Source: a virus | Strand: one strand, 5' to 3' | Virus genome (UHGV): UHGV-0371537 | Length of the DNA: 64,000 nucleotides | Shown: positions 1 to 64,000 of the stretch, in pieces | Position numbering within the stretch: the stretch's first letter is position 1 | Layout of the letters: each line of letters starts with the position of its first letter | Program-made: the position numbers and the translations under genes | The notes under the pieces: model-generated | Told to the model about the DNA's origin: nothing | Database searches by the model: none | Seen by the model: the letters and a program-made list of their open reading frames with translations, nothing else

Positions 1-841
1 ACCGGGATACGGGCTTGCAAGATCGGGTTGGTCACAACTCTGATGGCTCTGAACGTTCTTTTCACTAGTCATCCACAACTGATATTCGGATATCCAGAAC
101 CATCAGAGTTGCAGCCATGCTACAACCCGCATCTGGGTGAGGTTAAGGTGATCGACCCCAGACACTTGCCTGTTTCGCCAGGCCAAACGGTTTAGCGTCG
201 GGTGCCTCCCGATGCCATTATCATGGCGAATAATGGCGTTGACTTACCCTCAGGTGTTTCTTTGCCACTCAACCCTTGCGCTTAGCAGGATTCACCAAAC
301 AACCCGCACTTCAGTGTCTTCGTCACACTTCGGCACTTGTCCTCTACGCTCGGACCAAACGAGGCTGGCCGACAGAAACATAACACCACTCATCACTAGA
401 GCGAGGATGTGGTTGATAGCCACGATGCTATGCTTTGTCGAAGAGTGATCACACTTGTCAGGATGATCACTGTTTTGCAGTACCTGCCGCAAAGTGGAGT
501 CCTCTGAACTTCAATGACCCCTCATCTTGTACTATCGCCGCCGGGAACGTTCACATTGTGAATCAACCCTTGGGTTAAGTTCAACGTCCAGAGGACTCTA
601 CTTTGCGTTGTGGGGGCAAACCCCCACACGGCTACTTCTTTAACAGGGATTGCTAGCCCTGGGGATTCCACTGTTTAAGGCTTTATCCCATAACGCCTGA
701 GGCGTGTTTTAACTTATTGAAGCTTGCATAACTGCAAACTGATGTGGCTATGGGACACATCTGGGAGGACACTCCGTGGATTCATTTTACAGCATCCCGT
801 ATAGCGGATACCGACCTCGATCAAGTGCCCTCTCAGATGTC

Positions 842-880
842 GGCGGGAGCTTATTAATCACACCCTCCCGCCTATTTTTA
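842..880 (+). terminator. terminator-like hairpin in the ORF-poor region
   Basis: GGCGGGAG (842-849) pairs with CTCCCGCC (865-872), followed by TATTTTT. Confidence 0.35.
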
Positions 881-1752
881 GTGCGCCGAATTTTGTTATG
901 AGGAGTCGGAAGACCTCACTGGTTTATAGGCTATTACGCCGCCGCCAGAAATTCATCAGAGTTTGCATTTATCTTTGTGGTCTGTTTCTTAAAACCCGCA
1001 AAGCCGCAAGCAACGAGAACGAAAACCTGTTTGAGCACAAGACGCCATGTCCTGGGATCACATCGAAGTGTTTGTCTAGTGCCCAAACAGCTTTTCGTTC
1101 AGTGGGTTAACTATACTCTGCAACCCGTTATTGACAAAACCTTAAATTATTTCGCGGTGGTCGGAGTCTAACCGACAGCTGGTTGAGCGCAGAGTCCTAG
1201 GAGAAGGTGCTAACCCGACCATCACCAGCAAGCTTCGCACCGGAAGCCTTTCCTCGTCTGCCTATGTTCACACGCAGTCCGTGTGTACACCGCGATATAA
1301 TCTACCGGAACTTACGCATCCAGCCTCGCCTGTTGGTGCTCCTTCGAATCCGGGAAGATCAGCAGGAACTATGAATCAAGTTAATTCAACCAACAGGAAC
1401 CTTTGTGTTGCCCTTTGACGCAACATTATGAACCCTCTATGAAGACTCATAATGTTGTCGGCGTGATGGAGATTAGCGCCCCCCGACCTCCCCTATGTGT
1501 TGGTGTCGACTTGCCAACGGGGTGCTCTCTATTTCTGAGCTAATCACGCTACAACAGGGAGTTTCGTTCTCCGACGGTCAGTGCGTCCACTAACACCATG
1601 CAAGGTGGATGTCACGCCTCTATTCACAACGGTGTCCTGAGACTGGACTTTCCTGGTTTCTGGCCCCAACCATACTTCCACCGCGCTATTCGCCTCACGT
1701 TTAATACTTTACTGCAGTCCAGCTAATTTGAAAAGTCCTCTCCTCTTTGAGC

Positions 1753-1899
1753 TACACTGCCCACAGCAGTGCGGACGAACCTTCACTCAAAACCGGATGC
1801 GCCGAAGTGGGCGACTGTTCACCGGACTGATCGGGTAGACCCAGGAGAGTAAAGGTAATCCCGATCAGGAGGATGAGGAGCAACATCATGTAAAACATA
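1753..1899 (-). CDS. possible small hydrophobic membrane peptide (48 aa)
   Basis: ATG at fwd 1897-1899 with GGAGG-like SD about 7 nt upstream; hydrophobic N-terminus MFYMMLLLILLIGITFTLLGL; below ORF-track cutoff; 57 nt downstream of the 189-aa minus-strand gene. Confidence 0.25.
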
Positions 1900-1955
1900 G
1901 TGTTCCCTCCCTTCCATGCAACTAACTTTACTGCAATTATTTATTGAATAAAGCG

Positions 1956-2525
1956 TTATTTTACCACTTTTAACTTCACATCGCGCTCGAGCAGATACAC
2001 ATACTCATGGGCGGCTTCACGCGACATATAATGGGTAGATGGGGTGCTGTGTTTGTTCAGCGTCTCTTTTAATACAACGCGCTCAGCCCAACCATTAATA
2101 GATGTACCATAGAAGCCGATGATGGCTGCAAAATAAATGTTGCTAGTTTCAGGCTCCAGGATATAGTTCACCGTGAAGCACACCTCTGAGCGAACACCGG
2201 ATGGCCTGATGCCGATGCGTGAAGATGGCATGTCTTGTTCAACACATAAATGGCGGAAGCGGTCGCGACGAGCTTGTGATGACTCCATGAGTTCGCTGCG
2301 CAGATACGTGTCGTCAATATTGAAAGAGAAGGTGTTGGCACCTTTCAAATCAGATTTCGCCAAATCAATGGCCGAAGGAATAATTCGGCGGAAATTAATT
2401 TCTTTCTTGGTCAGGCGTAAAACTTCCGACGTGATCATTTTAAAATCGATGTCGTTTACTTTCTTCCCTTCATATTTTTCTAACAAAGGGATGATGTGTT
2501 TTAATACAGCAGTGTTGATATGCAT
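1956..2525 (-). CDS. hypothetical protein (189 aa)
   Basis: Only long ORF in the first 2.8 kb; divergent from the gp6-like gene; no motif recognised. Confidence 0.5.
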   Translation of the reverse strand: MHINTAVLKHIIPLLEKYEGKKVNDIDFKMITSEVLRLTKKEINFRRIIPSAIDLAKSDLKGANTFSFNIDDTYLRSELMESSQARRDRFRHLCVEQDMPSSRIGIRPSGVRSEVCFTVNYILEPETSNIYFAAIIGFYGTSINGWAERVVLKETLNKHSTPSTHYMSREAAHEYVYLLERDVKLKVVK

Positions 2526-2680
2526 GAGAGGTTCCTTAATATACGGTTGATTGACCGGACTATTATATTGGTGAAGGTGTTATTGAATTAAAGGCCAACA
2601 AAACAGGAGCGCGGTTTATTAATAGGCAGAAACTACTTTTCTACACCACTTACAAACTGTATCGTATCGCTGTGCCCTTT

Positions 2681-2773
2681 GAGTTGTGAGTGTTAACGAA
2701 CAACGAAAAGCAGCCTCCATGGCTGTGGAATGGGACTGCCTGTCAAGGCGGTGTTACGAGCGAAGCGAGTAGG
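2681..2773 (+). repeat. bipartite conserved intergenic element, copy A (upstream of gp6-like gene)
   Basis: GAGTTGTGAGTGTTAACGAACAACGA (2681-2706) and GAGCGAAGCGAGTAGG (2758-2773) recur at 46405-46459 with one mismatch each. Confidence 0.55.
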
Positions 2774-2824
2774 TTAACTCTATTCGAATAATATAACGCG
2801 CGAGGAAGATCCATTCCCGTCCGG

Positions 2825-2831
2825 CTAAATA
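2825..2831 (+). promoter_or_regulatory. late-promoter-like CTAAATA motif upstream of the gp6-like gene
   Basis: CTAAATA about 45 nt upstream of ATG 2872; same heptamer recurs before other structural genes. Confidence 0.4.
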
Positions 2832-2871
2832 TCTTCAACACCATATTCAAGATCAGGTGATGGAGATTAAC

Positions 2872-4650
2872 ATGGCCACACAAACAGTTCCCTCACTCGA
2901 TGTCAGAACATACGAGTTCCTTCTTAAGAAGCGAATGAAAGCAGACCCGACCTTCAAAGACTATGATTTTGAAGGTTCCGGCCTCAGTGCCATCATTCGC
3001 CTCTTGGCCTCGGATGCCAATGCCGTCGGGTTCATGCAGAACATGCTGAATGGCGAAAGCCATCTTCACTCTGCCCAACAGCGTTCCAACGTCGGTCTTG
3101 CGGCGGGGTTCCTTTCATACACCCCTGACAACTACAAGGCTGCGTTCCTGTATGCCAACGTAACAGTCACACCGTATGATCCAACAACTGCCCCTGAAAC
3201 GATCGTAATCGATCGACGTGCGATGTTTATTGGTGCAAAGGATGGCAAGTCATACAACTTCACTGTCGAAGCCCCGGCGAGTGCTACTTTGGTGGATGGG
3301 TCTTACAAGTTTGAAAACCTGAAACTGATCCAGGGCAACTGGCTGTACAAGTCATATGATGTCGAAGGAAGTGCGATCTCGTCTTATGTGATCCCTTCTT
3401 CAACTGTAGACATCAATCATATGGTGGTACAGGTGGCGGCTTCGGATACAGCCGATGAGACCAGCACGTACTCTCGTTATGTCAGCCCATTTGACCTGAG
3501 TCAATATGCTCAGCTCTACTTTGTGGAACTTGGCCTGGATGGGATGTACACCTTCGAATTTGGAGATGGGTACATCTGCAAACGTGTGGAAGATGGGAAC
3601 GTCATATATCTACAGTACCTGGAAACGTCTGGCGAAGATGGCAACGACATCACCTCTTTGTCTTCAGCTTCTTCCATCGGTGGATTCAACCTCGTGGATG
3701 TTGAACTGGTGTCCGAGCGTTCTTCCGGTGGTGCGCCACCAGAAAGTATCGAAGACACGAAACGCCTTGCTCCTCTGGCCTACCAGGCCGAGGGCGCGGC
3801 TGTAGCTGAGATGGATTACGCTGTTCTAACAGAACGCTTGTTCTCCAATGTGTCACGCGCCAAAGCATATGGCGGAGATACGCTCTCTCCTCCCGACTCC
3901 GGCTATGTCTACATTGCTGTCATCCCTACTACTGGTGAGTCACTTTCGGACGCGGAGAAGGCAGATATCGTGGCGACGTTAGATAAGTACAACGTTGGCA
4001 CCATCACACCAAAGATCGTCAACGCCGACATCACGTATATCGACGTGACAACAACGGTGTTCTGGGATTCAACATCTACAGCATACAACGAAGAGCAATT
4101 GAAAACCGTTGTTGTAAACGGGGTGCAAAACTGGGGCGCATCTAATCTTGAAGGGTTCGAAGAGTTGTTCGACAAAGAGCAACTGCAAGAAGCCATCACC
4201 AAGATGGATCGTTCTATCGCTTCCAACATCGCTTCGGTGAAATACAAACGTCACTTTAAACCAGATTACGGCGTTCTGGATAGTTTCACTTTCGATTTCG
4301 ACAGATCTATCGCTTCTGGTTCGGTGCGCATCAGTGGGTTTAAACCTCTTCCGGCTGAAGTTGATTTCACGTACTACATACGAGACGTCAATGGTGTGTT
4401 GAATATGTACAAGGTGAGCACCGCCGACACGACGAAAGAATATCTTGTACAGGCTGTGGGTACTGTAGACTATGTGAATGGTGTTGTGGAATTACAGCAG
4501 ATCACAGTTTCGAATTACAACGCCGAAGGAGTAACGATTGTGGTGTCTCCTGATGGACTGAACCAGAACCTACAGGCTGTGCAGAACCAGGTGCTCCGCA
4601 TCGGTGCAGTAACTGTCCTGCCGGAGGTGCGCTATGTCCAAAGATCTTAA
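2872..4650 (+). CDS. gp6: baseplate wedge protein, T4 gp6-like
   Basis: N-terminal DYDFEGSGLSAIIRLLA matches the T4 gp6 DYDFEGS region; track ORF begins at GTG 2857, ATG 2872 has GGAG SD 6 nt upstream; CTAAATA late-promoter motif at 2825. Confidence 0.75.
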   Translation: MATQTVPSLDVRTYEFLLKKRMKADPTFKDYDFEGSGLSAIIRLLASDANAVGFMQNMLNGESHLHSAQQRSNVGLAAGFLSYTPDNYKAAFLYANVTVTPYDPTTAPETIVIDRRAMFIGAKDGKSYNFTVEAPASATLVDGSYKFENLKLIQGNWLYKSYDVEGSAISSYVIPSSTVDINHMVVQVAASDTADETSTYSRYVSPFDLSQYAQLYFVELGLDGMYTFEFGDGYICKRVEDGNVIYLQYLETSGEDGNDITSLSSASSIGGFNLVDVELVSERSSGGAPPESIEDTKRLAPLAYQAEGAAVAEMDYAVLTERLFSNVSRAKAYGGDTLSPPDSGYVYIAVIPTTGESLSDAEKADIVATLDKYNVGTITPKIVNADITYIDVTTTVFWDSTSTAYNEEQLKTVVVNGVQNWGASNLEGFEELFDKEQLQEAITKMDRSIASNIASVKYKRHFKPDYGVLDSFTFDFDRSIASGSVRISGFKPLPAEVDFTYYIRDVNGVLNMYKVSTADTTKEYLVQAVGTVDYVNGVVELQQITVSNYNAEGVTIVVSPDGLNQNLQAVQNQVLRIGAVTVLPEVRYVQRS

Positions 4651-5488
4651 TAACGGCCACAACGGGGTAAAGTATGAGACTCCGTTGTTCTACCAGAACG
4701 AGTTCCCGGCGTTCATTGAGTTCATGGACACTTTCTTCAATTGGTTGTACCGCCAGCAGGGGTTCACTGAAGAAGAGATCTTGTCTTATCTTGCGGAGCC
4801 AGATGCTTGGGTGAACCCGAACACCGAAGATTCACCCCTTGAGCAGCTGATTGATATCAAGAAACGAAAGACTCCGGGAACCGAAGCCAAGGATTTCTTG
4901 GAAGACAAGTTCCTGACCCGCACGTTTGAAAACATGATGGCGCTTGATGCAGAAGAACTCTTGGACGCAGATGGTCGACCGCTCATATCTATGGAAGATA
5001 AGAATGAACGTATCGATGATTGGTATAGCGACTTCGGTTTCCAGAGAACGGTTGACAAGAACTTCCTTGAATTCGGACACTTTGTACCAGTGGGTTCAGA
5101 TTCACTTGTGACATCTGATGGAGACACGTTTTCTGTTTTCGTGGCCGGGGTTCGACGCCGAACCCTGGACCATGTTCGTTGGTTGAAGTTGCTGAAACAT
5201 ATCTACCGTATTCGTGGGACGAAGAAAGCTATCGAACTGTTCTTCTGGATTTACTTTGGATGTCCTGTGTCTGTATACTATCCAAAGGAAGAGATCGGCG
5301 GCCTGGATGATAACTTTGAATGTGATGGCGCAACCGGGATGCGTGATGACTATTACTATGATGAATTCACTTATGTGATAAGAGTTCCTGGCGACGTATC
5401 TGATTTTGAAGGCGTATTTGAACGCGTCTTCCGTCAGCATTTCCATCCTGCTGGGTTTACCGTATTCCTGGAAAGTTCAAGGAGTTAA
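4634..5488 (+). CDS. hypothetical virion/baseplate-associated protein (284 aa)
   Basis: ORF overlapping the gp6-like stop with GGAGGTG SD; position inside the baseplate module. Confidence 0.5.
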   Translation: MSKDLNNGHNGVKYETPLFYQNEFPAFIEFMDTFFNWLYRQQGFTEEEILSYLAEPDAWVNPNTEDSPLEQLIDIKKRKTPGTEAKDFLEDKFLTRTFENMMALDAEELLDADGRPLISMEDKNERIDDWYSDFGFQRTVDKNFLEFGHFVPVGSDSLVTSDGDTFSVFVAGVRRRTLDHVRWLKLLKHIYRIRGTKKAIELFFWIYFGCPVSVYYPKEEIGGLDDNFECDGATGMRDDYYYDEFTYVIRVPGDVSDFEGVFERVFRQHFHPAGFTVFLESSRS

Positions 5489-5490
5489 AA

Positions 5491-6702
5491 ATGGCCGATT
5501 TCCTGAGTCAATATACAGGTCAGCAGATTGATGCAATACTTGGTTCTGTTGACGACAAAGTAAGTAAGAATGATGTTATCAACGATTTCGCCGTTGATGA
5601 CCCGTTGTTTCCTCCGTCAGCTCATTTGACATATGAGCTGAAGCGTTCTGTGGATAATATCTACGACATACTGGAAAACAAAGTGATCCGCACCGACGGT
5701 GGTGAACAAACTATCAACGGGCGGAAGACTTTTGCCGCAGAAATCCGAGCCAATGCTGGTGTCAGTATCCCTACGGGGAAGAAACTTACCATCACAGATG
5801 AGCCAGTTGATTCCACTGATGGCGTCAATCTGTCTATGCTGCGCAAGCACGGCGTGAGTGAAGACACTGCCGGGGTTAACTCTGGTCTGAAAATCGAGTT
5901 GTTACCTGGTGGCTACAACAAACTCACTTTCGATGGCACAAATCTGGCCACTTACTCTGGTACTGGTGTGCCAACTACCATGTTACTGGTGAGTGGAACC
6001 GACACTGTCAAGTACGACACATCTGCGTTTGTGACTTCTATCTTCAATGATACGCGTTTCAACGCTTATCTGAAGGTTGTTGATTATGATGCCGATATGT
6101 TGGATATCCAGTCTCAGTTCAACACTGTCAACACCACTCTGGCTGCGAAGGTCAACACGTCGACTTACAACTCCAAGATGTCTAGCCTGGACACCAGTAT
6201 ACTGGATCTGACGAACAACAAAGTGAACGTCAGTACGTATAACACGAAGATGGCGGCGTTGGACAGTTCCATCAGTGGCATTCAGAGTGATATCGGCACG
6301 ATCAATACCACGTTGTCTGGAAAGGTCAACACATCGACCTACAACGCCAAAATGACAAGCCTGGACGCCGACATTGCTGCCCGTGTGAAGATCGGGAAGA
6401 CCAACCCAAGCGGTATCACTGTCTCTGCTTCTGGGAACTCTGCGTTGCCCGACTTCGATTTGGTGAACCTTTGCCAGGTGTTGATCAGTGCACAATGGGG
6501 TACAGGCAACGTCGTGGATACGTACCGCGTGACGATCACCCGTGACGGGACTATCAAGTCTGAGCTGTTGGTACAGAAGTCCACTTCCGGTACGGTGACA
6601 TTCGCGGGTTCTGTAGTGTCTTCAAAACTTCGTTTGACGATAACAAATGCGAACACGACGACTGCTTGCTCCGTTGACTACAATCTAGTCGCTTCTTTCT
6701 AA
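5491..6702 (+). CDS. fibre-like structural protein with three tandem ~30-aa repeats
   Basis: Repeats of the form NT.NTTL..KVNTSTYN.KM..LD..I between aa ~204-298 (nt ~6100-6390); Ser/Thr/Asn-rich; sits in the tail-fibre module. Confidence 0.6.
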   Translation: MADFLSQYTGQQIDAILGSVDDKVSKNDVINDFAVDDPLFPPSAHLTYELKRSVDNIYDILENKVIRTDGGEQTINGRKTFAAEIRANAGVSIPTGKKLTITDEPVDSTDGVNLSMLRKHGVSEDTAGVNSGLKIELLPGGYNKLTFDGTNLATYSGTGVPTTMLLVSGTDTVKYDTSAFVTSIFNDTRFNAYLKVVDYDADMLDIQSQFNTVNTTLAAKVNTSTYNSKMSSLDTSILDLTNNKVNVSTYNTKMAALDSSISGIQSDIGTINTTLSGKVNTSTYNAKMTSLDADIAARVKIGKTNPSGITVSASGNSALPDFDLVNLCQVLISAQWGTGNVVDTYRVTITRDGTIKSELLVQKSTSGTVTFAGSVVSSKLRLTITNANTTTACSVDYNLVASF

Positions 6703-6710
6703 AGTGAAAA

Positions 6711-6751
6711 CTAAATACCCCTAGATGAAACGAACACATTTAGGGGTATTT
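6711..6751 (+). promoter_or_regulatory. late-promoter-like CTAAATA plus 11-bp hairpin covering the SD region
   Basis: CTAAATACCCCTA (6711-6723) pairs with TAGGGGTATTT (6741-6751); ATG 6755 follows 3 nt later. Confidence 0.5.
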
Positions 6752-6754
6752 GAA

Positions 6755-9736
6755 ATGGCTAATAAACCAACACAGCCTGTTTTCCCTCTCGGTCTGGCGG
6801 CTGAAGAGCAGTCTACTTTGGCTGGTGTCCTCAACACGGGTACGATTGAGCATGGACCAGATGCTGTCCTGACTTTACCAGAGGGTAATGCCAGCGCAGG
6901 ACTCCCGTCTTCCGTTCGCTACAATGCCGACTCCGACGAATTTGAGGGCTTCTATGAAAATGGTGGATGGTTGCCGCTGGGTGGCGGTGGTATCCGCTGG
7001 GAAGTCCTTCCGCATGCCTCTACGGCAACGCTCACTGAAGGGCGAGGCTATCTCATTAATAATACCACAGGGGCATCTACAGTGGTTCTCCCTTCCCCTA
7101 CGCGTATTGGGGATTCCGTTACTATTTGTGATGCTTATGGGAAATTTGCCACTTACCCATTGACCGTGTCTCCTTCTGGAAATAATTTGTATGGCTCCAC
7201 TGAAGACATGGCTATAACAACTGATAACGTATCAGCAACGTTCACTTGGTCTGGACCTGAACAAGGTTGGATTATTACATCCGGCGTCGGTCTTGGCCAA
7301 GGTCGTGTCTACAGTCGTGAAATCTTTACAAAAATTTTGGCGTCTGAAACAAGTTCTGTCGCTCTCAATACTCCACCAACAATTGTGGACGTGTATGCTG
7401 ACGGAAAACGTCTTGCGGAATCCAAATATTCACTAGATGGGAATGTAATCACTTTCAGTCCTTCTTTGCCAGCCAACACAGAACTTCAGGTGATTGAATA
7501 TACTCCTATTCAATTGGGTAATGTCAGTGGTTCTGGTTCTTCTACGATTACCTGGGTCTATAATGGGGGTTCAGCGATTGGTGGTGAAACCGAAATCACG
7601 TTGGACGTCGTTGTTGATGATGTTCCGGCCATTGATATAAACGGAAGTCGCCAGTATAAAAATCTGGGATTCACATTCGATCCATTAACCAGTAAAATCA
7701 CTCTTGCGCAAGAACTGGAACCAGAGGATGAAGTTGTTGTAATTATCAATGGAACACCAAACATCTATAATCAAATTGATTATACTTTGCGGGAAGTTGC
7801 TCGAGCAACCAATGTTAAAGATACAGAGGTCGTTTATTTTAGTGTTGGTGCTGCGTTAAGTGGGTATAAAGTTATTTATGACAAGGAGACGCAAAGGGCT
7901 TATCCCTTGCCTGCTGATATTGTCCCTGGTACTACTGCTGTCAGTCTTAGTTCTTCCGCTATACTTGTGCATTCTGCTGGTAGTGTTGATCTGGGCGCAT
8001 TAGCTGTATCTCGTGAAGAATATGTTACATTGTCTGGGACATTTGATTCTGGTGCTGTCATCAATGTTAAAAATGAATTACTCACCCATACTGATGGAAA
8101 GTATCGTTGGGATGGTACACTTCCTAAAACCGTTGCTCCTGGCTCAACTCTTATGACAACAGGCGGCGTTGGTGTTGGCGCATGGATTAGTGTTGGTGAT
8201 GCTTCATTGAAGTCAGAATTGGCTAAACCTACAGGAGCAGGTTTTTCAGGTTTTGATAAGTCAATTGATTACGAAACTGGTACTGTTGGCAATGCGCTTA
8301 AGAAAATTATAAATGTCAACCCGGATATGTATCCATCATTACAGGATGCGATTGATGCTGCGGCAGCTTTAACAGGTTTAGAACATGCACCAAGTAGTGC
8401 TGCTAACCATCCTGACTGGCTACAACCTAACACTGTAAGCAAAGTTATCAGGCTGAATGGGAAGAAATATCCTATCAGTACGACACTACACATTCACGGA
8501 GATGTTAGCATTGATGCTGGTTTCGGTGGGGTGTACCTCACCGATGACTTCGTTGCAGACTCCTCTGGCTATGCTGTTAAATGCGATAAAGGGACGGGTA
8601 ATCAATACGCTGGGCATATCAGCAACTTATTAATTGATGCCCGTGCAAAAACTGTTAATGGGTTTAAGATATCCGATGGCTATGCTAACAAGTTAGAAGG
8701 CATTTACGTAGCCAACGTTGATGGTCATGGCATCCATATTGCTGGCGGTATGGGTGTGCACCTATTGAAGTTTTATGCTGTTGGTGTATTAAAACCAACT
8801 AATCCGCTCAGCACAGCCCACATTGTTGAAGGTAGCGATCATCAGGTTAGCATGGGTGAAGGTCGTTATTTCCGATTTGGTACCTGGGTTCGTGGTGGTG
8901 GTAATAACAGAATTGGTAAGGTGCACAACTGGGGCATGTATGACGATACAGTCACCGACCAGAACTCAAGGATGAAATGCTGCTTTGTTGTACAGAACTC
9001 AATAAACAATTCCTTCAATCAATGTTTTGCAGATTCTCCATCAAAATGGGACTACACGAAAGCTAATTTAGATCCTGTAGATGGTTATATTAACGGCGGG
9101 ATTGGTTTTTTTATTGATGGTGGAGCCACCGGTAATACGTTCTCTCAATGCCAGACGTTTGTGAATATGAATGCGTTTAATGACGCAGGGTTATCTGCAT
9201 ATGCGGCATCACTAATGCCATTCGCCGTTGGCAGTATCAATTGCTCATTCATTGAGTGTGAAAACTCAAACTCACCAGCATGGGTGGCAAGACTGATAAC
9301 TCATATTTACTCTGTGGATCAGGCATTTACTAACATACTCGCAGCTAAGAATTTTGTTGGTATAGAGTATGATATGGTTTGCAATGGTACAATTTTCAGG
9401 AAAAATGTTGGAGTTCCTGTATTGGTAAGAAATTCAAAGTTCGAGACGCCAACAGCAAGTTATGCGCCTAACTTTTCAGACGCATCTTACATCGCAGCTA
9501 CAGTTACAGGAGATGTAACAATAACACCAGCAGTATTAACAAATACACTAATTGGTTATGTTGAGGTTCTTTTGGCTGTCTATTCAACAACATCTAAAAC
9601 AATAACATTTGGTGCAAATGTTATATTAGCAAGTAGTACCCCATCTTTGACAGCAGCTGGAACACAAGTTTTTAGGTTGTCAACAACTGATGGAGGAACG
9701 ACTTGGTTCTGTAAGTTCGAGAGTGCTTACCCGTAA
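6755..9736 (+). CDS. tailspike protein, long form with N-terminal extension (TSP4-like)
   Basis: Internal anchor domain (aa ~350-510) paralogous to the N-termini of the 9839 and 15080 genes (VSREEYVTL, VKNELLTHT, KYRWDG); track start ATG 6725 lies in a hairpin loop, ATG 6755 follows the CTAAATA motif and hairpin. Confidence 0.8.
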   Translation: MANKPTQPVFPLGLAAEEQSTLAGVLNTGTIEHGPDAVLTLPEGNASAGLPSSVRYNADSDEFEGFYENGGWLPLGGGGIRWEVLPHASTATLTEGRGYLINNTTGASTVVLPSPTRIGDSVTICDAYGKFATYPLTVSPSGNNLYGSTEDMAITTDNVSATFTWSGPEQGWIITSGVGLGQGRVYSREIFTKILASETSSVALNTPPTIVDVYADGKRLAESKYSLDGNVITFSPSLPANTELQVIEYTPIQLGNVSGSGSSTITWVYNGGSAIGGETEITLDVVVDDVPAIDINGSRQYKNLGFTFDPLTSKITLAQELEPEDEVVVIINGTPNIYNQIDYTLREVARATNVKDTEVVYFSVGAALSGYKVIYDKETQRAYPLPADIVPGTTAVSLSSSAILVHSAGSVDLGALAVSREEYVTLSGTFDSGAVINVKNELLTHTDGKYRWDGTLPKTVAPGSTLMTTGGVGVGAWISVGDASLKSELAKPTGAGFSGFDKSIDYETGTVGNALKKIINVNPDMYPSLQDAIDAAAALTGLEHAPSSAANHPDWLQPNTVSKVIRLNGKKYPISTTLHIHGDVSIDAGFGGVYLTDDFVADSSGYAVKCDKGTGNQYAGHISNLLIDARAKTVNGFKISDGYANKLEGIYVANVDGHGIHIAGGMGVHLLKFYAVGVLKPTNPLSTAHIVEGSDHQVSMGEGRYFRFGTWVRGGGNNRIGKVHNWGMYDDTVTDQNSRMKCCFVVQNSINNSFNQCFADSPSKWDYTKANLDPVDGYINGGIGFFIDGGATGNTFSQCQTFVNMNAFNDAGLSAYAASLMPFAVGSINCSFIECENSNSPAWVARLITHIYSVDQAFTNILAAKNFVGIEYDMVCNGTIFRKNVGVPVLVRNSKFETPTASYAPNFSDASYIAATVTGDVTITPAVLTNTLIGYVEVLLAVYSTTSKTITFGANVILASSTPSLTAAGTQVFRLSTTDGGTTWFCKFESAYP

Positions 9737-9740
9737 AACT

Positions 9741-9766
9741 AACCCCCTCTTCGGCAGGGTTCTTGT
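9741..9766 (+). terminator. degenerate copy of the AACCCCGCTTCGGCGGGGTT terminator
   Basis: AACCCCCTCTTCGGCAGGGTT immediately after the tailspike stop at 9736. Confidence 0.35.
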
Positions 9767-9798
9767 TATACCTTTGTTCATAAATTTATTAGTTCAGC

Positions 9799-9834
9799 CT
9801 AAATACCCCATATTGGTCATCCTTTATGGGGTAT
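9799..9834 (+). promoter_or_regulatory. late-promoter-like CTAAATA plus 9-bp hairpin covering the SD region
   Basis: ATACCCCAT (9803-9811) pairs with ATGGGGTAT (9826-9834); ATG 9839. Confidence 0.5.
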
Positions 9835-9838
9835 TATC

Positions 9839-11788
9839 ATGATTTCTCAATTCAATCAACCACGCGGCTCCACTTCCATAGAAGTTAACAAACAATCTAT
9901 CGCTCGAAATTTCGGTGTCAAAGAAGACGAAGTCGTTTATTTCACTGCTGGTATTGATCTCAGTGGATTTAAAGTAATTTATAATGAGTCTACCCAACGG
10001 GCTTATTCTCTTCCTTCAGGTATTGTTTCAGGAACGACTGCTGTTAGTCTTAGTGCTAACGCTGTTCTTATGCACTCAGCTGGTTCTATAGACCTCGGAG
10101 AATTAGCCGTATCTCGTGAAGAATACGTTACATTGCCTGGGTCATTCACCTCGGGTGCTACGCTTAATGTTAAAAATGAATTGCTTACCCATACAACAGG
10201 CAAGTATCGCTGGGACGGGGAATTTCCTAAAACCGTTTCTGCAGGTTCTACCCCTGAATCTGCTGGTGGTGTTGGTCCTAGTGCGTGGGTTAGTGTTGGT
10301 GTTGCTTCTTTAAGAGCAGACCTGGAAAAACCAACAGGGGCAGGATTGATTGGATTTGGCTGTTCTCCATATATAAATAGAAATATTGGAGATGTTCTCC
10401 AGGATATACCAACGAACAAATATTTTGGTGCAAAGTGTGATGGCGTAACTGATGATACTGTAGCTAACCAAACTGCACTTGATTGGTCTGCTGACAATAA
10501 AAGAGATGTTATTTTTGTTGGAAAAAGCTGCATAACAAGCAGACTTGTACACAATTCAGGCTCCAGGGTAACACATCTTGGAGAGATCAAACCTCGTGAT
10601 TTTTCTGATGATGTTGTTATTGAGGTAAAGGACGATGCGTGGCGTGATCCTTACAATGATGGAATAACAGCAATCGATACTGGCGATAGAGTTCATATTG
10701 ATGGTCTATGTATTGCCCCTGACTCTGTAATAGATGCTGTTGGTATTCTTGGCACTGATGGAGTGGATCCGATCATATCAAGATTAAGAACATTCAACAT
10801 GAGAAGGGGAGGAATTAAGATTGTTAAGGGGTATGGATGGAACATATCAAACATTTCAATCATTGCACCTTTTGATCAAAATAACTCTCATGATTATGCA
10901 GGAATTAGGCATGAAACGTCAGATTCATTTTATTCTAGCGTTATAGTTTCAGGATATACTACTGGACTTGATATGCCTGGAAATGCTAATCAAGTATCAA
11001 AGGCCCACTGCTGGGGAATGTCATTACCAGATAGAACCACTCGTAATATGTTATTCGGCCTTAAAATGAGCGGTAGTGGTAATAACGTAGTGCAATTCTA
11101 TTCTGATTCTCCTAAAAAAATTGATAAAACACAAGCTGCAAGCATTACAAATGGTGGGATTGGCTATGTAATTTCTGGTTTTAACAACACATTTTTATCA
11201 CCTAGGAACCTATCTCATCAGGATTGTGGCTTGAAATATGGTAAGGTTTTTCTGATATCTGGTTCTGAGAATACCTTTATTAGCCCCTTAATAGGTGATT
11301 ATGACTACATTGAAGATGATGGATTTTTCACATTTACAGATTCGGCAAGCCCGCTAAACAACTATGTTTATGGTGGCAACATGCAATCTACATATTTGTA
11401 CCCAATTGCAAGTGGTAGCTATAAACCAACTGTAAACATCCCATGCACATACAGCTCTCAAATATATAACCATAATATCATTCAGAAAAATGTTATGGGA
11501 AGAGTTGTTATTACATGCAATATTACAAGTAATTCATCCGACGATCCATTCTATATACAACTGCCACCTTATCTATCAGCTGTATCTGGGATGGCAAGTG
11601 GATCAATAATTAACAACCTTACATCGTCAGTAAGAGCTGATAGCAACCTTTTTGCAGTCGAACCTTATGTTTCAAATGGTAAAATCTACTTCCGTAGATT
11701 ATTTAGATCTGGAGCTGCTGATGATATAAAGCAAAATATGCTTAACACAGGTAATGCTTTCTTTGATATATCAATAAATGCAAGATAA
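9839..11788 (+). CDS. tailspike protein, short form (TSP3-like)
   Basis: N-terminal anchor domain shared with the other three tailspike genes; 649 aa. Confidence 0.8.
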   Translation: MISQFNQPRGSTSIEVNKQSIARNFGVKEDEVVYFTAGIDLSGFKVIYNESTQRAYSLPSGIVSGTTAVSLSANAVLMHSAGSIDLGELAVSREEYVTLPGSFTSGATLNVKNELLTHTTGKYRWDGEFPKTVSAGSTPESAGGVGPSAWVSVGVASLRADLEKPTGAGLIGFGCSPYINRNIGDVLQDIPTNKYFGAKCDGVTDDTVANQTALDWSADNKRDVIFVGKSCITSRLVHNSGSRVTHLGEIKPRDFSDDVVIEVKDDAWRDPYNDGITAIDTGDRVHIDGLCIAPDSVIDAVGILGTDGVDPIISRLRTFNMRRGGIKIVKGYGWNISNISIIAPFDQNNSHDYAGIRHETSDSFYSSVIVSGYTTGLDMPGNANQVSKAHCWGMSLPDRTTRNMLFGLKMSGSGNNVVQFYSDSPKKIDKTQAASITNGGIGYVISGFNNTFLSPRNLSHQDCGLKYGKVFLISGSENTFISPLIGDYDYIEDDGFFTFTDSASPLNNYVYGGNMQSTYLYPIASGSYKPTVNIPCTYSSQIYNHNIIQKNVMGRVVITCNITSNSSDDPFYIQLPPYLSAVSGMASGSIINNLTSSVRADSNLFAVEPYVSNGKIYFRRLFRSGAADDIKQNMLNTGNAFFDISINAR

Positions 11789-11791
11789 ATA

Positions 11792-11822
11792 AGTAGAGCA
11801 GCAACATGATTGCTGCTCTACT
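11792..11822 (+). terminator. perfect 12-bp hairpin after the tailspike stop
   Basis: AGTAGAGCAGCA pairs with TGCTGCTCTACT around a 7-nt loop; weak T-tract. Confidence 0.4.
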
Positions 11823-11834
11823 TTCTCATACAAC

Positions 11835-11978
11835 CTAATTGAAGTTAGTGGGTATATTACAGGAGGTAAAATATTCTTTAGAAGGTTATTCAGAAGCGGC
11901 TCTCCTGTTGATGTTCAGATAACAGATCTGATAACAGGTTATGCATCAATAGACTTGAGCTTTACTTGCCAGCTATAA
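11835..11978 (+). pseudogene. vestigial C-terminal fragment of a tailspike gene
   Basis: Translates to EVSGYITGGKIFFRRLFRSGSPVDVQITDLITGYASIDLSFTCQL*, homologous to the last ~45 aa of the 9839-11788 tailspike (core GKI(F/Y)FRRLFRSG 11 of 12 identical) but divergent at DNA level; no start codon. Confidence 0.6.
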
Positions 11979-11983
11979 ACAAA

Positions 11984-12010
11984 AACCCCGCTTCGGCGGG
12001 GTTAGTTTTA
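11984..12010 (+). terminator. rho-independent terminator (AACCCCGC-TTCG-GCGGGGTT)
   Basis: 8-bp GC-rich stem with TTCG loop followed by T-rich tail. Confidence 0.7.
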
Positions 12011-12278
12011 TCATCAGAATGGTATTGAATCACTGTTGGTAATAGTAGGCTCATTGCCTCTTGGTTGGTTTGGATGCTGTTCAGTATAACCGGTTCCAAC
12101 CAAACCAATGAGGCAGTGGGTAAGGGGGGTTTTTGTTGTACCCCAAACAATTCATTAGGTAGACTGTTTTAGTCAATTACGACTTAACTAACCTGAGAAA
12201 ATCCCTATGGGAAATGAACCAGATAACGTAACTCTAGCCAGACTCGAAGAGAGACTGAGAAACATTTTCGAAAACCAA

Positions 12279-12305
12279 AACCCCGCTTCGGCGGGGTTCT
12301 TATTA
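12279..12305 (+). terminator. rho-independent terminator, second exact copy
   Basis: Identical 20-mer AACCCCGCTTCGGCGGGGTT followed by CTTATTAT. Confidence 0.7.
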
Positions 12306-12336
12306 TATCCATGTTCATAAATTTTATTAGTTCAGG

Positions 12337-12373
12337 CTAAATACCCCATATTGGCAAATCCTCTATGGGGTAT
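12337..12373 (+). promoter_or_regulatory. late-promoter-like CTAAATA plus 9-bp hairpin covering the SD region
   Basis: ATACCCCAT (12341-12349) pairs with ATGGGGTAT (12365-12373); ATG 12380. Confidence 0.5.
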
Positions 12374-12379
12374 CTTCAA

Positions 12380-15022
12380 ATGACCAGAAACGTCGAGAGC
12401 ATCTTTGGAGCGGTCGTAACAGCTCCGCACCAGATTCCATACACTTACACAGCAACGGGCGGAGAGAAGTTTATCTCCCTCCCGTTCTATCCTGTTACGG
12501 GCTTCATCACCATCAATGGGGGTGTTCAGGTTCCGACAGACAATTTCGAAATCGATGGTAACACTGTCAACCTGGGTCGAGCACTTGAGACCGGGGATGT
12601 TGTGTATTGCTTGTTTGACAAGATCCTGTCTCCAGAAGATTATGAAAACGGGATCCGCATCTACAAGTTCCAGACCGTTGGTAACGAGACCTCATTCACC
12701 CCAGACTTCACGACATATGGTGTGCAGTCTCTGTATGTTGACGGGAAGTTCCAGGTGCCGGACGTCAACTACACGTATTCCCCAACCAATGGTGTCGTTA
12801 ATTTCCTGACTGGATCTCCGGCGGCTGGTGTTTGGGTTGTTGCAGAAATGTCTGTGAAGCAGCCAAACATTTCCCCTCTCTTCGATAGAACAATTCAAGA
12901 AGTGGCCAGATCTGCGAAAGTTAAGGACTCGGATGTTGTTATCGCTGTATCCGGTGCTTCACTTTCTTCCAAGAAAGTCATCTTTGATAAAACTGCGCAA
13001 AGATGGTACTCGCTGTCAACCGGGTTGACTTCCACGGTGGTCAGTTTGGTTGATGGAATCCTCACTCACTCTTCAGGTACTGTTGATTTAGGTGCGCTGG
13101 CGGTTACTCGTGGCGAATATTTCACCATGTCTGAAACCTTCACAACCGGGTTCACAATCAGAGTGAAGAATGAGATCGTCAGCGACGGAACATATCTTTA
13201 TCGCTGGGCTGGTAGTTTGCCAAAAGTTGTTTCCGCTGGAACAACCGTGGACAACACCGGGGGTGTGAGTGCGAGTGCCTGGGTGAGATCAGATCAAAGA
13301 ACCATCAGCACCGTCAAGAGACAACTACAGCAATCCTACACGATGGCAGAATTAGTGGCCAAAACTGACATACAGTTGGGCGACTCTTTCCTTTGCTCGG
13401 ACAGGGCATATGGTGTTTATGACGTCGTTTCTTCGGTGGCTTACCCACCAAATGGTTATTCGAACGTAGTCAGCACAGTGAACTCCGGTTTGGTGTTCAG
13501 ACTGCGTGTGGTTGCTAACACAATCGATTTGGAGCAAATTGGTGGTAAGCCTCTCATCTGGGGAACCCAAGAAATCGACTGTAAACAGGCGTTGCAGGAA
13601 GCTTTCTATCTCTTGCTCGACTCCGAGAGCGCGACGGTTGATCTGAAGTCCAACAAATGGTTGCTGTCATCTTATGTGTTCAACGACGTCAAACAGCGCC
13701 GGAAAATTGTTGGTAACAACGCCATTATCTATGGGATGCCAGATGACGGTGTGACCAACTATGATTACCTGGTGAGTACTGCATGGAACTACCAAGACAT
13801 CGAAGGTGTTACGTTCGACTGTCAGTGGAACCCTCGTTATGCATGCTGTCTCCGTATCACTCATGGGTACGGACGATACGATGGCCTGACGATTCGTAAA
13901 GCTCGTTGCGCCATTCAGGTTGGTAAGAGCGAGGAAAGCCGGGTCAGCCTCAGCGAATTCATGTTCACACAACTTCGCACTGAAGAATGTGCGAAAGTCG
14001 CAATTGTTCACGGGCTTTATTCTGTGCTTAACATCAGCGATTCCATCGTGGCTTGCGGCGAGGGCGCTTTCTGGAAAACATATGACTGTACCGGGTTCAC
14101 CATCTATGGTGGTCGCGTATTCCTGATGAAATGTGGGGGCAACAGCAACGTCATCAACTTAGACAACCCTTATGTCTATTGCGCAAATACCACGGTTGCA
14201 GGCGCTCCATATATCGGTTCGTTCAACGCAGTGCAGTGCGACTTTGAATTCAGGACTCGCTTCTGCATCGTGAACGATACGACGACAGTTTATCAAGATT
14301 ACAACCAAGCAGTTGTTCTTGATTCTTGCCGAATTGGTGTATTCGCCAGCCTGGACTCTCGTGCGTTGAATTTCTTTGAAAGTAACGTCGGATACCGTGG
14401 GCAGCTCCGGATTAAGAACACAGATCTTCTGTTCGACACCACCGTGTCTCTGCCGCCGATCAAAGCTGGTGGGCATACCATCGTGGATATTGATTATGAT
14501 TCGATCTACATTCCTAACTTCAGGGGTCCAAAGATGGTCAGCTTCGCTGGTTATCCTCCGGTTCTTCCAGTCGGGATTGTGTTCCAGAACAACGTTGGGG
14601 CTGACACTCCTCTTTCTGGTAACCAGTTTGTGAACTTTTCTAACCCGATCATTGGCTTGGATTCTGATTCCTCTCTGCTTAGCAGCAACTGGAACTCGTC
14701 CACCAAGAAATTCGAATTGCCTCCTGGTGGCTTGAGTGATGTTACCGTCACTGTACGTCTGACATTGAAAGATCCTGCCACCGCCCCGGTGACAGCGTTG
14801 GTGGAATACAACAACGGCACAGCGATTGGACTTGCATTCGGGACAATCCCGGTTGGATCCAAAGATCTTTTGATCACTGGCAGGATCCGGGATCTTCGAG
14901 ATACAGCCCAGATATATTGTATCACGAGTTCTACAGCGGCGTACACCCTCAGCAATACCGGGGCATATGACTCTACTATGACAATTGAGGCCAGCATTCG
15001 GCCTCCGAAGACTAAAAGTTAA
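12380..15022 (+). CDS. tailspike protein, long form (TSP2-like)
   Basis: Internal anchor domain (VTRGEYFTM, VKNEIVSDGTYLYRW); track start ATG 12365 lies in the 3-prime arm of the promoter-proximal hairpin, ATG 12380 is in frame 15 nt downstream. Confidence 0.75.
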   Translation: MTRNVESIFGAVVTAPHQIPYTYTATGGEKFISLPFYPVTGFITINGGVQVPTDNFEIDGNTVNLGRALETGDVVYCLFDKILSPEDYENGIRIYKFQTVGNETSFTPDFTTYGVQSLYVDGKFQVPDVNYTYSPTNGVVNFLTGSPAAGVWVVAEMSVKQPNISPLFDRTIQEVARSAKVKDSDVVIAVSGASLSSKKVIFDKTAQRWYSLSTGLTSTVVSLVDGILTHSSGTVDLGALAVTRGEYFTMSETFTTGFTIRVKNEIVSDGTYLYRWAGSLPKVVSAGTTVDNTGGVSASAWVRSDQRTISTVKRQLQQSYTMAELVAKTDIQLGDSFLCSDRAYGVYDVVSSVAYPPNGYSNVVSTVNSGLVFRLRVVANTIDLEQIGGKPLIWGTQEIDCKQALQEAFYLLLDSESATVDLKSNKWLLSSYVFNDVKQRRKIVGNNAIIYGMPDDGVTNYDYLVSTAWNYQDIEGVTFDCQWNPRYACCLRITHGYGRYDGLTIRKARCAIQVGKSEESRVSLSEFMFTQLRTEECAKVAIVHGLYSVLNISDSIVACGEGAFWKTYDCTGFTIYGGRVFLMKCGGNSNVINLDNPYVYCANTTVAGAPYIGSFNAVQCDFEFRTRFCIVNDTTTVYQDYNQAVVLDSCRIGVFASLDSRALNFFESNVGYRGQLRIKNTDLLFDTTVSLPPIKAGGHTIVDIDYDSIYIPNFRGPKMVSFAGYPPVLPVGIVFQNNVGADTPLSGNQFVNFSNPIIGLDSDSSLLSSNWNSSTKKFELPPGGLSDVTVTVRLTLKDPATAPVTALVEYNNGTAIGLAFGTIPVGSKDLLITGRIRDLRDTAQIYCITSSTAAYTLSNTGAYDSTMTIEASIRPPKTKS

Positions 15023-15030
15023 TTAACACA

Positions 15031-15050
15031 AGCCCTCTTCGGAGGGCTTT
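15031..15050 (+). terminator. rho-independent terminator between tailspike genes
   Basis: AGCCCTC-TTCG-GAGGGCT followed by TTTAACAT. Confidence 0.6.
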
Positions 15051-15079
15051 AACATGACTAAAACAACAGGAGATTCGTT

Positions 15080-17347
15080 ATGAATCCGCAATTTTCACAG
15101 CCGAAAGGCGCTGTCTCCAAAGAGACAAACAAAGACTCTATTGCACGCAAATTCGGTTGCAAGAAGTCTGAGGTTCTGTATGCCAAGACGGGCGCTGCCC
15201 TGACCGGTTACAAGGTGATCTATGATAAGGTCACTCAGCGCTCCTATGCTCTGCCTTCTAACCTGCCCGCTGGCGCTACCATCACCAGCTTGGCAGATGG
15301 TGTTCTTGTACATTCTGGCGGCACTGTAGACCTCGGAGCACTCGCTGTACTTCGGGAAGAGTTCGTAACTCTGGTTGAGAATTTCACTTCCGGGTTTACG
15401 ATTCGGGTCAAGAATGAAGTCGTGAGTGATGGAACGTACCTGTATCGTTGGGGTGGTTCGTTACCAAAGACCGTCAATGCTTCATCAACTGTTGCTGGGA
15501 CGGGTGGGATTTCTCCTAGTGCTTGGGTGGGCGTGGGAAACACTTCATTTTTGGGTGTTGACGGCGCAACATTAGTGGGGTATCAAAACCCTCGTTCAAC
15601 TGTGAACGAAACAATAAAATCCGCTCTTGATAAAATAAACATGAAAGTTATCTTTGCGGCGGATTGGGGTGTTAAAACTGATTCGTCTGATAACCAGGAT
15701 TCTTTGTGGTCCTTGGGTCAATATCTCTCTGCGTCTACGGAACCGCTGTACGTTGTATTTCCTAGGGGGATAAGTTTGGTCGGGTCACAGCAGTTTGCCG
15801 GGGCGTCTTCGCAAGGATATTCTTATCGACCCAACTATTTACGCCGCTCATGGGCGGACTTGTCCGCCGCTGGTTGGTTTTCCATCAGTGAGACTAATCA
15901 AAAGATCGTCTTAGACATGACCGGGTGGACTTTAAAACTGAACTCTGGATTCAAGCTCGGTTCATTTGATCCGATAACCGGAAATCCCGCACCCGATTCT
16001 CCATCAGAAGATTTAAATTTTATGGCGTCTTCTGGGTATATGATTAAGCTGTATCTCGCACCAAATGTGGAAATTTTGAATGGAACCACTGATGGTAACT
16101 TAACAGGTGCTATTTGGGGTGGTACTTATGGTCCAGCAGGGTATCAAGTCCCAGCATACAATATGTGGATTAATCAATCTGAAGGCGTTTACATATCTCG
16201 GCATACTTTTAAAAACTCTGCCGTTGACGGATTGTATCTTCAAGCCACAGGGAATAGAAATTTCCTAGACATTATCCCCAAAACCATTATCGACAACTGC
16301 ATCATAACAGACTGCGGTCGTAATTGTTATTCTCTCACTGGGGCTGCAAATGTTGAGATGAGAAACATCATTATAACCCGATCGGGTTCAAAGGCCAATG
16401 GCATTTCTACGCACGCAAGTGATCCGCAAGCAGGGGTGGACATTGAAGCGGAAGGTGGCAACCCATATAACATAACCTTCATTAATCCTAAGATCGTTGA
16501 TTGTGCTAAGAACGCTCTTATGACCGTGTCGGTGCCAGGAACTGTCAACGATGTGACTGTAGATGGAGGGGTTATTCACAGTTATTCAGAATTGGGCGCT
16601 GTGTTTAATTCAGGAAACTCTCGTAACATTAAATTCAAAAACGCCACTATAATTGGTGGGGTAATTGATTCTAAAAGCCCTGCAGAAATGGGTTTGGAAT
16701 GTTATTCATTCGAAAACTGCACGTTTGCAAACAGATATGGTAACACCTATGCAATGAATTATCTACTTTCTTTCCGAGTTAGTAAATTTGTTGGTAATAC
16801 CATTGATTTTAATATCCCCACCACTGGGGTAACAGCTCCGACCATCGTTATCAATGATCAAGATGGGGTTGCTAACGGTTACTCGTTAGAACGCTGTAAA
16901 CAGAATCGTATTATCCTGACCGGAAATGCTGCTAATATCACCTATGCCAACGGATTGGGGGGATTTAACTTTTTCCGCAATGCTGAAGTGTTTGTTGAAG
17001 CAGGGGGCATGACGGGAACAACGAAGATGTTGGTAGACACATGTTCTGCAGCGCCTGGAGGCATGCTTACAAATTCTGCTAACTTCAACTTTGGTGTCAC
17101 CATGACTAAAGATACAAGTCGGAATTTATGGTATGCTGCTAAACAATCTTATGTGGGTAGCGTACTGACAGCGGCTCCCACGGCGGCAGGCTCCCAGAAT
17201 GGAAGCCTGGATTTAGGGAGCGTGAATGGAAGATTTCGGACTGGATATTTCGATTCTGGGGTGATTGTCAGGGACGGAGTAACTGGTACGCATTATAGAG
17301 TGCGAGTTACCAGCGGTTCTCTGAATATTGTGGCGGATGAAAATTAA
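15080..17347 (+). CDS. tailspike protein, short form (TSP1-like)
   Basis: N-terminal anchor domain (VLREEFVTL, VKNEVVSDGTYLYRW); AGGAG SD; terminator upstream at 15031. Confidence 0.8.
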   Translation: MNPQFSQPKGAVSKETNKDSIARKFGCKKSEVLYAKTGAALTGYKVIYDKVTQRSYALPSNLPAGATITSLADGVLVHSGGTVDLGALAVLREEFVTLVENFTSGFTIRVKNEVVSDGTYLYRWGGSLPKTVNASSTVAGTGGISPSAWVGVGNTSFLGVDGATLVGYQNPRSTVNETIKSALDKINMKVIFAADWGVKTDSSDNQDSLWSLGQYLSASTEPLYVVFPRGISLVGSQQFAGASSQGYSYRPNYLRRSWADLSAAGWFSISETNQKIVLDMTGWTLKLNSGFKLGSFDPITGNPAPDSPSEDLNFMASSGYMIKLYLAPNVEILNGTTDGNLTGAIWGGTYGPAGYQVPAYNMWINQSEGVYISRHTFKNSAVDGLYLQATGNRNFLDIIPKTIIDNCIITDCGRNCYSLTGAANVEMRNIIITRSGSKANGISTHASDPQAGVDIEAEGGNPYNITFINPKIVDCAKNALMTVSVPGTVNDVTVDGGVIHSYSELGAVFNSGNSRNIKFKNATIIGGVIDSKSPAEMGLECYSFENCTFANRYGNTYAMNYLLSFRVSKFVGNTIDFNIPTTGVTAPTIVINDQDGVANGYSLERCKQNRIILTGNAANITYANGLGGFNFFRNAEVFVEAGGMTGTTKMLVDTCSAAPGGMLTNSANFNFGVTMTKDTSRNLWYAAKQSYVGSVLTAAPTAAGSQNGSLDLGSVNGRFRTGYFDSGVIVRDGVTGTHYRVRVTSGSLNIVADEN

Positions 17348-17393
17348 ATGTGCTTAAGTTTTAGTTTAAGCTGATACCGTGACAACTGTAATA

Positions 17394-17424
17394 AAGCCCC
17401 TGAGTATGAGGGGCTTATTTCTTT
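17394..17424 (+). terminator. rho-independent terminator after the last tailspike gene
   Basis: AAGCCCC...GGGGCTT followed by ATTTCTTT. Confidence 0.65.
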
Positions 17425-17446
17425 CTAATCCTCGGTTGGCTGTATA

Positions 17447-17453
17447 CTAAATA
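17447..17453 (+). promoter_or_regulatory. late-promoter-like CTAAATA motif upstream of the 1612-aa gene
   Basis: CTAAATA 35 nt upstream of ATG 17488, downstream of terminator 17394-17424. Confidence 0.4.
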
Positions 17454-17487
17454 TCTCTATAATGACACCTATCGATGGAGCATCAAA

Positions 17488-20400
17488 ATGCAAGAAATGA
17501 ATCTAAACCGTCGCCCATACTGGGATGACTGGAACCCTGAGAAGCGTTTTTCGCGCATCTTATTCCGTCCGGCTCCGATCAAAGTACAGACGCGCGAACT
17601 GAACCAGATGCAGACCATCTTCCAGGATCAGCTGGAGAAACTCGGGAATCATCTGTTCAAAGATGGCTCAATGGTTATCCCCGGTGGCCTGACGATCACC
17701 AACACAGCCGTATCGATGAAGTTCACTCTGGCTGGTGGCACTGAATTCACCGACCTTGAGAACATCGCAGAACTGTATGTTCTGGGTAAAGACAACAACG
17801 CCAAGGCGCGCGTACTGTCCCTGGAGCGCTATGTTTCGGAACCAGACACGATGTATGCCATCCTGGAGATGACAGAGAGCGGTTCATCTGACGGCTTTGG
17901 TGTCGGAGACAATCTGTACTTCAACACGTACGACGTGAACGATAACTTCATCCGTATCGGTTATGGCGTTGCTGCGACTGTCGGCGGTTCTATTGTCGCA
18001 CGTATGACCAAAGGCGTTTACTTCGTCCGTGGCATGTTCCTGGACGTTGAGCCAGCGACTCTGATCGTCGACAACGCATCCAACTCTACTTCACACCGTG
18101 TGGGGTTCAAAGTAACAGAGACCATCGTTACTGAAGTAGAAGACGAAAGTCTGTTCTCAAATGCTCAGGGGACTCCGAACTCTAAAGCCCCCGGCGCGCA
18201 CCGCTTCCGCGTGGATCTGGTGCTGTCTCGCTTCGGTTATGACGAAGAAGTGTCCGACTTCGTTGAACTGGCGAAAGTCAAAGACGGGCGCATTCAGTCC
18301 ATGGTGACCCAGTCCACTTACAACATCCTCGAAGACAGTATGGCTCAGCGCACCTATGAGACCAACGGGGATTACAACGTCTCCACTCATCAGATCGACC
18401 TGCGCGAACACCTGAAAGAGAACAACAACGGCGGCGTTTACACTCCGGGCGAAGGTGGTGATGCAAGCAAATTCGTGGCTGTCATGAAGCCGGGGATCTC
18501 CTATGTTCGTGGTCGTCGTATCGAGAACCTGGGCGAAGAACTGGTCACCATTGACAAGGCGCGGGACACCGATATCCTGAACAACAACCCTGTGGCTGTG
18601 GCGACGGGCAATTACCTCGTGTCCAAGAACTCCAAAGGGGTTCCAGTTATCTCTCGCACGATCCGTTACAAGTTCCTGAACGCCTCAAGCGCGACTCAGG
18701 CCACAGCACTGCTGATTTCAGCGGAGCGCTCTGGCGCCGAATTCCGTCTGTACATGCGTGATCTGGTTGTGACCGGAGATATGGGTACTGTCACCAAAGT
18801 TGCATACGAAGAAAGCGGTACAACAATGTTCTCTTGCGACCTGGAATCTAACCAGTTCAGCCAGAGTTCGGCGATTGACCTGATCTTCCCTCTGCCTGTG
18901 TTTGGGGTGAAGACCCTGGCACCTACTGGCACCATCGATATCAACTACACTGTCCTGCGTTCTAACAAAATCACGTTGAACGCTGCTGGTGCTGGCTCCA
19001 TCTCTGCTCCTTTGGGTTACAGCTTCAGCCCCGAATTCTCTCTGTATTCGGCGGCGAAGGCAGATGGAACTGCGGCTCAGTTCGATATCTCCTCCGGCCT
19101 GTCCCTGACGGGTACGCCAGTGGGTTCCGCTCTGCAGATCTCGCTGGGTGCTGGCTATGCCAACCAGTCCATCAACCTTCTGGCTCTGATGGTGCGCACC
19201 ACAGCAACGATCAAGACCAAGACTGCCACTGAAGTTACCGAGACTGTGACGTTCACGGCTGCGACCAGTGTGCAGCTTGGGAACCATGATGGGTACAAGC
19301 TGATCAGCGTGAAGAACGCAAGTGGTGCTGACGTCACTTCTAACTTCACTCTGGATGGTGGTCAGCGTGATGCTGCGTACTATCGTTCTAACCTGTTATC
19401 GGGCACTGGAGCCATTTCAGGGACGTTCACGGTGGTGTATCAGTATTTCGCTCACAGCTCTGGTGATTTCTTCACAGCGGATTCCTATTCCTCCATCGAT
19501 TACCCAGACATCCCGAACTATGTTTCATCCAGTTCCGGTACTGTGTATGGTCTGGCCGACAGCCTGGACTTCCGTCCTAAGATCACCGGCGGCGCTTCCG
19601 ACACCGACATGGTTCGCCCGAACACTGCTATCGTTCTGGATGCAGAGTATTATCTTCCGCGCATCGATGCTGTGTATCTGGCCGACAACGGCGTGTTCAA
19701 CGTTGCGCGTGGTGTGAGTTCCAACAACCTGGCTTCGCCTGCGATCCCAGACAACGGCATGCGTCTGTACGAATTGATGATCCCACCTTACACAGCGAAC
19801 ATCGACGACATTCAGATTCGTACCATCGACAACCGCCGTTACACGATGCGCGACATCGGTAAACTGGAGACCCGCATCTCCAACGTTGAGTATTACACCT
19901 CACTGTCTCAGCTGGAATCTTCAGCGATGACTCAGCAGGTGTTCGACCCAATTACTGGCAACCCGCGCTTCAAAAACGGCATCGCCGCTGATCCGTTCAA
20001 AGACTTCCGTCTGATTGACGACCTGTCTGCAGACTGGGTGGGTTCAATTGATACTGACAATGGACGCCTGCGCCCGTTTGTCCAGCAGAACGCGATTGAC
20101 CTGACGCCAGTCGGCTGGAACAATGTCCAGGACGGCATGGTCGTGTGTAACTACACCCGCGAGATCTCTGTACGCCAGGATTATGCGACCACGACTATCA
20201 ACGTGAACCCGTATGCAGTGTTCAACTGGGAAGGTTTCCTGAAACTCAACCCAACTACCGACTACTGGTTCGAGAACTACTATGTTGCTCCACGTGTGAT
20301 CAACGAAACGATCAACACACGCGGCGCGATCAAAGAAGGTTCTGTGTATGGCACATGGCGTACTGTGTCAGTGTCTGAACGTGTGTGGGAACCGCATGGT

Positions 20401-22326
20401 GCAGGCGGCGTTTGGTGGGGCTACCGCTACCGCACGACTGTGTCTACTCGTGACGTCACCACGTACACATACACCGACAAGACGACCACTACCCTGACTG
20501 GTGAGCAGATCGTTGAAACGCAGGTTATCCCTTACATGCGTAAGACGAACATCAACTTCGAAGCCACAGGCCTCCGCCCGTTTACTCGTGTGTATCCGTT
20601 CTTCTCTGGGCGTGATGTCAGTCCGTACTGTACTCCAAATGGCGGGACACTGGGCGGCGCGTTGAATACTGATGCCAACGGTAACATCAAAGGCGTGTTC
20701 GCGGTTCCTCAGAACGAGACTATCAAGTTTAACACGGGTGACAACGTCTTCCGTCTGACTGACAGCCCTGTGGACAGCAAGTCTGCTGATGATACCCTGA
20801 CCAATGCCGAGGCTGTTCATAAGTCCTTCGGTAAGAAACAGGGCATCCAGAAGACTTATGTCAACACTCGCGTCCTGGGATACACTGCGACCAAGTCTAC
20901 GGAAAACAAAACAGAGACGGTTGAAGTCGCGAAGTGGAAAGACCCAATTGCTCAATCCTTCATGGTTGCCACCAACATCGGAGGCGAATACATCGAAGGA
21001 ATTGAGGTGTTCTTCTCTACCAAGTCTCGCGATATTCCAATCACTCTGGAAATCCGTGAGATGAGCAATGGTCTACCAGCGACGACTGTGGTCACTCGTA
21101 AGACTTTGAATCCATCAGAAGTTTCCATCTCCACGGACTCTTCTGTGCCGACGATGTTCAAGTTTGATTACCCTGTGTATCTGCAGGCTCAGACTGAGTT
21201 CGCGATTGTTCTCCTGGCCAACACTCAGGACTACAACGCATACATCGCAGAGATGGGCAAAAAGAACTTACTGTCTAATGAGTTCATCGCCAAGCAGCCG
21301 TACACTGGTGTGTTCTTCACATCTTCCAACGGTACGACCTGGACTCCGAACCAGACTGCGGATATGAAGTTCCGTGTGTATCGCTGCAACTTCAGTGCTG
21401 GCGACAACATCGTAACATTTGATGCCAAAGTCGGTCCAAAAACTCGCCCTCTGGGTCTGAACGCTGTGAATTGCGTAAGTGGTTCTTCAACAGTTACAGT
21501 GTACGCTCCGGGTCATGGTTTGACAGCGGGTGAAAATGTAACGTTGTCCGGTCTGACTGGCGGCTGTGGGTTCACCCCAGAGCAGCTGAACATCCAGCAT
21601 ACTGTGACTGATGCGACTTTCACGACTTTCAAAGTTGTCCTCAGCTCGAATGCGGATTCCAACGGACAGATCGGCGGCGAAGCTGCTTCGTTCCTGGGTA
21701 ACTACCTGGTCGATATGTTCTATGCAAGTGTCACCAACTCAGCTCTGGAAGGTTCTGTGTTGAAACTGGAATACCGCTACCGAGATGCGACCTCCAACTC
21801 ATTCTCTGATTGGGCTGAGTTCGAATCCGATACGGACGCCCCATTACCGACGGAAGGTATCTACCGCCAGGTGGGCGACTTCCAGGTGCGGGCAACCATG
21901 ACGCGCAACGAAAGCAACGTGTACACGGCTCCGATGATCGATGGTGATGACTTCACTATCATCTTCAACACCTACGGTGTGGATCCGTTTGAAGACGTGT
22001 TCAGCTACGTGACCAAGGATATCGGCTTCGATAACCCTTGCACAACACTGAAACAGTACTTCGGTGCAATGCTGCCTTCTCAGTCTTCAATGACTGTGCA
22101 GGTCAAACTGTTGCGTGCAGGTCAGGAGATGGATGATGTGGCATGGGAAACTGTGACACCGACATCTCCTCTGGTCAACGACGGCTCTACGTTCTTTGAA
22201 TATGAGTACGACAAGACCGTGGACAGCACCAACCCGTTTGTTGGCCTGAAGATCCGCCTGCTGGTGAGAGGCAACCGTACAGCGCCGCCATCATTCAAAG
22301 ATTTCCGTTTGATTGCTCTGGCATAA
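17488..22326 (+). CDS. large virion structural protein (1612 aa), possible baseplate/fibre component
   Basis: Uninterrupted 4.8-kb ORF after the tailspike cluster with CTAAATA motif at 17447 and GGAG SD; function assigned by context only. Confidence 0.65.
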   Translation: MQEMNLNRRPYWDDWNPEKRFSRILFRPAPIKVQTRELNQMQTIFQDQLEKLGNHLFKDGSMVIPGGLTITNTAVSMKFTLAGGTEFTDLENIAELYVLGKDNNAKARVLSLERYVSEPDTMYAILEMTESGSSDGFGVGDNLYFNTYDVNDNFIRIGYGVAATVGGSIVARMTKGVYFVRGMFLDVEPATLIVDNASNSTSHRVGFKVTETIVTEVEDESLFSNAQGTPNSKAPGAHRFRVDLVLSRFGYDEEVSDFVELAKVKDGRIQSMVTQSTYNILEDSMAQRTYETNGDYNVSTHQIDLREHLKENNNGGVYTPGEGGDASKFVAVMKPGISYVRGRRIENLGEELVTIDKARDTDILNNNPVAVATGNYLVSKNSKGVPVISRTIRYKFLNASSATQATALLISAERSGAEFRLYMRDLVVTGDMGTVTKVAYEESGTTMFSCDLESNQFSQSSAIDLIFPLPVFGVKTLAPTGTIDINYTVLRSNKITLNAAGAGSISAPLGYSFSPEFSLYSAAKADGTAAQFDISSGLSLTGTPVGSALQISLGAGYANQSINLLALMVRTTATIKTKTATEVTETVTFTAATSVQLGNHDGYKLISVKNASGADVTSNFTLDGGQRDAAYYRSNLLSGTGAISGTFTVVYQYFAHSSGDFFTADSYSSIDYPDIPNYVSSSSGTVYGLADSLDFRPKITGGASDTDMVRPNTAIVLDAEYYLPRIDAVYLADNGVFNVARGVSSNNLASPAIPDNGMRLYELMIPPYTANIDDIQIRTIDNRRYTMRDIGKLETRISNVEYYTSLSQLESSAMTQQVFDPITGNPRFKNGIAADPFKDFRLIDDLSADWVGSIDTDNGRLRPFVQQNAIDLTPVGWNNVQDGMVVCNYTREISVRQDYATTTINVNPYAVFNWEGFLKLNPTTDYWFENYYVAPRVINETINTRGAIKEGSVYGTWRTVSVSERVWEPHGAGGVWWGYRYRTTVSTRDVTTYTYTDKTTTTLTGEQIVETQVIPYMRKTNINFEATGLRPFTRVYPFFSGRDVSPYCTPNGGTLGGALNTDANGNIKGVFAVPQNETIKFNTGDNVFRLTDSPVDSKSADDTLTNAEAVHKSFGKKQGIQKTYVNTRVLGYTATKSTENKTETVEVAKWKDPIAQSFMVATNIGGEYIEGIEVFFSTKSRDIPITLEIREMSNGLPATTVVTRKTLNPSEVSISTDSSVPTMFKFDYPVYLQAQTEFAIVLLANTQDYNAYIAEMGKKNLLSNEFIAKQPYTGVFFTSSNGTTWTPNQTADMKFRVYRCNFSAGDNIVTFDAKVGPKTRPLGLNAVNCVSGSSTVTVYAPGHGLTAGENVTLSGLTGGCGFTPEQLNIQHTVTDATFTTFKVVLSSNADSNGQIGGEAASFLGNYLVDMFYASVTNSALEGSVLKLEYRYRDATSNSFSDWAEFESDTDAPLPTEGIYRQVGDFQVRATMTRNESNVYTAPMIDGDDFTIIFNTYGVDPFEDVFSYVTKDIGFDNPCTTLKQYFGAMLPSQSSMTVQVKLLRAGQEMDDVAWETVTPTSPLVNDGSTFFEYEYDKTVDSTNPFVGLKIRLLVRGNRTAPPSFKDFRLIALA

Positions 22327-22377
22327 GTAGTATTACCAAGGCGGGGGCAACCCCGTCCAACAACAGAGGATATTATC

Positions 22378-22629
22378 ATGCGTGGTGTAAAAGTACAGGG
22401 GCATGCATCGATGATGAGAAGTAGCTCTTGCCCTGGGGCTATCATCTGCACAGACAGTGCTGCTGGTTTAGCGGCTCTGAACGCCCGTCGAAATCAGGAA
22501 GAAAAGGACAGAATTATTGCAGCGCAGGCCGCGCAGATCGATCAACTGACGGCGACGGTACAACTCATGGCGGAGCACCTCGGGATTGAAATCCCTACAG
22601 GAGGCCAAGATGTCAACGTCGACGAATAA
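22378..22629 (+). CDS. hypothetical protein (83 aa)
   Basis: ATG with AGAGGA SD; coiled-coil-like C-terminal half. Confidence 0.4.
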   Translation: MRGVKVQGHASMMRSSSCPGAIICTDSAAGLAALNARRNQEEKDRIIAAQAAQIDQLTATVQLMAEHLGIEIPTGGQDVNVDE

Positions 22630-22948
22630 TATCATTGATGTCAAGTCCATCCTGACAGGAGTACTGACGGCGGCGATAGTCTCCGTGGGCTCTGTAGTTT
22701 GGATGATGGGTAAATTTGAAAACCGTCTTGACGTGGTTGAGCGAGATTCCACCAAAGTAGACCAAATTTTGACCAAGGTCAACGACATGAGCGAGAAGAT
22801 CGCTGTGCTGAACACAGACGTCAACTACGTCAAGCAGAATGTTGCTGAGCTAAAACTCAATAGCAGCAGTCTGTCCGACGACGTGCGCACTCTGCGGATC
22901 ACAGTCGCCGATCTCCAGAGCAACAAGGGGAACGTCAATGGCCGTTAA
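22610..22948 (+). CDS. hypothetical membrane-anchored coiled-coil protein (112 aa)
   Basis: ATG 22610 with AGGAGG SD 6 nt upstream (track start is TTG 22586); hydrophobic segment ILTGVLTAAIVSVGSVVWMMG followed by heptad-like sequence. Confidence 0.45.
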   Translation: MSTSTNNIIDVKSILTGVLTAAIVSVGSVVWMMGKFENRLDVVERDSTKVDQILTKVNDMSEKIAVLNTDVNYVKQNVAELKLNSSSLSDDVRTLRITVADLQSNKGNVNGR

Positions 22949-23690
22949 TTCAATCACAGATCGCAAAGGGTTTATGAATTACATCCTCAAGAAATTGGGG
23001 GCACCTGTAATTCAGATTAACCTTGACCCAACACAGGTGTCAGACGCTGTTGACGACGCTCTTCAGAAATTCTGGGAGTACCACCGTGATGGTAGTCAGG
23101 ACGCGTTCTTCGTCCATGTCGTGACTGAAGACACGATCACCAATGGTTACATCGAATTCCCCAAAGATATCGATGACGTCACAGAAGTCATTCCTGGCCC
23201 ACCAATCGAATCTATCGGTAACTGGGCGACACCTCAATGGCAGATGGCTCAGGCCATGTTGGTGCCAAAGTCCGCTCTGGTATCTATCCGCCTGATCGAC
23301 TATGTGTCCATGCAGCAGCGCCTGTCTGACATTACCAGTGTTCTGAACGTGAAGCGCACCTTCGTGTACAAGAAATTCCAGCGCAGACTCTATCCTCAAT
23401 TCGCCCTGACGAAGGACGAGGCTCTGGCGTTCAAATGTTTCCAGAACATCGACCCAGAGGTCGAGGGGAATGAAGAAGCATGGAATGACATGTGGCTGAA
23501 GGCATATGCAACAGCGCTGGTAAAACGTCGCTGGGCTGAAGTACTCAAGAAGGCAAGAGGCATCCGTCTCCCTGGCGGTATTGAGCTGGATGGTGATACT
23601 ATGTTCAGTGAGGCTGAAGCGGAGATCGAGCGTTTAGAGGAAGAACTTCGTACTGGCCAGCAATACCCGATTGACTTCTATATGGGATAA
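22938..23690 (+). CDS. gp13: neck protein, T4 gp13-like
   Basis: N-terminal ILKKLGAPVIQINLDPTQV and C-terminal LPGGIELDGD..EAEIERLEEELR resemble T4 gp13 termini. Confidence 0.8.
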   Translation: MAVNSITDRKGFMNYILKKLGAPVIQINLDPTQVSDAVDDALQKFWEYHRDGSQDAFFVHVVTEDTITNGYIEFPKDIDDVTEVIPGPPIESIGNWATPQWQMAQAMLVPKSALVSIRLIDYVSMQQRLSDITSVLNVKRTFVYKKFQRRLYPQFALTKDEALAFKCFQNIDPEVEGNEEAWNDMWLKAYATALVKRRWAEVLKKARGIRLPGGIELDGDTMFSEAEAEIERLEEELRTGQQYPIDFYMG

Positions 23691-23717
23691 GGAAAGGCGG
23701 GTTCCCCCGCCCTTCTT

Positions 23718-23930
23718 TTAGATTTTCAAATCCAGGTTTCCGTTGCCACTACCACGCAGCAGGCCGTCTTCGGTCTTGTCTTTGGAGTTCCACCACTCGA
23801 TGAAGTCTGTGTCATCCACTTCCTTCACCAGACCGACGATGTCGTAATCACCGCCTCCAATCTTGGCATCCACACAGATGATTCGGACGCGACGACCGCT
23901 GCGAACTTCTTTGATGTCTTCCACTTGCAT
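23718..23930 (-). CDS. hypothetical protein (70 aa)
   Basis: Minus-strand ORF inserted with the T5orf172-like gene between gp13 and gp14. Confidence 0.35.
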   Translation of the reverse strand: MQVEDIKEVRSGRRVRIICVDAKIGGGDYDIVGLVKEVDDTDFIEWWNSKDKTEDGLLRGSGNGNLDLKI

Positions 23931-23959
23931 GAGTTATTCCTCAAAAGAATAAACTTCGA

Positions 23960-24676
23960 CTAAATACCTTCAAACGTATTTCTGATAAATTCGATAATAC
24001 GACTTTCATGTTTAAACCATTCAGTCGCACCGTCAAATCCCTTGTAGTTCATACTAAATGACATTTCATGAGCCTTTCTTTCCAGTTCTAACACGAATTG
24101 TCCATCATTTGACTTAAAAACTTCTAGAACATTGAACTCAAATGGAGTTGATCTTCTTAAAGATTTAAATCTATTATTTGGTGAATTGGACACCCCGATT
24201 TTCATACAGCCTTCTTCGCTGGTCAATATGTACAAATAACCGACTTTAAAAGGATTGTATCCGGAAGTTGCGCAGTAGGGGCACCAACTTTTACCATTCA
24301 CCAAATTACAGTATCTTGACTCCCAACGATGTCCTTCTGAACATTCCATAAGGCAAACTGTCACATTATCTTTATACTTTCCACCAATAAATTCTATGAA
24401 TTTACCACCGTTGGTTTCAGCATGGTCGGTTATTCTCTTTTTAGATTCTTGCTGGGTATTTCTCTTGTTGCCATTACATGTTGGGCACCAACTGCCTTTA
24501 TTGATCAAATTTCCATAAGATGCTGAACTCCATTGATGCCCTTCACCACACTGTAATATACATTTTGTCTGATTAGTGATAAATTTATCACCAACGAATC
24601 CCTGGAACAAACCACCTTTAGATAAGGCATATTTGTGAAGATTTTGAATAGCAGTTTCTTCTGTCAGGATTTTCAT
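23960..24676 (-). CDS. T5orf172 (GIY-YIG superfamily) domain protein with two N-terminal zinc ribbons; homing-endonuclease-like
   Basis: Two repeats C-x4-C..GH.W....C.L.N.KSWCP.C then GYLYIL....MKIGVSN....R..SLRR.....EWF, typical of T5orf172/MUG113; opposite strand between two neck genes. Confidence 0.65.
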   Translation of the reverse strand: MKILTEETAIQNLHKYALSKGGLFQGFVGDKFITNQTKCILQCGEGHQWSSASYGNLINKGSWCPTCNGNKRNTQQESKKRITDHAETNGGKFIEFIGGKYKDNVTVCLMECSEGHRWESRYCNLVNGKSWCPYCATSGYNPFKVGYLYILTSEEGCMKIGVSNSPNNRFKSLRRSTPFEFNVLEVFKSNDGQFVLELERKAHEMSFSMNYKGFDGATEWFKHESRIIEFIRNTFEGI

Positions 24677-24733
24677 ATTATCTAACCTTTAACAATATTC
24701 AACTAAATATATTTAAATCCTGAGGAATAGATC

Positions 24734-25384
24734 ATGGCCACTTCTCGATATTTTAACTACACCAATCACCAAGGCACGCAGAAGCTGATTGAAGATTTGG
24801 TGCAAGAAATGATTCAATTGCGTGGGATAGACATCAAGTATATACCACGTTCCATCGTTGAAAAATTTCCTATCACCAACGATGCCAACCACCGTTTCGA
24901 CCAGGCGTTCGACATCGAAGCGTACATGCAGGATTACCAGGGCTTCAACACCCAGATGTGGGAGAAGTTCGGGGGCATCCAACTGCAGGACGAAGTCACG
25001 TTCTCTATATCTCGCCGTCGATTTTCTGAAGTGATTGGTAACGGCGTTGGCCTGGAGCAACAGCCTCAAGAAGGTGATTTGATCTATCTGCCTCTAGCGA
25101 ACAAGATCTTCAAGGTTAACAACCCGAACAATGATGAAGACTTCATGCAGTTCGGGAAATGGTACACCTATTCTCTACCATGCACGTTGTTCCAGTATGG
25201 CAACGAGAACTTCGACACAGGCATGCCCGAGATTGATGACATCGATAAGCGCTTGTCTATCCTGGATGAGGAAGAGGAACCGGGCGTGTATAAAGATTCG
25301 TCTCTTCAGACAGACAATGCTCAGGCCGATACGTTGGAGCAAGGTCTTGCACCAGACAATCTGAAGATTGATTTTGGAGATTAA
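24734..25384 (+). CDS. gp14: neck protein, T4 gp14-like
   Basis: EGDLIYLP and YTYSLPC motifs as in T4 gp14; synteny gp13-gp14-gp15. Confidence 0.75.
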   Translation: MATSRYFNYTNHQGTQKLIEDLVQEMIQLRGIDIKYIPRSIVEKFPITNDANHRFDQAFDIEAYMQDYQGFNTQMWEKFGGIQLQDEVTFSISRRRFSEVIGNGVGLEQQPQEGDLIYLPLANKIFKVNNPNNDEDFMQFGKWYTYSLPCTLFQYGNENFDTGMPEIDDIDKRLSILDEEEEPGVYKDSSLQTDNAQADTLEQGLAPDNLKIDFGD

Positions 25385-25386
25385 AC

Positions 25387-26082
25387 ATGGCCAGACCATT
25401 TGAAAAATACTTCTACCATAAGTCTCTAGAGAAGTACATCAACCTCTTCGCCACCATCATGTCGGACCTGAAGGTTGACACAGAGCGTGGGCTGATGGAA
25501 GTTCCTCTACATATGGCTATTGGTCGGCGCAACGACCTCAACAGGAATGTTCCGGTCAATATGCTGCCGTTTGCAACGTTCAGTTTTGGGCAATTCGAAC
25601 CCAATAAGAGCGTTACGAAGTCTTTCCACAACCGCCAATCCACCCCAACAGCCGGGGCGAAGCAGCGCATTCCGATCAATATTGATTTCGAGTACAACAT
25701 TCGTTGTAAGAAATTGATCGAAATGCTACAGGTGTTGGAACAGATTTATTCTGTTTACACACCATCTTTGGACTGTGCTATCAAGGACAACGACACACTG
25801 CAGCAAGACCAGAAAATCAAGATCCAGCTGACAGGACACCAAATGTCTGACAACTGGGAAGGGGATGCCAGTGATTCTCCACACGTGGATTGTACGTTCA
25901 CCTTTGTGCTCAGTGGATTCATCTATGGGTATGATTATTGGGTGGATAACGGCGGTGGTGGGGATCCTAATGGGATCAAAGAGATAATTATAGAAATGTC
26001 TAATGATTTGAAAACGCCGTGGTCGGAATTGCCTGAATGGTTCCGCGTCGATAAAGACGGTGTACATCATCCTGGAGATTGA
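25387..26082 (+). CDS. gp15: tail sheath stabiliser/tail completion protein, T4 gp15-like
   Basis: Synteny plus N-terminal resemblance to T4 gp15. Confidence 0.7.
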   Translation: MARPFEKYFYHKSLEKYINLFATIMSDLKVDTERGLMEVPLHMAIGRRNDLNRNVPVNMLPFATFSFGQFEPNKSVTKSFHNRQSTPTAGAKQRIPINIDFEYNIRCKKLIEMLQVLEQIYSVYTPSLDCAIKDNDTLQQDQKIKIQLTGHQMSDNWEGDASDSPHVDCTFTFVLSGFIYGYDYWVDNGGGGDPNGIKEIIIEMSNDLKTPWSELPEWFRVDKDGVHHPGD

Positions 26083-26783
26083 TTATGAGTGCTATGTCAG
26101 AACGCCTGTTAAACACCCTTGGCGCTATCCAGGCGCGGGATGAAGTCGCTCAAGAAGTCATGGAGAAGACCGCGCCTGTGGCTGGAAAAGATTATGATCC
26201 GGATACAGGTGAATGGTTGGGTGAAAGACCTGCAGGGTATGAGCCTGTGGTGTTCCCTCCTTCACTGGATCCAGAAGAGCTGAAGTCAAAGGAATCCAAA
26301 GTTCCAGACTTTGATGACACGGATGCCACCACGGATTACAAACGCATCCGTGATACGACTTATGCGATGCAGGAAGCCACGATGTTCATGATGGGACAGG
26401 CGGCCAAACTCGCAACGACCACAGAAGCGCCTCGGGCGTTCACAGTCTTCAAGGAGTTGGGTGAACTCATGCGCGGCCTGAACAAAGACCTGATGGAGAA
26501 CCAGAAGACCATCAAGGCTGTTACGGGCGACAAAGAGCCTCCTGAAGAGACGACTGTTGAGGTCACGACTTCCCCTGATGGTACAACGACAGTCAACGTT
26601 GGCAAGCAAGCCAGATCTTCTCGTGATTTACTCAAGACTATTGAAGAGGCGCGCAAACGGGCTGAAGAGCGTACTGCGGCCAAAGCTGTAGGTAAAGAAG
26701 AGAAAGCCGAAGATGTGATCGATGTCGAGGCAGAGCCACAGCCGAAGGAAGAAGGTGAAGACAATGGCGTATCAGAAGCGTGA
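26079..26783 (+). CDS. gp16: terminase small subunit, T4 gp16-like
   Basis: Overlaps neighbours by 4 nt at both ends; central region resembles T4 gp16; charged C-terminus. Confidence 0.7.
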   Translation: MIMSAMSERLLNTLGAIQARDEVAQEVMEKTAPVAGKDYDPDTGEWLGERPAGYEPVVFPPSLDPEELKSKESKVPDFDDTDATTDYKRIRDTTYAMQEATMFMMGQAAKLATTTEAPRAFTVFKELGELMRGLNKDLMENQKTIKAVTGDKEPPEETTVEVTTSPDGTTTVNVGKQARSSRDLLKTIEEARKRAEERTAAKAVGKEEKAEDVIDVEAEPQPKEEGEDNGVSEA

Positions 26784-28974
26784 TGTAGAATACGCCCCGC
26801 TCAAGACGGGGTTTAAGACAGAAGACGTCAGACTGCGTATGGACCAAACGTTCATGCGCAAGCCGTCTGTGCGTGCTCCTCGCGTGGAGTTGATGCTAAC
26901 AGATGAGCAGGAATCGGAGTTCGTCGAGTGCGCGATGGATGCCCATTACTTCGCCGCCAACTACTACAAGATCACGACCATCGATAAAGGCTTCATCCTC
27001 TTTGACATGCACGATTACCAGAAGCAGTTGTTCCATGACTTCCAGGACTATCGATTCAATGCGGTCGTCCAGGCTCGTCAGTCTGGGAAATGTGTAAAAG
27101 GTGACACGCTTGTCACAGTTTACGATACTCTCAGCCAAGAAGAGTTCAGCATCACCGTCGAGGAGCTTCACAGCCGCTTCGAGGGACCGAATCATGCTGA
27201 GCCACTGAATGCCTTTGGTAAACACGATAAGTTCGTAGACAGCCGCTTCGGCAAGCGTTATTTTGTTCGCTGTGATAAGGGCTGGGTTCCGGTTATTGCA
27301 GCACACAAGACAAAACAGTATCAGGAATATGTGGTAATCACGACCACAGGTCGACGCATTCACGTCGCTGATGACCACATGTTCTTCAACAGCCACATGA
27401 AGGAAGTATTCGCCAAAGACCTGGAAGCCGGGTCTCTGCTCCAGACTGAAAATGGTTTGGAAGAAGTTGCAGAAGTGTGGCAGACAGGTGAAATGCACCA
27501 TATGTTCGACCTGCAAGTCAAGTCGAGCGATCAACGATATTACACAGGCGGTTTCCTCAGCCACAACACGACCGTCGTGGCAGCGTTCCTGCTCTGGTAT
27601 GCGATGTTCCACTCCGACAAAGAGATCGCAGTACTGGCGAACAAAGAGAAGCAGGCCATTGAAATCCTTGACCGTATCCGCAAGGCTTATCAGGATCTGC
27701 CATTCTTCCTACAACAAGGTTGTGAGAAGTTCGGTTCTACTCTGATCGAGTTCGAAAACGGTTCTAAGATCTATGCATACGCAACATCATCGGACTCCAT
27801 CCGTGGTCGTTCAGTATCACTCCTGTATGTCGACGAAGTAGCGTTCATTGAAAACGACTTTGAGTTCTGGGAGTCTACATTCCCTGCGATTGCATCTGCA
27901 GAGACTTCCCGTTGTATCCTGACCAGTACACCAAAAGGCCAGCGCGGGTTGTTCTACGATATCGTCACCAAGGCGAATCCAGACCACCCACAGTACAACG
28001 ACTTCAAACTCACGGAGGTGCCTTGGTATCGTGTGCCAACATACACCAAGGATCCAAACTGGGAATCCAAACAGAGGGCGAAGCTGGGGGATGCACGTTT
28101 CGATCAGGAATTCGGTATCAAGTTCCGTGGTTCCGTTGGTTCATTGATCCCGGCCAAGTGTCTGGACAAAATGACCTCGAAGCTCTATCTGGAGCCGAAC
28201 GAGTTCACCAAGATCTACCACGAATACGATCCGAAGCGTATCTACATGGGCATCGCAGATACAGGCAAGGGTGTGGAGGGGGATTACTCTGTTCTGACGA
28301 TATTGGACATCACAGACTACCCTCACAAGATTGCGGCCAAGTATCGAAACAACACGATACCGCCAATGATGTATGCATACACTATCGCCGATATGGGCGA
28401 GAAGTATGGCACATGTCCAATGCTGGTAGAAACCAACAACGACGTGGGTGGTCAGGTAATCACAATTCTATATCAGGAAATTGAATACCCAGAAATCATC
28501 TTCACCACAACAGATGCGAAGGGTACTGGTAAACGAATTGGCGGTCGTCGACCTGAACCTGGTATCAACACCAACAAGAAGGTTCGATCAAACGGTTGTG
28601 CTAACCTCAAGGCGCTTATTGAACGTGAAATGTTGGTTATTGATGACCAAGATACAATTGACGAACTCAGTACATTCGTATGGACTGGGACAAGGTATGA
28701 AGCCGATGATGGTTGTCATGACGACTGTGTAATGCCTCTTGTGCTCTATGCATGGGCGGTGAAACAAGAATGGTTTAGTGATCTCACCAACTCCAGCATC
28801 TCGGTTGATATGAGGGGGCGGTTGTCTGCGATGGAAGAATCTCAGATGATGCCTTTCGGCGGGGTTCTTTCAGCTCCCGACCCACACTCTGTCGAGAGCA
28901 TACCGGGCTTTGGTGGAGTCCAGGTTTATGACGAACGTTCCGGTATGACCATGGAAGAATGGCTGAGACGGTGA
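26764..28974 (+). CDS. gp17: terminase large subunit (gp17-like) carrying a mini-intein in the Walker A loop
   Basis: Exteins read VVQARQSGK|TTVVAAFLLWYAMF (Walker A) and resemble T4 gp17 ATPase and nuclease regions; start taken at ATG 26764 (track ATG 26722 also possible). Confidence 0.9.
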   Translation: MAYQKRDVEYAPLKTGFKTEDVRLRMDQTFMRKPSVRAPRVELMLTDEQESEFVECAMDAHYFAANYYKITTIDKGFILFDMHDYQKQLFHDFQDYRFNAVVQARQSGKCVKGDTLVTVYDTLSQEEFSITVEELHSRFEGPNHAEPLNAFGKHDKFVDSRFGKRYFVRCDKGWVPVIAAHKTKQYQEYVVITTTGRRIHVADDHMFFNSHMKEVFAKDLEAGSLLQTENGLEEVAEVWQTGEMHHMFDLQVKSSDQRYYTGGFLSHNTTVVAAFLLWYAMFHSDKEIAVLANKEKQAIEILDRIRKAYQDLPFFLQQGCEKFGSTLIEFENGSKIYAYATSSDSIRGRSVSLLYVDEVAFIENDFEFWESTFPAIASAETSRCILTSTPKGQRGLFYDIVTKANPDHPQYNDFKLTEVPWYRVPTYTKDPNWESKQRAKLGDARFDQEFGIKFRGSVGSLIPAKCLDKMTSKLYLEPNEFTKIYHEYDPKRIYMGIADTGKGVEGDYSVLTILDITDYPHKIAAKYRNNTIPPMMYAYTIADMGEKYGTCPMLVETNNDVGGQVITILYQEIEYPEIIFTTTDAKGTGKRIGGRRPEPGINTNKKVRSNGCANLKALIEREMLVIDDQDTIDELSTFVWTGTRYEADDGCHDDCVMPLVLYAWAVKQEWFSDLTNSSISVDMRGRLSAMEESQMMPFGGVLSAPDPHSVESIPGFGGVQVYDERSGMTMEEWLRR
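27091..27567 (+). mobile_element. mini-intein (159 aa) within the terminase large subunit P-loop
   Basis: Starts Cys (CVKGDTLV), ends HN followed by Thr +1; blocks F/G-like MFDLQVKSSDQRYYTGGFLSHN; splits GK|T of the Walker A; no endonuclease domain. Confidence 0.8.
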
Positions 28975-28977
28975 TCA

Positions 28978-28984
28978 CTAAATA
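28978..28984 (+). promoter_or_regulatory. late-promoter-like CTAAATA motif upstream of the sheath gene
   Basis: CTAAATA 43 nt upstream of ATG 29027. Confidence 0.4.
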
Positions 28985-29026
28985 TCTTTCAAATTGAGCG
29001 AAACTCTACCGAGAAGGAATAAGATT

Positions 29027-30925
29027 ATGGCAACTACAAGCTTCAGCGTTGCGCCGTCCGTACAATGGACGGAGCGTGATGCCACGCTTCAGACGTCTCC
29101 GTCCGTTGTTGTTCAGGGCGCGACTGTCGGTAAATTCCAGTGGGGGGAAGTTGAACTCCCTGTGCTGGTTACTGGTGGTGAGACTGGTCTGGTGAAGAAA
29201 TTCTTCAAACCTAACGATGACACTGCGGTCGACTTCCTGGTCGTGGCGGACTTCCTGTCCTATAGCTCCACAGCATGGGTCACCCGTGTTGTTGGACCTC
29301 TGGCCAAGAACTCTGTTACCAAAGGCCAGACTGCAATCACCATTAAGAACAAGCTGGACTTCGAAATGGCAAGTCCTTCTGCGTCTATTACCTGGACTGG
29401 TCGCTACCCTGGCTCCCTGGGTAACGATGTGGCTGTGAATATCTGTGATTCCGCGTCTTTCCCGACTTGGGAATTCCGCAATAACTTCGCCTATGCACCG
29501 CAGCCGGGTGAGTATCACATCGTTGTTCTGGACAAAGTGGGTCGCATCACCAACTCTTCCGGCGCTGTCGGCCAGGTTGAACGTATTTCTCTGTCTGGTA
29601 CTGCAACCGCTGATGGCAACATCACTGTTGACGGCGTGGCTTACGACTTCCTGACAGGCGACACAGCGGCTGAAATCGCTGCTCAGCTGGGTACTGACCT
29701 GGCGGCGCTGACCAACAAATTCACCAACGTGGTCGCCAAGTCCAACACCGTGACTTTCACTCGCGTTGACATCGGTCCACAGACTGCGGTGGCTGTGTCG
29801 GTTGAAGCCTACAAAGGCATCAGCATCAGCAACGTTGTGACCACTGTTGGTACTTCCGGCTCAATCATCGAGAAGTATGAACTGATGCAGCAGACCCAGG
29901 GTTCTAAGAAATCCGACGGTTCTAACGCATACTTCAAAGATGTGATCAACGACACTTCCAACTGGGTGTATGTCTTCACCGATACCCTGGCTGCTGGCGT
30001 GACTGAGCTGGAAGGTGGTGTGGACGACTACAACGTGAACCGCGTGGCTGCAATTGAAGTTCTGAACAATGCAGAAGCCTATGCTGCTAAACCAGTGTTT
30101 GCCTACTGTGAAGAACTCATCGAGCAGCAGGCCATCATCGACCTGTCTACCGAGCGCAAAGACACCGTGTCCTTCGTTTCTCCACTGCGCGATAACGTTG
30201 TTGGCAATCGTGGCCGTGAAATGGATGATGTTGTTGCCTGGCGTGAAAGCCTGGTGCGCGACTCTTCCTACTTCTTCATGGACGACAACTGGGCGTATGT
30301 GTACGACAAGTACAACGACAAGATGCGTTGGATCCCTGCTTGTGGTGGTACGGCGGGTGTTTGGGCACGCAGTATTGAACTGGCTGGCATCTACAAGTCT
30401 CCAGCGTTCCATAACCGTGGCAAATACAACAACTACAACCGCATGGCGTGGTCTGCGTCTTCTGATGAGCGTGCTGTCCTGTATCGCAACCAGATCAACA
30501 GCATCGTGACCTTCTCCAACGAAGGCATCGTGCTGTACGGGGACAAGACTGGCCTGACTCGTCCATCTGCGTTCGACCGCATCAACGTTCGCGGCCTGTT
30601 CATTATGGCCGAGCAGAACATCGCTGCAATCGCCAAATACTATCTTGGTGAGAACAACGACGAGTTTACTCGCAGCCTGTTCAGCAACGCCGTTCGTCCG
30701 TATCTGCGCCAGCTGACCAACATGGGCGCGATCTACGACGGTATGGTCAAGTGTGATGCTGACAACAACACCGCCGACATCATCGCTGCGAACCAGATGG
30801 TTGCGGGTATCTGGATGAAACCAGAATACAGTATAAATTGGATTTATCTTGATTTCGCCGCCGTTCGACCAGACATGGAGTTCAGCGAGATCGAAACGGG
30901 TGGTGGCATCGTAGCCGCTTCTTAA
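29027..30925 (+). CDS. gp18: tail sheath protein, T4 gp18-like
   Basis: 632-aa ORF from ATG 29027 (track start is TTG 28994) with GAGAAGGAA SD; CTAAATA at 28978; synteny gp17-gp18-gp19. Confidence 0.85.
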   Translation: MATTSFSVAPSVQWTERDATLQTSPSVVVQGATVGKFQWGEVELPVLVTGGETGLVKKFFKPNDDTAVDFLVVADFLSYSSTAWVTRVVGPLAKNSVTKGQTAITIKNKLDFEMASPSASITWTGRYPGSLGNDVAVNICDSASFPTWEFRNNFAYAPQPGEYHIVVLDKVGRITNSSGAVGQVERISLSGTATADGNITVDGVAYDFLTGDTAAEIAAQLGTDLAALTNKFTNVVAKSNTVTFTRVDIGPQTAVAVSVEAYKGISISNVVTTVGTSGSIIEKYELMQQTQGSKKSDGSNAYFKDVINDTSNWVYVFTDTLAAGVTELEGGVDDYNVNRVAAIEVLNNAEAYAAKPVFAYCEELIEQQAIIDLSTERKDTVSFVSPLRDNVVGNRGREMDDVVAWRESLVRDSSYFFMDDNWAYVYDKYNDKMRWIPACGGTAGVWARSIELAGIYKSPAFHNRGKYNNYNRMAWSASSDERAVLYRNQINSIVTFSNEGIVLYGDKTGLTRPSAFDRINVRGLFIMAEQNIAAIAKYYLGENNDEFTRSLFSNAVRPYLRQLTNMGAIYDGMVKCDADNNTADIIAANQMVAGIWMKPEYSINWIYLDFAAVRPDMEFSEIETGGGIVAAS

Positions 30926-30933
30926 TTTTAAAC

Positions 30934-30958
30934 GCCCCCGAAAGGGGGCTAATTCTTT
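30934..30958 (+). terminator. rho-independent terminator after the sheath gene
   Basis: GCCCCC-GAAA-GGGGGC followed by TAATTCTTT. Confidence 0.65.
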
Positions 30959-30966
30959 GGTGATTT

Positions 30967-31272
30967 ATGAAAACATTTTTGGATTTCCTGAACGAAGGCG
31001 CTTTGAAGGGTGATCTTCAGAAAGTCAAGGACGCCACCATCGAGTGGCTAGAAGACCAAGATGTGCGACTGAAGAAGTCGGACGTTCAGAACGGCGTATT
31101 CGGTGACTTCTTCCGCATCACGATTGACGGTGAATTCGAATACACCTACAACGGCAAAGAAATCCGAGTGATGGACGTCAAGAAAGACAAAGACGTCGCC
31201 ACCAAAGCCGCGTCTTCTCGTGAAGCCCAGGGTGAACTGGCCAAGCTGATGAAGAAGTACAGCAAGGTCTAA
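30967..31272 (+). CDS. hypothetical protein (101 aa) inserted between sheath and tube genes
   Basis: ORF preceded by terminator hairpin 30934-30958. Confidence 0.5.
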   Translation: MKTFLDFLNEGALKGDLQKVKDATIEWLEDQDVRLKKSDVQNGVFGDFFRITIDGEFEYTYNGKEIRVMDVKKDKDVATKAASSREAQGELAKLMKKYSKV

Positions 31273-31330
31273 CAATTCCCAACAGCTTGGCTAATTAGAA
31301 TTGTATAACCCTCTATTTGGAGAATCTATA

Positions 31331-31864
31331 ATGGCTACAGTAAACCAATTTCGAGCGGCCATGTCACGTGGGGGCGGCGTGCAGCGTCAGCACCGCTGGC
31401 GTGTGACCGTAAACTTCCCAGCATTTGTTGCGGGTTCGGACACCATTCGTGATGTGTCTCTGTTGGCTGTAACAACCAACACCCCAACTGGTCAGCTTGG
31501 TGAGATCCTTGTCCCATGGGGTGGTCGTGAATTGCCATTCCCTGGAGACCGTCGTTTTGAAGCGCTGCCTATCACCTTCATCAACGTTGTAGAGAACGGT
31601 CCATACAACGCGTTCGAAGTCTGGCAGCAGTACATCAACGGCAGTAACAACAACCGTGCGTCTGCGAACCCGGATGATTACTTCCGCGACGTGGTTATGG
31701 AACTGTTGGATGCCAACGACAATGTCACCAAGACCTGGACTCTGCAGGGCACCTGGCCTCAGAACCTCGGTCAACTCGAACTGGATATGTCCGCAATGGA
31801 CTCATATACTCAGTTTACCGTTGACCTGCGTTATTTCCAGGCCATCTCTGACCGCTCTCTCTAA
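31331..31864 (+). CDS. gp19: tail tube protein, T4 gp19-like
   Basis: C-terminal GTWPQNLGQLELDM...FTVDLRYFQ resembles the T4 gp19 C-terminus; ATG 31331 with GGAG SD (track start TTG 31301). Confidence 0.8.
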   Translation: MATVNQFRAAMSRGGGVQRQHRWRVTVNFPAFVAGSDTIRDVSLLAVTTNTPTGQLGEILVPWGGRELPFPGDRRFEALPITFINVVENGPYNAFEVWQQYINGSNNNRASANPDDYFRDVVMELLDANDNVTKTWTLQGTWPQNLGQLELDMSAMDSYTQFTVDLRYFQAISDRSL

Positions 31865-31931
31865 TGTCCTCTAGTGCTGGGGGAAGTGAATTCCCCCTCA
31901 CTAATTACAAGAAAATGTTGAGGACTTAATC

Positions 31932-33626
31932 ATGGCATTCGGTAATGGTGCATTCGGAAACGGGTTCTTTGGCCTGTTCGGTAGCGGTGGTAAAGTAGAA
32001 GCCCCCGTCGACACCGACAAAATGGTCACGAACCAGGAAGAAAAGTTGCTTTCAAAAGCGACTGTTGTTGCGCTGGACGATGCTCAGGATGGTTCCATCA
32101 TCCTCCAGGGCGGCGCAAATACATTCAATTTCGTAGGCGTTGAAAGCGAACTCCTCAACGTCAAACAGCTGGTCGAAGAGTACCAGAGCATGGCACAACA
32201 GCCTGAGATCCGTAAGGCTGTGGATATCATTGTTAACGACGTCGTCACCTGTGAAGAGGACGAAACTCCCGTATCTATCAACCTGGAAAAGGTAGAGGGC
32301 ATCACAGACGACGTCAAAGAGAAGATCACCGAAGCGTTCAAAGAGATCATGCATCTCTTGGACTTCGACAACACTGCCTACCAAAAGATTCGCAAGTGGT
32401 ATGTCGAAGGTCGTCAGGCTTATCATGTCGTAGTGGACCCGAAGAACAAGAAAGCGGGTATCGCCAAACTCATCATGATGGATTCTCGTTGTATCCGACC
32501 TGTGTATATCGTCCAAAAAGCGATGCGCGACGGTATCGAAGTCATCAATGATGTCAAACTTCAATACTACTACAACCCCAATTACAACCGCAACCAGTTC
32601 ACTGGCCAGTCCGGTACATCTCAGAACTTCCAGCCTTCACAGCAAGAACTGGTGTTTGATGACGAGAGCATCGTGTACCTGGACAGTGGTGAAGAGCCAT
32701 TGGCGAATGGGGTTGTTCCAAGCCTGTTAAACCCGGCTATTCGTCCCCTGAACAACCTCGTCACAACCGAGGATGCAACGGTCATCTACGCCATCACGCG
32801 TGCTCCCGAGAAGCGTGCATTCTATCTCGACGTGGGTACTTTGGGTAAGAAGTCTGCCGAAGAATACATGCAAGCTATGATGGGCAAGTTCAAGAACCGC
32901 CTGGCATATGATCGCATCACAGGTAAAGTCGCAGGCAACACGCATCTGATGGGCATCGCAGAGGATTACTGGCTGCCACGTCGTGAAGGACAGAACGCAA
33001 CCGAGATCTCTAACGTCGGTGGTGGTGATCAGCTTGGCCAGATGGATCACGTGAACTATTTCCGTGAGAAGCTGTATGAAGCCCTGATGATCCCGAAAGG
33101 GCGTCTACAAGAGGAAGGGTCCATCAACATCGGTGGTTCCAACCTGGCTGAGATTACTCAGGAAGAACTGCGCTTCAACAAATTCTGCGCCAGTCTGCGT
33201 CGTCGTTATTCAGGTGGTATATTCCTGGAACTTCTGCGTCGTCAGTTGATTCTGAAGAACATCACAGATCAGGCCGATTGGAACGAGAAGATCAAGCCGT
33301 TCGTCAAGTTCGAATTCACGTCCGACAGTTTCATCCGCGAGCAGCAAGAGAACGAAATCTTGGCACAGCGTATGTCAGCTTTGGGACAGATCGAACCGTA
33401 TATTGGCACCATCTTCTCTATCGATTATGCTCAACGCAATCTGCTGCGTATGTCTGATGAAGACATCAAAGATCAGCAAGAGAAGATCGCAAAAGAGAAG
33501 AAAGAAGGCAAATATCCTGAAGTGCAGGCAGATGAATCCGGCGGCTTTGGCGGCGGGGAAGTCAGCCCACTGAAATTCAGACCTAATGTCATCCCAGCGC
33601 CGACCCCGCCTGGTGGTGAAGAATAA
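31932..33626 (+). CDS. gp20: portal vertex protein, T4 gp20-like
   Basis: 564-aa ORF between tube and prohead core genes; size and synteny. Confidence 0.8.
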   Translation: MAFGNGAFGNGFFGLFGSGGKVEAPVDTDKMVTNQEEKLLSKATVVALDDAQDGSIILQGGANTFNFVGVESELLNVKQLVEEYQSMAQQPEIRKAVDIIVNDVVTCEEDETPVSINLEKVEGITDDVKEKITEAFKEIMHLLDFDNTAYQKIRKWYVEGRQAYHVVVDPKNKKAGIAKLIMMDSRCIRPVYIVQKAMRDGIEVINDVKLQYYYNPNYNRNQFTGQSGTSQNFQPSQQELVFDDESIVYLDSGEEPLANGVVPSLLNPAIRPLNNLVTTEDATVIYAITRAPEKRAFYLDVGTLGKKSAEEYMQAMMGKFKNRLAYDRITGKVAGNTHLMGIAEDYWLPRREGQNATEISNVGGGDQLGQMDHVNYFREKLYEALMIPKGRLQEEGSINIGGSNLAEITQEELRFNKFCASLRRRYSGGIFLELLRRQLILKNITDQADWNEKIKPFVKFEFTSDSFIREQQENEILAQRMSALGQIEPYIGTIFSIDYAQRNLLRMSDEDIKDQQEKIAKEKKEGKYPEVQADESGGFGGGEVSPLKFRPNVIPAPTPPGGEE

Positions 33627-33664
33627 TTCGACTAAGTATAGAAAACATTTTAGAGGATACGAAC

Positions 33665-33835
33665 ATGGCCGCTATCGATCTGGTAAAAGCAATCATCGCT
33701 GGTGACACCGATGCAGCTGTAGCTGAGTGTGAAACTGAACTGTCTGCTCGCGCCCAAGAACTGGTACAGCAGGGCACTGCATATGTCATGAACTCTCTGA
33801 GTCAAGACATGAATCCTGTTGACGACGATCAATAA
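33665..33835 (+). CDS. small acidic prohead core-like protein (56 aa), gp67-like position
   Basis: ATG 33665 to TAA 33833-33835; missing from ORF track (under 60 aa); between portal and gp68-like genes. Confidence 0.4.
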   Translation: MAAIDLVKAIIAGDTDAAVAECETELSARAQELVQQGTAYVMNSLSQDMNPVDDDQ

Positions 33836-33847
33836 GAGGGTGGTATC

Positions 33848-34153
33848 ATGGAAATCGAAGAAATTGCAACGTTCGCTGATTTCCTGGCTTCCCGCATGGA
33901 CGAGCAGAAAGTCATTGACAAGGTGAACGCGAAAGGTAAACGCCGCCGTCGCCTGCAGTGTGCTCCTGGTTTCAAACTGTCTGCAGACGGTTCCCGTTGT
34001 GAGGTTATGGTCGCCAGTGAGCGCCGGACTCGCAAGCTGGGCAACCGCAAGGCAATTCGAGCCAAGAAACGCATGGGTATGGGCTACCAGCGCAAAATTG
34101 AACGTCGTAAGAAGAAAGCGATGAAGTTCCGTCGTATGATGGGGCTGAGTTAA
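33848..34153 (+). CDS. basic prohead core-like protein, gp68-like position
   Basis: Highly basic C-terminus (KRRRR, RRKKKAMKFRR); synteny. Confidence 0.5.
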   Translation: MEIEEIATFADFLASRMDEQKVIDKVNAKGKRRRRLQCAPGFKLSADGSRCEVMVASERRTRKLGNRKAIRAKKRMGMGYQRKIERRKKKAMKFRRMMGLS

Positions 34154-34160
34154 GGAGCGA

Positions 34161-34829
34161 ATGATGAAACTGTTGCGTGAGATCACTGCGATAGGGAAAG
34201 ACCTTCAGATTGGTGAAGCGGCCACGGCGACTGGCGGTAAAGCCATGTACATCGAAGGTCCATTCGTGATGTGTAACCAGGTGAACCGTAATCGTCGCAA
34301 CTACGATCTCCAGAAAGTGGGTATCCCTGCCGTGGAAGCATATGACAGGGAGTACATCCAGGATCGTCGCGCAATCGGTGAACTCAAACATCCGGATTAT
34401 CCTTTCCCTGATATTGAACATGCTGCACTCAAAACCGAATCTTTGCGCTGGGAAGGCACCAACGCTATCGGTCGAGCGCGGATCTTAAATACACCGAAAG
34501 GCCAGATCATTCGTGCTCTGGCTGAAGCAGACTTCAACCTGGCCGTGTCTACACGCGGTCTTGGTGAGACCAAGTCGGTAGACGGTTACGATGACGTCCA
34601 ACCTGGCTTTATGCTCACTGCTGTTGATGCAGTCGACCGTCCTTCTGGACAAGTTTGTTATGTAAAGGCTGTGAGCGAATCTGTTGAATGGCAGCTTGAT
34701 GAATCTTCAGGAATCTGGGTTCCTAAAGACATCAAAGGGCAAGTGGTCGATTCATTGGTGAAAACCAATATTCAGTTCGAAGACGACTTCCTGCGCCGCC
34801 TCGATATCGCATTGAGACATCTGGGCTGA
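34161..34829 (+). CDS. gp21: prohead protease, T4 gp21-like
   Basis: 222-aa ORF immediately upstream of scaffold and capsid genes; size and synteny. Confidence 0.75.
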   Translation: MMKLLREITAIGKDLQIGEAATATGGKAMYIEGPFVMCNQVNRNRRNYDLQKVGIPAVEAYDREYIQDRRAIGELKHPDYPFPDIEHAALKTESLRWEGTNAIGRARILNTPKGQIIRALAEADFNLAVSTRGLGETKSVDGYDDVQPGFMLTAVDAVDRPSGQVCYVKAVSESVEWQLDESSGIWVPKDIKGQVVDSLVKTNIQFEDDFLRRLDIALRHLG

Positions 34830-34840
34830 ATTCAGCCTCA

Positions 34841-34847
34841 CTAAATA
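34841..34847 (+). promoter_or_regulatory. late-promoter-like CTAAATA motif upstream of the scaffold gene
   Basis: CTAAATA 28 nt upstream of ATG 34875. Confidence 0.4.
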
Positions 34848-34874
34848 CTGAAAATCGTTCAGAAGGAAACAATC

Positions 34875-35747
34875 ATGAAACCTGAATTGCAAAAACTGTT
34901 TGAGGGCGTTAACGGCCTCAGCACCGACTTCCTGGATAAAGTGTCTGGCCTGCTGGAATCTAAAGTAGAAGCTGCTCGCCTGACTGCTATCCAAGAAACC
35001 GAAAACGCTGCCAACATTGAGCGTCTGCGTCTTGTTGAAGCTCACCAGTCTGAAATTGCTCAGCTGAAAGAGTCTCACATCCAAGAGCTGGCCATCAAAG
35101 TCGACGGCTTCCTGAACGCCGTTGTAGAAGAGTGGGCTAACAAGAACGCTCCTGCTATCGACGCTCAGATCAAACGTGAAGCGGCTGAAAATCTGCTGAC
35201 TGGTCTGACTGGCGTTCTGAAAGAAGCTGGTATCAACTTCGCTACCGACGAAAACGGCCAGATCGCTGCGCTGACTGCTCGCCTGACCGAAGCTGAACGC
35301 CGTGCGGCTGAAGCTGAAGCAGAAAACCGTCAGATCAAAGAAGCGGCCAATGCGACTCTGCGCGACTCTGTTGTTGCCCGTATCTGTGAAGGTATGGTAG
35401 ACACCAAGAAAGCCACCGTCGTCGGCCTGCTGGAAGCGGTTCAGTTCACCACCGAAAGCGAATTCGCTTCTCGTGTTCAGACCTTCCGTAATCTGGTAGA
35501 AGGTAAGTCTGCCAAGAAAGAAGGTGACGACAACGACGATGACGACTTCAAAGACAAAGTCGGCGGCAAAGACGGCGACGATGACAACAAAGAGTCGAAA
35601 GACAAAGTCGACGAGAGCAAGAAATCCAAGAAAGAAGGCGACGACGACAACGACGACGATGAAGATGATGAAGCTGGTAAAGAGCTGAAAGAATCTATCC
35701 GTCGTCAGCGCGAATTGTATCGTGCGAAGTACAACGTCAACGGCTAA
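34875..35747 (+). CDS. gp22: prohead scaffold protein, T4 gp22-like
   Basis: Alpha-helical, Ala/Glu-rich with an acidic DDDDEDDE tail; CTAAATA at 34841. Confidence 0.75.
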   Translation: MKPELQKLFEGVNGLSTDFLDKVSGLLESKVEAARLTAIQETENAANIERLRLVEAHQSEIAQLKESHIQELAIKVDGFLNAVVEEWANKNAPAIDAQIKREAAENLLTGLTGVLKEAGINFATDENGQIAALTARLTEAERRAAEAEAENRQIKEAANATLRDSVVARICEGMVDTKKATVVGLLEAVQFTTESEFASRVQTFRNLVEGKSAKKEGDDNDDDDFKDKVGGKDGDDDNKESKDKVDESKKSKKEGDDDNDDDEDDEAGKELKESIRRQRELYRAKYNVNG

Positions 35748-35760
35748 TTTTAGCAGCCAC

Positions 35761-35786
35761 AGCCCTCGAAAGGGGGCTTGATTTTG
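35761..35786 (+). terminator. terminator-like hairpin after the scaffold gene
   Basis: AGCCCTC-GAAA-GGGGGCT followed by TGATTTTG. Confidence 0.55.
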
Positions 35787-35838
35787 AACTACTAAGTAAT
35801 TTCAACTTAACTGAATATCAATGTAAGGAATGAGCATC

Positions 35839-37161
35839 ATGGCTAAGAAACTTGTAACCGAAGAAATGCGCAAAGAGTGGCTGCCTGTTCTTCAAAAAGA
35901 ATCTGAACAGATCCAGCCTCTGTCTGCCGAAAACGTCGCTGTCCGTCTCCTGGAAAACCAGGCTGAGTGGAACGCCAAAAACCTGGGTGAATCCGAAGCC
36001 CCTGGCTCTCTGAACAACACTGTCGGTAAATGGCAGCCAGTTCTGATTGACATGGCTAAACGTCTGGCTCCGATCAACATCGCGATGGACTTCTTCGGCG
36101 TTCAGCCGCTGTCTGGTCCTGACGGTCAGATCTTCGCACTGCGTGCTCGCCAGGGCGTTGCAGATAGTTCCAACACCGCGCAGTCTCGTAAAGAACTGTT
36201 CATGCAGGAAGCTGATTCCGGCTACTCTGGTGACGGTACTGTACAGGCTGGCGACCCATCTGGCTTTACCCAGGCTGAAATCGAAGGTTCCGGCGCTGGT
36301 ACAACCACCATCGGTAAAGGTATGCCAAGCACCGACGCTGAACTGCTGGGTACTACCACCAACCCATGGGCGCGTGTTGGTATCACCGTGCAGAAAGCTA
36401 CCGTGACTGCGAAGTCTCGCGGCCTGTACGCTGACTACAGCCATGAGCTGCGCCAGGACATGATGGCGATTCACGGCGAAGACGTGGACAGCATCCTGTC
36501 TGACGTGATGGTCACTGAAATTCAGGCGGAAATGAACCGTGAGTTTATCCGCACCATGAACTTCAGCGCAGTACGCTTCAAAAAATTCGGCGCAAACGGC
36601 ATCGTGGACATCTCCACCGATATCTCCGGTCGTTGGGCTCTGGAAAAATGGAAGTACATGACTTTCATGCTGGAAGTTGAAGCGAACGGTATCGCCGTTG
36701 ACACCCGTCGTGGTAAAGGGAACCGTGTTCTGTGTTCTCCGAACGTAGCATCTGCCCTGGCGATGTCCGGCATGCTGGATTACGCTCCGGCGCTGCAGGA
36801 AAACACCAAGCTGGCGATCGACCCAACTGGCCAGACCTTCGCTGGTGTTCTGTCTAACGGCATGCGCGTTTACATCGACCCGTATGCAGTAGCAGAGTAC
36901 ATCACCCTGGCATACAAAGGCGCGACCGCGCTGGATGCTGGTATCTTCTTCGCGCCGTATGTGCCGCTGGAAATGTACCGCACCCAGGGTGAAACCACCT
37001 TCAGCCCACGTATGGCGTTCAAGACCCGCTACGGGATTTGTGCTAACCCATTCGTTCAGATCCCAGCGAACCAGGATCCACAGGTCTATGTGACTGCGGA
37101 TGGTATCGCCCAGGACAGCAACCCTTACTTCCGTAAAGGGTTAATAAAAGGCCTGTTTTAA
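35839..37161 (+). CDS. gp23: major capsid protein, T4 gp23-like
   Basis: GVQPLSGPDGQIFALRA, KTRYGICANPF and C-terminal YFRKG resemble T4 gp23; ATG 35839 preferred over 35830 on SD spacing. Confidence 0.9.
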   Translation: MAKKLVTEEMRKEWLPVLQKESEQIQPLSAENVAVRLLENQAEWNAKNLGESEAPGSLNNTVGKWQPVLIDMAKRLAPINIAMDFFGVQPLSGPDGQIFALRARQGVADSSNTAQSRKELFMQEADSGYSGDGTVQAGDPSGFTQAEIEGSGAGTTTIGKGMPSTDAELLGTTTNPWARVGITVQKATVTAKSRGLYADYSHELRQDMMAIHGEDVDSILSDVMVTEIQAEMNREFIRTMNFSAVRFKKFGANGIVDISTDISGRWALEKWKYMTFMLEVEANGIAVDTRRGKGNRVLCSPNVASALAMSGMLDYAPALQENTKLAIDPTGQTFAGVLSNGMRVYIDPYAVAEYITLAYKGATALDAGIFFAPYVPLEMYRTQGETTFSPRMAFKTRYGICANPFVQIPANQDPQVYVTADGIAQDSNPYFRKGLIKGLF

Positions 37162-37190
37162 TAATTAAAACAATGGCTTACGTCCTAACA

Positions 37191-37220
37191 AACCCCGCTT
37201 CGGCGGGGTTTTTGTTTGTT
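37191..37220 (+). terminator. rho-independent terminator after the major capsid gene, third exact copy
   Basis: AACCCCGCTTCGGCGGGGTT followed by TTTGTTTGTT. Confidence 0.75.
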
Positions 37221-37268
37221 CATAATACCAAACAGGTTATACTAGATACCATACGAAGGAGAACAATT

Positions 37269-38741
37269 ATGTATCAGGTAATCTGTAGTGTCTGTCATGA
37301 ACAGTTCAAAGCATCCAGGAAAGATAAGAAATTTTGTTCAGATGGTTGTAAAACGTTTTCTAGCAACACATTGAAAAATCTATCACCGGAATTTGTTGCT
37401 GATGCGACGTGCCTTTCGGATGAAGAATCTTATCGTCAATTTTTCCATAAACACATGTTCACTAAGAACAATAAATTGGATATTCAGAAATGCAAATCTA
37501 ATTTGTTAATGAAGCACATCAGATTGGACCTGTTGATATTTGCCAACGCCCATAACACCCTACAAGATCTGGCCTGTAAAGTCACAGCATGGTTACACAA
37601 TAGAACCGTGAAAATGTGCCCTGTGTGTTCCAAAGAAACCAACTTTTACATCAATGACAAAGATTACAGAACATATTGTTCCGAAGAATGTTATCAGATT
37701 TCTATGTGTAAAGGCGGGGTTGGTCGGAAAGCTATAGAGGCTTCAAATATATCCAAATATGGGAGCTGCTCTACACTACAACTACCTGGTGTGAGGAAGA
37801 AGGCGTTGATAACATTACAAGAACGTTATGGTGTTGACAATCCCATGAAAAACTCGATCATATTGAAACGTGCATTGTTTAACAATGGTTCTGTCAGGAA
37901 TAAGAAATCTTCTTATGAAAAAGAAATATCCGAGTTCCTCACCTCAATAGGAGTTGTGAACAAGGTTTCTAATTACAGTATATTGTCAGGCAAACAATTG
38001 GATATCTACTGCCCGGAACACAAACTTGCAATAGAATTCAATGGGTTGTACTGGCATTCAGAAGTTTTTAAAGAAAAACGGTATCATCTAGAAAAGACTG
38101 AAATGTGTGAATCTCAGGGTATCCAGTTGATCCATATTTGGGAAGACGAATGGGCTGAGAAACAGGATGTGGTCAAATCTCTTCTGAAGGCAAAACTCGG
38201 CATTAAAACGCCTGTCTCATACGCTCGCCAACATAAAGTTGTTTGGGGTAATATAAACGGTGTGAGGGAGTTTCTAGACGCCCATCATATACAAGGTTCC
38301 GTGTCGTCCACCCACCACTTATCGCTAATTGATAAGGCTGGTGTGATACAGGCCGTGATGTTGTTTACCAAAAGGAAAGATGGCCTGGAATTAGTCAGAT
38401 TTGCCTCTAATGATTGCCACGGGGCGTTCAGTAAACTTCTATCGCACTTCAGAAGGAAATTTGTTGGTGTCCCAATCTATTCTTTTGGCGACAGGTGTGT
38501 CGTAAGCAGGCTGTCGAACATTTACCTATCCCACAGGTTCATAGAAGAGGAAGTACAGAAGCCGGATTACAAATATCACAAGCCTGGTACATTTATGCGT
38601 GAGCACAAGTTCGGTTTCAGAAAAGATTCATTTGCTCGGATGGGTTATGACATAGAAGGCAAAACAGAAAGCCAGTTAGCAACCGAAGCCGGGCTGGTCA
38701 GGATTTGGAATTGTGGTCTGATCAAATATACCTTGAACTAA
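37269..38741 (+). CDS. freestanding homing-endonuclease-like protein with zinc fingers and a Vsr-like PD-(D/E)xK domain
   Basis: LAIEFNGLYWHSE matches the Vsr/DUF559 signature; CxxC/CxxxC clusters at the N-terminus; track start 37173 would read through the terminator at 37191. Confidence 0.65.
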   Translation: MYQVICSVCHEQFKASRKDKKFCSDGCKTFSSNTLKNLSPEFVADATCLSDEESYRQFFHKHMFTKNNKLDIQKCKSNLLMKHIRLDLLIFANAHNTLQDLACKVTAWLHNRTVKMCPVCSKETNFYINDKDYRTYCSEECYQISMCKGGVGRKAIEASNISKYGSCSTLQLPGVRKKALITLQERYGVDNPMKNSIILKRALFNNGSVRNKKSSYEKEISEFLTSIGVVNKVSNYSILSGKQLDIYCPEHKLAIEFNGLYWHSEVFKEKRYHLEKTEMCESQGIQLIHIWEDEWAEKQDVVKSLLKAKLGIKTPVSYARQHKVVWGNINGVREFLDAHHIQGSVSSTHHLSLIDKAGVIQAVMLFTKRKDGLELVRFASNDCHGAFSKLLSHFRRKFVGVPIYSFGDRCVVSRLSNIYLSHRFIEEEVQKPDYKYHKPGTFMREHKFGFRKDSFARMGYDIEGKTESQLATEAGLVRIWNCGLIKYTLN

Positions 38742-38804
38742 AAGATCATTTCAATAACGGGGTGAGAGGTATTATTGCCCCGTCTACTATCCGAGGGCTG
38801 TGAC

Positions 38805-39032
38805 ATGTACCTGAAAAAGATTGTGAAGAAGCCGAAAGGCGAAGTGATCGAAGTATGCCTTATTGAGGCTTATGTTGACTCCTGGAACAACGAGCAGCGT
38901 TACTTCATGGTCAACACATTGGTGTATGTCCCAGCCTCTCACCTTAACCGTGATTTCATCACACCCGAGAACATCGTCCGTTGGGAGATTGCAACGCAGT
39001 CCGACACCGACGAACACCCTATTTTGAACTGA
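38805..39032 (+). CDS. hypothetical protein (75 aa)
   Basis: ATG 38805 with GAGGG SD; track start is TTG 38775. Confidence 0.4.
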   Translation: MYLKKIVKKPKGEVIEVCLIEAYVDSWNNEQRYFMVNTLVYVPASHLNRDFITPENIVRWEIATQSDTDEHPILN

Positions 39033-39044
39033 AGGATCTATATC

Positions 39045-39488
39045 ATGTCAAAAGAGAAATACATCTTCATCAGCCCAGCCACGAAGGAGTTCTTTATCTC
39101 CGAAGTGAAAGATCGCGTTGAGAAGTTCCGCTACATGCGCAGCTATGGCCTGGCATCTGGTGAAATCGATTACCAGTCACTGGACAATGATCGCCAAGAT
39201 CTGATTGATGATGGCTGGCGTTTAGTCCCTTCCCCTCAGTATATCCACATCAAGCTGTACTACATGAAGGACAGCGGGAAGTATTACTCTGAAGGCGAAC
39301 TCATCCTCAATCGTGGCGAGGCTGAAGCTGAACCTGCTAAGTCCTGGATGGTCACTATGGATAAAATCCGCTATCTGCTCGACTCAGGCAATTTGCCCGG
39401 TTTGGTTAAAGGTGCCAGGTACGAGGTCTTCGTGACCGGAGAAGGGCATCCAGGTGGTTATCCACATCTGTTCCGCATTAACAACTGA
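39045..39488 (+). CDS. hypothetical protein (147 aa)
   Basis: ORF with upstream purine-rich SD. Confidence 0.5.
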   Translation: MSKEKYIFISPATKEFFISEVKDRVEKFRYMRSYGLASGEIDYQSLDNDRQDLIDDGWRLVPSPQYIHIKLYYMKDSGKYYSEGELILNRGEAEAEPAKSWMVTMDKIRYLLDSGNLPGLVKGARYEVFVTGEGHPGGYPHLFRINN

Positions 39489-39495
39489 GGTCATC

Positions 39496-39732
39496 ATGAG
39501 AATCAAAAAGATCGGCGCAAGTCCGCTCACTGGGACAATCTTCCAGGGCACCTTGAACACCAAAACCAGCATGTGGGTTGGTGAGAAGACCGACGTGACA
39601 GAGGACTGCGTGGCTGCCACGGCTGAACACATGCGACACATCAATAAAGACTACTGCTTCCCAACGACGGATGGTAAGTTCTTGGTGCTGAGCGCCGAGG
39701 TTCACGAGACCCTTCCTGATCGCTTCAAATAA
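39496..39732 (+). CDS. hypothetical protein (78 aa)
   Basis: ATG 39496 with GAGG SD; track start GTG 39454 overlaps the upstream gene. Confidence 0.4.
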   Translation: MRIKKIGASPLTGTIFQGTLNTKTSMWVGEKTDVTEDCVAATAEHMRHINKDYCFPTTDGKFLVLSAEVHETLPDRFK

Positions 39733-39835
39733 ATTTTAAATTTATTCAATAAACGGGGTTTACTTCTTCAATAAACCCCGTATACTTCATTCCATAAGCA
39801 GCACAACACTGACTCTGAAATGAAGGAACTACACC

Positions 39836-40132
39836 ATGAACAATATGCCAACCACCAAAACTGCTCTGGAAATCGATTCTCGCTTTATCGTTGAAGCATG
39901 GGCAAATAGCCAAAATGCGTATGTGTACTCCCTTTATATCGGCGACACCTATATTTCTTGTCTCGGTATCGACGGTTCTGTGAACGAGCACGGCGTGAAC
40001 GAGCGCTATACCAAGAAGCAGGCTATCGCGGATGCTACCAAATTCGCAACCGACATTCTGGATCGCATCAAAGCAGGCAAGCCGTACAAACGCGGTGAAA
40101 AGGGCTATGCCACCCAATTGCTCGGCGCTTGA
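39836..40132 (+). CDS. hypothetical protein (98 aa)
   Basis: ORF in small-gene cluster. Confidence 0.45.
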   Translation: MNNMPTTKTALEIDSRFIVEAWANSQNAYVYSLYIGDTYISCLGIDGSVNEHGVNERYTKKQAIADATKFATDILDRIKAGKPYKRGEKGYATQLLGA

Positions 40133-40201
40133 TTTGTTCTAAATCTTTGAACGGGGTATGTTAACTGCATACCCTTATCCCTACAAATAGAGGACTTTAC
40201 C

Positions 40202-40546
40202 GTGGCAAACGAAACCAAGGCAACGAAATCTGTGGAGATTCCCCACATCGTCAAGTTCGAAAAGCCGAGCGAGCGTAAACCGCGCAAAACTCGCCGCTTG
40301 GTCACCAAGTTGGACCTCCTGAAACAGAAGTTTGGCAACCACAGTGTGTTCACCCGCATTCGTAATGCATTAAAGGAAGGGCGAACCGAGCTGGAGCTAT
40401 ACCGTCCGAACGGTTCGACACGTGCGTATCAGACCACCGACGGCTTGCTGGAACTGATCCGCCTGAGCGGGATGACGATCGAACCTCGTTCGTCAGGCAC
40501 TCCCCTGTGCTCCCTCTATGTCATCGGCAATCTTGGGGCGCTGTAA
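40202..40546 (+). CDS. hypothetical basic protein (114 aa)
   Basis: GTG start with GAGGA SD 6-7 nt upstream. Confidence 0.4.
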   Translation: MANETKATKSVEIPHIVKFEKPSERKPRKTRRLVTKLDLLKQKFGNHSVFTRIRNALKEGRTELELYRPNGSTRAYQTTDGLLELIRLSGMTIEPRSSGTPLCSLYVIGNLGAL

Positions 40547-40551
40547 GTTCT

Positions 40552-40974
40552 ATGAAGAAGTATATCGTTGTCATCACTGGTTCCCGCTCAATTACCGAGC
40601 GGGATAAGGTCTTCGCCAAGCTGGATGAACTCCTCGATCCTCATGAAGTCTACACATTGATCGAGGGTGAGGCCAATGGTGTGGACAAGATTTGTCGCGA
40701 TTGGGCTGAAATCAATTATGTTGATGTCACTCCTATGCCGATCCCATCGGGCTATTATGAAAAATATGGCAAAGGGATGGGCAACAAACGCAATCAGGAC
40801 ATGTTAGACAAGGCATTGGATCTCGCTAGGCAGACTAAGCTGGAGGTGTATCCGATTGCGATGTGGGATGGTTCGTCCACTGGCACCCTGGACATGATAA
40901 ACAGGCTGAAGAAGGCAGGTCTCCCTGTGGATATCACTCTGATGGGTAAACCCAAAACCAAGCGCCTTTTGTAA
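40552..40974 (+). CDS. SLOG/DprA-like Rossmann-fold protein (140 aa)
   Basis: VVITGSRSI...GEANGVDK...W resembles the GSR...G..G.D signature of SLOG/DprA/LOG-type domains; ATG 40552. Confidence 0.4.
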   Translation: MKKYIVVITGSRSITERDKVFAKLDELLDPHEVYTLIEGEANGVDKICRDWAEINYVDVTPMPIPSGYYEKYGKGMGNKRNQDMLDKALDLARQTKLEVYPIAMWDGSSTGTLDMINRLKKAGLPVDITLMGKPKTKRLL

Positions 40975-41186
40975 CCTGTCATAAATAATCTGAGTTCACA
41001 CAGCGGAGATACATCATGTTTGTCGTCAATCTGTTCTGCTATATCTTCACGGCTTACTTCCTTGCAGCAGTAGCGCATGAGACGTATACTGATCTGAAGG
41101 AGGGCGAATACGCCGACTGGAAGGTCTATGCCAAGAAGTTCGCTCGCAAGTTCTGGTCCAACTTCGTTTACAAACTACCCTGATCC

Positions 41187-41217
41187 CTAAATACCCCCAT
41201 CATCCATGGGGGTATTT
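41187..41217 (+). promoter_or_regulatory. late-promoter-like CTAAATA plus perfect 12-bp hairpin
   Basis: AAATACCCCCAT (41189-41200) pairs with ATGGGGGTATTT (41206-41217); ATG 41222. Confidence 0.5.
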
Positions 41218-41221
41218 TCTT

Positions 41222-41950
41222 ATGAACGCACAGATCTATGACGCCCTTGAGCAGGGTAACGCATTTAACAATCCTCTCCCGTCCCTCAGCAGCACGTCAC
41301 AGGGTTTAATCACCAGTGGTAAGGCGACTACAGCTTCACTGGCTAACACAGGCGATACGCAAATCCAGGGCGCTCTGACGGCAGGTGGGCTTACCACAGC
41401 CAAACTGAACGAAGCAACCACTATGTTCAACTCTGCAGGTACGAGCCTCACCACCCTGAACAACTATGGTGACCAGACTGTCAGTGAAGCATATTCTCGG
41501 ATCGGGACTTCTGTTTCTTACAAATCTGGCCTGAAATCCATAGAGCGCGAGCCAACGAATTGTGATCTGATCAACAATGCATTCGGTGTCATTCAGACCC
41601 TTGGACGCCAGTGGATCGGTGCCATGGAGACCGCTCTCAGCACTGTCACGGCAAAAATGACCGAACTAGCCGAATTAGTAGCGCAGGGTGTGAGCGCAGG
41701 CCTGGCAAAGATCCAGGCGCTGGCTGCTGAGGTCACCGGGTACGTCAACACTGCCATAACTCAGGTCTCCCAGATAGCCCAGGATATTACGAGCGGTATC
41801 GCGGCAGAGCTAGCCCACATACAAGACATGGTTAGCAAGTGTCTGAACTTCTCATTTGCTAACGTCCTGTCTGAGTGGGCTAAAGATCTATGTGCTGGTG
41901 GTGTTATCAACAACATCGGTTCAGATAATCTCAAGAGTGCGCTGAAGTAA
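41222..41950 (+). CDS. late-expressed hypothetical protein (242 aa), possibly structural
   Basis: CTAAATA at 41187 followed by a perfect 12-bp hairpin; Ala/Thr/Ser-rich. Confidence 0.55.
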   Translation: MNAQIYDALEQGNAFNNPLPSLSSTSQGLITSGKATTASLANTGDTQIQGALTAGGLTTAKLNEATTMFNSAGTSLTTLNNYGDQTVSEAYSRIGTSVSYKSGLKSIEREPTNCDLINNAFGVIQTLGRQWIGAMETALSTVTAKMTELAELVAQGVSAGLAKIQALAAEVTGYVNTAITQVSQIAQDITSGIAAELAHIQDMVSKCLNFSFANVLSEWAKDLCAGGVINNIGSDNLKSALK

Positions 41951-42592
41951 TCAACGCTCCCTCGCCGGAAGAACTCCCACTGGCTCGATACCATCCAACA
42001 GTAGGGAGTTCACACCCACATTACTCAGTCTAATCCAGATCGTTCCCCCTGGGTTAACTTCAAAGATATTCATCTCATTCCCAACTGCGTCGTTGTTGAC
42101 AAACACACCCTGGGTTGCGATTCGTACTGGTTTATCTGAGTCATTCATGATTTTGAACGTCACGATTATATCCGATGTTGTACCCAGTCGCCCAACCATG
42201 TGTTGCTTCAGCTTGGCGTAGAATGATGGATTAAAAGTGATGATAATGCTGTTGTTCTGAGAGTAATAAATACTTGCTGATAGGTATGGAATCTTCCCTT
42301 CGTCGCCACGCCGCAGGAGGGGAATCGTGGTCTTCCAGTAAGGCTTGAGGGTGCTCGTGTTCTCCTCGAAGCAACCTAAAGGTACGAGCTTCTGGAAGGT
42401 CTGGAACTCTTGCACGATGATGTCCAGAATACCCTTGTTACAAGTGGGAACACTGGCCGACAACGTCACAGGTACGGTGCGTACTTCTGGGTTCCAGAGT
42501 TCGGAAACAGAAATTATTGGCGTGACAAAGATGCGACAGCTCGTGAGTAAGAGCATCGCGCATGCCAACAACAATCTACTGATCCCGCGCAT
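41951..42592 (-). CDS. putative lipoprotein (213 aa)
   Basis: MRGISRLLLACAMLLLTSC gives a signal peptide with LTSC lipobox; convergent with the 41222 gene; start at internal ATG fwd 42590-42592. Confidence 0.5.
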   Translation of the reverse strand: MRGISRLLLACAMLLLTSCRIFVTPIISVSELWNPEVRTVPVTLSASVPTCNKGILDIIVQEFQTFQKLVPLGCFEENTSTLKPYWKTTIPLLRRGDEGKIPYLSASIYYSQNNSIIITFNPSFYAKLKQHMVGRLGTTSDIIVTFKIMNDSDKPVRIATQGVFVNNDAVGNEMNIFEVNPGGTIWIRLSNVGVNSLLLDGIEPVGVLPARER

Positions 42593-42630
42593 CAGGGTCA
42601 CAAAATATCTCCACAGCAAAAGGTGCTATT

Positions 42631-43131
42631 ATGTCCGACGTACAATTCAAGAACGAAAACCCTAATTTTGCGGCGTCCGATAAGTGGCGTTTATCTATCG
42701 GAGACCTTGTACTCGTGTCCCGCAACATCCATGACTTCAGCATCCCTGGCTTGTATTCCGAGGGTATCGATGGTCCATCACCCGGTGACGTTCTCGTTTC
42801 CATATCTTCAGAACGTATCACATATGACCCCGTCGTATTTACTTTCGTAATCGATGAGGACTGGAAAACTTGGTTGGCGTTACACAACTGGATCCGCTCA
42901 AACGTCAAGCTGGACCAGCCTGTGAGCAAAGACATCACAATTGACTTGCTGGACAACCTCAATCGCCCCATCGGGCTGACTTTGGTGTTACAAGAATCAC
43001 GCCCAACTGCTCTTGACAACGTGTTGGTAGACGTGGATGCTGCTGTGCCTCAGCTGGTGTCGACTGTGACGTTCAAATTCCAGGAGATGGTGCCGACTCT
43101 TGTGAGCCGTGAGATAGATTCTAATCCGTGA
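42631..43131 (+). CDS. hypothetical protein (166 aa)
   Basis: ORF upstream of the UvsY-like gene. Confidence 0.5.
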   Translation: MSDVQFKNENPNFAASDKWRLSIGDLVLVSRNIHDFSIPGLYSEGIDGPSPGDVLVSISSERITYDPVVFTFVIDEDWKTWLALHNWIRSNVKLDQPVSKDITIDLLDNLNRPIGLTLVLQESRPTALDNVLVDVDAAVPQLVSTVTFKFQEMVPTLVSREIDSNP

Positions 43132-43173
43132 TGCGCGGTATAATTTTATGACATTGACAAGCTGGGATATTTT

Positions 43174-43626
43174 ATGAAAGAACAACTACAGACAATGGCA
43201 ACCGAGGATATCATGGACGAACTGGAGCCGCTGATAACAGTGGACCCAGAAGACATGAACCTTGACCAGATATCATTGAAGATTGGGCGCTCATGGATGG
43301 CCGTGCAGCGCCATTATCTGCGTGAAGGGCGTTATCTGGAATTCCTCAATGGACGCTTCCGGCAGATTGATCTTTACCTGCGCCGCTACTATGCAGGGGA
43401 GTTGCCACCGAATATCTATGCAGAACGCCCCCTGAAGGTTCGCCCCCTGAAGTCCGACCTGGACACATGGGTGAAAGCCGACGAAGACTATGTAGAATTG
43501 TCCGTTCTGCTACAAGAGCAGAAGGCAAAGGTCAAGTTTATTGAGACTTGTTTGGATCGTTTGAACAAGCTCGGCTACGAAGTGAAGAACGCCATAGATT
43601 GGCGTAAATACATGGATGGTTCATGA
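43174..43626 (+). CDS. uvsY: recombination mediator, T4 UvsY-like
   Basis: LYLRRYYAGE and C-terminal region resemble T4 UvsY; same module as the UvsW-like helicase. Confidence 0.55.
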   Translation: MKEQLQTMATEDIMDELEPLITVDPEDMNLDQISLKIGRSWMAVQRHYLREGRYLEFLNGRFRQIDLYLRRYYAGELPPNIYAERPLKVRPLKSDLDTWVKADEDYVELSVLLQEQKAKVKFIETCLDRLNKLGYEVKNAIDWRKYMDGS

Positions 43627-44372
43627 TGGCATCTCTCCAGGCTCTCAGAAAGCTGAACGACTTCGAAAATCGTCACTACACATTCCAGCAGTATGAACTC
43701 CCATACAAAGAACTGGAGTGTGTGACGACGGAGAATGGTCGACATTATGTGTCTCCGACTGGCGTCAAACTCACGTCTGTCACAACGATGCTGGGTCGAA
43801 CCGGAGACCATGAATGGCTCGAAGCCTGGAGGGAGAAGTTGGGCGCAGAGGCCGCCGATCTTGAGACCATGCGTTGTGCGGAACGTGGGGAGAAGCTGCA
43901 TCTTGCGTGTGAATTGTATTTGAAGAACCGCCCAATGAAAGAAGTGCTCGAGGCGGCTGGTGAATACATGTTCATGTTCAAGCAACTCTTCCCATACCTG
44001 AACAAGATGACCAAGATCTATGCTCAGGAGATTCCATTATATAGCGAAGTCCTTGGCCTCGCTGGGCGCGTAGACCTCATCGGGGTGTATGAGGGCAAAC
44101 CAGCCATAATCGACTTCAAGACCTCCAATGTAATGAAGACTCGGGGTATGATTGAGGACTACAGCATCCAGCTGTGTCTATACTCAGTCATGTTCCAACA
44201 GATGTTCGGCGTGAAGATCACCCGGTTGATAAACGTCATCGCCAACGAATCCTCTTTGAACCCAACTATCATCGAGTTCCATCGTGATGACATCCTGAGC
44301 AAGATGTTTGAGCGTGTCCGCCTGTACCATCGCATGGATAAAGAACAGAACGGAGTCTGGGCGAACCACTAA
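43623..44372 (+). CDS. PD-(D/E)xK nuclease-like protein (249 aa)
   Basis: GRVDLIGVYEGKPAIIDFKTS fits a D...(D/E).K core; sits between UvsY-like and UvsW-like genes. Confidence 0.45.
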   Translation: MMASLQALRKLNDFENRHYTFQQYELPYKELECVTTENGRHYVSPTGVKLTSVTTMLGRTGDHEWLEAWREKLGAEAADLETMRCAERGEKLHLACELYLKNRPMKEVLEAAGEYMFMFKQLFPYLNKMTKIYAQEIPLYSEVLGLAGRVDLIGVYEGKPAIIDFKTSNVMKTRGMIEDYSIQLCLYSVMFQQMFGVKITRLINVIANESSLNPTIIEFHRDDILSKMFERVRLYHRMDKEQNGVWANH

Positions 44373-44375
44373 ATA
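44369..44375 (+). promoter_or_regulatory. late-promoter-like CTAAATA motif upstream of the UvsW-like gene
   Basis: CTAAATACCCCAT inside the 3-prime end of the upstream gene, 26 nt before ATG 44401. Confidence 0.4.
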
Positions 44376-44400
44376 CCCCATATATCTTGGGAGATTTTGT

Positions 44401-45909
44401 ATGGCAGACGTTCAGATTGTTAAGGTTAACGAAGTCCGCATGCGTTGCATCGCAGATCTTTCTATCAGGGAAGAGCTGAACGATTACTTCAAATTCGAAG
44501 ACCCCAATTACACACCAAATCCATTCTCGAAATGGGATGGAATCGTTCGCCTTTTCACCAAGTCGTCCGGCCTCATCGATATCGGTCTCCTGTTCGAGGT
44601 TTTTAAATTCTGTAAGCATCACGGATACACAGTTGAATTGGACCCGGCGCTGAAGTACATACAGGACATCCCTGATGAAGAGATCTATGAATTCATCAAC
44701 AGCCTACACGCCAAAGTACGTACAGAAAATCATGAGTACATCGATGCGATCACCCGTGATTACCAGTTCGACACGATAGCCAAGGCGATGCGTCAAACCA
44801 GATGCGTCTGCGAACTGGCTACGAGTGCCGGGAAGTCCTTTGTTCTGTATGTCATGGCGCGGTACTACAGGCAACGCAGAGAAGCCCTAGAAAGCAATCT
44901 GAGGACGCTTATCGTGGTGCCGTCAATCCACCTGGTTACACAGCTGTACGACAACTTCGAAGAATACTCCCACGGCACTGACTGGAAGCCAGTTGTCCAC
45001 ACTCAGCTGATCTTTGAGGGGGCAACCAAGAACATCACCAAGCCGATTGTCATCAGTACCTGGCAGGGCATACAAGACCAACCGAAGGAGTGGTTCCACC
45101 AGTTTGGCGACATCGTTGTGGATGAAGTACATACATCCAAGTCCGAGAAGCTGTCCTACATCCTCAACAATTGTATCTACGCCGACCAGCGTCTGGGCGT
45201 GACGGGTACGCTGGCAAACACCAAAGTCGCTGGGCTTCAGGTGGTGGCTCACTTCGGCACTTATCACAAGATCATCACGGCTCGCGACCTTATCAATCTT
45301 GGGTACGCCACTGACATCAAGGTCAAGATGATCGAGCTGAAGCACACCATCGCTGACGCAATGACTCTTGACGGGGAGTACAGCAAGGAAATTGAATATC
45401 TTATCACCCATCAGTCGCGAAACGAAGTGATTGCGAAGATGGCGCTGAACCTCAAGGGGAATGTTGCTGTTATGTTCGAGCGTATTGACGCCCACATGAT
45501 GGTAGTGTATGAGATGCTGAGCGCAGTAAAGCCAAACGTGTTTGTCATCAACGGTGAAGTGAAGATCGAAGATCGTCGACGCATTCAGAAAGCGATGGAA
45601 GATGGCGAGGATATCACGTTGCTGGCTTCTTACGGGACAATGCAGCAGGGTGTTTCAATCAAGAAGTTGCATCACCTGGTACTGGCCCACCCGAGCAAGT
45701 CATATATCCGTGTCATACAGACATTGGGTCGTCTGATGCGTCAGCACTCCTCTAAGGATGTGGCATGGATCTGGGACTTAGTCGACAATGCGTCGTATAA
45801 AGGATCCCAGAACCACGCTGTGAGGCATTCGCAAGAGCGATACAAGTTCTATCTGTCTGAGCGCCACCCAGTAGAATTCATGAAAGTGGCGCTCGGTAAT
45901 CACGATTGA
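44401..45909 (+). CDS. uvsW: DNA/RNA helicase, T4 UvsW-like
   Basis: Walker A LATSAGKS, DEVH box, TWQGIQDQPKEWFHQFG and KKLHHLVLAH resemble T4 UvsW; 502 aa from ATG 44401 (track start 44308). Confidence 0.85.
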   Translation: MADVQIVKVNEVRMRCIADLSIREELNDYFKFEDPNYTPNPFSKWDGIVRLFTKSSGLIDIGLLFEVFKFCKHHGYTVELDPALKYIQDIPDEEIYEFINSLHAKVRTENHEYIDAITRDYQFDTIAKAMRQTRCVCELATSAGKSFVLYVMARYYRQRREALESNLRTLIVVPSIHLVTQLYDNFEEYSHGTDWKPVVHTQLIFEGATKNITKPIVISTWQGIQDQPKEWFHQFGDIVVDEVHTSKSEKLSYILNNCIYADQRLGVTGTLANTKVAGLQVVAHFGTYHKIITARDLINLGYATDIKVKMIELKHTIADAMTLDGEYSKEIEYLITHQSRNEVIAKMALNLKGNVAVMFERIDAHMMVVYEMLSAVKPNVFVINGEVKIEDRRRIQKAMEDGEDITLLASYGTMQQGVSIKKLHHLVLAHPSKSYIRVIQTLGRLMRQHSSKDVAWIWDLVDNASYKGSQNHAVRHSQERYKFYLSERHPVEFMKVALGNHD

Positions 45910-46277
45910 TCTTGGTTCACATAGGCGGGGGTTGCCTCGCCTTCTTCACCCGCTGCGCCGAACAATTTGTCCAAAGAAGCCAGGCACTGAGAATTCAGAT
46001 GTTCACTAATCGTGTCTTTCAACGTTCGTTCGCTGTCTAATTTGAACGGCAACACCTTCGCTTCAATGCCGTTTTCAAAGGTGACAACGCCGATGTACAG
46101 ACCAACTTTCATGCCTGTCATCAAGCCAAGAGGCACAAAGCGCGGCTCCGATGGTAAGTTCTTGTCTGACGCCAGCTGTGCCAGATAAACTGGAGTTCCG
46201 GTAACAAACTCTCCTGCGGTGAGGATGGCATCTGGCTTGCTGCATCCCACTGCGTACAATCCTACAAACTGTTTCAT
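45900..46277 (-). CDS. hypothetical protein (125 aa)
   Basis: Minus-strand ORF divergent from the sliding clamp gene. Confidence 0.45.
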   Translation of the reverse strand: MKQFVGLYAVGCSKPDAILTAGEFVTGTPVYLAQLASDKNLPSEPRFVPLGLMTGMKVGLYIGVVTFENGIEAKVLPFKLDSERTLKDTISEHLNSQCLASLDKLFGAAGEEGEATPAYVNQDQS

Positions 46278-46404
46278 ATATTACTCTCGTGTGTTGGTTA
46301 ACCTGACATACATATTATTTCGCGCCCATGTTTAGACCAAATTAAATTATTTTGCTGTTGAATAAAAACTGCTTTCTTGTTGAACAACTGGCGTGGTATT
46401 ATAC

Positions 46405-46459
46405 GAGTTGTGAGTGTTAACGAGCAACGAGTATTTGTTTTATGAGCGAAGCGAATAGG
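46405..46459 (+). repeat. bipartite conserved intergenic element, copy B (upstream of sliding clamp gene)
   Basis: GAGTTGTGAGTGTTAACGAGCAACGA (46405-46430) and GAGCGAAGCGAATAGG (46444-46459); spacer 13 nt here versus 51 nt in copy A. Confidence 0.55.
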
Positions 46460-46620
46460 ATTAATAAAGGTTGTTATCTTTAATAAATTCCATAAATGCC
46501 GAAGGCATTTATTAATAACGCGTAGCGGCAAATCACCACTTGTTCTATAAGCACAACACAGCGATACTAGATTGCGTCAAACATGACTTGAACCCCACTA
46601 TATTTTGAGGATACATACAA

Positions 46621-47289
46621 ATGCAAGAGATCACTCTCTCCGAACGTACACTTCAGTTGCTGGCCAACTTTGAGACCATCAACCCTTCTATCGTTCTGAC
46701 ACCGGGTAAAATGCTGCGCAGCATCAACGATTCTTCTACTGTGATTGCCGTGGCGCAGATCGAAGAAGACTTCCCGTTTGAGTTCCCTATCCTGGACCTG
46801 ACAAAGCTCCTGGCCATCCAGCGCCTGCCTTCCTTCAAAGGCGGTAAAGCCGAATTCCATCAGGACTACATCCTGCTGAAAGGTGAAAGCTCTCAGTTGC
46901 AGTTCTGGCGCTCTGCGAAGGAACTCACTGTTGTCCCGGCTGACACCATCGAACTGCCGTCTGTCGACTTCGAAGCGATCATCACTCCAGAAAAGATGAA
47001 AGAACTGACCCGCGCCTGTTCTACCCTCGGCCACAAGACCGTGCGCCTGGTTGCTCAGGGTGGCAAAACTCGCTTGGTTGCAACTACCACTACCCTGGAC
47101 AACTCTAACAACTACACCGTTGAGCTGGGTGAAACTGCTCTGCCGGACTTCGTCATGCCGCTGGACGTTGCCAACCTGAAGATGATCGAAGGCAACTATA
47201 CTCTGCGCGCCTGTGCAGAACTGCAGATGGTCAACTTCCAGTCCTCCGACGCGACGATCAATTACTTCGTCGGCGCACAGATTGAGTAA
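46621..47289 (+). CDS. gp45: sliding clamp, T4 gp45-like
   Basis: N-terminal LQLLANFETINPSIVL resembles T4 gp45; precedes the clamp loader. Confidence 0.8.
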   Translation: MQEITLSERTLQLLANFETINPSIVLTPGKMLRSINDSSTVIAVAQIEEDFPFEFPILDLTKLLAIQRLPSFKGGKAEFHQDYILLKGESSQLQFWRSAKELTVVPADTIELPSVDFEAIITPEKMKELTRACSTLGHKTVRLVAQGGKTRLVATTTTLDNSNNYTVELGETALPDFVMPLDVANLKMIEGNYTLRACAELQMVNFQSSDATINYFVGAQIE

Positions 47290-47368
47290 TCAATCTCCAG
47301 CCTGATGCTATAATGTGTGGGCGGGGGTTTCCCGCCCATTTGAAATGATTCTTCTACAAGAGGCTGAA

Positions 47369-48025
47369 ATGAGGAATCAACCGTTTGTATATCATTTGTT
47401 AGGAAAGGATGGTTCTTTCTATTTTGGTTCTAGAACGAAATTGGGTGCGCATCCTTTACAATTGTTCACTTCGTATTTCACTTCTTCACAAACGGTCAAG
47501 GAAATCATATCTAAGAAAGGTTCTGATTTCTTTGATGTGATATTTGTAGAATTGTTCGACTCTCCAGAAGATGCATATTGGAGAGAGCAGCAGTTGATTA
47601 GTGAGAACATTGATCACCCAAAATGTTTAAACAAATCATTTCAACCACTGGGTTGTGGTATCGCCAACGGTAGGTCAGCGGGACCCAAACATCACCGAGT
47701 TGGTGTCTCGAGTTGGTTGAAGGGTAAGTCTGGGAATCTTCATCCCATGCACGGAAGAACTGGTAAAAGCCACCCCGCCGCAGGAATAAAACCCTGGGAC
47801 ACCGGGGCTGCGCTGCTACACAACACCAGACCGATGTGGTTAAAGGCTGGGGTAGTGTATGATCACTGGGTTTCTACTGGTGATGGGTGCCATAGAATTG
47901 CCCGTTTGTTCTCTATCAAAGAGAACACCGCAACGAGTATGTTAAACAAATTCAAAGAGGGCTGGAACCCGTATGATGACGACGCTTGGGTTCTGTTCTG
48001 TAAACTATATCATGGAAATACATAA
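47369..48025 (+). CDS. GIY-YIG homing endonuclease (Seg-like)
   Basis: FVYHLLGKDGSFYFGSRT is a GIY-YIG core; NUMOD-like HPMHGRTGKSHP; ATG 47369 with GAGG SD; inserted between clamp and clamp-loader genes. Confidence 0.7.
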   Translation: MRNQPFVYHLLGKDGSFYFGSRTKLGAHPLQLFTSYFTSSQTVKEIISKKGSDFFDVIFVELFDSPEDAYWREQQLISENIDHPKCLNKSFQPLGCGIANGRSAGPKHHRVGVSSWLKGKSGNLHPMHGRTGKSHPAAGIKPWDTGAALLHNTRPMWLKAGVVYDHWVSTGDGCHRIARLFSIKENTATSMLNKFKEGWNPYDDDAWVLFCKLYHGNT

Positions 48026-49014
48026 TGTCTAATATCACGATTGTAAAAGACCAGTACGCTTGGGAGAACCGTTTCCGCCCTGACAACCTTGATGAGATTA
48101 TCATCCCTCAAGACGTCCGTGCTAAAATCCATGGCTACATTACCAGTGGCAACGGTAACATTCCTTCCATGCTGTTTTACTCCCCTCAGCCTGGTACTGG
48201 TAAAACCACCTCTGCCCTGGCTGTGTGCAACGAGATCGGTTGTAAACAACCCCTGATGATCAACGCATCCCTGGACAACAGCATTGATGTTATCCGTGAT
48301 CGCGTGATTCAATACTCTACTGGCGTGAGTGTATTCGGCGGTCGCAAAGTCGTTATCCTCGACGAAGTGGAGCGCCTGTCTATGGCGGCGCAAGAATCCC
48401 TGAAGGGTATTGTAGAGAAGGTCTCCAAGAACTGCTCGTTCATCCTGACCACCAACGCCAAGCAACGCGTGAACGAACCTTTGCGATCTCGTTGCCGTGA
48501 AATCGACTTCATCTGGAACGAGCAGGAAGCACTGGAAGTTCAGAACAAGTTCTGTTTGCGTTGCGTTGAAATCCTCCGCGCCGAAGGTGTTGAGTTCGTT
48601 CCCCAGGTTCTGGCTGCTATCGTTAAGCGCCATTTCCCCGATAATCGCCGCATTATGGGCACCCTGCAGGATAACGTCACCACCTATGGCAAGATTGACG
48701 AACGCGCCCTGGCTGTCTTGAAAGCGGCTGACCTTGGTACTCTGGTCGGCATGCTGAAAGCCAATGACTGGGCTGGTATGAAGCAGTGGGTGACTGACAA
48801 CCAGAACTACATCACAGAAGACTTCTATTCTCGCTTCTTCCAGTTCTGTGTACCGCAAGACAAAGAGAAGCCGATGATGGTTCAGAACGAGTCCATCCCA
48901 GACCTGGTCTGCGTCTGCGGCCAGTCACAAATCGAACATCGTCAGGTGGGTGATGTGTGGCTTCACGCCGTTTATTTCCTGACCAACGTCATGCTCAACA
49001 TTAAGTGGAAGTGA
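48025..49014 (+). CDS. gp44: clamp loader large subunit, T4 gp44-like
   Basis: Walker A SPQPGTGKTT, VVILDEVE Walker B and SRC motif resemble T4 gp44. Confidence 0.9.
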   Translation: MSNITIVKDQYAWENRFRPDNLDEIIIPQDVRAKIHGYITSGNGNIPSMLFYSPQPGTGKTTSALAVCNEIGCKQPLMINASLDNSIDVIRDRVIQYSTGVSVFGGRKVVILDEVERLSMAAQESLKGIVEKVSKNCSFILTTNAKQRVNEPLRSRCREIDFIWNEQEALEVQNKFCLRCVEILRAEGVEFVPQVLAAIVKRHFPDNRRIMGTLQDNVTTYGKIDERALAVLKAADLGTLVGMLKANDWAGMKQWVTDNQNYITEDFYSRFFQFCVPQDKEKPMMVQNESIPDLVCVCGQSQIEHRQVGDVWLHAVYFLTNVMLNIKWK

Positions 49015-49018
49015 TACT

Positions 49019-49441
49019 ATGGCCGCCCCTGGATTGTTCGATTATCTGTCTGCTCTGAACAGCAGCAAAGAGAACCTTCTGCAAACCGATGATCCGGAAG
49101 TGCAGAAGGGCTTCGACCCGTTCATGACGCGGCGTGGTCTCGCCCAGAGCAAAGACACTCTGGTGTTTGCGCAGCAGATGAATAAGCTGCATGCCACCAC
49201 TCCATGGATGCAATGGTCATACGCCTTTCATTCCATTCCAGCGCGTAAGCGTTATGACAAATGGTCTAAGAAAGGCGCTGTCGACCCTGATGTGAAGATG
49301 CTATCCGAGTATTTCTACATCAGCATGGAGAAGGCATCCGAGTACGTCCGTTTCTTGCCGCAGGAAGTCCTGGCTGAGATACGCGAAAAGATGGGACGTA
49401 CTGAGCTAAACGCCAAAGCGAAACCGCGCAAGGCTAAGTAG
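49019..49441 (+). CDS. clamp loader small subunit, gp62-like (by synteny)
   Basis: Position between gp44-like and regA-like genes; weak similarity only. Confidence 0.5.
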   Translation: MAAPGLFDYLSALNSSKENLLQTDDPEVQKGFDPFMTRRGLAQSKDTLVFAQQMNKLHATTPWMQWSYAFHSIPARKRYDKWSKKGAVDPDVKMLSEYFYISMEKASEYVRFLPQEVLAEIREKMGRTELNAKAKPRKAK

Positions 49442-49471
49442 TTCAAACTATTGCAAAAGGGGAAATAAGTC

Positions 49472-49936
49472 ATGGCGCGTAATACGCTGGACATATTGAA
49501 CATCTCAGCCGTCAACGATGAGGCCAGCATCGTTGATTGTATGGTTGAGGTTCAATTGAACCAAGATCGGCCAGGGATCTTCCTGGGGATCAAGGAAACA
49601 CTGAGCCGAATTGGGGTAAACACGCGCCAAGAGCCGAATACTCTGTACCAGACTTGTCATATCCTTCACAAGTATGGCAAGTATTATATCGTTCACTTCA
49701 AGCATCTGTTTATGCTGGATGGCCATTACAACGGCTTCAACCGTGAGGACATCCTGCGAATGAACCGCATCATCAAACTGCTTGAGCAGTGGAACATGGT
49801 GAAGGTCATTCACCCGGAACAGATCACCGAGGCCGCCGATATGTCACGCATCAAAGTGGTCAAACACGATCAGGTTCCCGAATGGAAACTGGTCCCAAAA
49901 TACATTATCCGGCCTACAAAGGCCAAAAGCGAATAA
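49472..49936 (+). CDS. regA: translational repressor RegA-like
   Basis: ETLSRIGVNTRQEPNTLYQTCHILHKYGKYYIVHFKHLFMLDG and EWKLVPKYII resemble T4 RegA. Confidence 0.8.
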   Translation: MARNTLDILNISAVNDEASIVDCMVEVQLNQDRPGIFLGIKETLSRIGVNTRQEPNTLYQTCHILHKYGKYYIVHFKHLFMLDGHYNGFNREDILRMNRIIKLLEQWNMVKVIHPEQITEAADMSRIKVVKHDQVPEWKLVPKYIIRPTKAKSE

Positions 49937-49952
49937 CTGGAGTCGCTAAATC

Positions 49953-50825
49953 ATGACAACTACATTTTCTAAGAACGTGAATCTGAATCTGGCTTTCGGT
50001 AATGCAAAGGGTGATGTGACGTCGCCCAATTTTGACAAGATCCGCAATCAGGCGAAACTGGTGCTGGAAGAAACCCGTGAACTGCTGGAAGCGGCGTATT
50101 TCGACCACGAGGTGAAAATTGAGTTCACTGCATCTCCGCGAGTCCTGAAAGAACCTGCTGTTGCCGACATCAAAGGCATTATGCGCCAGATTCTGGACGC
50201 TCAGGGCGACATCACAACAGTCAATGACGGCGTGGCTCACATTGCTGGTTTCGACGGCGATGAGTGCCTACAGCGCGTTTATGCTTCCAACATGAGCAAG
50301 TTCGTCCGCAATGCAGCTGAAGTTGTTCCGGCGCTGGAGTATTACTACAACAAAGGCTTCCCGCGTGAAAGCCTGCGCATCGAAGGTGAATTTCCACAGG
50401 CGTGCATCAAAGTGGTGGATACCATCACAATCGACGGCAAAGAGTATCCAGCAGGTAAGTTCCTGAAGAACATGGCGACATTCAAAGAGCCTGACTTCTC
50501 TGATATGCTGACTGCTGAGCCTAAGCGCCAGATCACAGAAATCATCTTGACGGGCACAGCCACTCCAGGCCAGCTTGGCTCAAATGAACATGCTGGTGTC
50601 GCTTTCGCTCCATTCGACTTCGTGGACGAGATCGTAGAATATTCCAAGATGGGCTTCCAGGCGTATTCAGGCGAAGCGATTGAGAGCTACATTCCTGTGT
50701 TTGTTTTTAATGAAGACAACTTCCCAACCCTGCCGATGATCTGGGGTGAATGGAAAGCCAACGTGCGCATTTACGTGGCTAGCCCAGTGCAGTCTTCAAT
50801 CACCCAGCTGACCCGTATCGATTAA
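49953..50825 (+). CDS. hypothetical protein (290 aa), possible MazG-like N-terminal domain
   Basis: LVLEETRELLEAA resembles the EE..E motif of all-alpha NTP pyrophosphohydrolases; weak. Confidence 0.4.
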   Translation: MTTTFSKNVNLNLAFGNAKGDVTSPNFDKIRNQAKLVLEETRELLEAAYFDHEVKIEFTASPRVLKEPAVADIKGIMRQILDAQGDITTVNDGVAHIAGFDGDECLQRVYASNMSKFVRNAAEVVPALEYYYNKGFPRESLRIEGEFPQACIKVVDTITIDGKEYPAGKFLKNMATFKEPDFSDMLTAEPKRQITEIILTGTATPGQLGSNEHAGVAFAPFDFVDEIVEYSKMGFQAYSGEAIESYIPVFVFNEDNFPTLPMIWGEWKANVRIYVASPVQSSITQLTRID

Positions 50826-50893
50826 GATATCCGGTTATTCACTAAACAACAGAGGCTATAATGGCCTCTGTTTTCGTATTCTAAGAGGATACC

Positions 50894-52093
50894 ATGAAAG
50901 ATAAAGCCCTGGACGTCCCGTACTGCGGTGTCCGCGAAGAAAAGATAAAGTCGGCCAAACCGGTTCTCAGTCCGACCCATACCCGCCTGTCTTATGACTG
51001 GATGAGCGAGCGCTATAAGATCCACGTTCGAAAGGACGTCCAGCGTCTTCCTGCTCCTTGGACGAATAATCCTATACTACGGCAGGTCAAGTTCTGTAAC
51101 GTCCGGAGAGAGCACGACAGGCAGTCTCTTAACCTGATCAACAACATCGTCAACAACGATGCTCTGGGTATGGCAGACAAGATGTTTAACTGCGTGCTGT
51201 TCCGCATGTTCAACCTCTGGGATCCGATCCAGGCTATCGGCGGCGCGATGACGATCAAAGAATTCGCCAAGATTAATCTTGACGCAACCCGTGAACGACT
51301 TCAGAAGTTCGAGGCTGACGGTGGTAAGGTATTCACCAATGCCTTCAACACAGGCGGCCTGAAGCAATGCCTGGCTTTCCCTGAGATGGTTGTCAACCAC
51401 AAGGAGCAGCTCTTCGGTGGGATGATGGTGAAAGTGTATCGCGTTGGCCAGGGTATTGTGGACGAGATGGACTACAAGGTCGCCAAGAAGCTGGTCGAAG
51501 AGAATCCTGGTGAATATACCATCGAGGGATGGGAACCGTACATGCCAATGCGTGTCATCCGTTCCCTGAAGGCATTCGTCAACAAGTATCCAAATTACTT
51601 CCATGACCTGCTGCGCCTTGGTACTCCTCTGGAAGTATACCAGCGCATGTACGACGACATCGAAGGGCTTGGTCCATTCCTGGCTTATCAGATCTGGGTG
51701 GACTTCACGTACATTCCTGAGTATCCGTTTAGTGAGAACCACTTCACGGTTGCTGGACCAGGCTGTCGTGCAGGCATCGACCTGATGTTCCTGAACAAAG
51801 ACGGTATGACCCACGAAGAATGCATCTTCTGGTTACGGGACAACCAGGACGCAGTGTATTCCCAATATGGATATGTTCGTGAGCAATTCTGGTCTGCGGA
51901 AGAGCCTTGGGATCAGTGTATGAATGTTCAACAATTAGAAAACCACTTTTGTGAATTGTCGAAATATACCCGTTGTGTAGAGGCTTTACAGCAAGGTAAA
52001 AAACCGCGCGGGAAGGTTGGATACGATGGGGAAGGACAACCTAAAGCGGCGACATCTGGTTCTAAAAACCTACTAAATTTATTTAAAAAGTAA
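50894..52093 (+). CDS. hypothetical protein (399 aa)
   Basis: Long ORF; no motif recognised by eye. Confidence 0.5.
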   Translation: MKDKALDVPYCGVREEKIKSAKPVLSPTHTRLSYDWMSERYKIHVRKDVQRLPAPWTNNPILRQVKFCNVRREHDRQSLNLINNIVNNDALGMADKMFNCVLFRMFNLWDPIQAIGGAMTIKEFAKINLDATRERLQKFEADGGKVFTNAFNTGGLKQCLAFPEMVVNHKEQLFGGMMVKVYRVGQGIVDEMDYKVAKKLVEENPGEYTIEGWEPYMPMRVIRSLKAFVNKYPNYFHDLLRLGTPLEVYQRMYDDIEGLGPFLAYQIWVDFTYIPEYPFSENHFTVAGPGCRAGIDLMFLNKDGMTHEECIFWLRDNQDAVYSQYGYVREQFWSAEEPWDQCMNVQQLENHFCELSKYTRCVEALQQGKKPRGKVGYDGEGQPKAATSGSKNLLNLFKK

Positions 52094-52152
52094 CTTACTT
52101 TGTGAGTTAAGAAAGTATATTATAACAGGAACTTTCATTTGGAGTTCCTGTT

Positions 52153-53082
52153 ATGTTTTACGAATTATTGATTTCTAAAGGCGGTAAACCGCATTTTATC
52201 AAGAAGTATTTGAGGATGGTTCAATCTTTCAAATATTCTGATAGTGACTACACTGAATTACACCACATCCTTCCCAAGAGCATGTTCCCTGAATATTCTA
52301 AAGATAAGATAAATTTGGTTCGATTAACAGGCAGACAACATTATCTTGTCCATGTATGCTTGGCCTTGGCTTTCCCAAACACGAGAATGGTGTATGCTGT
52401 TGTAGCTATGAGAAAGGGAGGAAGAAGAAATAAATCAGGTATTCGGTTTAATTCTCATTTGTATGAAAGTTTCAGAATTAAATTCAGCGAACAACTATCT
52501 TTACAATGGAAAGGGGTTTCTCGGTTTGTGGGTAAAGACAACCCAATGTATGGGAGAAGAGGAAAGAATAATCCCCAATATGGGTATAAGAGAACTCCAG
52601 AGCAAGTCAAGAAAATTACCAAAGGATTGATGAAAATCCATGAAAGGATGGCTTCTGATCCGGAATATAAAAGAGAAGTTTTAGAGCAGCGTCGTACCAA
52701 TACGGATTTAAAGCAATTTTCTGAGCGTTCCCGCCAAGCAAAACTCGGTGAACTCAATCCTAATTATGGGAAGGACTTAACCAACTCTTTCACACCGGAA
52801 CAACGCGCCAAACAGAAAGAAAACGCTCAGAAAGGCATGTTGGCTAAGATGCCTTGGGAGAAGGGTAAATGGAACCCCGACAATGACGTATATTGGGAGA
52901 AAGCTGATCAATTCCTTGAAGCCCTGAATACGATGAAACGTTCAGAAGCCCTCTTGTTCGTGTATGGAACAAAAGATCTGAAGGCGTTTAATGCCACCAG
53001 TGGGATAATCGAACGTTTCAATAAAGGCTGGGAACCATTAAAATGCGTAAAATGGTTAAAAAGATATAAGGGTGAAAAATGA
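52153..53082 (+). CDS. HNH homing endonuclease
   Basis: ELHHILPKSMFPEYSKDKINLVRLTGRQHYLVH is an HNH core; repeated NP.YG(R/K) NUMOD-like motifs. Confidence 0.7.
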   Translation: MFYELLISKGGKPHFIKKYLRMVQSFKYSDSDYTELHHILPKSMFPEYSKDKINLVRLTGRQHYLVHVCLALAFPNTRMVYAVVAMRKGGRRNKSGIRFNSHLYESFRIKFSEQLSLQWKGVSRFVGKDNPMYGRRGKNNPQYGYKRTPEQVKKITKGLMKIHERMASDPEYKREVLEQRRTNTDLKQFSERSRQAKLGELNPNYGKDLTNSFTPEQRAKQKENAQKGMLAKMPWEKGKWNPDNDVYWEKADQFLEALNTMKRSEALLFVYGTKDLKAFNATSGIIERFNKGWEPLKCVKWLKRYKGEK

Positions 53083-53303
53083 GCTGGAAATTGTTCAAAC
53101 TGTGTAAAGCGACTGATGAGTTTCTTCTGAAAGCCCGTATGGAAGGACGTCTCGTGTACACTCCTTACCCAGGCACTATTCGGTTTTGTAGTACGTTGAG
53201 GAAACAGAAATCAGTTTCTGGGCCAAGACGTTTGTTGATGCAGGGGATGCTGGCATACAACTCCGGTGATACTCGGCCTTGTGACGGTGGTAAGATCGTC
53301 TGA
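53079..53303 (+). CDS. hypothetical protein (74 aa)
   Basis: Short ORF overlapping the HNH gene stop. Confidence 0.3.
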   Translation: MSWKLFKLCKATDEFLLKARMEGRLVYTPYPGTIRFCSTLRKQKSVSGPRRLLMQGMLAYNSGDTRPCDGGKIV

Positions 53304-53422
53304 ATAAAGATTCCCTTTACTTCATTCTTCAATAACTTTTTTCAACGTATTATTGACCTCACTTAAACGAAGCGCCCTGGCAAACGGGGCGCACATTTGA
53401 ACTGAAACAGGAAGACTACATC

Positions 53423-55441
53423 ATGTCAGAATTTAAGCCCTTCGCAGTAGCTGTTAACAACAACGTGCTGGCCATGTCAGCAACTGGTCTGTTCATGACC
53501 AACATCGATAAAGATGCTCTGTGGGATCTGTATCTGTCTTCTTTCCCTGCTGGCACCAACCCGCTCTACCGTGAGCGTACCGAGCACGACTGCACCTGCT
53601 GCAAACAATTCATCCGTAATATCGGTGGTGTGGTTACCATCGACACTGACCTGAACGTGATCTCTATCTGGGATAACATTCAGCTGGGCAACGAATACGA
53701 CGTTGTCGCTGCGGCGCTGTCTGCGTATGTCAAGCAACACGCAATCGTCGACGTGTACTTCAACGATACCAAGAAAGTCGGTGTTGAGTCGAATCACGAA
53801 ATGAAAGACGGTAATGTCCGCACCTACAACCACTTCCACACCGACCTGCTGCCCAGCTATGTTCTGCGGGCTGATGCCATCGCTTCTAAGAAGGGTGAAA
53901 TCCGTCAGGCGATTGAAGTGTTTGAGCGCGGCCTGCGTGAACTGTCTCTGGAATCGGCTGAAATCGTTCTGGAATTGATCGACCAGAATTCTCTGTATCG
54001 CGGTGAAGAGCACAAGGCGGCAGTGCAGGCGTTCGTGGTGAACAAGACCCTGTACGAACAGACTGCAGAAGAGAAACGCGCTCTGTGGGCTTGGCGCACT
54101 GGCTATCATGCGAACGGTCATACCCCTCACGGCATTCGTAATACCGTGATTGGCTCTCTGTTGGTAGACCTCAACGAAGGCCGCGACCTGGAAACCGCCG
54201 TCAAGTCTTTCGAAGCCAAAGTAGCTCCGACGAACTACAAGCGCCCAACCGCGCTGGTAACTAAGTCGATGATCGAAAATGCGCAGAAAGAAGTTGAAGC
54301 GCTGGGTCTGACCGATTCACTGGGTCGCCGTTATGCCGTGTATGACGATCTGACCATCAACAACGTTCTGTTTGCCGACCTGGCAGCACAGAAGAAGATG
54401 GACCCGTTTGCTCAGCTGGCGTCTGAAGTGAAGACTCCGACCAAGTCCCTGGACAAGGTTGAAGAGATCACCATCGACGACTTCCTGGCGAACGTGCTGC
54501 CGAAAGCGCACTCAATGGAAGTGCTGGTTGAGAACTCTCACACTGGCAACCTGATGTCCCTGATCGCTCCGGCTACGGCAGGTGCTCCTAACCTGTTCAA
54601 GTGGAACAACGGCTTCAGCTGGTCATACAACGGTGAAGTGGCCGACTCCATCAAAGAGCGCGTGAAGACAGCAGGTGGCAACGTTGACGGTTTCCTCCGT
54701 GTGTCGCTGGCGTGGCATAACAACGACGACCTGGATCTGAGCCTGAACGATCCTTTACACAATCATGTGTATTACCACAACCGTCGCTCAGCAACTGGCG
54801 CAACCCTGGATATCGACATGAACGGTATGGACGGCATTGACCCGAATCGCCGCCCGGTGGAGAACATCTTCTTCAGCGATGAGCGCAAGCTGCGTAATGG
54901 TCTGTACGAGTTCTATGTCACTAACTTCAGCCAGCGTGAAACCTGTGATATGGGCTTCGAAATCGAAGTCGAATACAAAGGCCAGACCAAGCGTTTTTCG
55001 CATCCTGGCCTGAAGCACAAAGATCGCACTCTGGCTGTTGTGATTGATGTCCGCGCCGGACAGGTGGTAGACATCCGCTCTACTCTGAAAGACGATGCTC
55101 GTTCTCAGGAAATCTGGGGCATCAAGACCTCGGTCTTCCAGAAGGTACAGCTGGTTCTGAACTCACCAAACCATTGGGACGGCGAGCAGACGGGCAACAA
55201 GCACGTGTTCTTCATCCTGGAAGGTTGTGCTAACCCTGTCGGCACTCGTGGCTTCTATAACGAATATCTGAAGCCGGAACTGGATAAACACCGTAAGGTT
55301 TTTGAAATGTTAGGTAGTAAGATGAAAGTACAGCCAAGCACTGAGCAGCTGTCCGGTCTGGGCTTCTCTACCACCCAACGCAACCACGTGTTCGTGAAGG
55401 TGAGCGGCTCGTTCAACCGCACTGTAAAAGTTGTGTTCTAA
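53423..55441 (+). CDS. hypothetical protein (672 aa), unknown function
   Basis: Uninterrupted 2-kb ORF; no Walker, HxGH or other motif recognised. Confidence 0.55.
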   Translation: MSEFKPFAVAVNNNVLAMSATGLFMTNIDKDALWDLYLSSFPAGTNPLYRERTEHDCTCCKQFIRNIGGVVTIDTDLNVISIWDNIQLGNEYDVVAAALSAYVKQHAIVDVYFNDTKKVGVESNHEMKDGNVRTYNHFHTDLLPSYVLRADAIASKKGEIRQAIEVFERGLRELSLESAEIVLELIDQNSLYRGEEHKAAVQAFVVNKTLYEQTAEEKRALWAWRTGYHANGHTPHGIRNTVIGSLLVDLNEGRDLETAVKSFEAKVAPTNYKRPTALVTKSMIENAQKEVEALGLTDSLGRRYAVYDDLTINNVLFADLAAQKKMDPFAQLASEVKTPTKSLDKVEEITIDDFLANVLPKAHSMEVLVENSHTGNLMSLIAPATAGAPNLFKWNNGFSWSYNGEVADSIKERVKTAGGNVDGFLRVSLAWHNNDDLDLSLNDPLHNHVYYHNRRSATGATLDIDMNGMDGIDPNRRPVENIFFSDERKLRNGLYEFYVTNFSQRETCDMGFEIEVEYKGQTKRFSHPGLKHKDRTLAVVIDVRAGQVVDIRSTLKDDARSQEIWGIKTSVFQKVQLVLNSPNHWDGEQTGNKHVFFILEGCANPVGTRGFYNEYLKPELDKHRKVFEMLGSKMKVQPSTEQLSGLGFSTTQRNHVFVKVSGSFNRTVKVVF

Positions 55442-55484
55442 ACCCTTTTGAAACTGTAACCCATTTATCATTGAGGAAAGTAAA

Positions 55485-55856
55485 ATGTTCGATAAAGCAA
55501 CCCGTCTGAAACTGCGCTTCGAGTCCAACAAAGGTCTGCTGTCTGTTGAGCAGGTTTGGGACCTGAGCCTGACCGCCCTGAACGAAATGGCCAAAGGTCT
55601 GAGCCGTCAGGTGAAGGCAGCGGAAACCGATGAAGAAGATTTCATCGGCACCAAAAGCGCCGTTGACTCCGAACTGCAGCTGCGCTTCGACGTTGTCAAG
55701 CACATTATCGGCGTTAAGCTGAAAGAGCGTGACGACAGCAAAGACGCGGCACAGCGTAAGGCGGACAACCAGGTTATTATGGAGCTGATCCAGCGTAAGA
55801 AACAGCAGGAGCTGGAAGGCAAATCTGTTGAAGAACTGGAAGCGCTGCTGAAATAA
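55485..55856 (+). CDS. hypothetical protein (123 aa)
   Basis: ORF with charged helical C-terminus. Confidence 0.45.
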   Translation: MFDKATRLKLRFESNKGLLSVEQVWDLSLTALNEMAKGLSRQVKAAETDEEDFIGTKSAVDSELQLRFDVVKHIIGVKLKERDDSKDAAQRKADNQVIMELIQRKKQQELEGKSVEELEALLK

Positions 55857-55921
55857 CCCTGTTGGCTCCGGCCTGAGCAACCCCGCCTTGTGCGGGGTTT
55901 CTTTTATCTGAGGAAACCGTT

Positions 55922-56716
55922 ATGACAACCATCAATCGTAATGAACCCAAAGGTGTTGAGCTGAAGGGTAAATCTGTTCGCGAAGGTCTGAAGCTGTCTC
56001 CAGACCTCCTGAAGTCCCACATTGCTGAAGTCATCTATGAAGACCGTGAAGTCGGCGGTCATCGTGTCATCACCTGCCACTTCAAGATGGATAATGGATT
56101 TATCGTCTGGGGCAAGAATAGCTCTACTTCCATCGACCCTGCCAACTTTGATGAAGAGTTGGGTAAGAAGCTGGCCTATGACAAGACCTTCTCTCAGTTG
56201 TGGGAACTGGAAGCCTACCGCGCCGTTGTGGAGAAGCAGATGTTGGAGGTGGCTACCGCCGATGCGAAGATAGACATCTTCCAGTACATCTCCGAAAGGG
56301 GGAAGATAAATCAGATGGCTGGTATGGAATTCTTGCAAGGCCACGGTCAGTCTTTCGTGTTCCGACATCCACGAGACCCAAGCCGGGGTTTCTGTGCTGA
56401 ATTTATTCAGACTGACAACGAACGCCACAACGAACAATTCAATGGTAAATCCCGAGAGAAGGTTGAAACCTATCTGCGTTCGTTCATGCACCCGGATGAA
56501 TTGTATTCTGAACTCGTTGTCCGTCTGGCAAAGACATGCATGGCGGCTTACAAGGGTGGGATCTACTTCAATGCCACCACTTGGGATAAGATGAGCGCCG
56601 AAGAACAGAAAGACTGCTGTGAAGGCATCAGGCGGCTCTTGCTGGCTCCGGCGGATTATATCCCAACTGATCAGAAGGACGCGCTGTTCAAGGCCATCGT
56701 CGATTCCTACAAATAA
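55922..56716 (+). CDS. hypothetical protein (264 aa)
   Basis: ORF immediately upstream of the Prs-like/Nampt-like operon; followed by terminator 56747-56776. Confidence 0.5.
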   Translation: MTTINRNEPKGVELKGKSVREGLKLSPDLLKSHIAEVIYEDREVGGHRVITCHFKMDNGFIVWGKNSSTSIDPANFDEELGKKLAYDKTFSQLWELEAYRAVVEKQMLEVATADAKIDIFQYISERGKINQMAGMEFLQGHGQSFVFRHPRDPSRGFCAEFIQTDNERHNEQFNGKSREKVETYLRSFMHPDELYSELVVRLAKTCMAAYKGGIYFNATTWDKMSAEEQKDCCEGIRRLLLAPADYIPTDQKDALFKAIVDSYK

Positions 56717-56746
56717 CTGAATCAGCAAACTCCTTCAATAACAATG

Positions 56747-56776
56747 ACGCCCAGTATATTTGCTGGGCGTTTCAAT
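56747..56776 (+). terminator. terminator-like hairpin upstream of the Prs-like/Nampt-like operon
   Basis: ACGCCCAG pairs with CTGGGCGT around an 8-nt loop, followed by TTCAATTTGT. Confidence 0.5.
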
Positions 56777-56789
56777 TTGTGCATCACAG

Positions 56790-56795
56790 TATAAT
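56790..56795 (+). promoter_or_regulatory. candidate sigma70-type -10 element (TATAAT) for the Prs-like/Nampt-like operon
   Basis: TATAAT 31 nt upstream of ATG 56827 and just after terminator 56747-56776; -35 region (GTTTCA) is imperfect. Confidence 0.3.
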
Positions 56796-56826
56796 ACGAC
56801 TGTACAATACACCATGAGGCTACATT

Positions 56827-57681
56827 ATGTTTCGTTTGAAATTGAACGACCAAGATGTGTTCTATAAGCACTTCACCTTCCCAGGTGGTGAGGAACATAT
56901 CAAGATCCAAAAGGCTGGAATCCCTATCGGCCACGTCCAGAACGTGGTGATTGATGCTCACATCAAATCCTCTGCTGACTTCGTTGAGCTGGCACTGCTG
57001 GTTAACGCTGTTCGTGGCCTGGGTAACGTGGACCGTCTGACGGCATTCCATGCATATATCCCGTACTTCCCATATGCGCGTCAGGATCGTCATTGTGACT
57101 TTGGTGAGCCTCTGTCCGTGAAGTGGGCGGCTGAGTTCATCAACAGCATGAACTTTGACCGCGTGGCGATCAAAGACCCTCATAGCCATGTCGTGTCTTC
57201 TCTGATCAACAACGTCCATGTGGTCCCGCAAGATTACATCGTGCGTCAATATCTGGGCTGGTTCATTCGCGGCAACAATGCTGTGCTGGTAGCCCCTGAC
57301 GGCGGCGCGGCGAAGAAGACCGAAGCCCTCAGCCTGTCATTGGACGGCGTTCCTGTTGTCTACGGACACAAGAACCGTGACACCAAGACTGGTGAGATCA
57401 TTGGGGTGAGTATTACAAACCCTGAACTGATCAAAGACCGCTATCTGGTTGTGGTTGATGATATCTGCGACGGTGGGCGCACGTTTGTTGAGCTGGGCAA
57501 AGAGCTTCAGAAGCACGAGCCTAAGCACATGACGCTCTTCGTCACCCATGGCATCTTCAGCAAAGGTCTCTCTGTTTTCGACGGGATCTATGATGCTGTG
57601 TATGCCGACACTGTCTGGTGGGAGAACATCACCGCCGACGGTCTTCCTTTCAAAACTGAAAATACAGGACGTGTAAAATGA
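56827..57681 (+). CDS. ribose-phosphate pyrophosphokinase (Prs) family protein; candidate ADPR-pyrophosphate synthetase (Adps-like)
   Basis: YARQDR motif and phosphoribosyl-pyrophosphate binding loop VVVDDICDGGRT; 284 aa; 4-nt overlap with the downstream Nampt-like gene. Confidence 0.8.
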   Translation: MFRLKLNDQDVFYKHFTFPGGEEHIKIQKAGIPIGHVQNVVIDAHIKSSADFVELALLVNAVRGLGNVDRLTAFHAYIPYFPYARQDRHCDFGEPLSVKWAAEFINSMNFDRVAIKDPHSHVVSSLINNVHVVPQDYIVRQYLGWFIRGNNAVLVAPDGGAAKKTEALSLSLDGVPVVYGHKNRDTKTGEIIGVSITNPELIKDRYLVVVDDICDGGRTFVELGKELQKHEPKHMTLFVTHGIFSKGLSVFDGIYDAVYADTVWWENITADGLPFKTENTGRVK

Positions 57682-59342
57682 GCATGCGCCACTTAGATCC
57701 GATCCATGCAATCGACTTCTACAAATCAGGGCACATCTATCAGTTCCCTGAAGGCAGCGAGCTGGTGTTCTCCAACGGAACTCCGCGCTCCAACAAACTG
57801 TTCAACTCTCACCTGCCGAAGAACGGCGTGGTGGTCTGGGGCATCCAGGGCTTCATGACTTGGTTCCATGAACTGTTTGACGAAGCATTCTTCCAGCGCC
57901 CGAAGGCCAAGGTGTTGAAGAAGTATGCCCGTCGCATGAACAAAGTCCTGGGTCCAGGTCGTGTTGGTACAGAGCATATTGAAGCCCTGCATGACCTCGG
58001 CTACCTGCCTATCGAAGTCCGTGCGCTGCCCGAAGGCACCATGTGTCCGTATGGCGTTCCGGTGTATGTGATGTTCAACACCTTGCCGGAGTTCTACTGG
58101 CTGACCAACTATCTGGAGACTGTGTTCAGCTCTGAGATCTGGAAGCCGATGACGAACGCCACCATCGCCCTGCATTACAAGGCACTGATGGTGAAAGCCG
58201 CTATCGCTACAGGTGTGTCGCCGGACCATTGGTTCATCGACTACCAAGGCCACGACTTCTCCTTCCGTGGCATGAGCGGGTGGCATGACGCGGCGTCTTC
58301 CGGTTCCGGCCATTTGGTATTCTTCAAAGGCACCGATACCAACCCTGCCCTGGACTTCGTAGAAGAGTATTATGGCGCAGACATCGACGAAGACTATGTC
58401 GTTGCTGGTTCTGTTGCGGCTACCGAACACGCCGTGATGTGTATGGGCACGAAGGATGGTGAATTCGAAACCTTCCGCCGCCTGGTGCAGGACGTGTATC
58501 CTGATGGCATCGTCAGTATCGTATCTGATGCATGGGATTACTGGCAGGTCATCGACGACTATCTCCCTCGCCTGAAAGACATTATCATGGCGCGTAACGG
58601 TAAAGTCGTGATCCGCCCCGACTCGGGCGACCCAGTACACATCGTTGGCGGCTACCGCATCGAGGGGTTCAAAGACCGCGCCACGCTGAACATCAGCGGC
58701 GTGTCTAGCAGCACCGAAGTCATTCACATCGAAGAGACGAACACCTATCACCTGATCACAGGCGAAGGCACGATCAATTCTCTGATGGCAGACGACCGTA
58801 ATATCATCAGCCGTTCTGAAGCAGTCGGCTCTATCCAGCGCCTGTGGGAGATCTTTGGCGGTACTCAAACTGAGACTGGTCACTTCCTTTTGGATGATCA
58901 CATCGGTCTGATCTACGGCGACTCCATCACCCTGGCACGTGAAGACCAGATCTTTAGCCGTCTGGCTGGCCGGAACTTCGCTTCCATCAACGTGGTGTTC
59001 GGTATCGGTTCCTACACCTACCAGATGAACACCCGTGACAGTACTGGCACGGCAGTGAAAGCCACGGCTGGTAAAGTGAACGGCGAATTCCGTGAGATCT
59101 TCAAAGAGCCGAAGACCGACAAAGGCGGGACTAAAAAGTCTGCACGTGGTTTCCTTAAAGTCATTAAAGACTCTCAGGGTAAACTAGTGTTGGTTGACGG
59201 TATCACCTTTGATCAGGTACAAGACGCCGACAACCAGCACCAACTGGTGTATCGTGATGGTAAGTTCTTCAACACTCAGACTCTGGAAGATGCGCGTGTT
59301 CGTGCTGCTCCTCTGGTGGCGGAACTGGCCTCACAAATCTGA
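57678..59342 (+). CDS. nicotinamide phosphoribosyltransferase (Nampt/NadV) family protein; candidate nicotinamide ADPR transferase (Namat-like)
   Basis: GHDFSFRGMSG and surrounding region resemble Nampt family; 554 aa; coupled to the Prs-like gene. Confidence 0.8.
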   Translation: MSMRHLDPIHAIDFYKSGHIYQFPEGSELVFSNGTPRSNKLFNSHLPKNGVVVWGIQGFMTWFHELFDEAFFQRPKAKVLKKYARRMNKVLGPGRVGTEHIEALHDLGYLPIEVRALPEGTMCPYGVPVYVMFNTLPEFYWLTNYLETVFSSEIWKPMTNATIALHYKALMVKAAIATGVSPDHWFIDYQGHDFSFRGMSGWHDAASSGSGHLVFFKGTDTNPALDFVEEYYGADIDEDYVVAGSVAATEHAVMCMGTKDGEFETFRRLVQDVYPDGIVSIVSDAWDYWQVIDDYLPRLKDIIMARNGKVVIRPDSGDPVHIVGGYRIEGFKDRATLNISGVSSSTEVIHIEETNTYHLITGEGTINSLMADDRNIISRSEAVGSIQRLWEIFGGTQTETGHFLLDDHIGLIYGDSITLAREDQIFSRLAGRNFASINVVFGIGSYTYQMNTRDSTGTAVKATAGKVNGEFREIFKEPKTDKGGTKKSARGFLKVIKDSQGKLVLVDGITFDQVQDADNQHQLVYRDGKFFNTQTLEDARVRAAPLVAELASQI

Positions 59343-59349
59343 TAACCGA

Positions 59350-59371
59350 AGGGGAGGCAACTCCCCTGTTT
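59350..59371 (+). terminator. terminator-like hairpin after the Nampt-like gene
   Basis: AGGGGAG-GCAA-CTCCCCT followed by GTTT. Confidence 0.5.
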
Positions 59372-59383
59372 CGAGGTCGAGGA

Positions 59384-59554
59384 ATGTCCAAACCATTCAA
59401 AAATGCGGGTGTCGACAACCTCGACCGCCGCTTTAGCCCATCGGAAACGCTGATGAGTCAGATTGAACTCAATCGCGATTTCCTGGAACATATGCTGGTC
59501 AAGCCGGAAGGTGAGGCCGAAGACAACCCTGAAGAAGGCAATAACGATGATTGA
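59384..59554 (+). CDS. small acidic protein (56 aa)
   Basis: ATG 59384 after terminator hairpin; stop overlaps the start of the vWA gene; below ORF-track cutoff. Confidence 0.3.
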   Translation: MSKPFKNAGVDNLDRRFSPSETLMSQIELNRDFLEHMLVKPEGEAEDNPEEGNNDD

Positions 59555-61808
59555 ATCCCTGGAGTTTAAGAATGCGGTTTCGACTGTTGCTCCGTCCAAC
59601 CATGTAATCGTTGTGGACATCTCTTATTCGATGTACCGTGCGCTCCCTGAAGTCCGTAAGCACCTGAAGGAGAACCTGCCTTCCCTGGTGAAACCGGAAG
59701 ACACTGTGAGCCTCCTATACTTCTCATCCCGTGGCGACTTTGGTACTGTGTTCTCTGGTCGCCAGATCAGTGTTGCGTCTGATCTGAGCGAGCTGAACAA
59801 ACTGATTGATCGCTTCCTGCAACCATCCGGCTGTACTGGTTTTGTTGAACCTCTGGGTCTGGCGGTAGATACTGCGCGCAGTCTGAAGAAACCCGGCTAT
59901 GTCAACAACCTGGCATTCATGACCGATGGTTATGACAACTGCTGGCGCTCCAATGAGATCCTGGCCGTTGCCGAAACCTTGCCATTCGTCTTTGATAACA
60001 TCACTTTCATCGAATACGGCTGGTACTGTAACCGCGAACTGCTGGCTCAGATGTCTGAGCGTTCCGGCGCGACTCACGTGTTCGCCGAAGGCCAGACTGA
60101 ATATCAGACTGAGCTGGAAAACGTGTTGAAGTCCTCGGTGCCGAAGGTTCGTGTTGACGTTCCTCTGGTGTACACTCACGCCATTTATGTCGAAAACGGC
60201 GTAGCAACCGTGCTGGCGGTGCAAGCCGAAGCAAGAATGGATTTCCAGATTGGCGATGAGTCCGTAAAACGGAAAGTGATTGAAGTAGGCCACGTGAGCA
60301 TCCCTGAGAGCGTCACGAAGCTGTGGGTTGTCAATCCTAACATGATCGACCAGCTTGATGCGCTGGCGGACATCCAGGCGGCATACGTGCTGGCGTTCTA
60401 CGGCGTACACATCATGGACGCAGACCTGGTGTGGGCTGCACTGAAGAAAACGGGCGACGTTCGCTTCATCAAACAGTACAGCAACTGCTTCACCAAGCAG
60501 GACTACTCCAACATCAAAGTTGATCTGACCCAGGCCATCGTTGATGACCAGCTGCGCGGCGTTGATGGTATCGATTACAATATGGTCCCGGCTGAAGATG
60601 CCACGACCGTGGTTGATGTGCTGACGTACCTGGCCGAAGCTGGCGTGTCTGTTGCCACCAAGCACCCGATGTTCTCCTACAAGAGTATCGGTCGCGGTAC
60701 TGTACAGAAAGCCGACGACACCGAAGACAAACTGGCCGAAGAAATCGCGAACGCCCAGTCCAAAGAAGAGCGCAAAGCCCTGGCTCTCAAGCTGGCCGAG
60801 CACGAAGAGTGGACGCCGTCGTTTGAACCTGCCAATGATCTGGGTGTGGTTCCAATCAGCGACCTGGTCTATAACTCCGAGCGCCCGAACATCAGTGTGC
60901 GGACAGTGCAGCATGGTACTGTTGCAGTTCCTGAGTTCGCGCAGAAGAAGTACGGCCTGCCTGAAGAACTTGACACCTTCCAGTGGCGCAATTACACCAT
61001 CGTCAAAGATGGTATCATCAACGTGAAGACTCTACCGTTTAGACATACCGAATCACCAGTCCGGGGTGCTGAGGTTGTGCAAAAGCTGATCGAGATGGGC
61101 GTTCACGTGTTTGGTGGTCCAGAAGTGTTCATCTTGAACCTGGAAAGCGTACCGCTGGTCAACCGTGCGATGGTCAAGAACATCAGTGCTGCTCAGTTCT
61201 TTGCGGACAATGTCCGCCTGGAAGCCCTGAAAGGCAAGCAGAAGGTGCTGAAGTTCTATCGCGACGCTCTGGTTGGTAAAGGCAATGCCAAAGGTCTGGC
61301 TATTCAGTACGGCGCTGAGGCCGCAGAATACCTGTCTGGTGTTGGCATTCGCGATTACGGCTTCTCGCCGAAGACTGAGACCAAGGAGTCTACCGACTTC
61401 TACATGAGCCGTGAGCTGAACGTTAAGATCGCTGGCGCTTCTTCCCTGCCGAGCATCGCAGCGGTACAGAAGAAGATTGCCGACAAAAAGACTCTCAATG
61501 CGGGTGATATGTTCATCGCCAATGCCCTGAAAGAGTACGATGCATTCGTGAAGTCCCCGGCGATCACTGCCGTGCCTGAAGCCGTACAGAAACAGCTGAT
61601 CGAAAACTGGATCGACGCTGCTGCCAAGGCGGCCATCACTGAAGTCCGCGCTCTGAACAAGACGCTGTCTAAAGTGGTTTATGGTATCGTTGCTGGCCAC
61701 GGCTGGTTCACCGACCTCGACCTGGAAGAGTCCACCATGGAAGTTGAAGTGGATGGCGTGAAGTACAAGGTCACTGCCGAACTGGCAGAGAAAGAGATCA
61801 AAATCTAA
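59547..61808 (+). CDS. von Willebrand factor A (vWA) domain protein (754 aa)
   Basis: MIDAS-like VIVVDISYS (DxSxS) and downstream MTDGYDN near the N-terminus; start taken at ATG 59547 (track start 59463). Confidence 0.6.
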   Translation: MIESLEFKNAVSTVAPSNHVIVVDISYSMYRALPEVRKHLKENLPSLVKPEDTVSLLYFSSRGDFGTVFSGRQISVASDLSELNKLIDRFLQPSGCTGFVEPLGLAVDTARSLKKPGYVNNLAFMTDGYDNCWRSNEILAVAETLPFVFDNITFIEYGWYCNRELLAQMSERSGATHVFAEGQTEYQTELENVLKSSVPKVRVDVPLVYTHAIYVENGVATVLAVQAEARMDFQIGDESVKRKVIEVGHVSIPESVTKLWVVNPNMIDQLDALADIQAAYVLAFYGVHIMDADLVWAALKKTGDVRFIKQYSNCFTKQDYSNIKVDLTQAIVDDQLRGVDGIDYNMVPAEDATTVVDVLTYLAEAGVSVATKHPMFSYKSIGRGTVQKADDTEDKLAEEIANAQSKEERKALALKLAEHEEWTPSFEPANDLGVVPISDLVYNSERPNISVRTVQHGTVAVPEFAQKKYGLPEELDTFQWRNYTIVKDGIINVKTLPFRHTESPVRGAEVVQKLIEMGVHVFGGPEVFILNLESVPLVNRAMVKNISAAQFFADNVRLEALKGKQKVLKFYRDALVGKGNAKGLAIQYGAEAAEYLSGVGIRDYGFSPKTETKESTDFYMSRELNVKIAGASSLPSIAAVQKKIADKKTLNAGDMFIANALKEYDAFVKSPAITAVPEAVQKQLIENWIDAAAKAAITEVRALNKTLSKVVYGIVAGHGWFTDLDLEESTMEVEVDGVKYKVTAELAEKEIKI

Positions 61809-61851
61809 TCCAACAGGCGGGGCAACCCCGCCTTTCTTTGGGAGAAGTAAC

Positions 61852-62175
61852 ATGAGCGGTAAACCAACATATGTTGAGGTAATGCGCCACCTGGCCCGGT
61901 ACGCCACCGATAATCTGAATATGGATCTGTGGCGTGACGATGACAAGCGCAAACTGCTGGATGATGTGGCGGCTCAAAACGAGGATGCCCTGGACAAGCT
62001 GGCTGGCCTCCGCACCAAGAAAGACCTCGGCGGCGACGAACTCGATGCCATAGAAATCGTAATGGATCTCGAAGAAGAGTTTCAGGTCGAAATCGACGAC
62101 GGTTGGCTGGGTAGTAAAGGCGATGACCCGACCATGGGTGAACTCGCTGAACTCGTGGTCGCCCTGCGCAAATAA
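61852..62175 (+). CDS. acyl-carrier-protein-like protein with Glu in place of the phosphopantetheine Ser
   Basis: LGGDELDAIEIVMDLEEEFQVEI parallels ACP [23 protein letters not shown], with DSL replaced by DEL (GAA codon). Confidence 0.5.
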   Translation: MSGKPTYVEVMRHLARYATDNLNMDLWRDDDKRKLLDDVAAQNEDALDKLAGLRTKKDLGGDELDAIEIVMDLEEEFQVEIDDGWLGSKGDDPTMGELAELVVALRK

Positions 62176-62181
62176 CAGAAG

Positions 62182-62210
62182 TCCCCAACAAACGTTGGGG
62201 ATTTTTACTT
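62182..62210 (+). terminator. rho-independent terminator after the ACP-like gene
   Basis: TCCCCAAC-AAAC-GTTGGGGA followed by TTTTTACTTTT. Confidence 0.7.
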
Positions 62211-62297
62211 TTAGGGGTTTACTTCCTCTAAGGAATGTCCTATTATTCAATAACTGGCGAACGATGGGTTCATCAGGTTGAAAGGTAAGATTATATC

Positions 62298-62537
62298 ATG
62301 AAGAACAAAATGGTCGAAACTTCAGTAGAGATTGATCGCAATTGGGGCTTGCTGCGCGCAAAGGGGTTCCGTCGTGTGTATGCGACCAAAGAAGTCTACG
62401 CACAGCGCCGTGACGTTATTATCAGTAAGAAGGGTAAAGAGTGGGTTGCTGAAGAAGTCGATGTTGAGACTGGCGTCGTCGGCAAGATAAAGGCCAAATC
62501 TGCAATTCTCTTCGCTCTTCTGAAGCATATCAGTTAA
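62298..62537 (+). CDS. hypothetical protein (79 aa)
   Basis: ORF after a strong terminator at 62182-62210. Confidence 0.4.
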   Translation: MKNKMVETSVEIDRNWGLLRAKGFRRVYATKEVYAQRRDVIISKKGKEWVAEEVDVETGVVGKIKAKSAILFALLKHIS

Positions 62538-62576
62538 TTCTATAAACCCACGGCGGGGTATGTTTACTCCGCCTAT

Positions 62577-62975
62577 TTGACATCAAGAGACTATATCATG
62601 AAAAAGTTAATCCTCGCTGTTGCTATGCTGGGCGCTTCCTTTGCTGCTGTTTCCGCTCCTACTGTCATCACCGGAGTGTCTACCAACGGCGTTTATGCTT
62701 TCAAGGCGTATGGACAAGACCTCGTCCTGTATAAGAACGGGAAGATGATTGAGCGCTGTGTAGCGGACGGTGTAAACCGTGGGATCGACAATCAGGGCAG
62801 TCCGTTCATTCTGGACTTCTATGCCTGCTCCAACGGGACGAAGACCTTTGGTGTCAAGACCTTCGGCAACGTCGCCGACGGCGGTTGGGGGTTTATGGTT
62901 GAAACCCGCAATCGCCGCCCGGTCACGACTATTGAAGAAGAGTTCTTGATCTCTGTCGGGGGTGGTTCGTTATGA
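62577..62975 (+). CDS. putative secreted/periplasmic protein (132 aa)
   Basis: N-terminal signal peptide MKKLILAVAMLGASFAAVSA. Confidence 0.5.
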   Translation: MTSRDYIMKKLILAVAMLGASFAAVSAPTVITGVSTNGVYAFKAYGQDLVLYKNGKMIERCVADGVNRGIDNQGSPFILDFYACSNGTKTFGVKTFGNVADGGWGFMVETRNRRPVTTIEEEFLISVGGGSL

Positions 62976-63259
62976 AAAAGGACGAAGAACTCGCTCTATT
63001 CTCTATGGTGCGCAGTGAAGTCGAAACAGGTTTCAGGGAGACAGACGCGATTATTGACTTAATGAAAGTCAAAAACGATATCGACAATGAACGGTACAAA
63101 ACAGCGCTCTACGGCCTTCTCGAGTTCATTCTGCGCAAGGCCGATCTTGGTCCTGTCGACACCCTTGATGATCTGACCAAGCTGTTGAACACGGGCGGGG
63201 AAACTTTCGACACCGCTCGTATCCTGATTGACGGTGGACCTGAAGAAGACGAGGTGTGA
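62972..63259 (+). CDS. hypothetical protein (95 aa)
   Basis: ORF overlapping the upstream stop by 4 nt. Confidence 0.4.
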   Translation: MKKDEELALFSMVRSEVETGFRETDAIIDLMKVKNDIDNERYKTALYGLLEFILRKADLGPVDTLDDLTKLLNTGGETFDTARILIDGGPEEDEV

Positions 63260-63380
63260 TATGGACTGGGGAATTATTCTTCAATGTGTTGCTACTTTCG
63301 TCTTGGTGTTCCTGATTGTGTTCTGTTTTGGTTTCAGGATGCGCTAACTAAGGGATAATCCATATCCCGAGGTGAATCTC

Positions 63381-63830
63381 ATGTTCATGTCTTCCTTCAT
63401 AGACTGGTTGAACATTATCAACGGCCTGAGGATTCCTGTTGGAAATCTCGGGCTTTCTCGTTCTTCTATGCCACAGATTGACGATGACAAGCAGCAGGCG
63501 TTCCATGACTACCTGGAGGAACTCGGCATCACTATCGATGCTGGCCAGGTTCCTATCAAATCGCTCCGTCTCACCCAGAACGAAATCAACAAGATGAAGG
63601 TCTGGAAGATCATGAAGAACATTCGAAACAAGAAGCCGATGGGTCGGGTTTGGGTGTCTTCTGACAATTATGTGGTCGACGGCTCCCACCGCTATGTTGC
63701 TGCCCTGAACATGGATGATCGCCAGCGCATCAAGGTCTACAAAGTGGACATGCCAGCGATGGAGTTCGTCAAGGTTGCCAAGCAGTTCAAGGGTGTGAAG
63801 TTCAGAACTGTATCTGATGCCCGATACTAA
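63381..63830 (+). CDS. ParB-like nuclease domain protein
   Basis: VVDGSHRYVAALN resembles the ParB/sulfiredoxin DGhHR motif; ATG 63381 with GAGGTG SD (track start GTG 63372). Confidence 0.45.
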   Translation: MFMSSFIDWLNIINGLRIPVGNLGLSRSSMPQIDDDKQQAFHDYLEELGITIDAGQVPIKSLRLTQNEINKMKVWKIMKNIRNKKPMGRVWVSSDNYVVDGSHRYVAALNMDDRQRIKVYKVDMPAMEFVKVAKQFKGVKFRTVSDARY

Positions 63831-63914
63831 TCTGAATACGATAGTTTATTGAAACCCTTTACTCAACATGGTGAGCCGCCTATCATTTCATCCAATGAAA
63901 TAAGGAGAATCACC

Positions 63915-64000
63915 ATGAAACGTTTAATCCTCGGGGTCGTGCTGGCTGGTCTGGCATTACCCGCCGCCGCCAAGCTGAACTCCACAGGTGACAAACTGTG
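63915..64000 (+). CDS. putative secreted protein, 5-prime partial at window end
   Basis: ATG 63915 with AAGGAG SD; signal-peptide-like MKRLILGVVLAGLALPAAA; truncated by window edge. Confidence 0.4.
   Translation, partial: MKRLILGVVLAGLALPAAAKLNSTGDKL

Follow-up and report, generated by a model that had tools for sequence, protein, structure and literature searches.

The open reading frame (ORF) at 52153-53082 on the plus strand of the window, as the 64,000-nucleotide stretch of viral DNA analysed here is called, is very likely a free-standing homing endonuclease gene (HEG) of the T4 MobE type. Its product combines an HNH nuclease domain with a linker carrying three NUMOD3 motifs and a helical recognition module, and would home into the HEG-free allele of the same locus. 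The gene is identified by the ORF itself, a match to PHROG 655, its GC content, its dN/dS and the annotation of copies in relatives. It runs from ATG to TGA and encodes 309 amino acids, and the ORF call gave exactly the boundaries that a first-pass annotation, made from the letters of the DNA, had assigned to it. That annotation had also read the gene as an HNH homing endonuclease, a reading upheld by an HNH and NUMOD3 protein of MobE type, by presence and absence of the gene among relatives and by recombination tracts in its flanks. In GenBank, near-identical copies already carry a homing endonuclease annotation. The entries of relatives read 'homing endonuclease' or 'HNH endonuclease domain protein, T4 MobE-like', and Det7 gp37 was labelled 'T4 MobE-like' by its depositors. 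No experimental characterisation of any allele was found in the searched literature. With the HEG, the already very large family of phage homing endonucleases gains a further member. The gene also accounts for local mosaicism among Ackermannviridae phages under development for biocontrol and therapy.

The window belongs to an Ackermannviridae phage, its nearest match among the records being Escherichia phage AV101 (Aglimvirinae), at 93% identity over the region. The upstream neighbour of the HEG encodes a 399-residue protein (50894-52093) that matches Pfam PF18723, '5-hmdU DNA kinase, helical domain', at E 4e-81, and that is named alpha-glutamyl/putrescinyl thymine pyrophosphorylase clade 1 in the record of one relative. 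It is called the PF18723 gene below and is taken to be a thymidine-hypermodification gene. From what is established for Ackermannviridae, the thymidine in the DNA of these host phages is expected to be hypermodified. Downstream lie an ORF of 74 codons (orf74, 53079-53303) and a conserved gene of 672 codons (53423-55441, PHROG 1735). The HEG is a separate ORF between two genes, outside any intron or intein; a check of 51500-53800 found no group I or group II intron and no Rfam family, all matches being sub-threshold and attributable to chance. The window holds no paralogue of the HEG at E<=1e-5. The GC content of the gene is 0.39, compared with 0.486 for the whole window, and it lies in an island of 0.32-0.41 (51900-53100) bordered on both sides by DNA of about 0.50-0.55. 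The low GC of this region is counted as a sign of foreign origin.

Nuclease and DNA-binding modules

The N-terminal part of the protein, residues 1-90 (52153..52422, + strand), is assigned as an HNH nuclease domain, presumably of the beta-beta-alpha-metal type, from invariant residues, Pfam matches of homologues, the relation to T4 MobE and McrA, and a structural model. The catalytic motif occupies residues 35-67 (52255-52353, + strand) and reads E35-L-H37-H38-I-L-P41-K ... N54-L-V-R-L-T-G-R-Q-H63-Y-L-V-H67, with H38, N54, H63 and H67 as its key positions. At E<=0.001, 19,518 cluster representatives were returned by an exhaustive profile search. The query was aligned with 87 of them, all but one 22-43% identical to it; the sole invariant columns of this 88-sequence alignment are H37, H38, P41, N54, H63 and H67. 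Since none of the Pfam HNH models (PF01844, PF13392 and related) scores on the 309-residue protein itself at E<=1, the HNH assignment is made through homologues and profiles. The 'canonical HNH core' of the first-pass annotation stands as far as the motif and its invariance among the 88 sequences are concerned; 'canonical' is slightly generous for a protein with no direct Pfam HNH score.

PHROG 655, 'homing endonuclease', gives the best family match, which covers the full length of the protein (E 2e-63, far beyond chance), and PHROG 12434, 'HNH endonuclease', matches residues 16-90. PF01844 is found at E<=0.001 in 30 of the 88 homologues, one of which (P0010) scores 25.7 bits against a cut-off of 21.4. 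T4 MobE is 41% identical to the protein over 56 residues by BLASTP (E 5e-13), and its comparison with the family profile by hhalign gives a probability of 99.8% and an E of 5.6e-30; the Mob-type motif HHI(I/L)P...NL..LT.R(E/Q)H..AH aligns between the two proteins. The family profile also matches the HNH domain of McrA (6ghc, E 0.004). An AlphaFold model built from the deep alignment has a mean pLDDT of 85 and places strands 34-38 and 55-59 and helix 60-73 around the HNH residues with pLDDT >90. Comparison of the full-length model with the PDB by Foldseek gave nothing below E 0.5, an NCBIfam scan of the protein returned no family, and the one match of a phmmer search of PDB sequences, a coiled coil of SMC, was rejected as spurious. 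From these comparisons it is concluded that the protein is a predicted HNH nuclease of MobE type that also has three NUMOD3-type motifs and, at its C-terminus, a helical module.

HNH nucleases also assist the terminase in DNA packaging, as does the HK97 gp74 type, and such an accessory role for the 309-residue protein is extremely unlikely. The zinc-binding cysteines of packaging-type HNH proteins are missing from its motif, it carries NUMOD3 and homing-type DNA-binding modules, its gene lies about 23 kb from that of the terminase large subunit (26722-28974), and most relatives package their DNA normally without it.

Three motifs of the form NPxYG, typical of NUMOD3, follow the nuclease domain: NPMYG at residues 130-134, NPQYG at 140-144 and NPNYG at 202-206. 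The first two stand in tandem and, with the helix that follows, form a predicted DNA-binding linker (52531..52620, + strand). Pfam NUMOD3 (PF07460) matches residues 136-155 with 23.2 bits against a cut-off of 20.4 (E 6.4e-5), so that one of the three motifs passes the Pfam cut-off, and the repeated NUMOD-like motifs claimed from the first reading are in this sense confirmed. Among the 88 homologues, matches at E<=0.001 are found to NUMOD3 in 77, to the NUMOD-like domain of I-HmuI in 20 and to NUMOD1 in 16. The third motif belongs to a helical C-terminal module, residues 194-305 (52732..53067, + strand), which is delimited by a match to the endonuclease F-LimVI and modelled with a pLDDT of 90-97. 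This module is presumed to be the target-recognition domain.

The solved DNA-binding domains of I-TevI (1i3j, E 9e-5) and I-HmuI (1u3e, E 0.02) are matched by the family profile; these matches belong to the profile and not demonstrably to the C-terminal domain of the window's own protein. Both enzymes share with the HEG product a modular architecture, in which the nuclease is connected through an extended linker containing NUMOD3-type elements to a small recognition domain at the C-terminus. They differ from it in being intron-encoded, whereas the HEG of the window is free-standing, and the nuclease of I-TevI is of the GIY-YIG and not of the HNH class.

Between alleles, dN/dS is 0.04-0.25 for each module and each pair, which indicates that selection preserves the protein against decay. 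Strong purifying selection throughout, in the DNA-binding part as in the other modules, would also suit a formerly mobile gene that has been domesticated, either as a DNA-binding regulator of neighbouring genes or as a weapon with which co-infecting relatives are degraded while the gene itself is not copied. The gene lies inside a replication and DNA-modification block and is tightly packed with orf74 (ATGA), and it is documented that I-TevI can repress its own promoter and that free-standing endonucleases cause marker exclusion (Edgell et al. 2010, PMC2988022). Domestication is nevertheless unlikely. The catalytic residues are invariant, phages of different subfamilies share difference-free stretches of the locus, and the gene is patchily distributed, being present in about 43 of well over 200 relatives, which argues against an essential host function.

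The slot behind the PF18723 gene

The whole locus is spanned by 42 records, compared with 268 that have any match to a 4.5-kb query and 396 that have any match to a 2.6-kb query. The left junction linked to the HEG, comprising the altered tail of the PF18723 gene and the spacer (52030-52152, 123 nt), is found in 43 phage records, from 38 Salmonella, 2 Escherichia and 3 Dickeya phages. Its identity to the window is at least 84.7% in all 43 and 96-100% in 39 of them. The ancestral, HEG-free tail is present in 107 records. Presence/absence variation among relatives, on which the first-pass annotation had beforehand let its reading stand or fall, thus takes the form of 43 carriers against 107 records with the ancestral sequence.

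Individual inspection of 28 loci revealed six states of the slot. It may be empty (ZQ1, Vi01 and others) or hold orf74 alone (Klebsiella 0507-KN2-1, Yersinia CAU_YEP3), the HNH gene with orf74 (the window, AV101, PMBT18, Det7, Se-J and barely), the HNH gene alone (SS9), the GIY-YIG gene F-LimVI (Dickeya XF4 and LIMEstone1) or an unrelated zinc-ribbon ORF of 135 codons (pertopsoe and others).

On the left side of the insert, similarity to HEG-free relatives extends through GGTTGGATAYGAYGG and no further (52029). All HEG+ alleles lack the final ~85 nt that the PF18723 gene has in its ancestral form. In their place stands a replacement 3' tail (52030..52093, + strand) encoding ...EGQPKAATSGSKNLLNLFKK, where the ancestral gene encodes ...GGEYKKRCDEVVLKRGSVNLLDRLKKPE. 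The carrier tail is shorter, AT-rich and recoded, and retains just the pattern GS-NLL---KK of the ancestral one. The DNA of the ancestral tail is strongly conserved among empty alleles, with an invariant run of 24 nt, and no copy of it with up to 3 mismatches occurs elsewhere in the window. On the right side, similarity to HEG-free phages resumes at 53297..53310 (+ strand; …CTGAATAAAGA), and the stop codon of the ancestral upstream gene falls within this string. Two right junctions are in use, one at the start of orf74 (the window) and one at the old stop codon (SS9, XF4), and the same tail is removed by both.

No column in 1.1 kb of left flank distinguishes HEG+ from HEG- alleles, and the only such columns in the right flank, 53294 and 53296, both lie at the junction. 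The confinement of diagnostic columns to the junction argues against a target distant from the insertion point. From these alignments we infer that the homing site may lie in or across the ancestral ~85-nt tail, and that the recoded tail may confer immunity on the carrier. The C-terminal tail of the PF18723 protein is also variable in distant relatives that carry no endonuclease, so part of the apparent replacement could be ordinary divergence carried by recombination.

Recombination and exchange of endonucleases

The HEG+ phage AV101 and the HEG- phage ZQ1 are near-twins, with 0-1 differences per 50 bp across most of a 6.5-kb comparison. Their differences cluster between about 51400 and about 53350, a segment made up of the insert, ~630 bp on its left and ~50 bp on its right. 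The two form a near-isogenic pair suited to homing crosses. The window and Salmonella phage PMBT18 show zero differences over 750 bp (51900-52650) and raised identity across 50220-53300, while their far flanks are 70-80% identical. The HEG is itself mosaic. The Det7 allele equals that of SS9 over the first 190 codons and has a pS of 0.57 to it in the C-terminal module; the PMBT18 allele equals that of barely over the last 180 codons and has a pS of 0.53 to it in the HNH domain. As judged from these alignments, the flanks appear to have been co-converted with the HEG, and the history of the gene is discordant with that of the genome backbone. Difference-free stretches in phages of different subfamilies point to very recent transfer and not to long vertical retention. 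The HEG has spread recently between related Salmonella, E. coli and Dickeya phages, and a region at a DNA-hypermodification gene is being overwritten between them.

Local identity tracts can also arise from ordinary phage mosaicism without nuclease action, and the ORF could then be a passenger, a moron at a variable intergenic hotspot, with its nuclease not the driver. Unrelated inserts do occupy the same site elsewhere (orf74 alone, the 135-codon zinc-ribbon ORF and other small ORFs), and AV101 and ZQ1 have two smaller patches of differences away from the HEG, at ~50200-50650 and ~54750-55100. Such a passenger is nonetheless very improbable, as the ORF encodes a complete nuclease and DNA-binding architecture typical of homing endonucleases and under purifying selection, and is always linked to the recoded tail of the adjacent gene. 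The same site is also occupied, in other phages, by an endonuclease that has this recognition module and belongs to a different catalytic class. Such a pair of classes with a common module is expected of a homing site, and chance would hardly account for it.

This second endonuclease is F-LimVI of the Dickeya phages XF4 and LIMEstone1, whose gene directly follows the PF18723 gene, in the same slot as the HEG. It was listed as a free-standing, I-TevI-like GIY-YIG enzyme (Adriaenssens et al. 2012, PMC3296691), and its N-terminus is GIY-YIG/SegE-like according to sub-threshold Pfam matches and PHROG 314. By BLASTP the full-length 309-residue protein is 61% identical to F-LimVI over 176 residues; with residues 191-309 as the query, identity is 80% over 112 residues (194-305 of the window's protein). 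The SS9 allele is closer, being ~95% identical to F-LimVI over the last 116 residues, the final 67 of which are the same in both; the DNA of the two is 88% identical, and the similarity continues into the right flank. Like the HEG, F-LimVI replaces the ancestral tail of the PF18723 gene. Unlike the HEG, it has neither an intergenic spacer nor a hairpin, its ATG lying one base after the upstream stop codon.

The same slot, a C-terminus that is ~95% common and a GIY-YIG N-terminus together indicate two catalytic classes with one recognition module; as far as the alignments tell, the HNH and GIY-YIG enzymes share that module and one predicted site. The close match of the recognition module allows the swap to be placed inside the ORF, around residue 190. 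Three Dickeya phages have, in this slot, the HNH-type left junction (tail and spacer) at 98.4% identity, and in two of the three a 'NUMOD3 motif family protein' is annotated under the match, which indicates that they hold the HNH version. It is tentatively proposed, as a serious possibility somewhat short of a probability, that the HNH enzyme and F-LimVI are rivals for a single homing site, namely the 3' tail of the thymidine-hypermodification gene, in phages with hypermodified DNA, and that they are products of a natural and recent swap of nuclease domains.

That cognate endonuclease genes at one position may differ in class entirely, and that domains are shuffled among them, has been described, as has the finding that, where phages that are dissimilar elsewhere have recombined, endonuclease genes mark the edges of the tracts (Barth, Dunham and Seed 2023, PMC10448857). 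The replacement of mobC/mobE by segH/hef is an example that PMC3296691 cites from Sandegren et al. 2005. The present case differs from the general interchange of classes (PMC10448857) in that two classes share one recognition module at ~95%. No description of an HNH/GIY-YIG swap at this site was found in the searched literature. An HNH/GIY-YIG pair with a common recognition module is a natural test of endonuclease modularity and, if the swap is real, makes it possible to ask how the catalytic module affects the position of cleavage, the choice between a nick and a double-strand break, and the tolerance of modified DNA.

The window contains a GIY-YIG-like endonuclease gene of its own at 47315-48025, which is also recognised by PHROG and which shares 41% identity with F-LimVI in the nuclease domain. 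It was found by homology to F-LimVI, and a six-frame regular-expression search of the window for the GIY-YIG motif gave no hit. This gene is plausibly a relative of the donor of the swapped domain. A T5orf172 gene (23960-24676, - strand) and a Vsr/DUF559-like gene (37173-38741, + strand) were confirmed as well. The count of 'at least five' selfish elements proposed at first therefore holds for four, namely the HNH, GIY-YIG-like, Vsr-like and T5orf172 genes; the fifth, an intein in the terminase, has a sub-threshold match only.

Expression, the homing cycle and orf74

The 59-nt spacer before the HEG folds into two hairpins. In the RNA fold of 52085-52175, which has a minimum free energy (MFE) of -26.3 kcal/mol (z = -5.5; none of 200 shuffled sequences folds as well), an 8-bp hairpin covers the stop codon of the upstream gene (52091..52109, + strand), and a 15-bp hairpin (52121..52155, + strand) takes both the Shine-Dalgarno sequence GGAG (52141-52144) and the AUG (52153-52155) into its pairing. 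The former occurs in the MFE fold of five of seven HEG+ loci and is missing from AV101 and SS9. The 15-bp stem is retained in all seven, where the hairpin varies only in the length of its loop and by a single U-A to U-G substitution; this amounts to conservation without covariation. This hairpin is probably a translational brake on the HEG, as predicted from its fold and position. Hairpins that sequester the ribosome-binding site control I-TevI, I-TevII, I-TevIII, segB and Aeh1 mobE (Edgell et al. 2010, PMC2988022). A scan of 51700-53500 for sigma-70 promoters and terminators gave no site on the + strand and fewer matches than in shuffled sequences, and no dedicated promoter is therefore claimed for the HEG.

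During a mixed infection the enzyme would bind the corresponding locus of a related phage in its HEG-free form and nick or cut it, most likely within the conserved last ~85 nt of the PF18723 gene. The break would be repaired by phage recombination with the HEG+ genome as the template, and repair would copy in the HEG together with the recoded, and therefore uncuttable, tail and variable lengths of flank. Translation of the HEG would probably be held down by the hairpin around its ribosome-binding site and start codon. Within this scheme we infer the cleavage, whether as a nick or as a double-strand break, as well as where the target lies and that the hairpin is regulatory.

Among the closest known enzymes is MobE. 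The N-terminal HNH domain of T4 MobE is homologous to that of the HEG product. The T4 and Aeh1 mobE genes, like the HEG, are free-standing, lie directly downstream of a conserved gene of nucleotide metabolism and show co-conversion of flanks, and Aeh1 mobE shares with the HEG a hairpin that sequesters the ribosome-binding site (PMC2988022). The T4 protein differs in having 141 residues instead of 309 and a different C-terminal region; unrelated C-terminal regions are usual in the Mob family (PMC2988022). The target gene is nrdB for MobE and would be the PF18723 gene for the HEG. MobE nicks one strand (PMC2988022), whereas the activity of the HEG product is predicted from sequence.

The small resident gene orf74 (53079..53303, + strand; PHROG 19743, E 1.6e-51) begins with an ATG that overlaps the stop codon of the HEG (ATGA). 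It occurs in ~30 Klebsiella phages, which are endonuclease-free where inspected (Taipeivirus 0507-KN2-1), and likewise in Yersinia phage CAU_YEP3. In both 0507-KN2-1 and CAU_YEP3 its start codon shares an identical ATGA with the stop codon that ends the PF18723 gene. The SS9-type HEG+ allele lacks it. Orf74 does not belong to the endonuclease, although in the allele type of the window it is transferred together with the HEG. A role of orf74 as an immunity or partner gene was considered and ruled out, since it stands in the same place without an endonuclease in the Klebsiella and Yersinia phages. In phage barely the stop codon of the endonuclease has been lost, and the ORFs of the HEG and orf74 are fused.

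Variants of the slot in relatives

In several relatives, the site between the upstream PF18723 gene (thymidine hypermodification) and the downstream 672-aa gene differs from that of the window, in which it is occupied by the HNH enzyme, a MobE-type homing endonuclease. In Salmonella phage barely (L012 5263-6411) the endonuclease gene has lost its stop codon and continues into orf74, the 74-aa ORF directly downstream, resulting in a single ORF, the whole of which is labeled 'homing endonuclease' in the record. In several kutterviruses, among them Salmonella phage pertopsoe (L003 2297-2704), the slot contains an unrelated 135-aa ORF, which begins before the PF18723 gene has ended, so that the two share the stop codon region of the latter. 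The ORF has weak zinc-ribbon matches. A third type of gene tail accompanies the 135-aa ORF in these phages.

The 672-aa gene downstream

The 672-aa gene (53423-55441) contains a stretch of unusually conserved DNA, 53507-53673. Blastn matches to this stretch, with 73-86% identity, are found in very distant phages: Cronobacter PBES 02, Alteromonas AD45-P1, Xanthomonas RiverRider, Caulobacter Ccr29 and Vibrio pVa5. The stretch encodes the motif ERTEHDCTCCKQFIRNIGG of the 672-aa protein (PHROG 1735). In Dickeya phage XF4 (L005 3188-3469) the gene, located downstream of the GIY-YIG endonuclease F-LimVI, is cut to its first 89 codons, and small ORFs stand in place of the remainder, up to nadV. N-terminal fragments of this gene type form separate PHROG families of their own.

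Other nuclease genes, terminase and tailspikes

A 236-aa ORF (47315-48025, +), directly upstream of the clamp-loader gene, is a second free-standing endonuclease gene in the window. It matches PHROG 314 'homing endonuclease' (E 5e-16), and its Pfam GIY-YIG/SegE matches do not reach the threshold. The N-terminal part shares 41% identity with the nuclease domain of the Dickeya F-LimVI, while at the C-terminus there is a distant resemblance to the HNH enzyme's C-terminus. Two further nuclease genes are low in GC. One (23960-24676, -) encodes a T5orf172/MUG113-domain protein with Pfam matches above the cut-offs, and the product of the other (37173-38741, +), 522 aa long, contains a DUF559/Vsr-like domain and matches PHROG 3339 'homing endonuclease' (E 5e-157).

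The first-pass annotation placed an intein in the terminase large subunit (26722-28974, +). Such an insertion is plausible but unconfirmed: the 750-aa protein has about 150 residues beyond those covered by the profile, and the Intein_splicing match at residues 171-240 is weak, scoring 19 bits against a cut-off of 35.8. Three tailspike genes (6725-17347, +), which carry Tail_spike_N domains, are also low-GC islands, consistent with host-range modules exchanged horizontally.

What the first reader, a model, noticed from the sequence alone, without database searches (positions are those of the whole stretch)
56747..59371. Terminator-flanked Prs-like + Nampt-like operon: candidate NAD+ reconstitution (Adps/Namat-type) counter-defence module
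Two translationally coupled genes (4-nt overlap) sit as their own transcription unit between hairpin terminators at 56747-56776 and 59350-59371, with a TATAAT element upstream. The first product carries the PRPP-synthetase hallmarks YARQDR and VVVDDICDGGRT; the second resembles nicotinamide phosphoribosyltransferase (GHDFSFRGMSG region). No NMN adenylyltransferase (HxGH) gene is visible in the window, so a classical Nampt-to-NMNAT salvage route would be incomplete here. A Prs-like kinase paired with a Nampt-like transferase is the architecture reported for phage NAD+ reconstitution pathway 1 (ADP-ribose to ADPR-pyrophosphate to NAD+), which counters NAD-depleting immunity. Sequence alone cannot tell ribose-5-phosphate from ADP-ribose specificity.
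Basis: partly seen in the sequence, partly recalled or inferred. Interest (0 to 1): 0.85.

Follow-up and report, generated by a model that had tools for sequence, protein, structure and literature searches.

The report
Phage NAD+ rebuilding operon (NARP1)

Summary
Window 56827-57681 (284 aa, Prs-like) and 57678-59342 (554 aa, Nampt-like) overlap by ATGA. They lie between a strong hairpin (56746-56771) and a weaker one (59350-59367), with a conserved GTATAAT upstream.

The window comes from an Agtrevirus-type Ackermannviridae phage (95.8% DNA identity to Salmonella phage SW16-7). Gene 1 groups with experimentally validated Adps proteins and away from true Prs (200/200 bootstraps). It fails every NCBIfam Prs cut-off and keeps the catalytic Lys. 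Gene 2 is closest to the crystallised SPbetaL1 Namat (9W5X). It keeps all catalytic and NAD-contact residues and carries the Namat clamp motif (GSYTYQMNTRD), with Met in place of one stacking aromatic. No NMNAT was found in the window or in the closest complete genome.

The NARP1 interpretation is supported by homology, not by assay. It is not new. Osterman et al. (2024) list the orthologues from SKML-39 and P46FS4 (95.7% and 94.7% DNA identity to this operon) as Adps homologues and Adps-associated Namat homologues. An Ackermannviridae review already makes the link to NAD+ depletion.

Only the claim of a self-contained transcription unit is weakly supported.

The parts
56746..56771 (+). Hairpin after the upstream gene (stop at 56716), 11-bp stem, followed by TTTCAATTTG. 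Probably the terminator of the upstream gene.
   Evidence: Fold -23.5 kcal/mol for 56717-56800, z = -4.2. Substitutions in relatives keep pairing through G-U wobbles. The Klebsiella (Taipeivirus-type) loci L014 and L019 carry a different hairpin (CCCCGCC...GCGGGG) at the same site.
56770..56795 (+). Conserved promoter-like element TTTCAATTTGTGCATCACAGTATAAT (-10-like TATAAT at 56790-56795)
   Evidence: GTATAAT is invariant in 12 of 12 relatives, including those without the operon. There is no -35 hexamer and the sigma-70 scan was negative. Function is inferred, not shown.
56816..56819 (+). Shine-Dalgarno-like GAGG, 7 nt before the adps ATG
   Evidence: Read from the sequence.
56827..57681 (+). 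adps: ADP-ribose pyrophosphate synthetase homologue (284 aa, Prs fold)
   Evidence: Orthologues are listed in Osterman Suppl. Table 1.
57678..59342 (+). namat: nicotinamide ADP-ribose transferase homologue (554 aa, Nampt fold). AGGA lies 9 nt before the ATG, and the start overlaps the adps stop (ATGA).
   Evidence: Orthologues are listed as 'Adps-associated' in Osterman Suppl. Table 2.
58653..58826 (+). Lineage-variable insertion in Namat (aa 326-383) after the PDSGDPV active-site strand. Predicted to be a folded alpha/beta mini-domain.
   Evidence: Absent from SPbetaL1 Namat. The linker is 22-23 aa in about half of 120 homologues and 40-102 aa in many others; it is about 69 aa in the Agtrevirus group and 99 aa in Bas63. 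Ten-residue-block mean pLDDT is 91-98.
59350..59372 (+). Hairpin AGGGGAG-GCAA-CUCCCCU followed by GUUUC. A weak terminator or RNA-stability element 8 nt after the namat stop.
   Evidence: z = -1.6. Stems are invariant while the loop varies (GCAA, GAGA, GAAA, GGAA) in 7 relatives. Not reported by the terminator scan.

Best explanation
The two genes are a NARP1 operon (NAD+ reconstitution pathway 1) of an Agtrevirus-type Ackermannviridae phage. When a host SIR2-, TIR- or SEFIR-type defence system cleaves NAD+ into ADP-ribose and nicotinamide, the first enzyme (Adps, Prs fold) uses ATP to pyrophosphorylate ADP-ribose to ADPR-PP. The second enzyme (Namat, Nampt fold) displaces the pyrophosphate with nicotinamide and so regenerates NAD+ directly, with no need for an NMN adenylyltransferase. 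This keeps NAD+ available for phage replication.

Shown here: gene structure, clade membership, conservation of catalytic and ligand-contact residues, absence of NMNAT, purifying selection, and cassette-like presence or absence among relatives. Inferred from characterised homologues (Bas63, SPbetaL1, FADO): the two reactions and the anti-defence phenotype. Translational coupling (ATGA overlap) and transcription from the conserved GTATAAT element are inferred from the sequence.
For: Published listing and organism:
- The window is Ackermannviridae/Agtrevirus (95.8% DNA identity to SW16-7).
- Osterman et al. Suppl. Tables list the SKML-39 and P46FS4 orthologues as Adps homologues with Namat within 10 genes, and as 'Adps-associated' Namat.

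Adps:
- An NJ tree of 191 core columns separates three true Prs (E. coli, M. smegmatis, human) from all 16 phage sequences, including the window and the validated Bas63, SPbetaL1 and FADO proteins, in 200 of 200 bootstraps.
- All NCBIfam Prs models score below cut-off (TIGR01251 105 vs 113; the equivalog and subfamily models 47-93 vs 296-536).
- The match to Bas63 Adps is E 8e-33; the best PDB Prs is 5e-18.
- The catalytic Lys (SPbetaL1 K162) corresponds to K182.

Namat:
- The best PDB match is SPbetaL1 Namat 9W5X/9W5W (E 2.5e-135). H. ducreyi NadV scores 1e-105 and human NAMPT 7e-50.
- The top Foldseek hit is 9W5X, with target-normalised TM-score 0.95.
- Namat-clade phage proteins are 36-47% identical (E < 1e-90); the KVP40-type Nampt clade is 25-29% identical.
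- D13, Y15, F194, R197, D220, A248, H251, R313, D315, G414, D415, G444, S445, T452, R453 and D454 are all conserved.
- The SCH motif GSYTYQMNTRD fits GSX-phi-X-phi-X-phi-TRD (PMC12774641). All 120 top homologues carry it.
- The third residue of the SCL is Lys, as in Bas63.

Other:
- No NMNAT in the window or in SW16-7.
- dN/dS is 0.01-0.10 for both genes.
- The operon is lost or broken in several relatives, as expected of an accessory counter-defence cassette (PMC10791037).
Against: I found no biochemical or genetic test of any Ackermannviridae copy in the paper library, so the assignment rests on homologues that are 28-48% identical.

Two residues that stack on adenine in characterised Namat proteins are not aromatic here. 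SCH position 7 is Met450 (Tyr in SPbetaL1 and Bas63). The SCL residue after Lys40 is Leu41 (Trp in Bas63). The published SPbetaL1 double mutant at the corresponding pair of positions (R40A/Y396K) lost 2.4-fold activity.

SPbetaL1 Namat can also make NMN from PRPP in vitro, so some Nampt-like activity cannot be excluded.

My tree has only three Prs outgroup sequences.
Confidence: 0.85

Rival explanations
1. Classical salvage, as the database annotations say. Gene 1 is a PRPP synthetase and gene 2 a nicotinamide phosphoribosyltransferase making NMN. Host NadR or PncC completes NAD+ synthesis, or the PRPP feeds nucleotide synthesis for replication.
For: Pfam, PHROG and GenBank names say this. NCBIfam NF006629 passes its cut-off for gene 2 (471 vs 405). 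The Prs ATP, Mg and ribose motifs are conserved. Namat retains NMN-forming activity in vitro. Sorensen et al. 2023 proposed a role in nucleotide supply.
Against: Gene 1 fails every Prs model cut-off and separates from true Prs in 200 of 200 bootstraps. The homologous SPbetaL1 enzyme yielded no product in the control assay reported to show it is not a Prs, and Bas63 still overcame SIR2-HerA in a pncC nadR double-deletion host. Gene 2 has the Namat clamp motif, not the Nampt loops (GGGLLQQLDRD in the KVP40 type, GAQTYQRNTRD in HdNadV).
Confidence: 0.06
2. A relaxed-specificity variant. Because Met450 and Leu41 replace adenine-stacking aromatics, the Agtrevirus Namat uses both ADPR-PP and PRPP to a comparable extent. 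It would therefore serve both as a counter-defence and as a general NAD+ or NMN booster.
For: The clamp deviations. Clamp mutants of SPbetaL1 Namat lose NAD+ synthesis but keep NMN synthesis. Met at position 7 is a minority state (13 of 120 homologues).
Against: Tyr446 at SCH position 3, the residue whose loss hurt most in double mutants, is retained. Met and Leu can still pack against adenine. The gene remains tightly paired with adps under strong purifying selection. No NMNAT is present to use any NMN.
Confidence: 0.08
3. A decaying, non-functional cassette, given that relatives carry deletions and a fusion.
For: L017 has an internal deletion, phiD3 a 333-nt remnant, and Ag3 an in-frame fusion. 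A221 and CAU_YEP3 lack the operon.
Against: Both ORFs are intact in the window. All catalytic residues are conserved. dN/dS is 0.01-0.10 against five relatives.
Confidence: 0.01

Closest known systems
NARP1 of Escherichia phage Bas63 (JohannRWettstein) genes 79-80; Osterman et al. 2024 (bioRxiv 10.1101/2024.02.11.579819; Nature)
   Same: The same two-gene order (adps then namat) in a virulent phage of enterobacteria. The Adps loop DDICDGGRTF is identical. The Namat SCL is of the same type (TPRS[ND]K.FNS). There is an insertion at the same site in Namat. The Bas63 operon was shown by deletion to counter SIR2-HerA and to yield ADPR-PP in vivo.
   Different: Only 34% (Adps) and 46% (Namat) identical. 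The window genes overlap by 4 nt; the Bas63 genes are 45 nt apart. The window has Leu41 and Met450 where Bas63 has Trp and Tyr. The insertion is shorter (about 69-aa vs 99-aa linker).
NARP1 of Bacillus phage SPbetaL1 (Adps WIT26982, Namat WIT26983; PDB 9W5X/9W5W; PMC12774641)
   Same: The biochemically and structurally defined reference. All catalytic and NAD+-contact residues align. The SCH frame GS-x-T-Y-Q-x-N-TRD is the same. Foldseek target-normalised TM-score is 0.95.
   Different: 28% (Adps) and 48% (Namat) identical. SPbetaL1 Adps has DDLSSFGGT rather than DDICDGGRT. Its Namat lacks the 58-aa insertion, has a 4-residue shorter SCL with Arg40 as the stacking residue, and has Tyr396 where the window has Met450.
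Catalogued orthologues in Ackermannviridae (SKML-39 JX181829_00048/49, P46FS4 MT078988_00049/50, ChubbyThor, 0507-KN2-1) in Osterman Suppl. Tables 1-2. Called 'NAMPT/RPPK' in Sorensen 2023 (PMC10791037) and in the review PMC11721090.
   Same: The same genes at the same locus. Related Agtrevirus genomes give up to 99.3% (Adps, SW16-7) and 99.6% (Namat, MK-13) protein identity; SKML-39 and P46FS4 match the operon at 94.7-95.7% DNA identity. The cluster representative P0001 is named for ChubbyThor.
   Different: Nothing material; these are allelic differences only. None of these copies has been tested experimentally, as far as the paper library shows.
NARP2 (KVP40 NadV Nampt + NatV Nmnat/Nudix)
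   Same: Nampt-fold enzyme, and the same purpose of restoring NAD+.
   Different: Its Nampt is from a different clade (25-29% identity). It has a GGGLLQQLDRD loop. It needs an Nmnat, which is absent here, and it has no Adps.
NARP1-AP (Adps - Macro-domain phosphatase Adpp - Namat; bioRxiv 10.64898/2026.01.28.702374)
   Same: Shares the core Adps and Namat genes.
   Different: There is no third gene in the window operon, and the flanking ORFs have no Macro domain. By that paper's logic the window phage should remain sensitive to aRES, which produces ADPR-1''-phosphate.

Membership tests
NARP1 (Adps + Namat) | Adjacent, co-oriented adps and namat genes | tested here: met
   56827-57681 and 57678-59342 on the same strand with an ATGA overlap. 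The overlap is conserved in SW16-7 and 0507-KN2-1.
NARP1 (Adps + Namat) | First enzyme belongs to the Adps clade, separate from cellular Prs | tested here: met
   The split between Prs and phage sequences has 200 of 200 bootstraps. The sequence is below all NCBIfam Prs cut-offs. Orthologues appear in the published Adps table with Namat nearby. Caveat: only three Prs sequences served as outgroup.
NARP1 (Adps + Namat) | Adps catalytic lysine (SPbetaL1 K162; the K162A mutant is inactive) | tested here: met
   K182 in GHKNRD aligns with K162.
NARP1 (Adps + Namat) | Second enzyme belongs to the Adps-associated Namat clade, not the Nampt clade | tested here: met
   455 bits to 9W5X Namat, 358 to HdNadV and 173 to human NAMPT. 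The tblastn identities split into 36-47% for the Namat clade and 25-29% for the Nampt clade. Orthologues are labelled 'Adps-associated' in the published table.
NARP1 (Adps + Namat) | Namat catalytic core (SPbetaL1 F189, D215, catalytic His, R306, D308) | tested here: met
   F194, D220, H251, R313 and D315 are invariant in alignments A2 and A3.
NARP1 (Adps + Namat) | [quoted passage not shown] | tested here: inconclusive
   GSYTYQMNTRD has the right frame and length, and position 3 is Tyr. Position 7 is Met rather than Tyr or Phe. Met occurs in 13 of 120 homologues. The true Nampt HdNadV has Gln and Arg at positions 3 and 7.
NARP1 (Adps + Namat) | Selectivity-clamp loop: the third residue is Arg, Lys or Tyr, and it or the next residue stacks on adenine | tested here: inconclusive
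   In the SNKLF segment the third residue is Lys40, which meets the rule. The next residue is Leu41, where Bas63 has Trp; Phe42 follows. Stacking cannot be judged without a dimer-ligand model.
NARP1 (Adps + Namat) | ADPR + ATP gives ADPR-PP, and ADPR-PP + nicotinamide gives NAD+, with ADPR-PP preferred over PRPP | not testable with these tools
   Needs enzyme assays.
NARP1 (Adps + Namat) | Counters NAD+-depleting defence systems in vivo | not testable with these tools
   Needs a deletion mutant and plaque assays.
Ribose-phosphate diphosphokinase (Prs, class I) | Scores above the curated family cut-offs | tested here: not met
   TIGR01251 scores 105.1 against a cut-off of 113. NF002320 scores 83 against 297. 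The other equivalog and subfamily models score 47-93 against 296-536.
NARP2 (Nampt + Nmnat) | An Nmnat gene in the same genome | tested here: not met
   No phmmer or motif hit in the window or in the complete SW16-7 genome, and none is annotated. Caveat: the queries were E. coli NadR and NadD only, not a NadM/NatV-type sequence.
NARP1-AP (with Adpp) | A Macro-domain phosphatase gene inside or next to the operon | tested here: not met
   The operon has two genes. The flanking ORFs give only Phage_gp49_66, PP-binding, or no Pfam hit.

The most novel reading that the evidence does not exclude
The Agtrevirus/Kuttervirus/Taipeivirus Namat may be a functional variant. [quoted passage not shown] That would make it more than a plain orthologue of the characterised enzymes.
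Probability: 0.08. Interest if true: 0.45.

Novelty: already known. Interest (0 to 1): 0.12.

Why it matters
NARP1 explains how a phage can ignore a whole class of NAD+-depleting immune systems (Thoeris I, DSR1/2, SIR2-HerA, SEFIR). Ackermannviridae phages are candidates for therapy and biocontrol of Salmonella, Shigella, E. coli and Klebsiella, so presence or absence of the cassette could help predict host range on strains with such systems. That point is already in the literature. The window adds one more intact copy and no new biology.

Tried and rejected
- Sigma-70 promoter scan of 55000-61000: nothing found. The TTTCAA-N14-TATAAT element occurs only twice in the window, so it is not a recurrent phage promoter motif.
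- PHROG families do not separate Adps from Prs or Namat from Nampt. E. coli Prs scores 193 bits on phrog_619 and KVP40-type Nampt scores 548 on phrog_448, so I did not use them for membership.
- My first bootstrap summary gave meaningless low values because of rooting. I recomputed the supports as bipartitions.
- I looked for an Adps crystal structure or paper on which to base a substrate-pocket comparison. None is in the PDB copy or the paper library.
- I did not obtain a KVP40 NatV sequence. It is not near nadV in the PVA8 locus I fetched. The NMNAT search therefore used E. coli NadR and NadD plus motifs only.
- A loose H.GH...SxTxxR screen gave one hit at window 9803. It lies upstream of the start of a tail-spike gene and I rejected it.
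- Covariation in the hairpins cannot be tested rigorously. The relatives are too similar, and only wobble-compatible changes and one wholesale hairpin replacement were seen.
Full report
**What is there.** The region holds two co-oriented ORFs, 56827..57681 (284 aa) and 57678..59342 (554 aa). The second start codon overlaps the first stop codon as ATGA. GAGG lies 7 nt before the first ATG and AGGA lies 9 nt before the second. Pfam assigns Pribosyltran_N plus Pribosyltran to gene 1 and NAPRTase to gene 2.

**Source organism.** The window comes from an Ackermannviridae phage of the Agtrevirus type. The operon matches Salmonella phage SW16-7 at 95.8% DNA identity, followed by P46FS4, Shigella phages ChubbyThor and MK-13, and SKML-39. 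In all, 92 phage records match it, nearly all named for enterobacterial hosts (Klebsiella, Salmonella, Dickeya, Shigella, Escherichia). The neighbourhood is the replication module: clamp, clamp loader, regA, UvsW, RNase H and gp55.

**Flanking signals.**
- The upstream hairpin (56746-56771, 11-bp stem) is strong, with z = -4.2 against shuffles. It sits 30 nt after the stop of the preceding gene.
- Across 12 relatives its substitutions stay compatible with pairing through G-U wobbles. The two Klebsiella (Taipeivirus-type) loci carry a different GC-rich hairpin at the same site.
- Directly after it comes TTTCAATTTGTGCATCACAGTATAAT. GTATAAT is invariant in all 12 relatives. There is no -35 hexamer and the sigma-70 scan found nothing.
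- The downstream hairpin (59350-59367) is weak, with z = -1.6 and only three U after it. Its stem is invariant while its loop varies among relatives.
- In relatives that lack the operon (E. coli phage A221, Yersinia phage CAU_YEP3), the same upstream hairpin plus GTATAAT element lies directly before the next small gene.
- My reading is that the cassette sits between a conserved promoter-like element and the downstream genes (a 56-aa ORF, a vWA-type protein and an acyl carrier protein). Calling it a fully insulated transcription unit is only partly supported.

**Gene 1 is Adps-like, not Prs.**
- It scores below the curated cut-off of every NCBIfam Prs model: TIGR01251 gives 105 against 113, and the equivalog and subfamily models give 47-93 against 296-536.
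- Its best solved-structure match is M. smegmatis Prs at only 5e-18. The validated Bas63 Adps matches at 8e-33.
- I built a neighbour-joining tree on 191 core columns. It contained the window protein, 15 other phage proteins from the Osterman table (among them the validated Bas63, SPbetaL1 and FADO Adps) and three true Prs (E. coli, M. smegmatis, human PRPS2). The Prs sequences split from all phage sequences in 200 of 200 bootstraps.
- The catalytic lysine, whose K162A mutation inactivates SPbetaL1 Adps, corresponds to K182.
- The loop DDICDGGRTF is identical to that of Bas63 Adps.

**Gene 2 is Namat-like, not Nampt.**
- The best PDB sequence matches are 9W5X and 9W5W (E 2.5e-135). PMC12774641 identifies these as SPbetaL1 Namat. 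H. ducreyi NadV follows at 1e-105 and mammalian NAMPT at about 1e-49.
- An AlphaFold2 model (pLDDT 94.6) gives the same order by Foldseek. The target-normalised TM-score to 9W5X is 0.95.
- Among phages, tblastn identities split into two groups. The Namat clade gives 36-47% identity with E < 1e-90. The KVP40/T4-like Nampt clade gives 25-29% identity with E of 1e-19 to 1e-44.
- All residues that contact nicotinamide, the NMN ribose-phosphate and the AMP phosphate in the 9W5W structure are conserved, including the catalytic His251 and Arg313, which corresponds to R306.
- The published diagnostic motif of the clamp helix is GSX-phi-X-phi-X-phi-TRD. It reads GSYTYQMNTRD here, against GGGLLQQLDRD in a KVP40-type Nampt and GAQTYQRNTRD in HdNadV.
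- All 120 closest database homologues carry the Namat form.
- Two bacterial chromosomal homologues that carry the motif also have an Adps-like gene one or two genes away. The motif therefore tracks pairing with Adps.

**Deviations from the characterised enzymes.**
- Position 7 of the clamp helix is Met450. It is Tyr in SPbetaL1 and Bas63. Met occurs in 13 of 120 homologues and is fixed in the closest Ackermannviridae-type cluster representatives (P0001, P0002).
- In the clamp loop the third residue is Lys40, as in Bas63. The following residue, which stacks on adenine in the Bas63 model, is Leu41 rather than Trp.
- In SPbetaL1, single clamp mutations cost 1.3-1.7-fold activity and the R40A/Y396K double mutant 2.4-fold. 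Combinations involving F392 cost far more. The F392 equivalent, Tyr446, is retained here.
- I score these two membership features as inconclusive rather than failed.
- The protein also has a 58-aa insertion (aa 326-383) after the PDSGDPV strand. This site is a length hot-spot in the family: the linker is 22-23 aa in about half of the homologues and 40-102 aa in many others, with 99 aa in Bas63. The insertion is predicted to be a folded alpha/beta mini-domain.

**No NMNAT.** phmmer with E. coli NadR and NadD against all six-frame ORFs of the window and of the complete SW16-7 genome found nothing at E <= 10. No GxFxPxHxGH-type motif is present. The SW16-7 annotation lists none. Osterman et al. 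report no phage that carries both NARP1 and NARP2. The limitation is that I had no NadM/NatV-type query.

**Selection and distribution.** Both genes are under strong purifying selection, with dN/dS of 0.01-0.10 against five relatives. The cassette is nevertheless dispensable:
- An IMG/VR relative (L017) joins window position 56972 to 58803, which destroys both genes.
- Dickeya phage phiD3 retains a 333-nt remnant.
- A221 and CAU_YEP3 lack the operon.
- Shigella phage Ag3 carries an in-frame fusion of Adps residues 1-222 to Namat residues 226-554.
- Sorensen et al. found the pair in 8 of 14 Agtrevirus genomes.

This pattern fits an accessory counter-defence module.

**Mechanism.** By homology with Bas63, SPbetaL1 and FADO, Adps would pyrophosphorylate ADP-ribose with ATP, and Namat would join ADPR-PP to nicotinamide to give NAD+. 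This would neutralise defence systems that cleave NAD+ to ADPR and nicotinamide. The operon has no Macro-domain Adpp gene. By the logic of the aRES paper, it should therefore not protect against aRES, which yields ADPR-1''-phosphate. All enzymatic and phenotypic steps are inferred; none has been tested in an Ackermannviridae phage, as far as the paper library shows.

**Novelty.** None. The pathway was published in 2024. Its supplementary tables list the orthologues from SKML-39, P46FS4, ChubbyThor, Ag3 and 0507-KN2-1. The 2024 Ackermannviridae review already links these NAMPT and RPPK genes to evasion of NAD+ depletion.

Noticed in passing
L017 3501-3774 (IMGVR_UViG_3300045988_107072); L020 3294-3626 (Dickeya phage phiD3); L021, L022: The NARP1 slot is a variable cassette in Ackermannviridae. 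One relative joins window 56972 to 58803, destroying both genes. phiD3 keeps a 333-nt remnant. Yersinia phage CAU_YEP3 and E. coli phage A221 lack the operon, but keep the upstream hairpin plus GTATAAT element directly before the next gene.
   Followed up: partly
Shigella phage Ag3 (FJ373894_00125; P0009, 547 aa); corresponds to window 56827-57492 fused to 58353-59342: Ag3 encodes an in-frame chimera of Adps residues 1-222 and Namat residues 226-554, with the junction at a shared FVE tripeptide. PHROG phrog_12872 (547 positions) is built on this chimera, which is why both window proteins hit it on different halves.
   Followed up: partly
L023 4321-7923 (Chitinophaga caseinilytica chromosome); L024 3361-8174 (Fibrella aestuarina chromosome): These Bacteroidota chromosomes carry a Nudix/NrtR-type regulator gene in the same cluster as an Adps-like gene (DDICDGGGTF; 41% identical to the window Adps, 190 bits against 78 for E. 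coli Prs) and a Namat-like gene (GS[FY]TYEYVTRD). The regulator abuts the Adps-like gene in Fibrella and the Namat-like gene in Chitinophaga. The clusters sit beside ADP-ribosylglycohydrolase or Tpt1 (PTS_2-RNA) genes. This suggests a regulated housekeeping ADPR-to-NAD+ recycling operon in bacteria.
   Followed up: partly
window 58653-58826 (Namat aa 326-383): There is an insertion hot-spot in the Namat family just after the PDSGDPV active-site strand. The linker ranges from 22 to 102 aa among 120 homologues. The window's insert is predicted to be a confident alpha/beta mini-domain of unknown role.
   Followed up: partly
PDB 9KE8/9KEO (H. ducreyi NadV) against window Namat aa 442-454: HdNadV, deposited as a Nampt and solved in complex with NMN, is much closer to the Namat clade (358 bits) than mammalian NAMPT is. 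It shares the loop frame (GAQTYQRNTRD) but has Gln and Arg where Namat has aromatics, so it is a useful negative control for the clamp motif.
   Followed up: yes
window 59384-59554, 59463-61808, 61852-62175: Downstream of the operon lie a conserved 56-aa ORF (phrog_8656), a protein of about 733-781 aa annotated as vWA-domain in relatives (no Pfam hit here), and an acyl carrier protein homologue (PP-binding, phrog_4154). Their function in the phage is unknown.
   Followed up: no
window 55857-55921, compared with L002 10841-11242 and L017 2202-2595: The window lacks a gene of about 400 nt (133-143 aa, hypothetical) that SW16-7 and an IMG/VR relative carry between the 123-aa and 264-aa (Phage_gp49_66 domain) genes. 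A canonical terminator (55879-55899) occupies the gap.
   Followed up: no

Follow-up and report, generated by a model that had tools for sequence, protein, structure and literature searches.

How a phage uses a large protein with an N-terminal von Willebrand A (vWA) domain, encoded directly behind a small ORF, and whether such a protein needs a partner ATPase, are the questions raised by this locus. The window, by which we mean the whole 64-kb stretch of DNA that was analysed, comes from an Agtrevirus-like phage of the Ackermannviridae. This family includes phages characterised for therapy and biocontrol, and the vWA protein is among the larger conserved uncharacterised proteins of the Ackermannviridae and of many T4-like phages. 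The reading favoured here, with confidence just short of even, is that the pair forms a two-gene unit not under late-promoter control, and that its vWA product is a soluble, acidic, intracellular 83-kDa protein serving as a stand-alone, metal-dependent protein-protein adaptor.

Gene boundaries and translational coupling

59384..59554, plus strand: small ORF, 56 aa, pI 4.4, net charge -8 (from the ORF list; phrog_8656, E 3e-37)
59534..59538, plus strand: putative Shine-Dalgarno-like element GAAGG, read from the sequence, 8 nt 5' of the vWA start and within the end of the small ORF
59547..61808, plus strand: vWA-family protein gene, 753 aa plus stop (phrog_2426 over its full length, 1232 bits; 504 phage records)

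The outer boundaries of the pair in the earlier note stand, both ORFs lying on the plus strand and the large one ending at 61808. The length of 754 aa given there does not, as the protein has 753 aa when read from ATG 59547. The program-made large ORF opens at TTG 59463 and has 781 aa; the true start is placed at ATG 59547 because 50 of 50 aligned homologues begin at the methionine of the motif MIxxxEFK. The two ORFs do overlap as claimed, although not in ATGA fashion: the overlap is 8 nt (ATGATTGA, 59547-59554) rather than 4 nt, and the 4-nt ATGA overlap of this region is found between two upstream NAD genes (57678-57681). An identical 8-nt overlap is present in the Kuttervirus Maynard together with a GAAGG/AAGG Shine-Dalgarno-like element, and a ribosome binding site is annotated in Maynard at the position equivalent to the window GAAGG. 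Judged from these sequences, the proposed translational coupling of the vWA gene to the small ORF is plausible and conserved.

The small ORF is genuine as a gene and conserved, being found in 210 phage records, directly 5' of the vWA gene in all of them, and confined to Ackermannviridae-type phages. Its alignment (A3) has the conserved core AG.D.LD..F.P....Q.E.NR.F.E.ML. The description of this ORF as acidic is correct for the window, yet the acidic tail is not kept in Kuttervirus, and the C-terminal NDD is invariant because the overlap with the vWA start codon forces it. For both of these reasons the tail was rejected as a ligand of the vWA metal site (MIDAS).

Architecture of the vWA protein

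59547..60134, plus strand: vWA domain, residues 1-196
59616..59630, plus strand: MIDAS DxSxS (D24-I-S26-Y-S28), with conservation of 90% or more across 51 sequences, the most distant at 33% identity
59835..59837, plus strand: MIDAS threonine T97 in the motif G-x-T-G-F, invariant in alignment A1
59925..59927, plus strand: MIDAS aspartate D127 in the motif F-M-T-D-G-Y-D-N, invariant in alignment A1
60135..60338, plus strand: β-sandwich, residues 197-264, packed after the vWA domain
60339..61805, plus strand: phage-specific C-terminal region, residues 265-753 (~490 residues)

A MIDAS-type motif had been recognised earlier in VIVVDISYS and MTDGYDN, which are residues 20-28 and 125-131 of the protein. 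On proper alignment the N-terminal vWA domain and its MIDAS are intact and conserved; the region of D24, S26 and S28 aligns to VFVIDISGSM of ITIH1 and the D127 motif to LTDG of the same protein. The α/β Rossmann-like vWA fold is present and starts at residue ~4, with no N-terminal propeptide before it. The vWA trunk is followed directly by the β-sandwich, and 263-292 residues align to 8s05_B, 1m2v_B, 3eh2_A and 2nup_A. The earlier count of about 550 residues behind the vWA domain is right, but the first ~68 of them form the β-sandwich and belong structurally with the vWA domain.

The likeness to known vWA proteins ends with this module. PDB 4fx5 (a Catenulispora vWA protein) and the archaeal, Sec23/24-core-like ArnB (8s05_B) share the vWA domain and β-sandwich at 11-16% identity, but are ~380-430 aa long and lack the ~490-residue C-terminal region. 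The partner of ArnB is the zinc-ribbon/FHA protein ArnA, whereas no ArnA-type gene adjoins the phage vWA gene. The secreted animal proteins ITIH1 and ITIH4 have a VIT domain at their N-terminus, and their relation to the phage protein is likewise limited to the vWA/β-sandwich module. Full Sec23/24 homology was rejected, the match being confined to the trunk and β-sandwich; the Sec23/24 zinc finger, helical domain and gelsolin-like domain are absent from the phage protein, and a Ku70/Ku80-like core β-barrel was not found after its vWA domain.

The C-terminal region runs from a helical bundle through an α/β segment, a β-rich domain and long helices to a terminal β-hairpin. Searches with its sequence against PDB, Pfam and NCBIfam returned noise only, and the fold search left its ~490 residues without structural precedent, in agreement with the earlier view that the remainder of the protein has no assignable function. 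The region nevertheless contains strongly conserved motifs (NCFTKQDYSN, RPNIS, RNYTIVKDGIxN, GIRDYGFSPK and the C-terminal EKEIKI), which are conserved to the same degree as the MIDAS, and nine polar residues that are invariant across the 51 sequences (D304, Y378, R446, N448, S450, N482, D488, K566 and Y619). If these residues were those of an enzyme active site, as they could be, the term adaptor would undersell the protein. Such an enzyme, of new fold and acting on a protein, nucleotide or nucleic acid substrate, would be merely targeted or regulated by the vWA domain, and the repeated occurrence of the gene amid nucleotide-metabolism and replication genes is consistent with this. A binding interface, however, accounts equally well for the conserved polar residues; no enzyme family was matched by sequence or by fold, no cofactor- or nucleotide-binding motif was recognised, and the two Walker-A pattern matches in the window belong to other genes. 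We regard an enzymatic C-terminal region as unlikely.

The question of a partner ATPase

The statement in the earlier note that vWA proteins usually work with a partner ATPase is true for the MoxR-linked subset only. The vWA plus β-sandwich module of the phage protein is the one common to 4fx5, ITIH1, ArnB and Sec23/24, its nearest relatives by structure, all of which act without AAA+ partners. The accompanying observation that no partner is evident here was confirmed, since no MoxR-type AAA+ gene flanks the pair and the 64-kb window showed no MoxR-like Walker-A ORF.

An alternative is a MoxR-type AAA+/vWA chaperone pair, as in RavA-ViaA, CbbQ-CbbO, NorQ-NorD and CobS-CobT, in which the protein would serve as the substrate adaptor and the ATPase would come from another part of the phage genome or from the host. 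A ClpX/ClpB-D2-type AAA+ gene does lie within ~4 kb of two metagenomic homologues (L020 and L026), but these genes are Clp-type and not MoxR. A search for MoxR-like Walker-A ORFs that covered ~114 kb of a roughly 160-kb genome (the window plus L022) gave none, either in the window or in the 50-100 kb region of SKML-39, the closest annotated relative. Ten further contexts show no MoxR-type gene next to the vWA gene, and no AAA+ gene of any type is adjacent in KP15, PBS1, pf16, RHph_TM61, Maynard or most metagenomic contexts. The vWA domain of MoxR-linked adaptors is typically C-terminal, whereas that of the phage protein is N-terminal, and the remainder of the phage protein is unlike that of the AAA+-linked ViaA, CbbO, NorD, BchD and CobT. 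The hosts of the family range from Bacillus through Enterobacteria to Rhizobium, and a single host ATPase partner is therefore unlikely. Together with an ATPase supplied from elsewhere, the chaperone pair is a very improbable explanation.

Distribution of the family

The PHROG 2426 profile matches residues 1-753 at positions 2-736 of 736 (E 0, 1232 bits), and 482 of the 504 phage records align over 80% or more of the query. The family comprises ~1,355 clusters at 50% identity with a single architecture in all. A search of 185,579 species genomes turned up only 14 loci, and several of these lie on contigs as long as a phage genome (178-225 kb); the family is essentially phage-restricted. Homologues are plentiful in Slopekvirus, Karamvirus, pf16 and rhizobiophages, and occur also in PBS1, SP-15, KP15 and RHph_TM61. 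Vi01-like phages have the vWA gene in their core set (PMC10892097 Table 5). Searches of defence and anti-defence libraries gave no PADLOC match for the locus, and the gene is unmentioned in the pf16 paper, a phage transposon-mutagenesis preprint and the STEP3 virion paper.

Genomic context and transcription

59351..59366, plus strand: weak hairpin read from the sequence in the gap that separates the Nampt-like gene from the small ORF, GGGGAG-GCAA-CTCCCC with tail TGTTTC
61815..61833, plus strand: intrinsic terminator closing the small-ORF/vWA unit, AGGCGGGGCAACCCCGCCT then TTCTTT

In Maynard the order is terminator, σ70-like promoter, small ORF, vWA gene and terminator, the last being identical to that of the window, and the synteny of small ORF, terminator and ACP-like gene is conserved between the window and Maynard_86-88. 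Promoter assignments are consensus matches, and the Maynard σ70-like site scores 9/12. Because no promoter match or promoter-like site fits in the 41-nt gap 5' of the small ORF, transcription of the window pair probably continues from the NAD cassette that precedes it.

The local late motif is CTAAATA, which is enriched in the window (12 observed versus 4 expected); its copies are confined to the structural-gene part and extend no further than 44.4 kb. The motif is not found within 15 kb of the vWA gene in the window or near the Maynard vWA gene. The T4-type late promoter TATAAATA was considered and is not used in the window, where its single match is at chance level. The vWA operon belongs not to the structural module but to the early/middle region of DNA-metabolism genes, and in several lineages the vWA gene has genes of replication and nucleotide metabolism as neighbours, which would suit early or middle expression; a literature search for Ackermannviridae time-course transcriptomes found no relevant paper.

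Outside the Ackermannviridae no conserved neighbour was found in KP15, PBS1, pf16, RHph_TM61 or seven metagenomic contexts, and in the contexts examined the vWA gene is often a transcription unit by itself. A link to NAD salvage was considered, as the window, KP15 and PBS1 have NAD-related genes no more than a few kb away; such genes are absent in Maynard, pf16, RHph_TM61 and most metagenomic contexts, and the association is treated as coincidence. The earlier suggestion of a host-interaction factor is a guess, and proximity to the NAD cassette as such is specific to Agtrevirus, Maynard being without that cassette. The 672-aa upstream protein (phrog_1735) was rejected as an obligate partner because the two proteins are distributed differently: phrog_1735 is present in phages of Bacillus, Caulobacter, Vibrio and Xanthomonas, and its 84 Klebsiella records against 160 for the vWA protein suggest that it is missing from many vWA-bearing Klebsiella phages.

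A role in thymidine hypermodification or another DNA-modification pathway might be proposed from the presence of a PF18723 5-HMUDK (5-hmdU DNA kinase) gene at 50894-52093, ~7.5 kb upstream, in an order conserved in Ackermannviridae, and from the vWA homologues in PBS1 and SP-15. The DNA of PBS1 contains uracil and that of SP-15 a hypermodified base. Yet five recombinant ViI genes are enough to reconstitute 5-NeOmdU synthesis, with no mention of the vWA protein, and Slopekvirus, Karamvirus, pf16 and the rhizobiophages, all rich in the vWA gene, are not among the listed 5-HMUDK-encoding groups (PMC5889632). The vWA protein is moreover acidic, with a pI of 5.2, and therefore not a generic DNA binder. 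Participation in DNA modification is the most doubtful of the explanations.

Expression and virion association

The main rival to the adaptor reading is packaging in the virion, in which the vWA protein would be carried at low copy in the head or on the tail or baseplate, and would stabilise the particle or enter with the DNA to act at the start of infection. That the protein might be a known structural component, as the earlier note allowed, is supported only in part, by its listing among the virion proteins of one phage and not of another. LIMEstone1 ORF108 (91% identical) is among 39 virion proteins identified by mass spectrometry, with 6 unique peptides and 11.4% coverage, against 1 peptide each for the suspected contaminants rIIB, ligase, PhoH and gp44 (PMC3296691). 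On the other hand, the protein is not on the list of CsCl-purified Sajous1 virion proteins, on which the neighbouring ACP does appear (PMC10892097). Thanatos TH1_124 (46% identical) was also detected in a virion preparation, but that sample was non-specific: of the 206 phage proteins it contained 104, ligase and polynucleotide kinase among them. The family protein is thus expressed in both LIMEstone1 and Thanatos, and the LIMEstone1 peptides fit a packaged protein and an abundant cytoplasmic protein equally. Also weighing against packaging are the annotation of the PBS1 homologue as "hypothetical" next to neighbours flagged "virion structural protein", the lack of an N-terminal propeptide, the distance of the gene from CTAAATA and from the structural module, and the finding of no relative in any solved PDB virion structure. 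Virion association is possible, although we lean against it.

Proposed mode of action

As a stand-alone adaptor, the protein would hold Mg2+ or Mn2+ in the complete MIDAS of its vWA domain and, by analogy with integrin I-domains, ITIH and ArnB-type vWA proteins, may capture an acidic side chain of a target protein inside the cell. The β-sandwich and the ~490-residue C-terminal region, with its own invariant polar residues, could provide a second binding or effector surface. In the Ackermannviridae the 56-aa protein would be made in fixed proportion via translational coupling and may be a lineage-specific accessory or regulator, outside the core machine.

A broader conjecture, which we think improbable in its full form, is that the family represents a class of MIDAS "grappling" proteins common to phages at large, whose C-terminal fold is new and which are expressed early and also carried in some virions. 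They would seize a single component shared by hosts from Bacillus to Enterobacteria and Rhizobium (for example replication, transcription or proteostasis machinery) and would be gated in Ackermannviridae by the co-translated small protein. If a MIDAS ligand is found, it would give a function to widespread phage "dark matter" and could reveal a weak point of the host or a kind of packaged protein not seen before.

Comparison with sequenced orthologues

As a member of a phage protein family that has been annotated before, the window copy is unremarkable. It shares 90-94% identity with proteins labelled "vWA domain", and this locus offers nothing that the sequenced orthologues do not. LIMEstone1 ORF108, Maynard gp87 and the protein of Dickeya phage RC-2014 are full-length orthologues in this identity range with the same MIDAS and C-terminal motifs, and they share the synteny of small ORF, vWA gene, terminator and ACP-like gene. 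Agtrevirus differs from the others in having the NAD cassette directly 5', where it replaces the promoter region of the vWA unit. The window protein also carries two short, lineage-specific loop insertions, one of 14 residues in the β-sandwich that is specific to the window copy (residues 232-245) and one at residues 500-505, which account for its length of 753 aa versus 733-739 aa in these orthologues.

Phylogenetic distribution of the vWA family

The large vWA protein of the window is an ordinary orthologue of an annotated, uncharacterised phage family, and the novelty of the locus is therefore low; GenBank already lists a 'vWA domain protein' and PHROGs gives its function as unknown. Searches by tblastn place the protein in 504 phage records, covering every Ackermannviridae lineage, Straboviridae (Slopekvirus KP15/KP27/Miller and Karamvirus GAP161, about 47% identical), pf16 (34%), Bacillus PBS1 (26%) and rhizobiophages, and it is among the 114 core genes of Vi01-like phages (PMC10892097). 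Just 14 loci of the family occur in 185,579 species genomes of bacteria and archaea, and several of these lie on contigs of 178-225 kb, the size of a phage genome. The interest rests with the family as a whole, a widespread core gene with a large region that has no assigned fold.

Structure of the gene pair

Features at and around the vWA gene
50894-52093 (+), 5-hmdU DNA kinase (PF18723, E 4e-81)
52153-53082 (+), 309-aa ORF with NUMOD3 motif, putative homing endonuclease
53423-55441 (+), 672-aa protein, phrog_1735, with a CTCC motif near the N-terminus
55922-56716 (+), 264-aa protein, N4 gp49 / Sf6 gp66 domain (PF13876, E 4.5e-12)
56827-59342 (+), NAD cassette ('Nampt-like operon'): Prs-like gene (284 aa) and Nampt-like gene (554 aa), ATGA overlap
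59351-59366, weak hairpin, sole separator of NAD cassette and small ORF
59384-59554 (+), small ORF, 56 aa, pI 4.4
59547-61808 (+), vWA gene, 753 aa, 83.3 kDa, pI 5.2
60240-60281 (+), lineage-specific loop insertion, vWA residues 232-245, low pLDDT (~62)
vWA residues 500-505, second such insertion, low pLDDT (~62)
61815-61833, strong terminator
61852-62175 (+), ACP-like protein, 107 aa (PF00550, 24.6 bits, gathering score 20.8; phrog_4154 'acyl carrier protein')

Both ORFs of the coupled pair described in the earlier note are found on the + strand, and that description is essentially right except in the protein length (given as 754 aa) and the overlap (given as 4 nt). Read mechanically, the large ORF opens at TTG 59463; in the alignment all homologues begin at the methionine of MIxxxEFK, placing the true start at ATG 59547. 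The small ORF ends ...GAT GAT TGA and the vWA gene begins ATG ATT GAA, an overlap of 8 nt. Maynard, a Kuttervirus, has the same overlap and a Shine-Dalgarno-like element lying 8 nt upstream; as judged from sequence, translational coupling is a plausible and conserved arrangement. The small ORF is a genuine gene, matching phrog_8656 (E 3e-37) and abutting the vWA gene in every one of the 210 phage records that contain it; it is absent from T4-like phages possessing the vWA gene. Its helical core is conserved in the alignment; Kuttervirus versions do not share its acidic tail, and its C-terminal NDD is invariant because the vWA start codon overlaps it.

Domain architecture and MIDAS

The proposed vWA domain and its MIDAS motif hold up on alignment. 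Pfam vWA models score weakly with the full-length protein; with the N-terminal 251 residues PF00092 reaches 26.8 bits (E 7e-6), over its gathering threshold of 23.8. Across 51 aligned sequences, down to 33% identity, T97 and D127 never vary, and conservation is 90% or higher at each of D24, S26 and S28. Searched against the PDB, the family profile picks up the vWA domain of ITIH1 (E 2.3e-5), with both DxSxS and TDG in register. When the C-terminal region serves as the profile, 1,355 clusters (50% identity) are recovered; almost all are 680-820 aa long and their module begins at residue ~200-240, revealing a fixed architecture. The two loop insertions explain the length of 753 aa against 733-739 aa in close relatives, and why tblastn identity peaks at about 91-94%.

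The AlphaFold2 model is confident (pLDDT 88.6, pTM 0.73). Because BFVD returned nothing beyond family members, and the C-terminal region found nothing in Pfam, NCBIfam, PADLOC or PDB sequence searches, Ku-like and full Sec23/24-like architectures are excluded. Invariant polar residues of this region are R446, N448, S450, N482, D488, K566 and Y619; that the protein is an enzyme of new fold is unlikely.

The best-supported reading, a tentative one, is that of a stand-alone adaptor, whose intact MIDAS would bind a target protein through an acidic residue of that target, while the C-terminal region found only in phages may supply a second function. The role of host-interaction factor suggested in the earlier note is conjecture. 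Virion association, as a packaged or ejected protein, is the chief alternative to a role inside the cell, a lesser but real possibility. Purified LIMEstone1 virions yielded 6 unique peptides of ORF108 (91% identical; 11.4% coverage), clearly above one-peptide contaminants (PMC3296691). Thanatos TH1_124 (46% identical) appeared in a 'virion' sample, albeit one where ligase and polynucleotide kinase were among the 104 phage proteins (of 206) present. However, the vWA protein is absent from the list for CsCl-purified Sajous1 virions, which includes the adjacent ACP, and the PBS1 homologue carries no structural flag.

Neighbouring genes and the question of an ATPase partner

Often the vWA gene forms a transcription unit by itself; outside Ackermannviridae no conserved neighbour was found in the contexts compared. 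It commonly lies amid genes for replication and nucleotide metabolism (PIF1 helicase, ligase, thymidylate synthase, DHFR, dCMP deaminase, clamp loader, DNA polymerase). The earlier framing in terms of an ATPase partner is not supported: no MoxR/CobS-type AAA+ gene adjoins the vWA gene, and a Walker-A scan of the window and 50 kb of the Agtrevirus SKML-39 found none. A MoxR-partnered adaptor is very unlikely. Near two distant metagenomic homologues, a few genes off and within about 4 kb, lies a ClpX/ClpB-D2-type AAA+ gene; none was seen in the other contexts, and the proximity is probably coincidence.

Clp-type AAA+ genes in two homologue contexts
L020, 11965-13194
L026, 12335-13729

Expression class

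CTAAATA motif in the window
12 sites, 2825 to 44375, e.g. 9799, 12337, 17447, 28978, 34841, 41187

CTAAATA, common to intergenic regions upstream of structural genes, looks from its placement like the late-promoter motif of this phage. It is threefold enriched (12 observed vs 4 expected, a count matched in none of 100 shuffles), is often extended to CTAAATAcCcc, and lies at or before 44.4 kb in all copies, most of which closely precede structural genes. Matches to the T4 motif TATAAATA in the window do not rise above chance. Neither in the window nor in Maynard is there a CTAAATA near the vWA operon. Maynard has the order terminator, σ70-like promoter (TTGGCA-16-TAATAT, 9/12 matches), small ORF, vWA gene, terminator, whereas in the window the two-gene NAD cassette stands in place of this promoter region. 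With only the weak hairpin intervening, the pair is probably read through from a TATAAT-type promoter region upstream of 56827. At the level of consensus motifs, this points to early or middle rather than late expression.

Genomic setting

Between 55.4 and 63.9 kb the window shares 92-93% DNA identity with members of Agtrevirus, family Ackermannviridae (SKML-39, SP-9-14, ChubbyThor, Ag3). Its gene order is that of Maynard: major capsid protein, UvsY/UvsW, clamp and clamp loader, RegA, NTP pyrophosphohydrolase, 5-hmdU DNA kinase, 672-aa protein, small genes, small ORF, vWA gene and ACP-like gene. Given the kinase, the phage very probably carries hypermodified thymidine, like ViI; that the vWA protein acts in DNA hypermodification is hardly to be expected. 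The 309-aa ORF, likely a homing endonuclease, is inserted between the kinase and the 672-aa gene, where Maynard has no gene, carrying instead an HNH endonuclease upstream of the kinase. The 672-aa protein has no match in Pfam, NCBIfam or PADLOC, and is found in 559 records from a highly diverse range of phages (Ackermannviridae, Bacillus, Caulobacter, Vibrio, Xanthomonas, cyanophage), a distribution that differs from that of the vWA protein; one record names it 'putative DNA-directed RNA polymerase'.

The ACP-like gene is a separate unit beyond the vWA terminator, with no acyl-transfer partner nearby, and its orthologue in Sajous1 virions is represented by one spectrum. The NAD cassette is present in Agtrevirus but missing from the same position in Maynard. 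Its Prs-like protein scores under all NCBIfam Prs cut-offs, and the two genes share the layout of NARP1 (Adps + Namat), a pathway by which phages restore NAD+ in the face of NAD-depleting defences (bioRxiv 10.1101/2024.02.11.579819).
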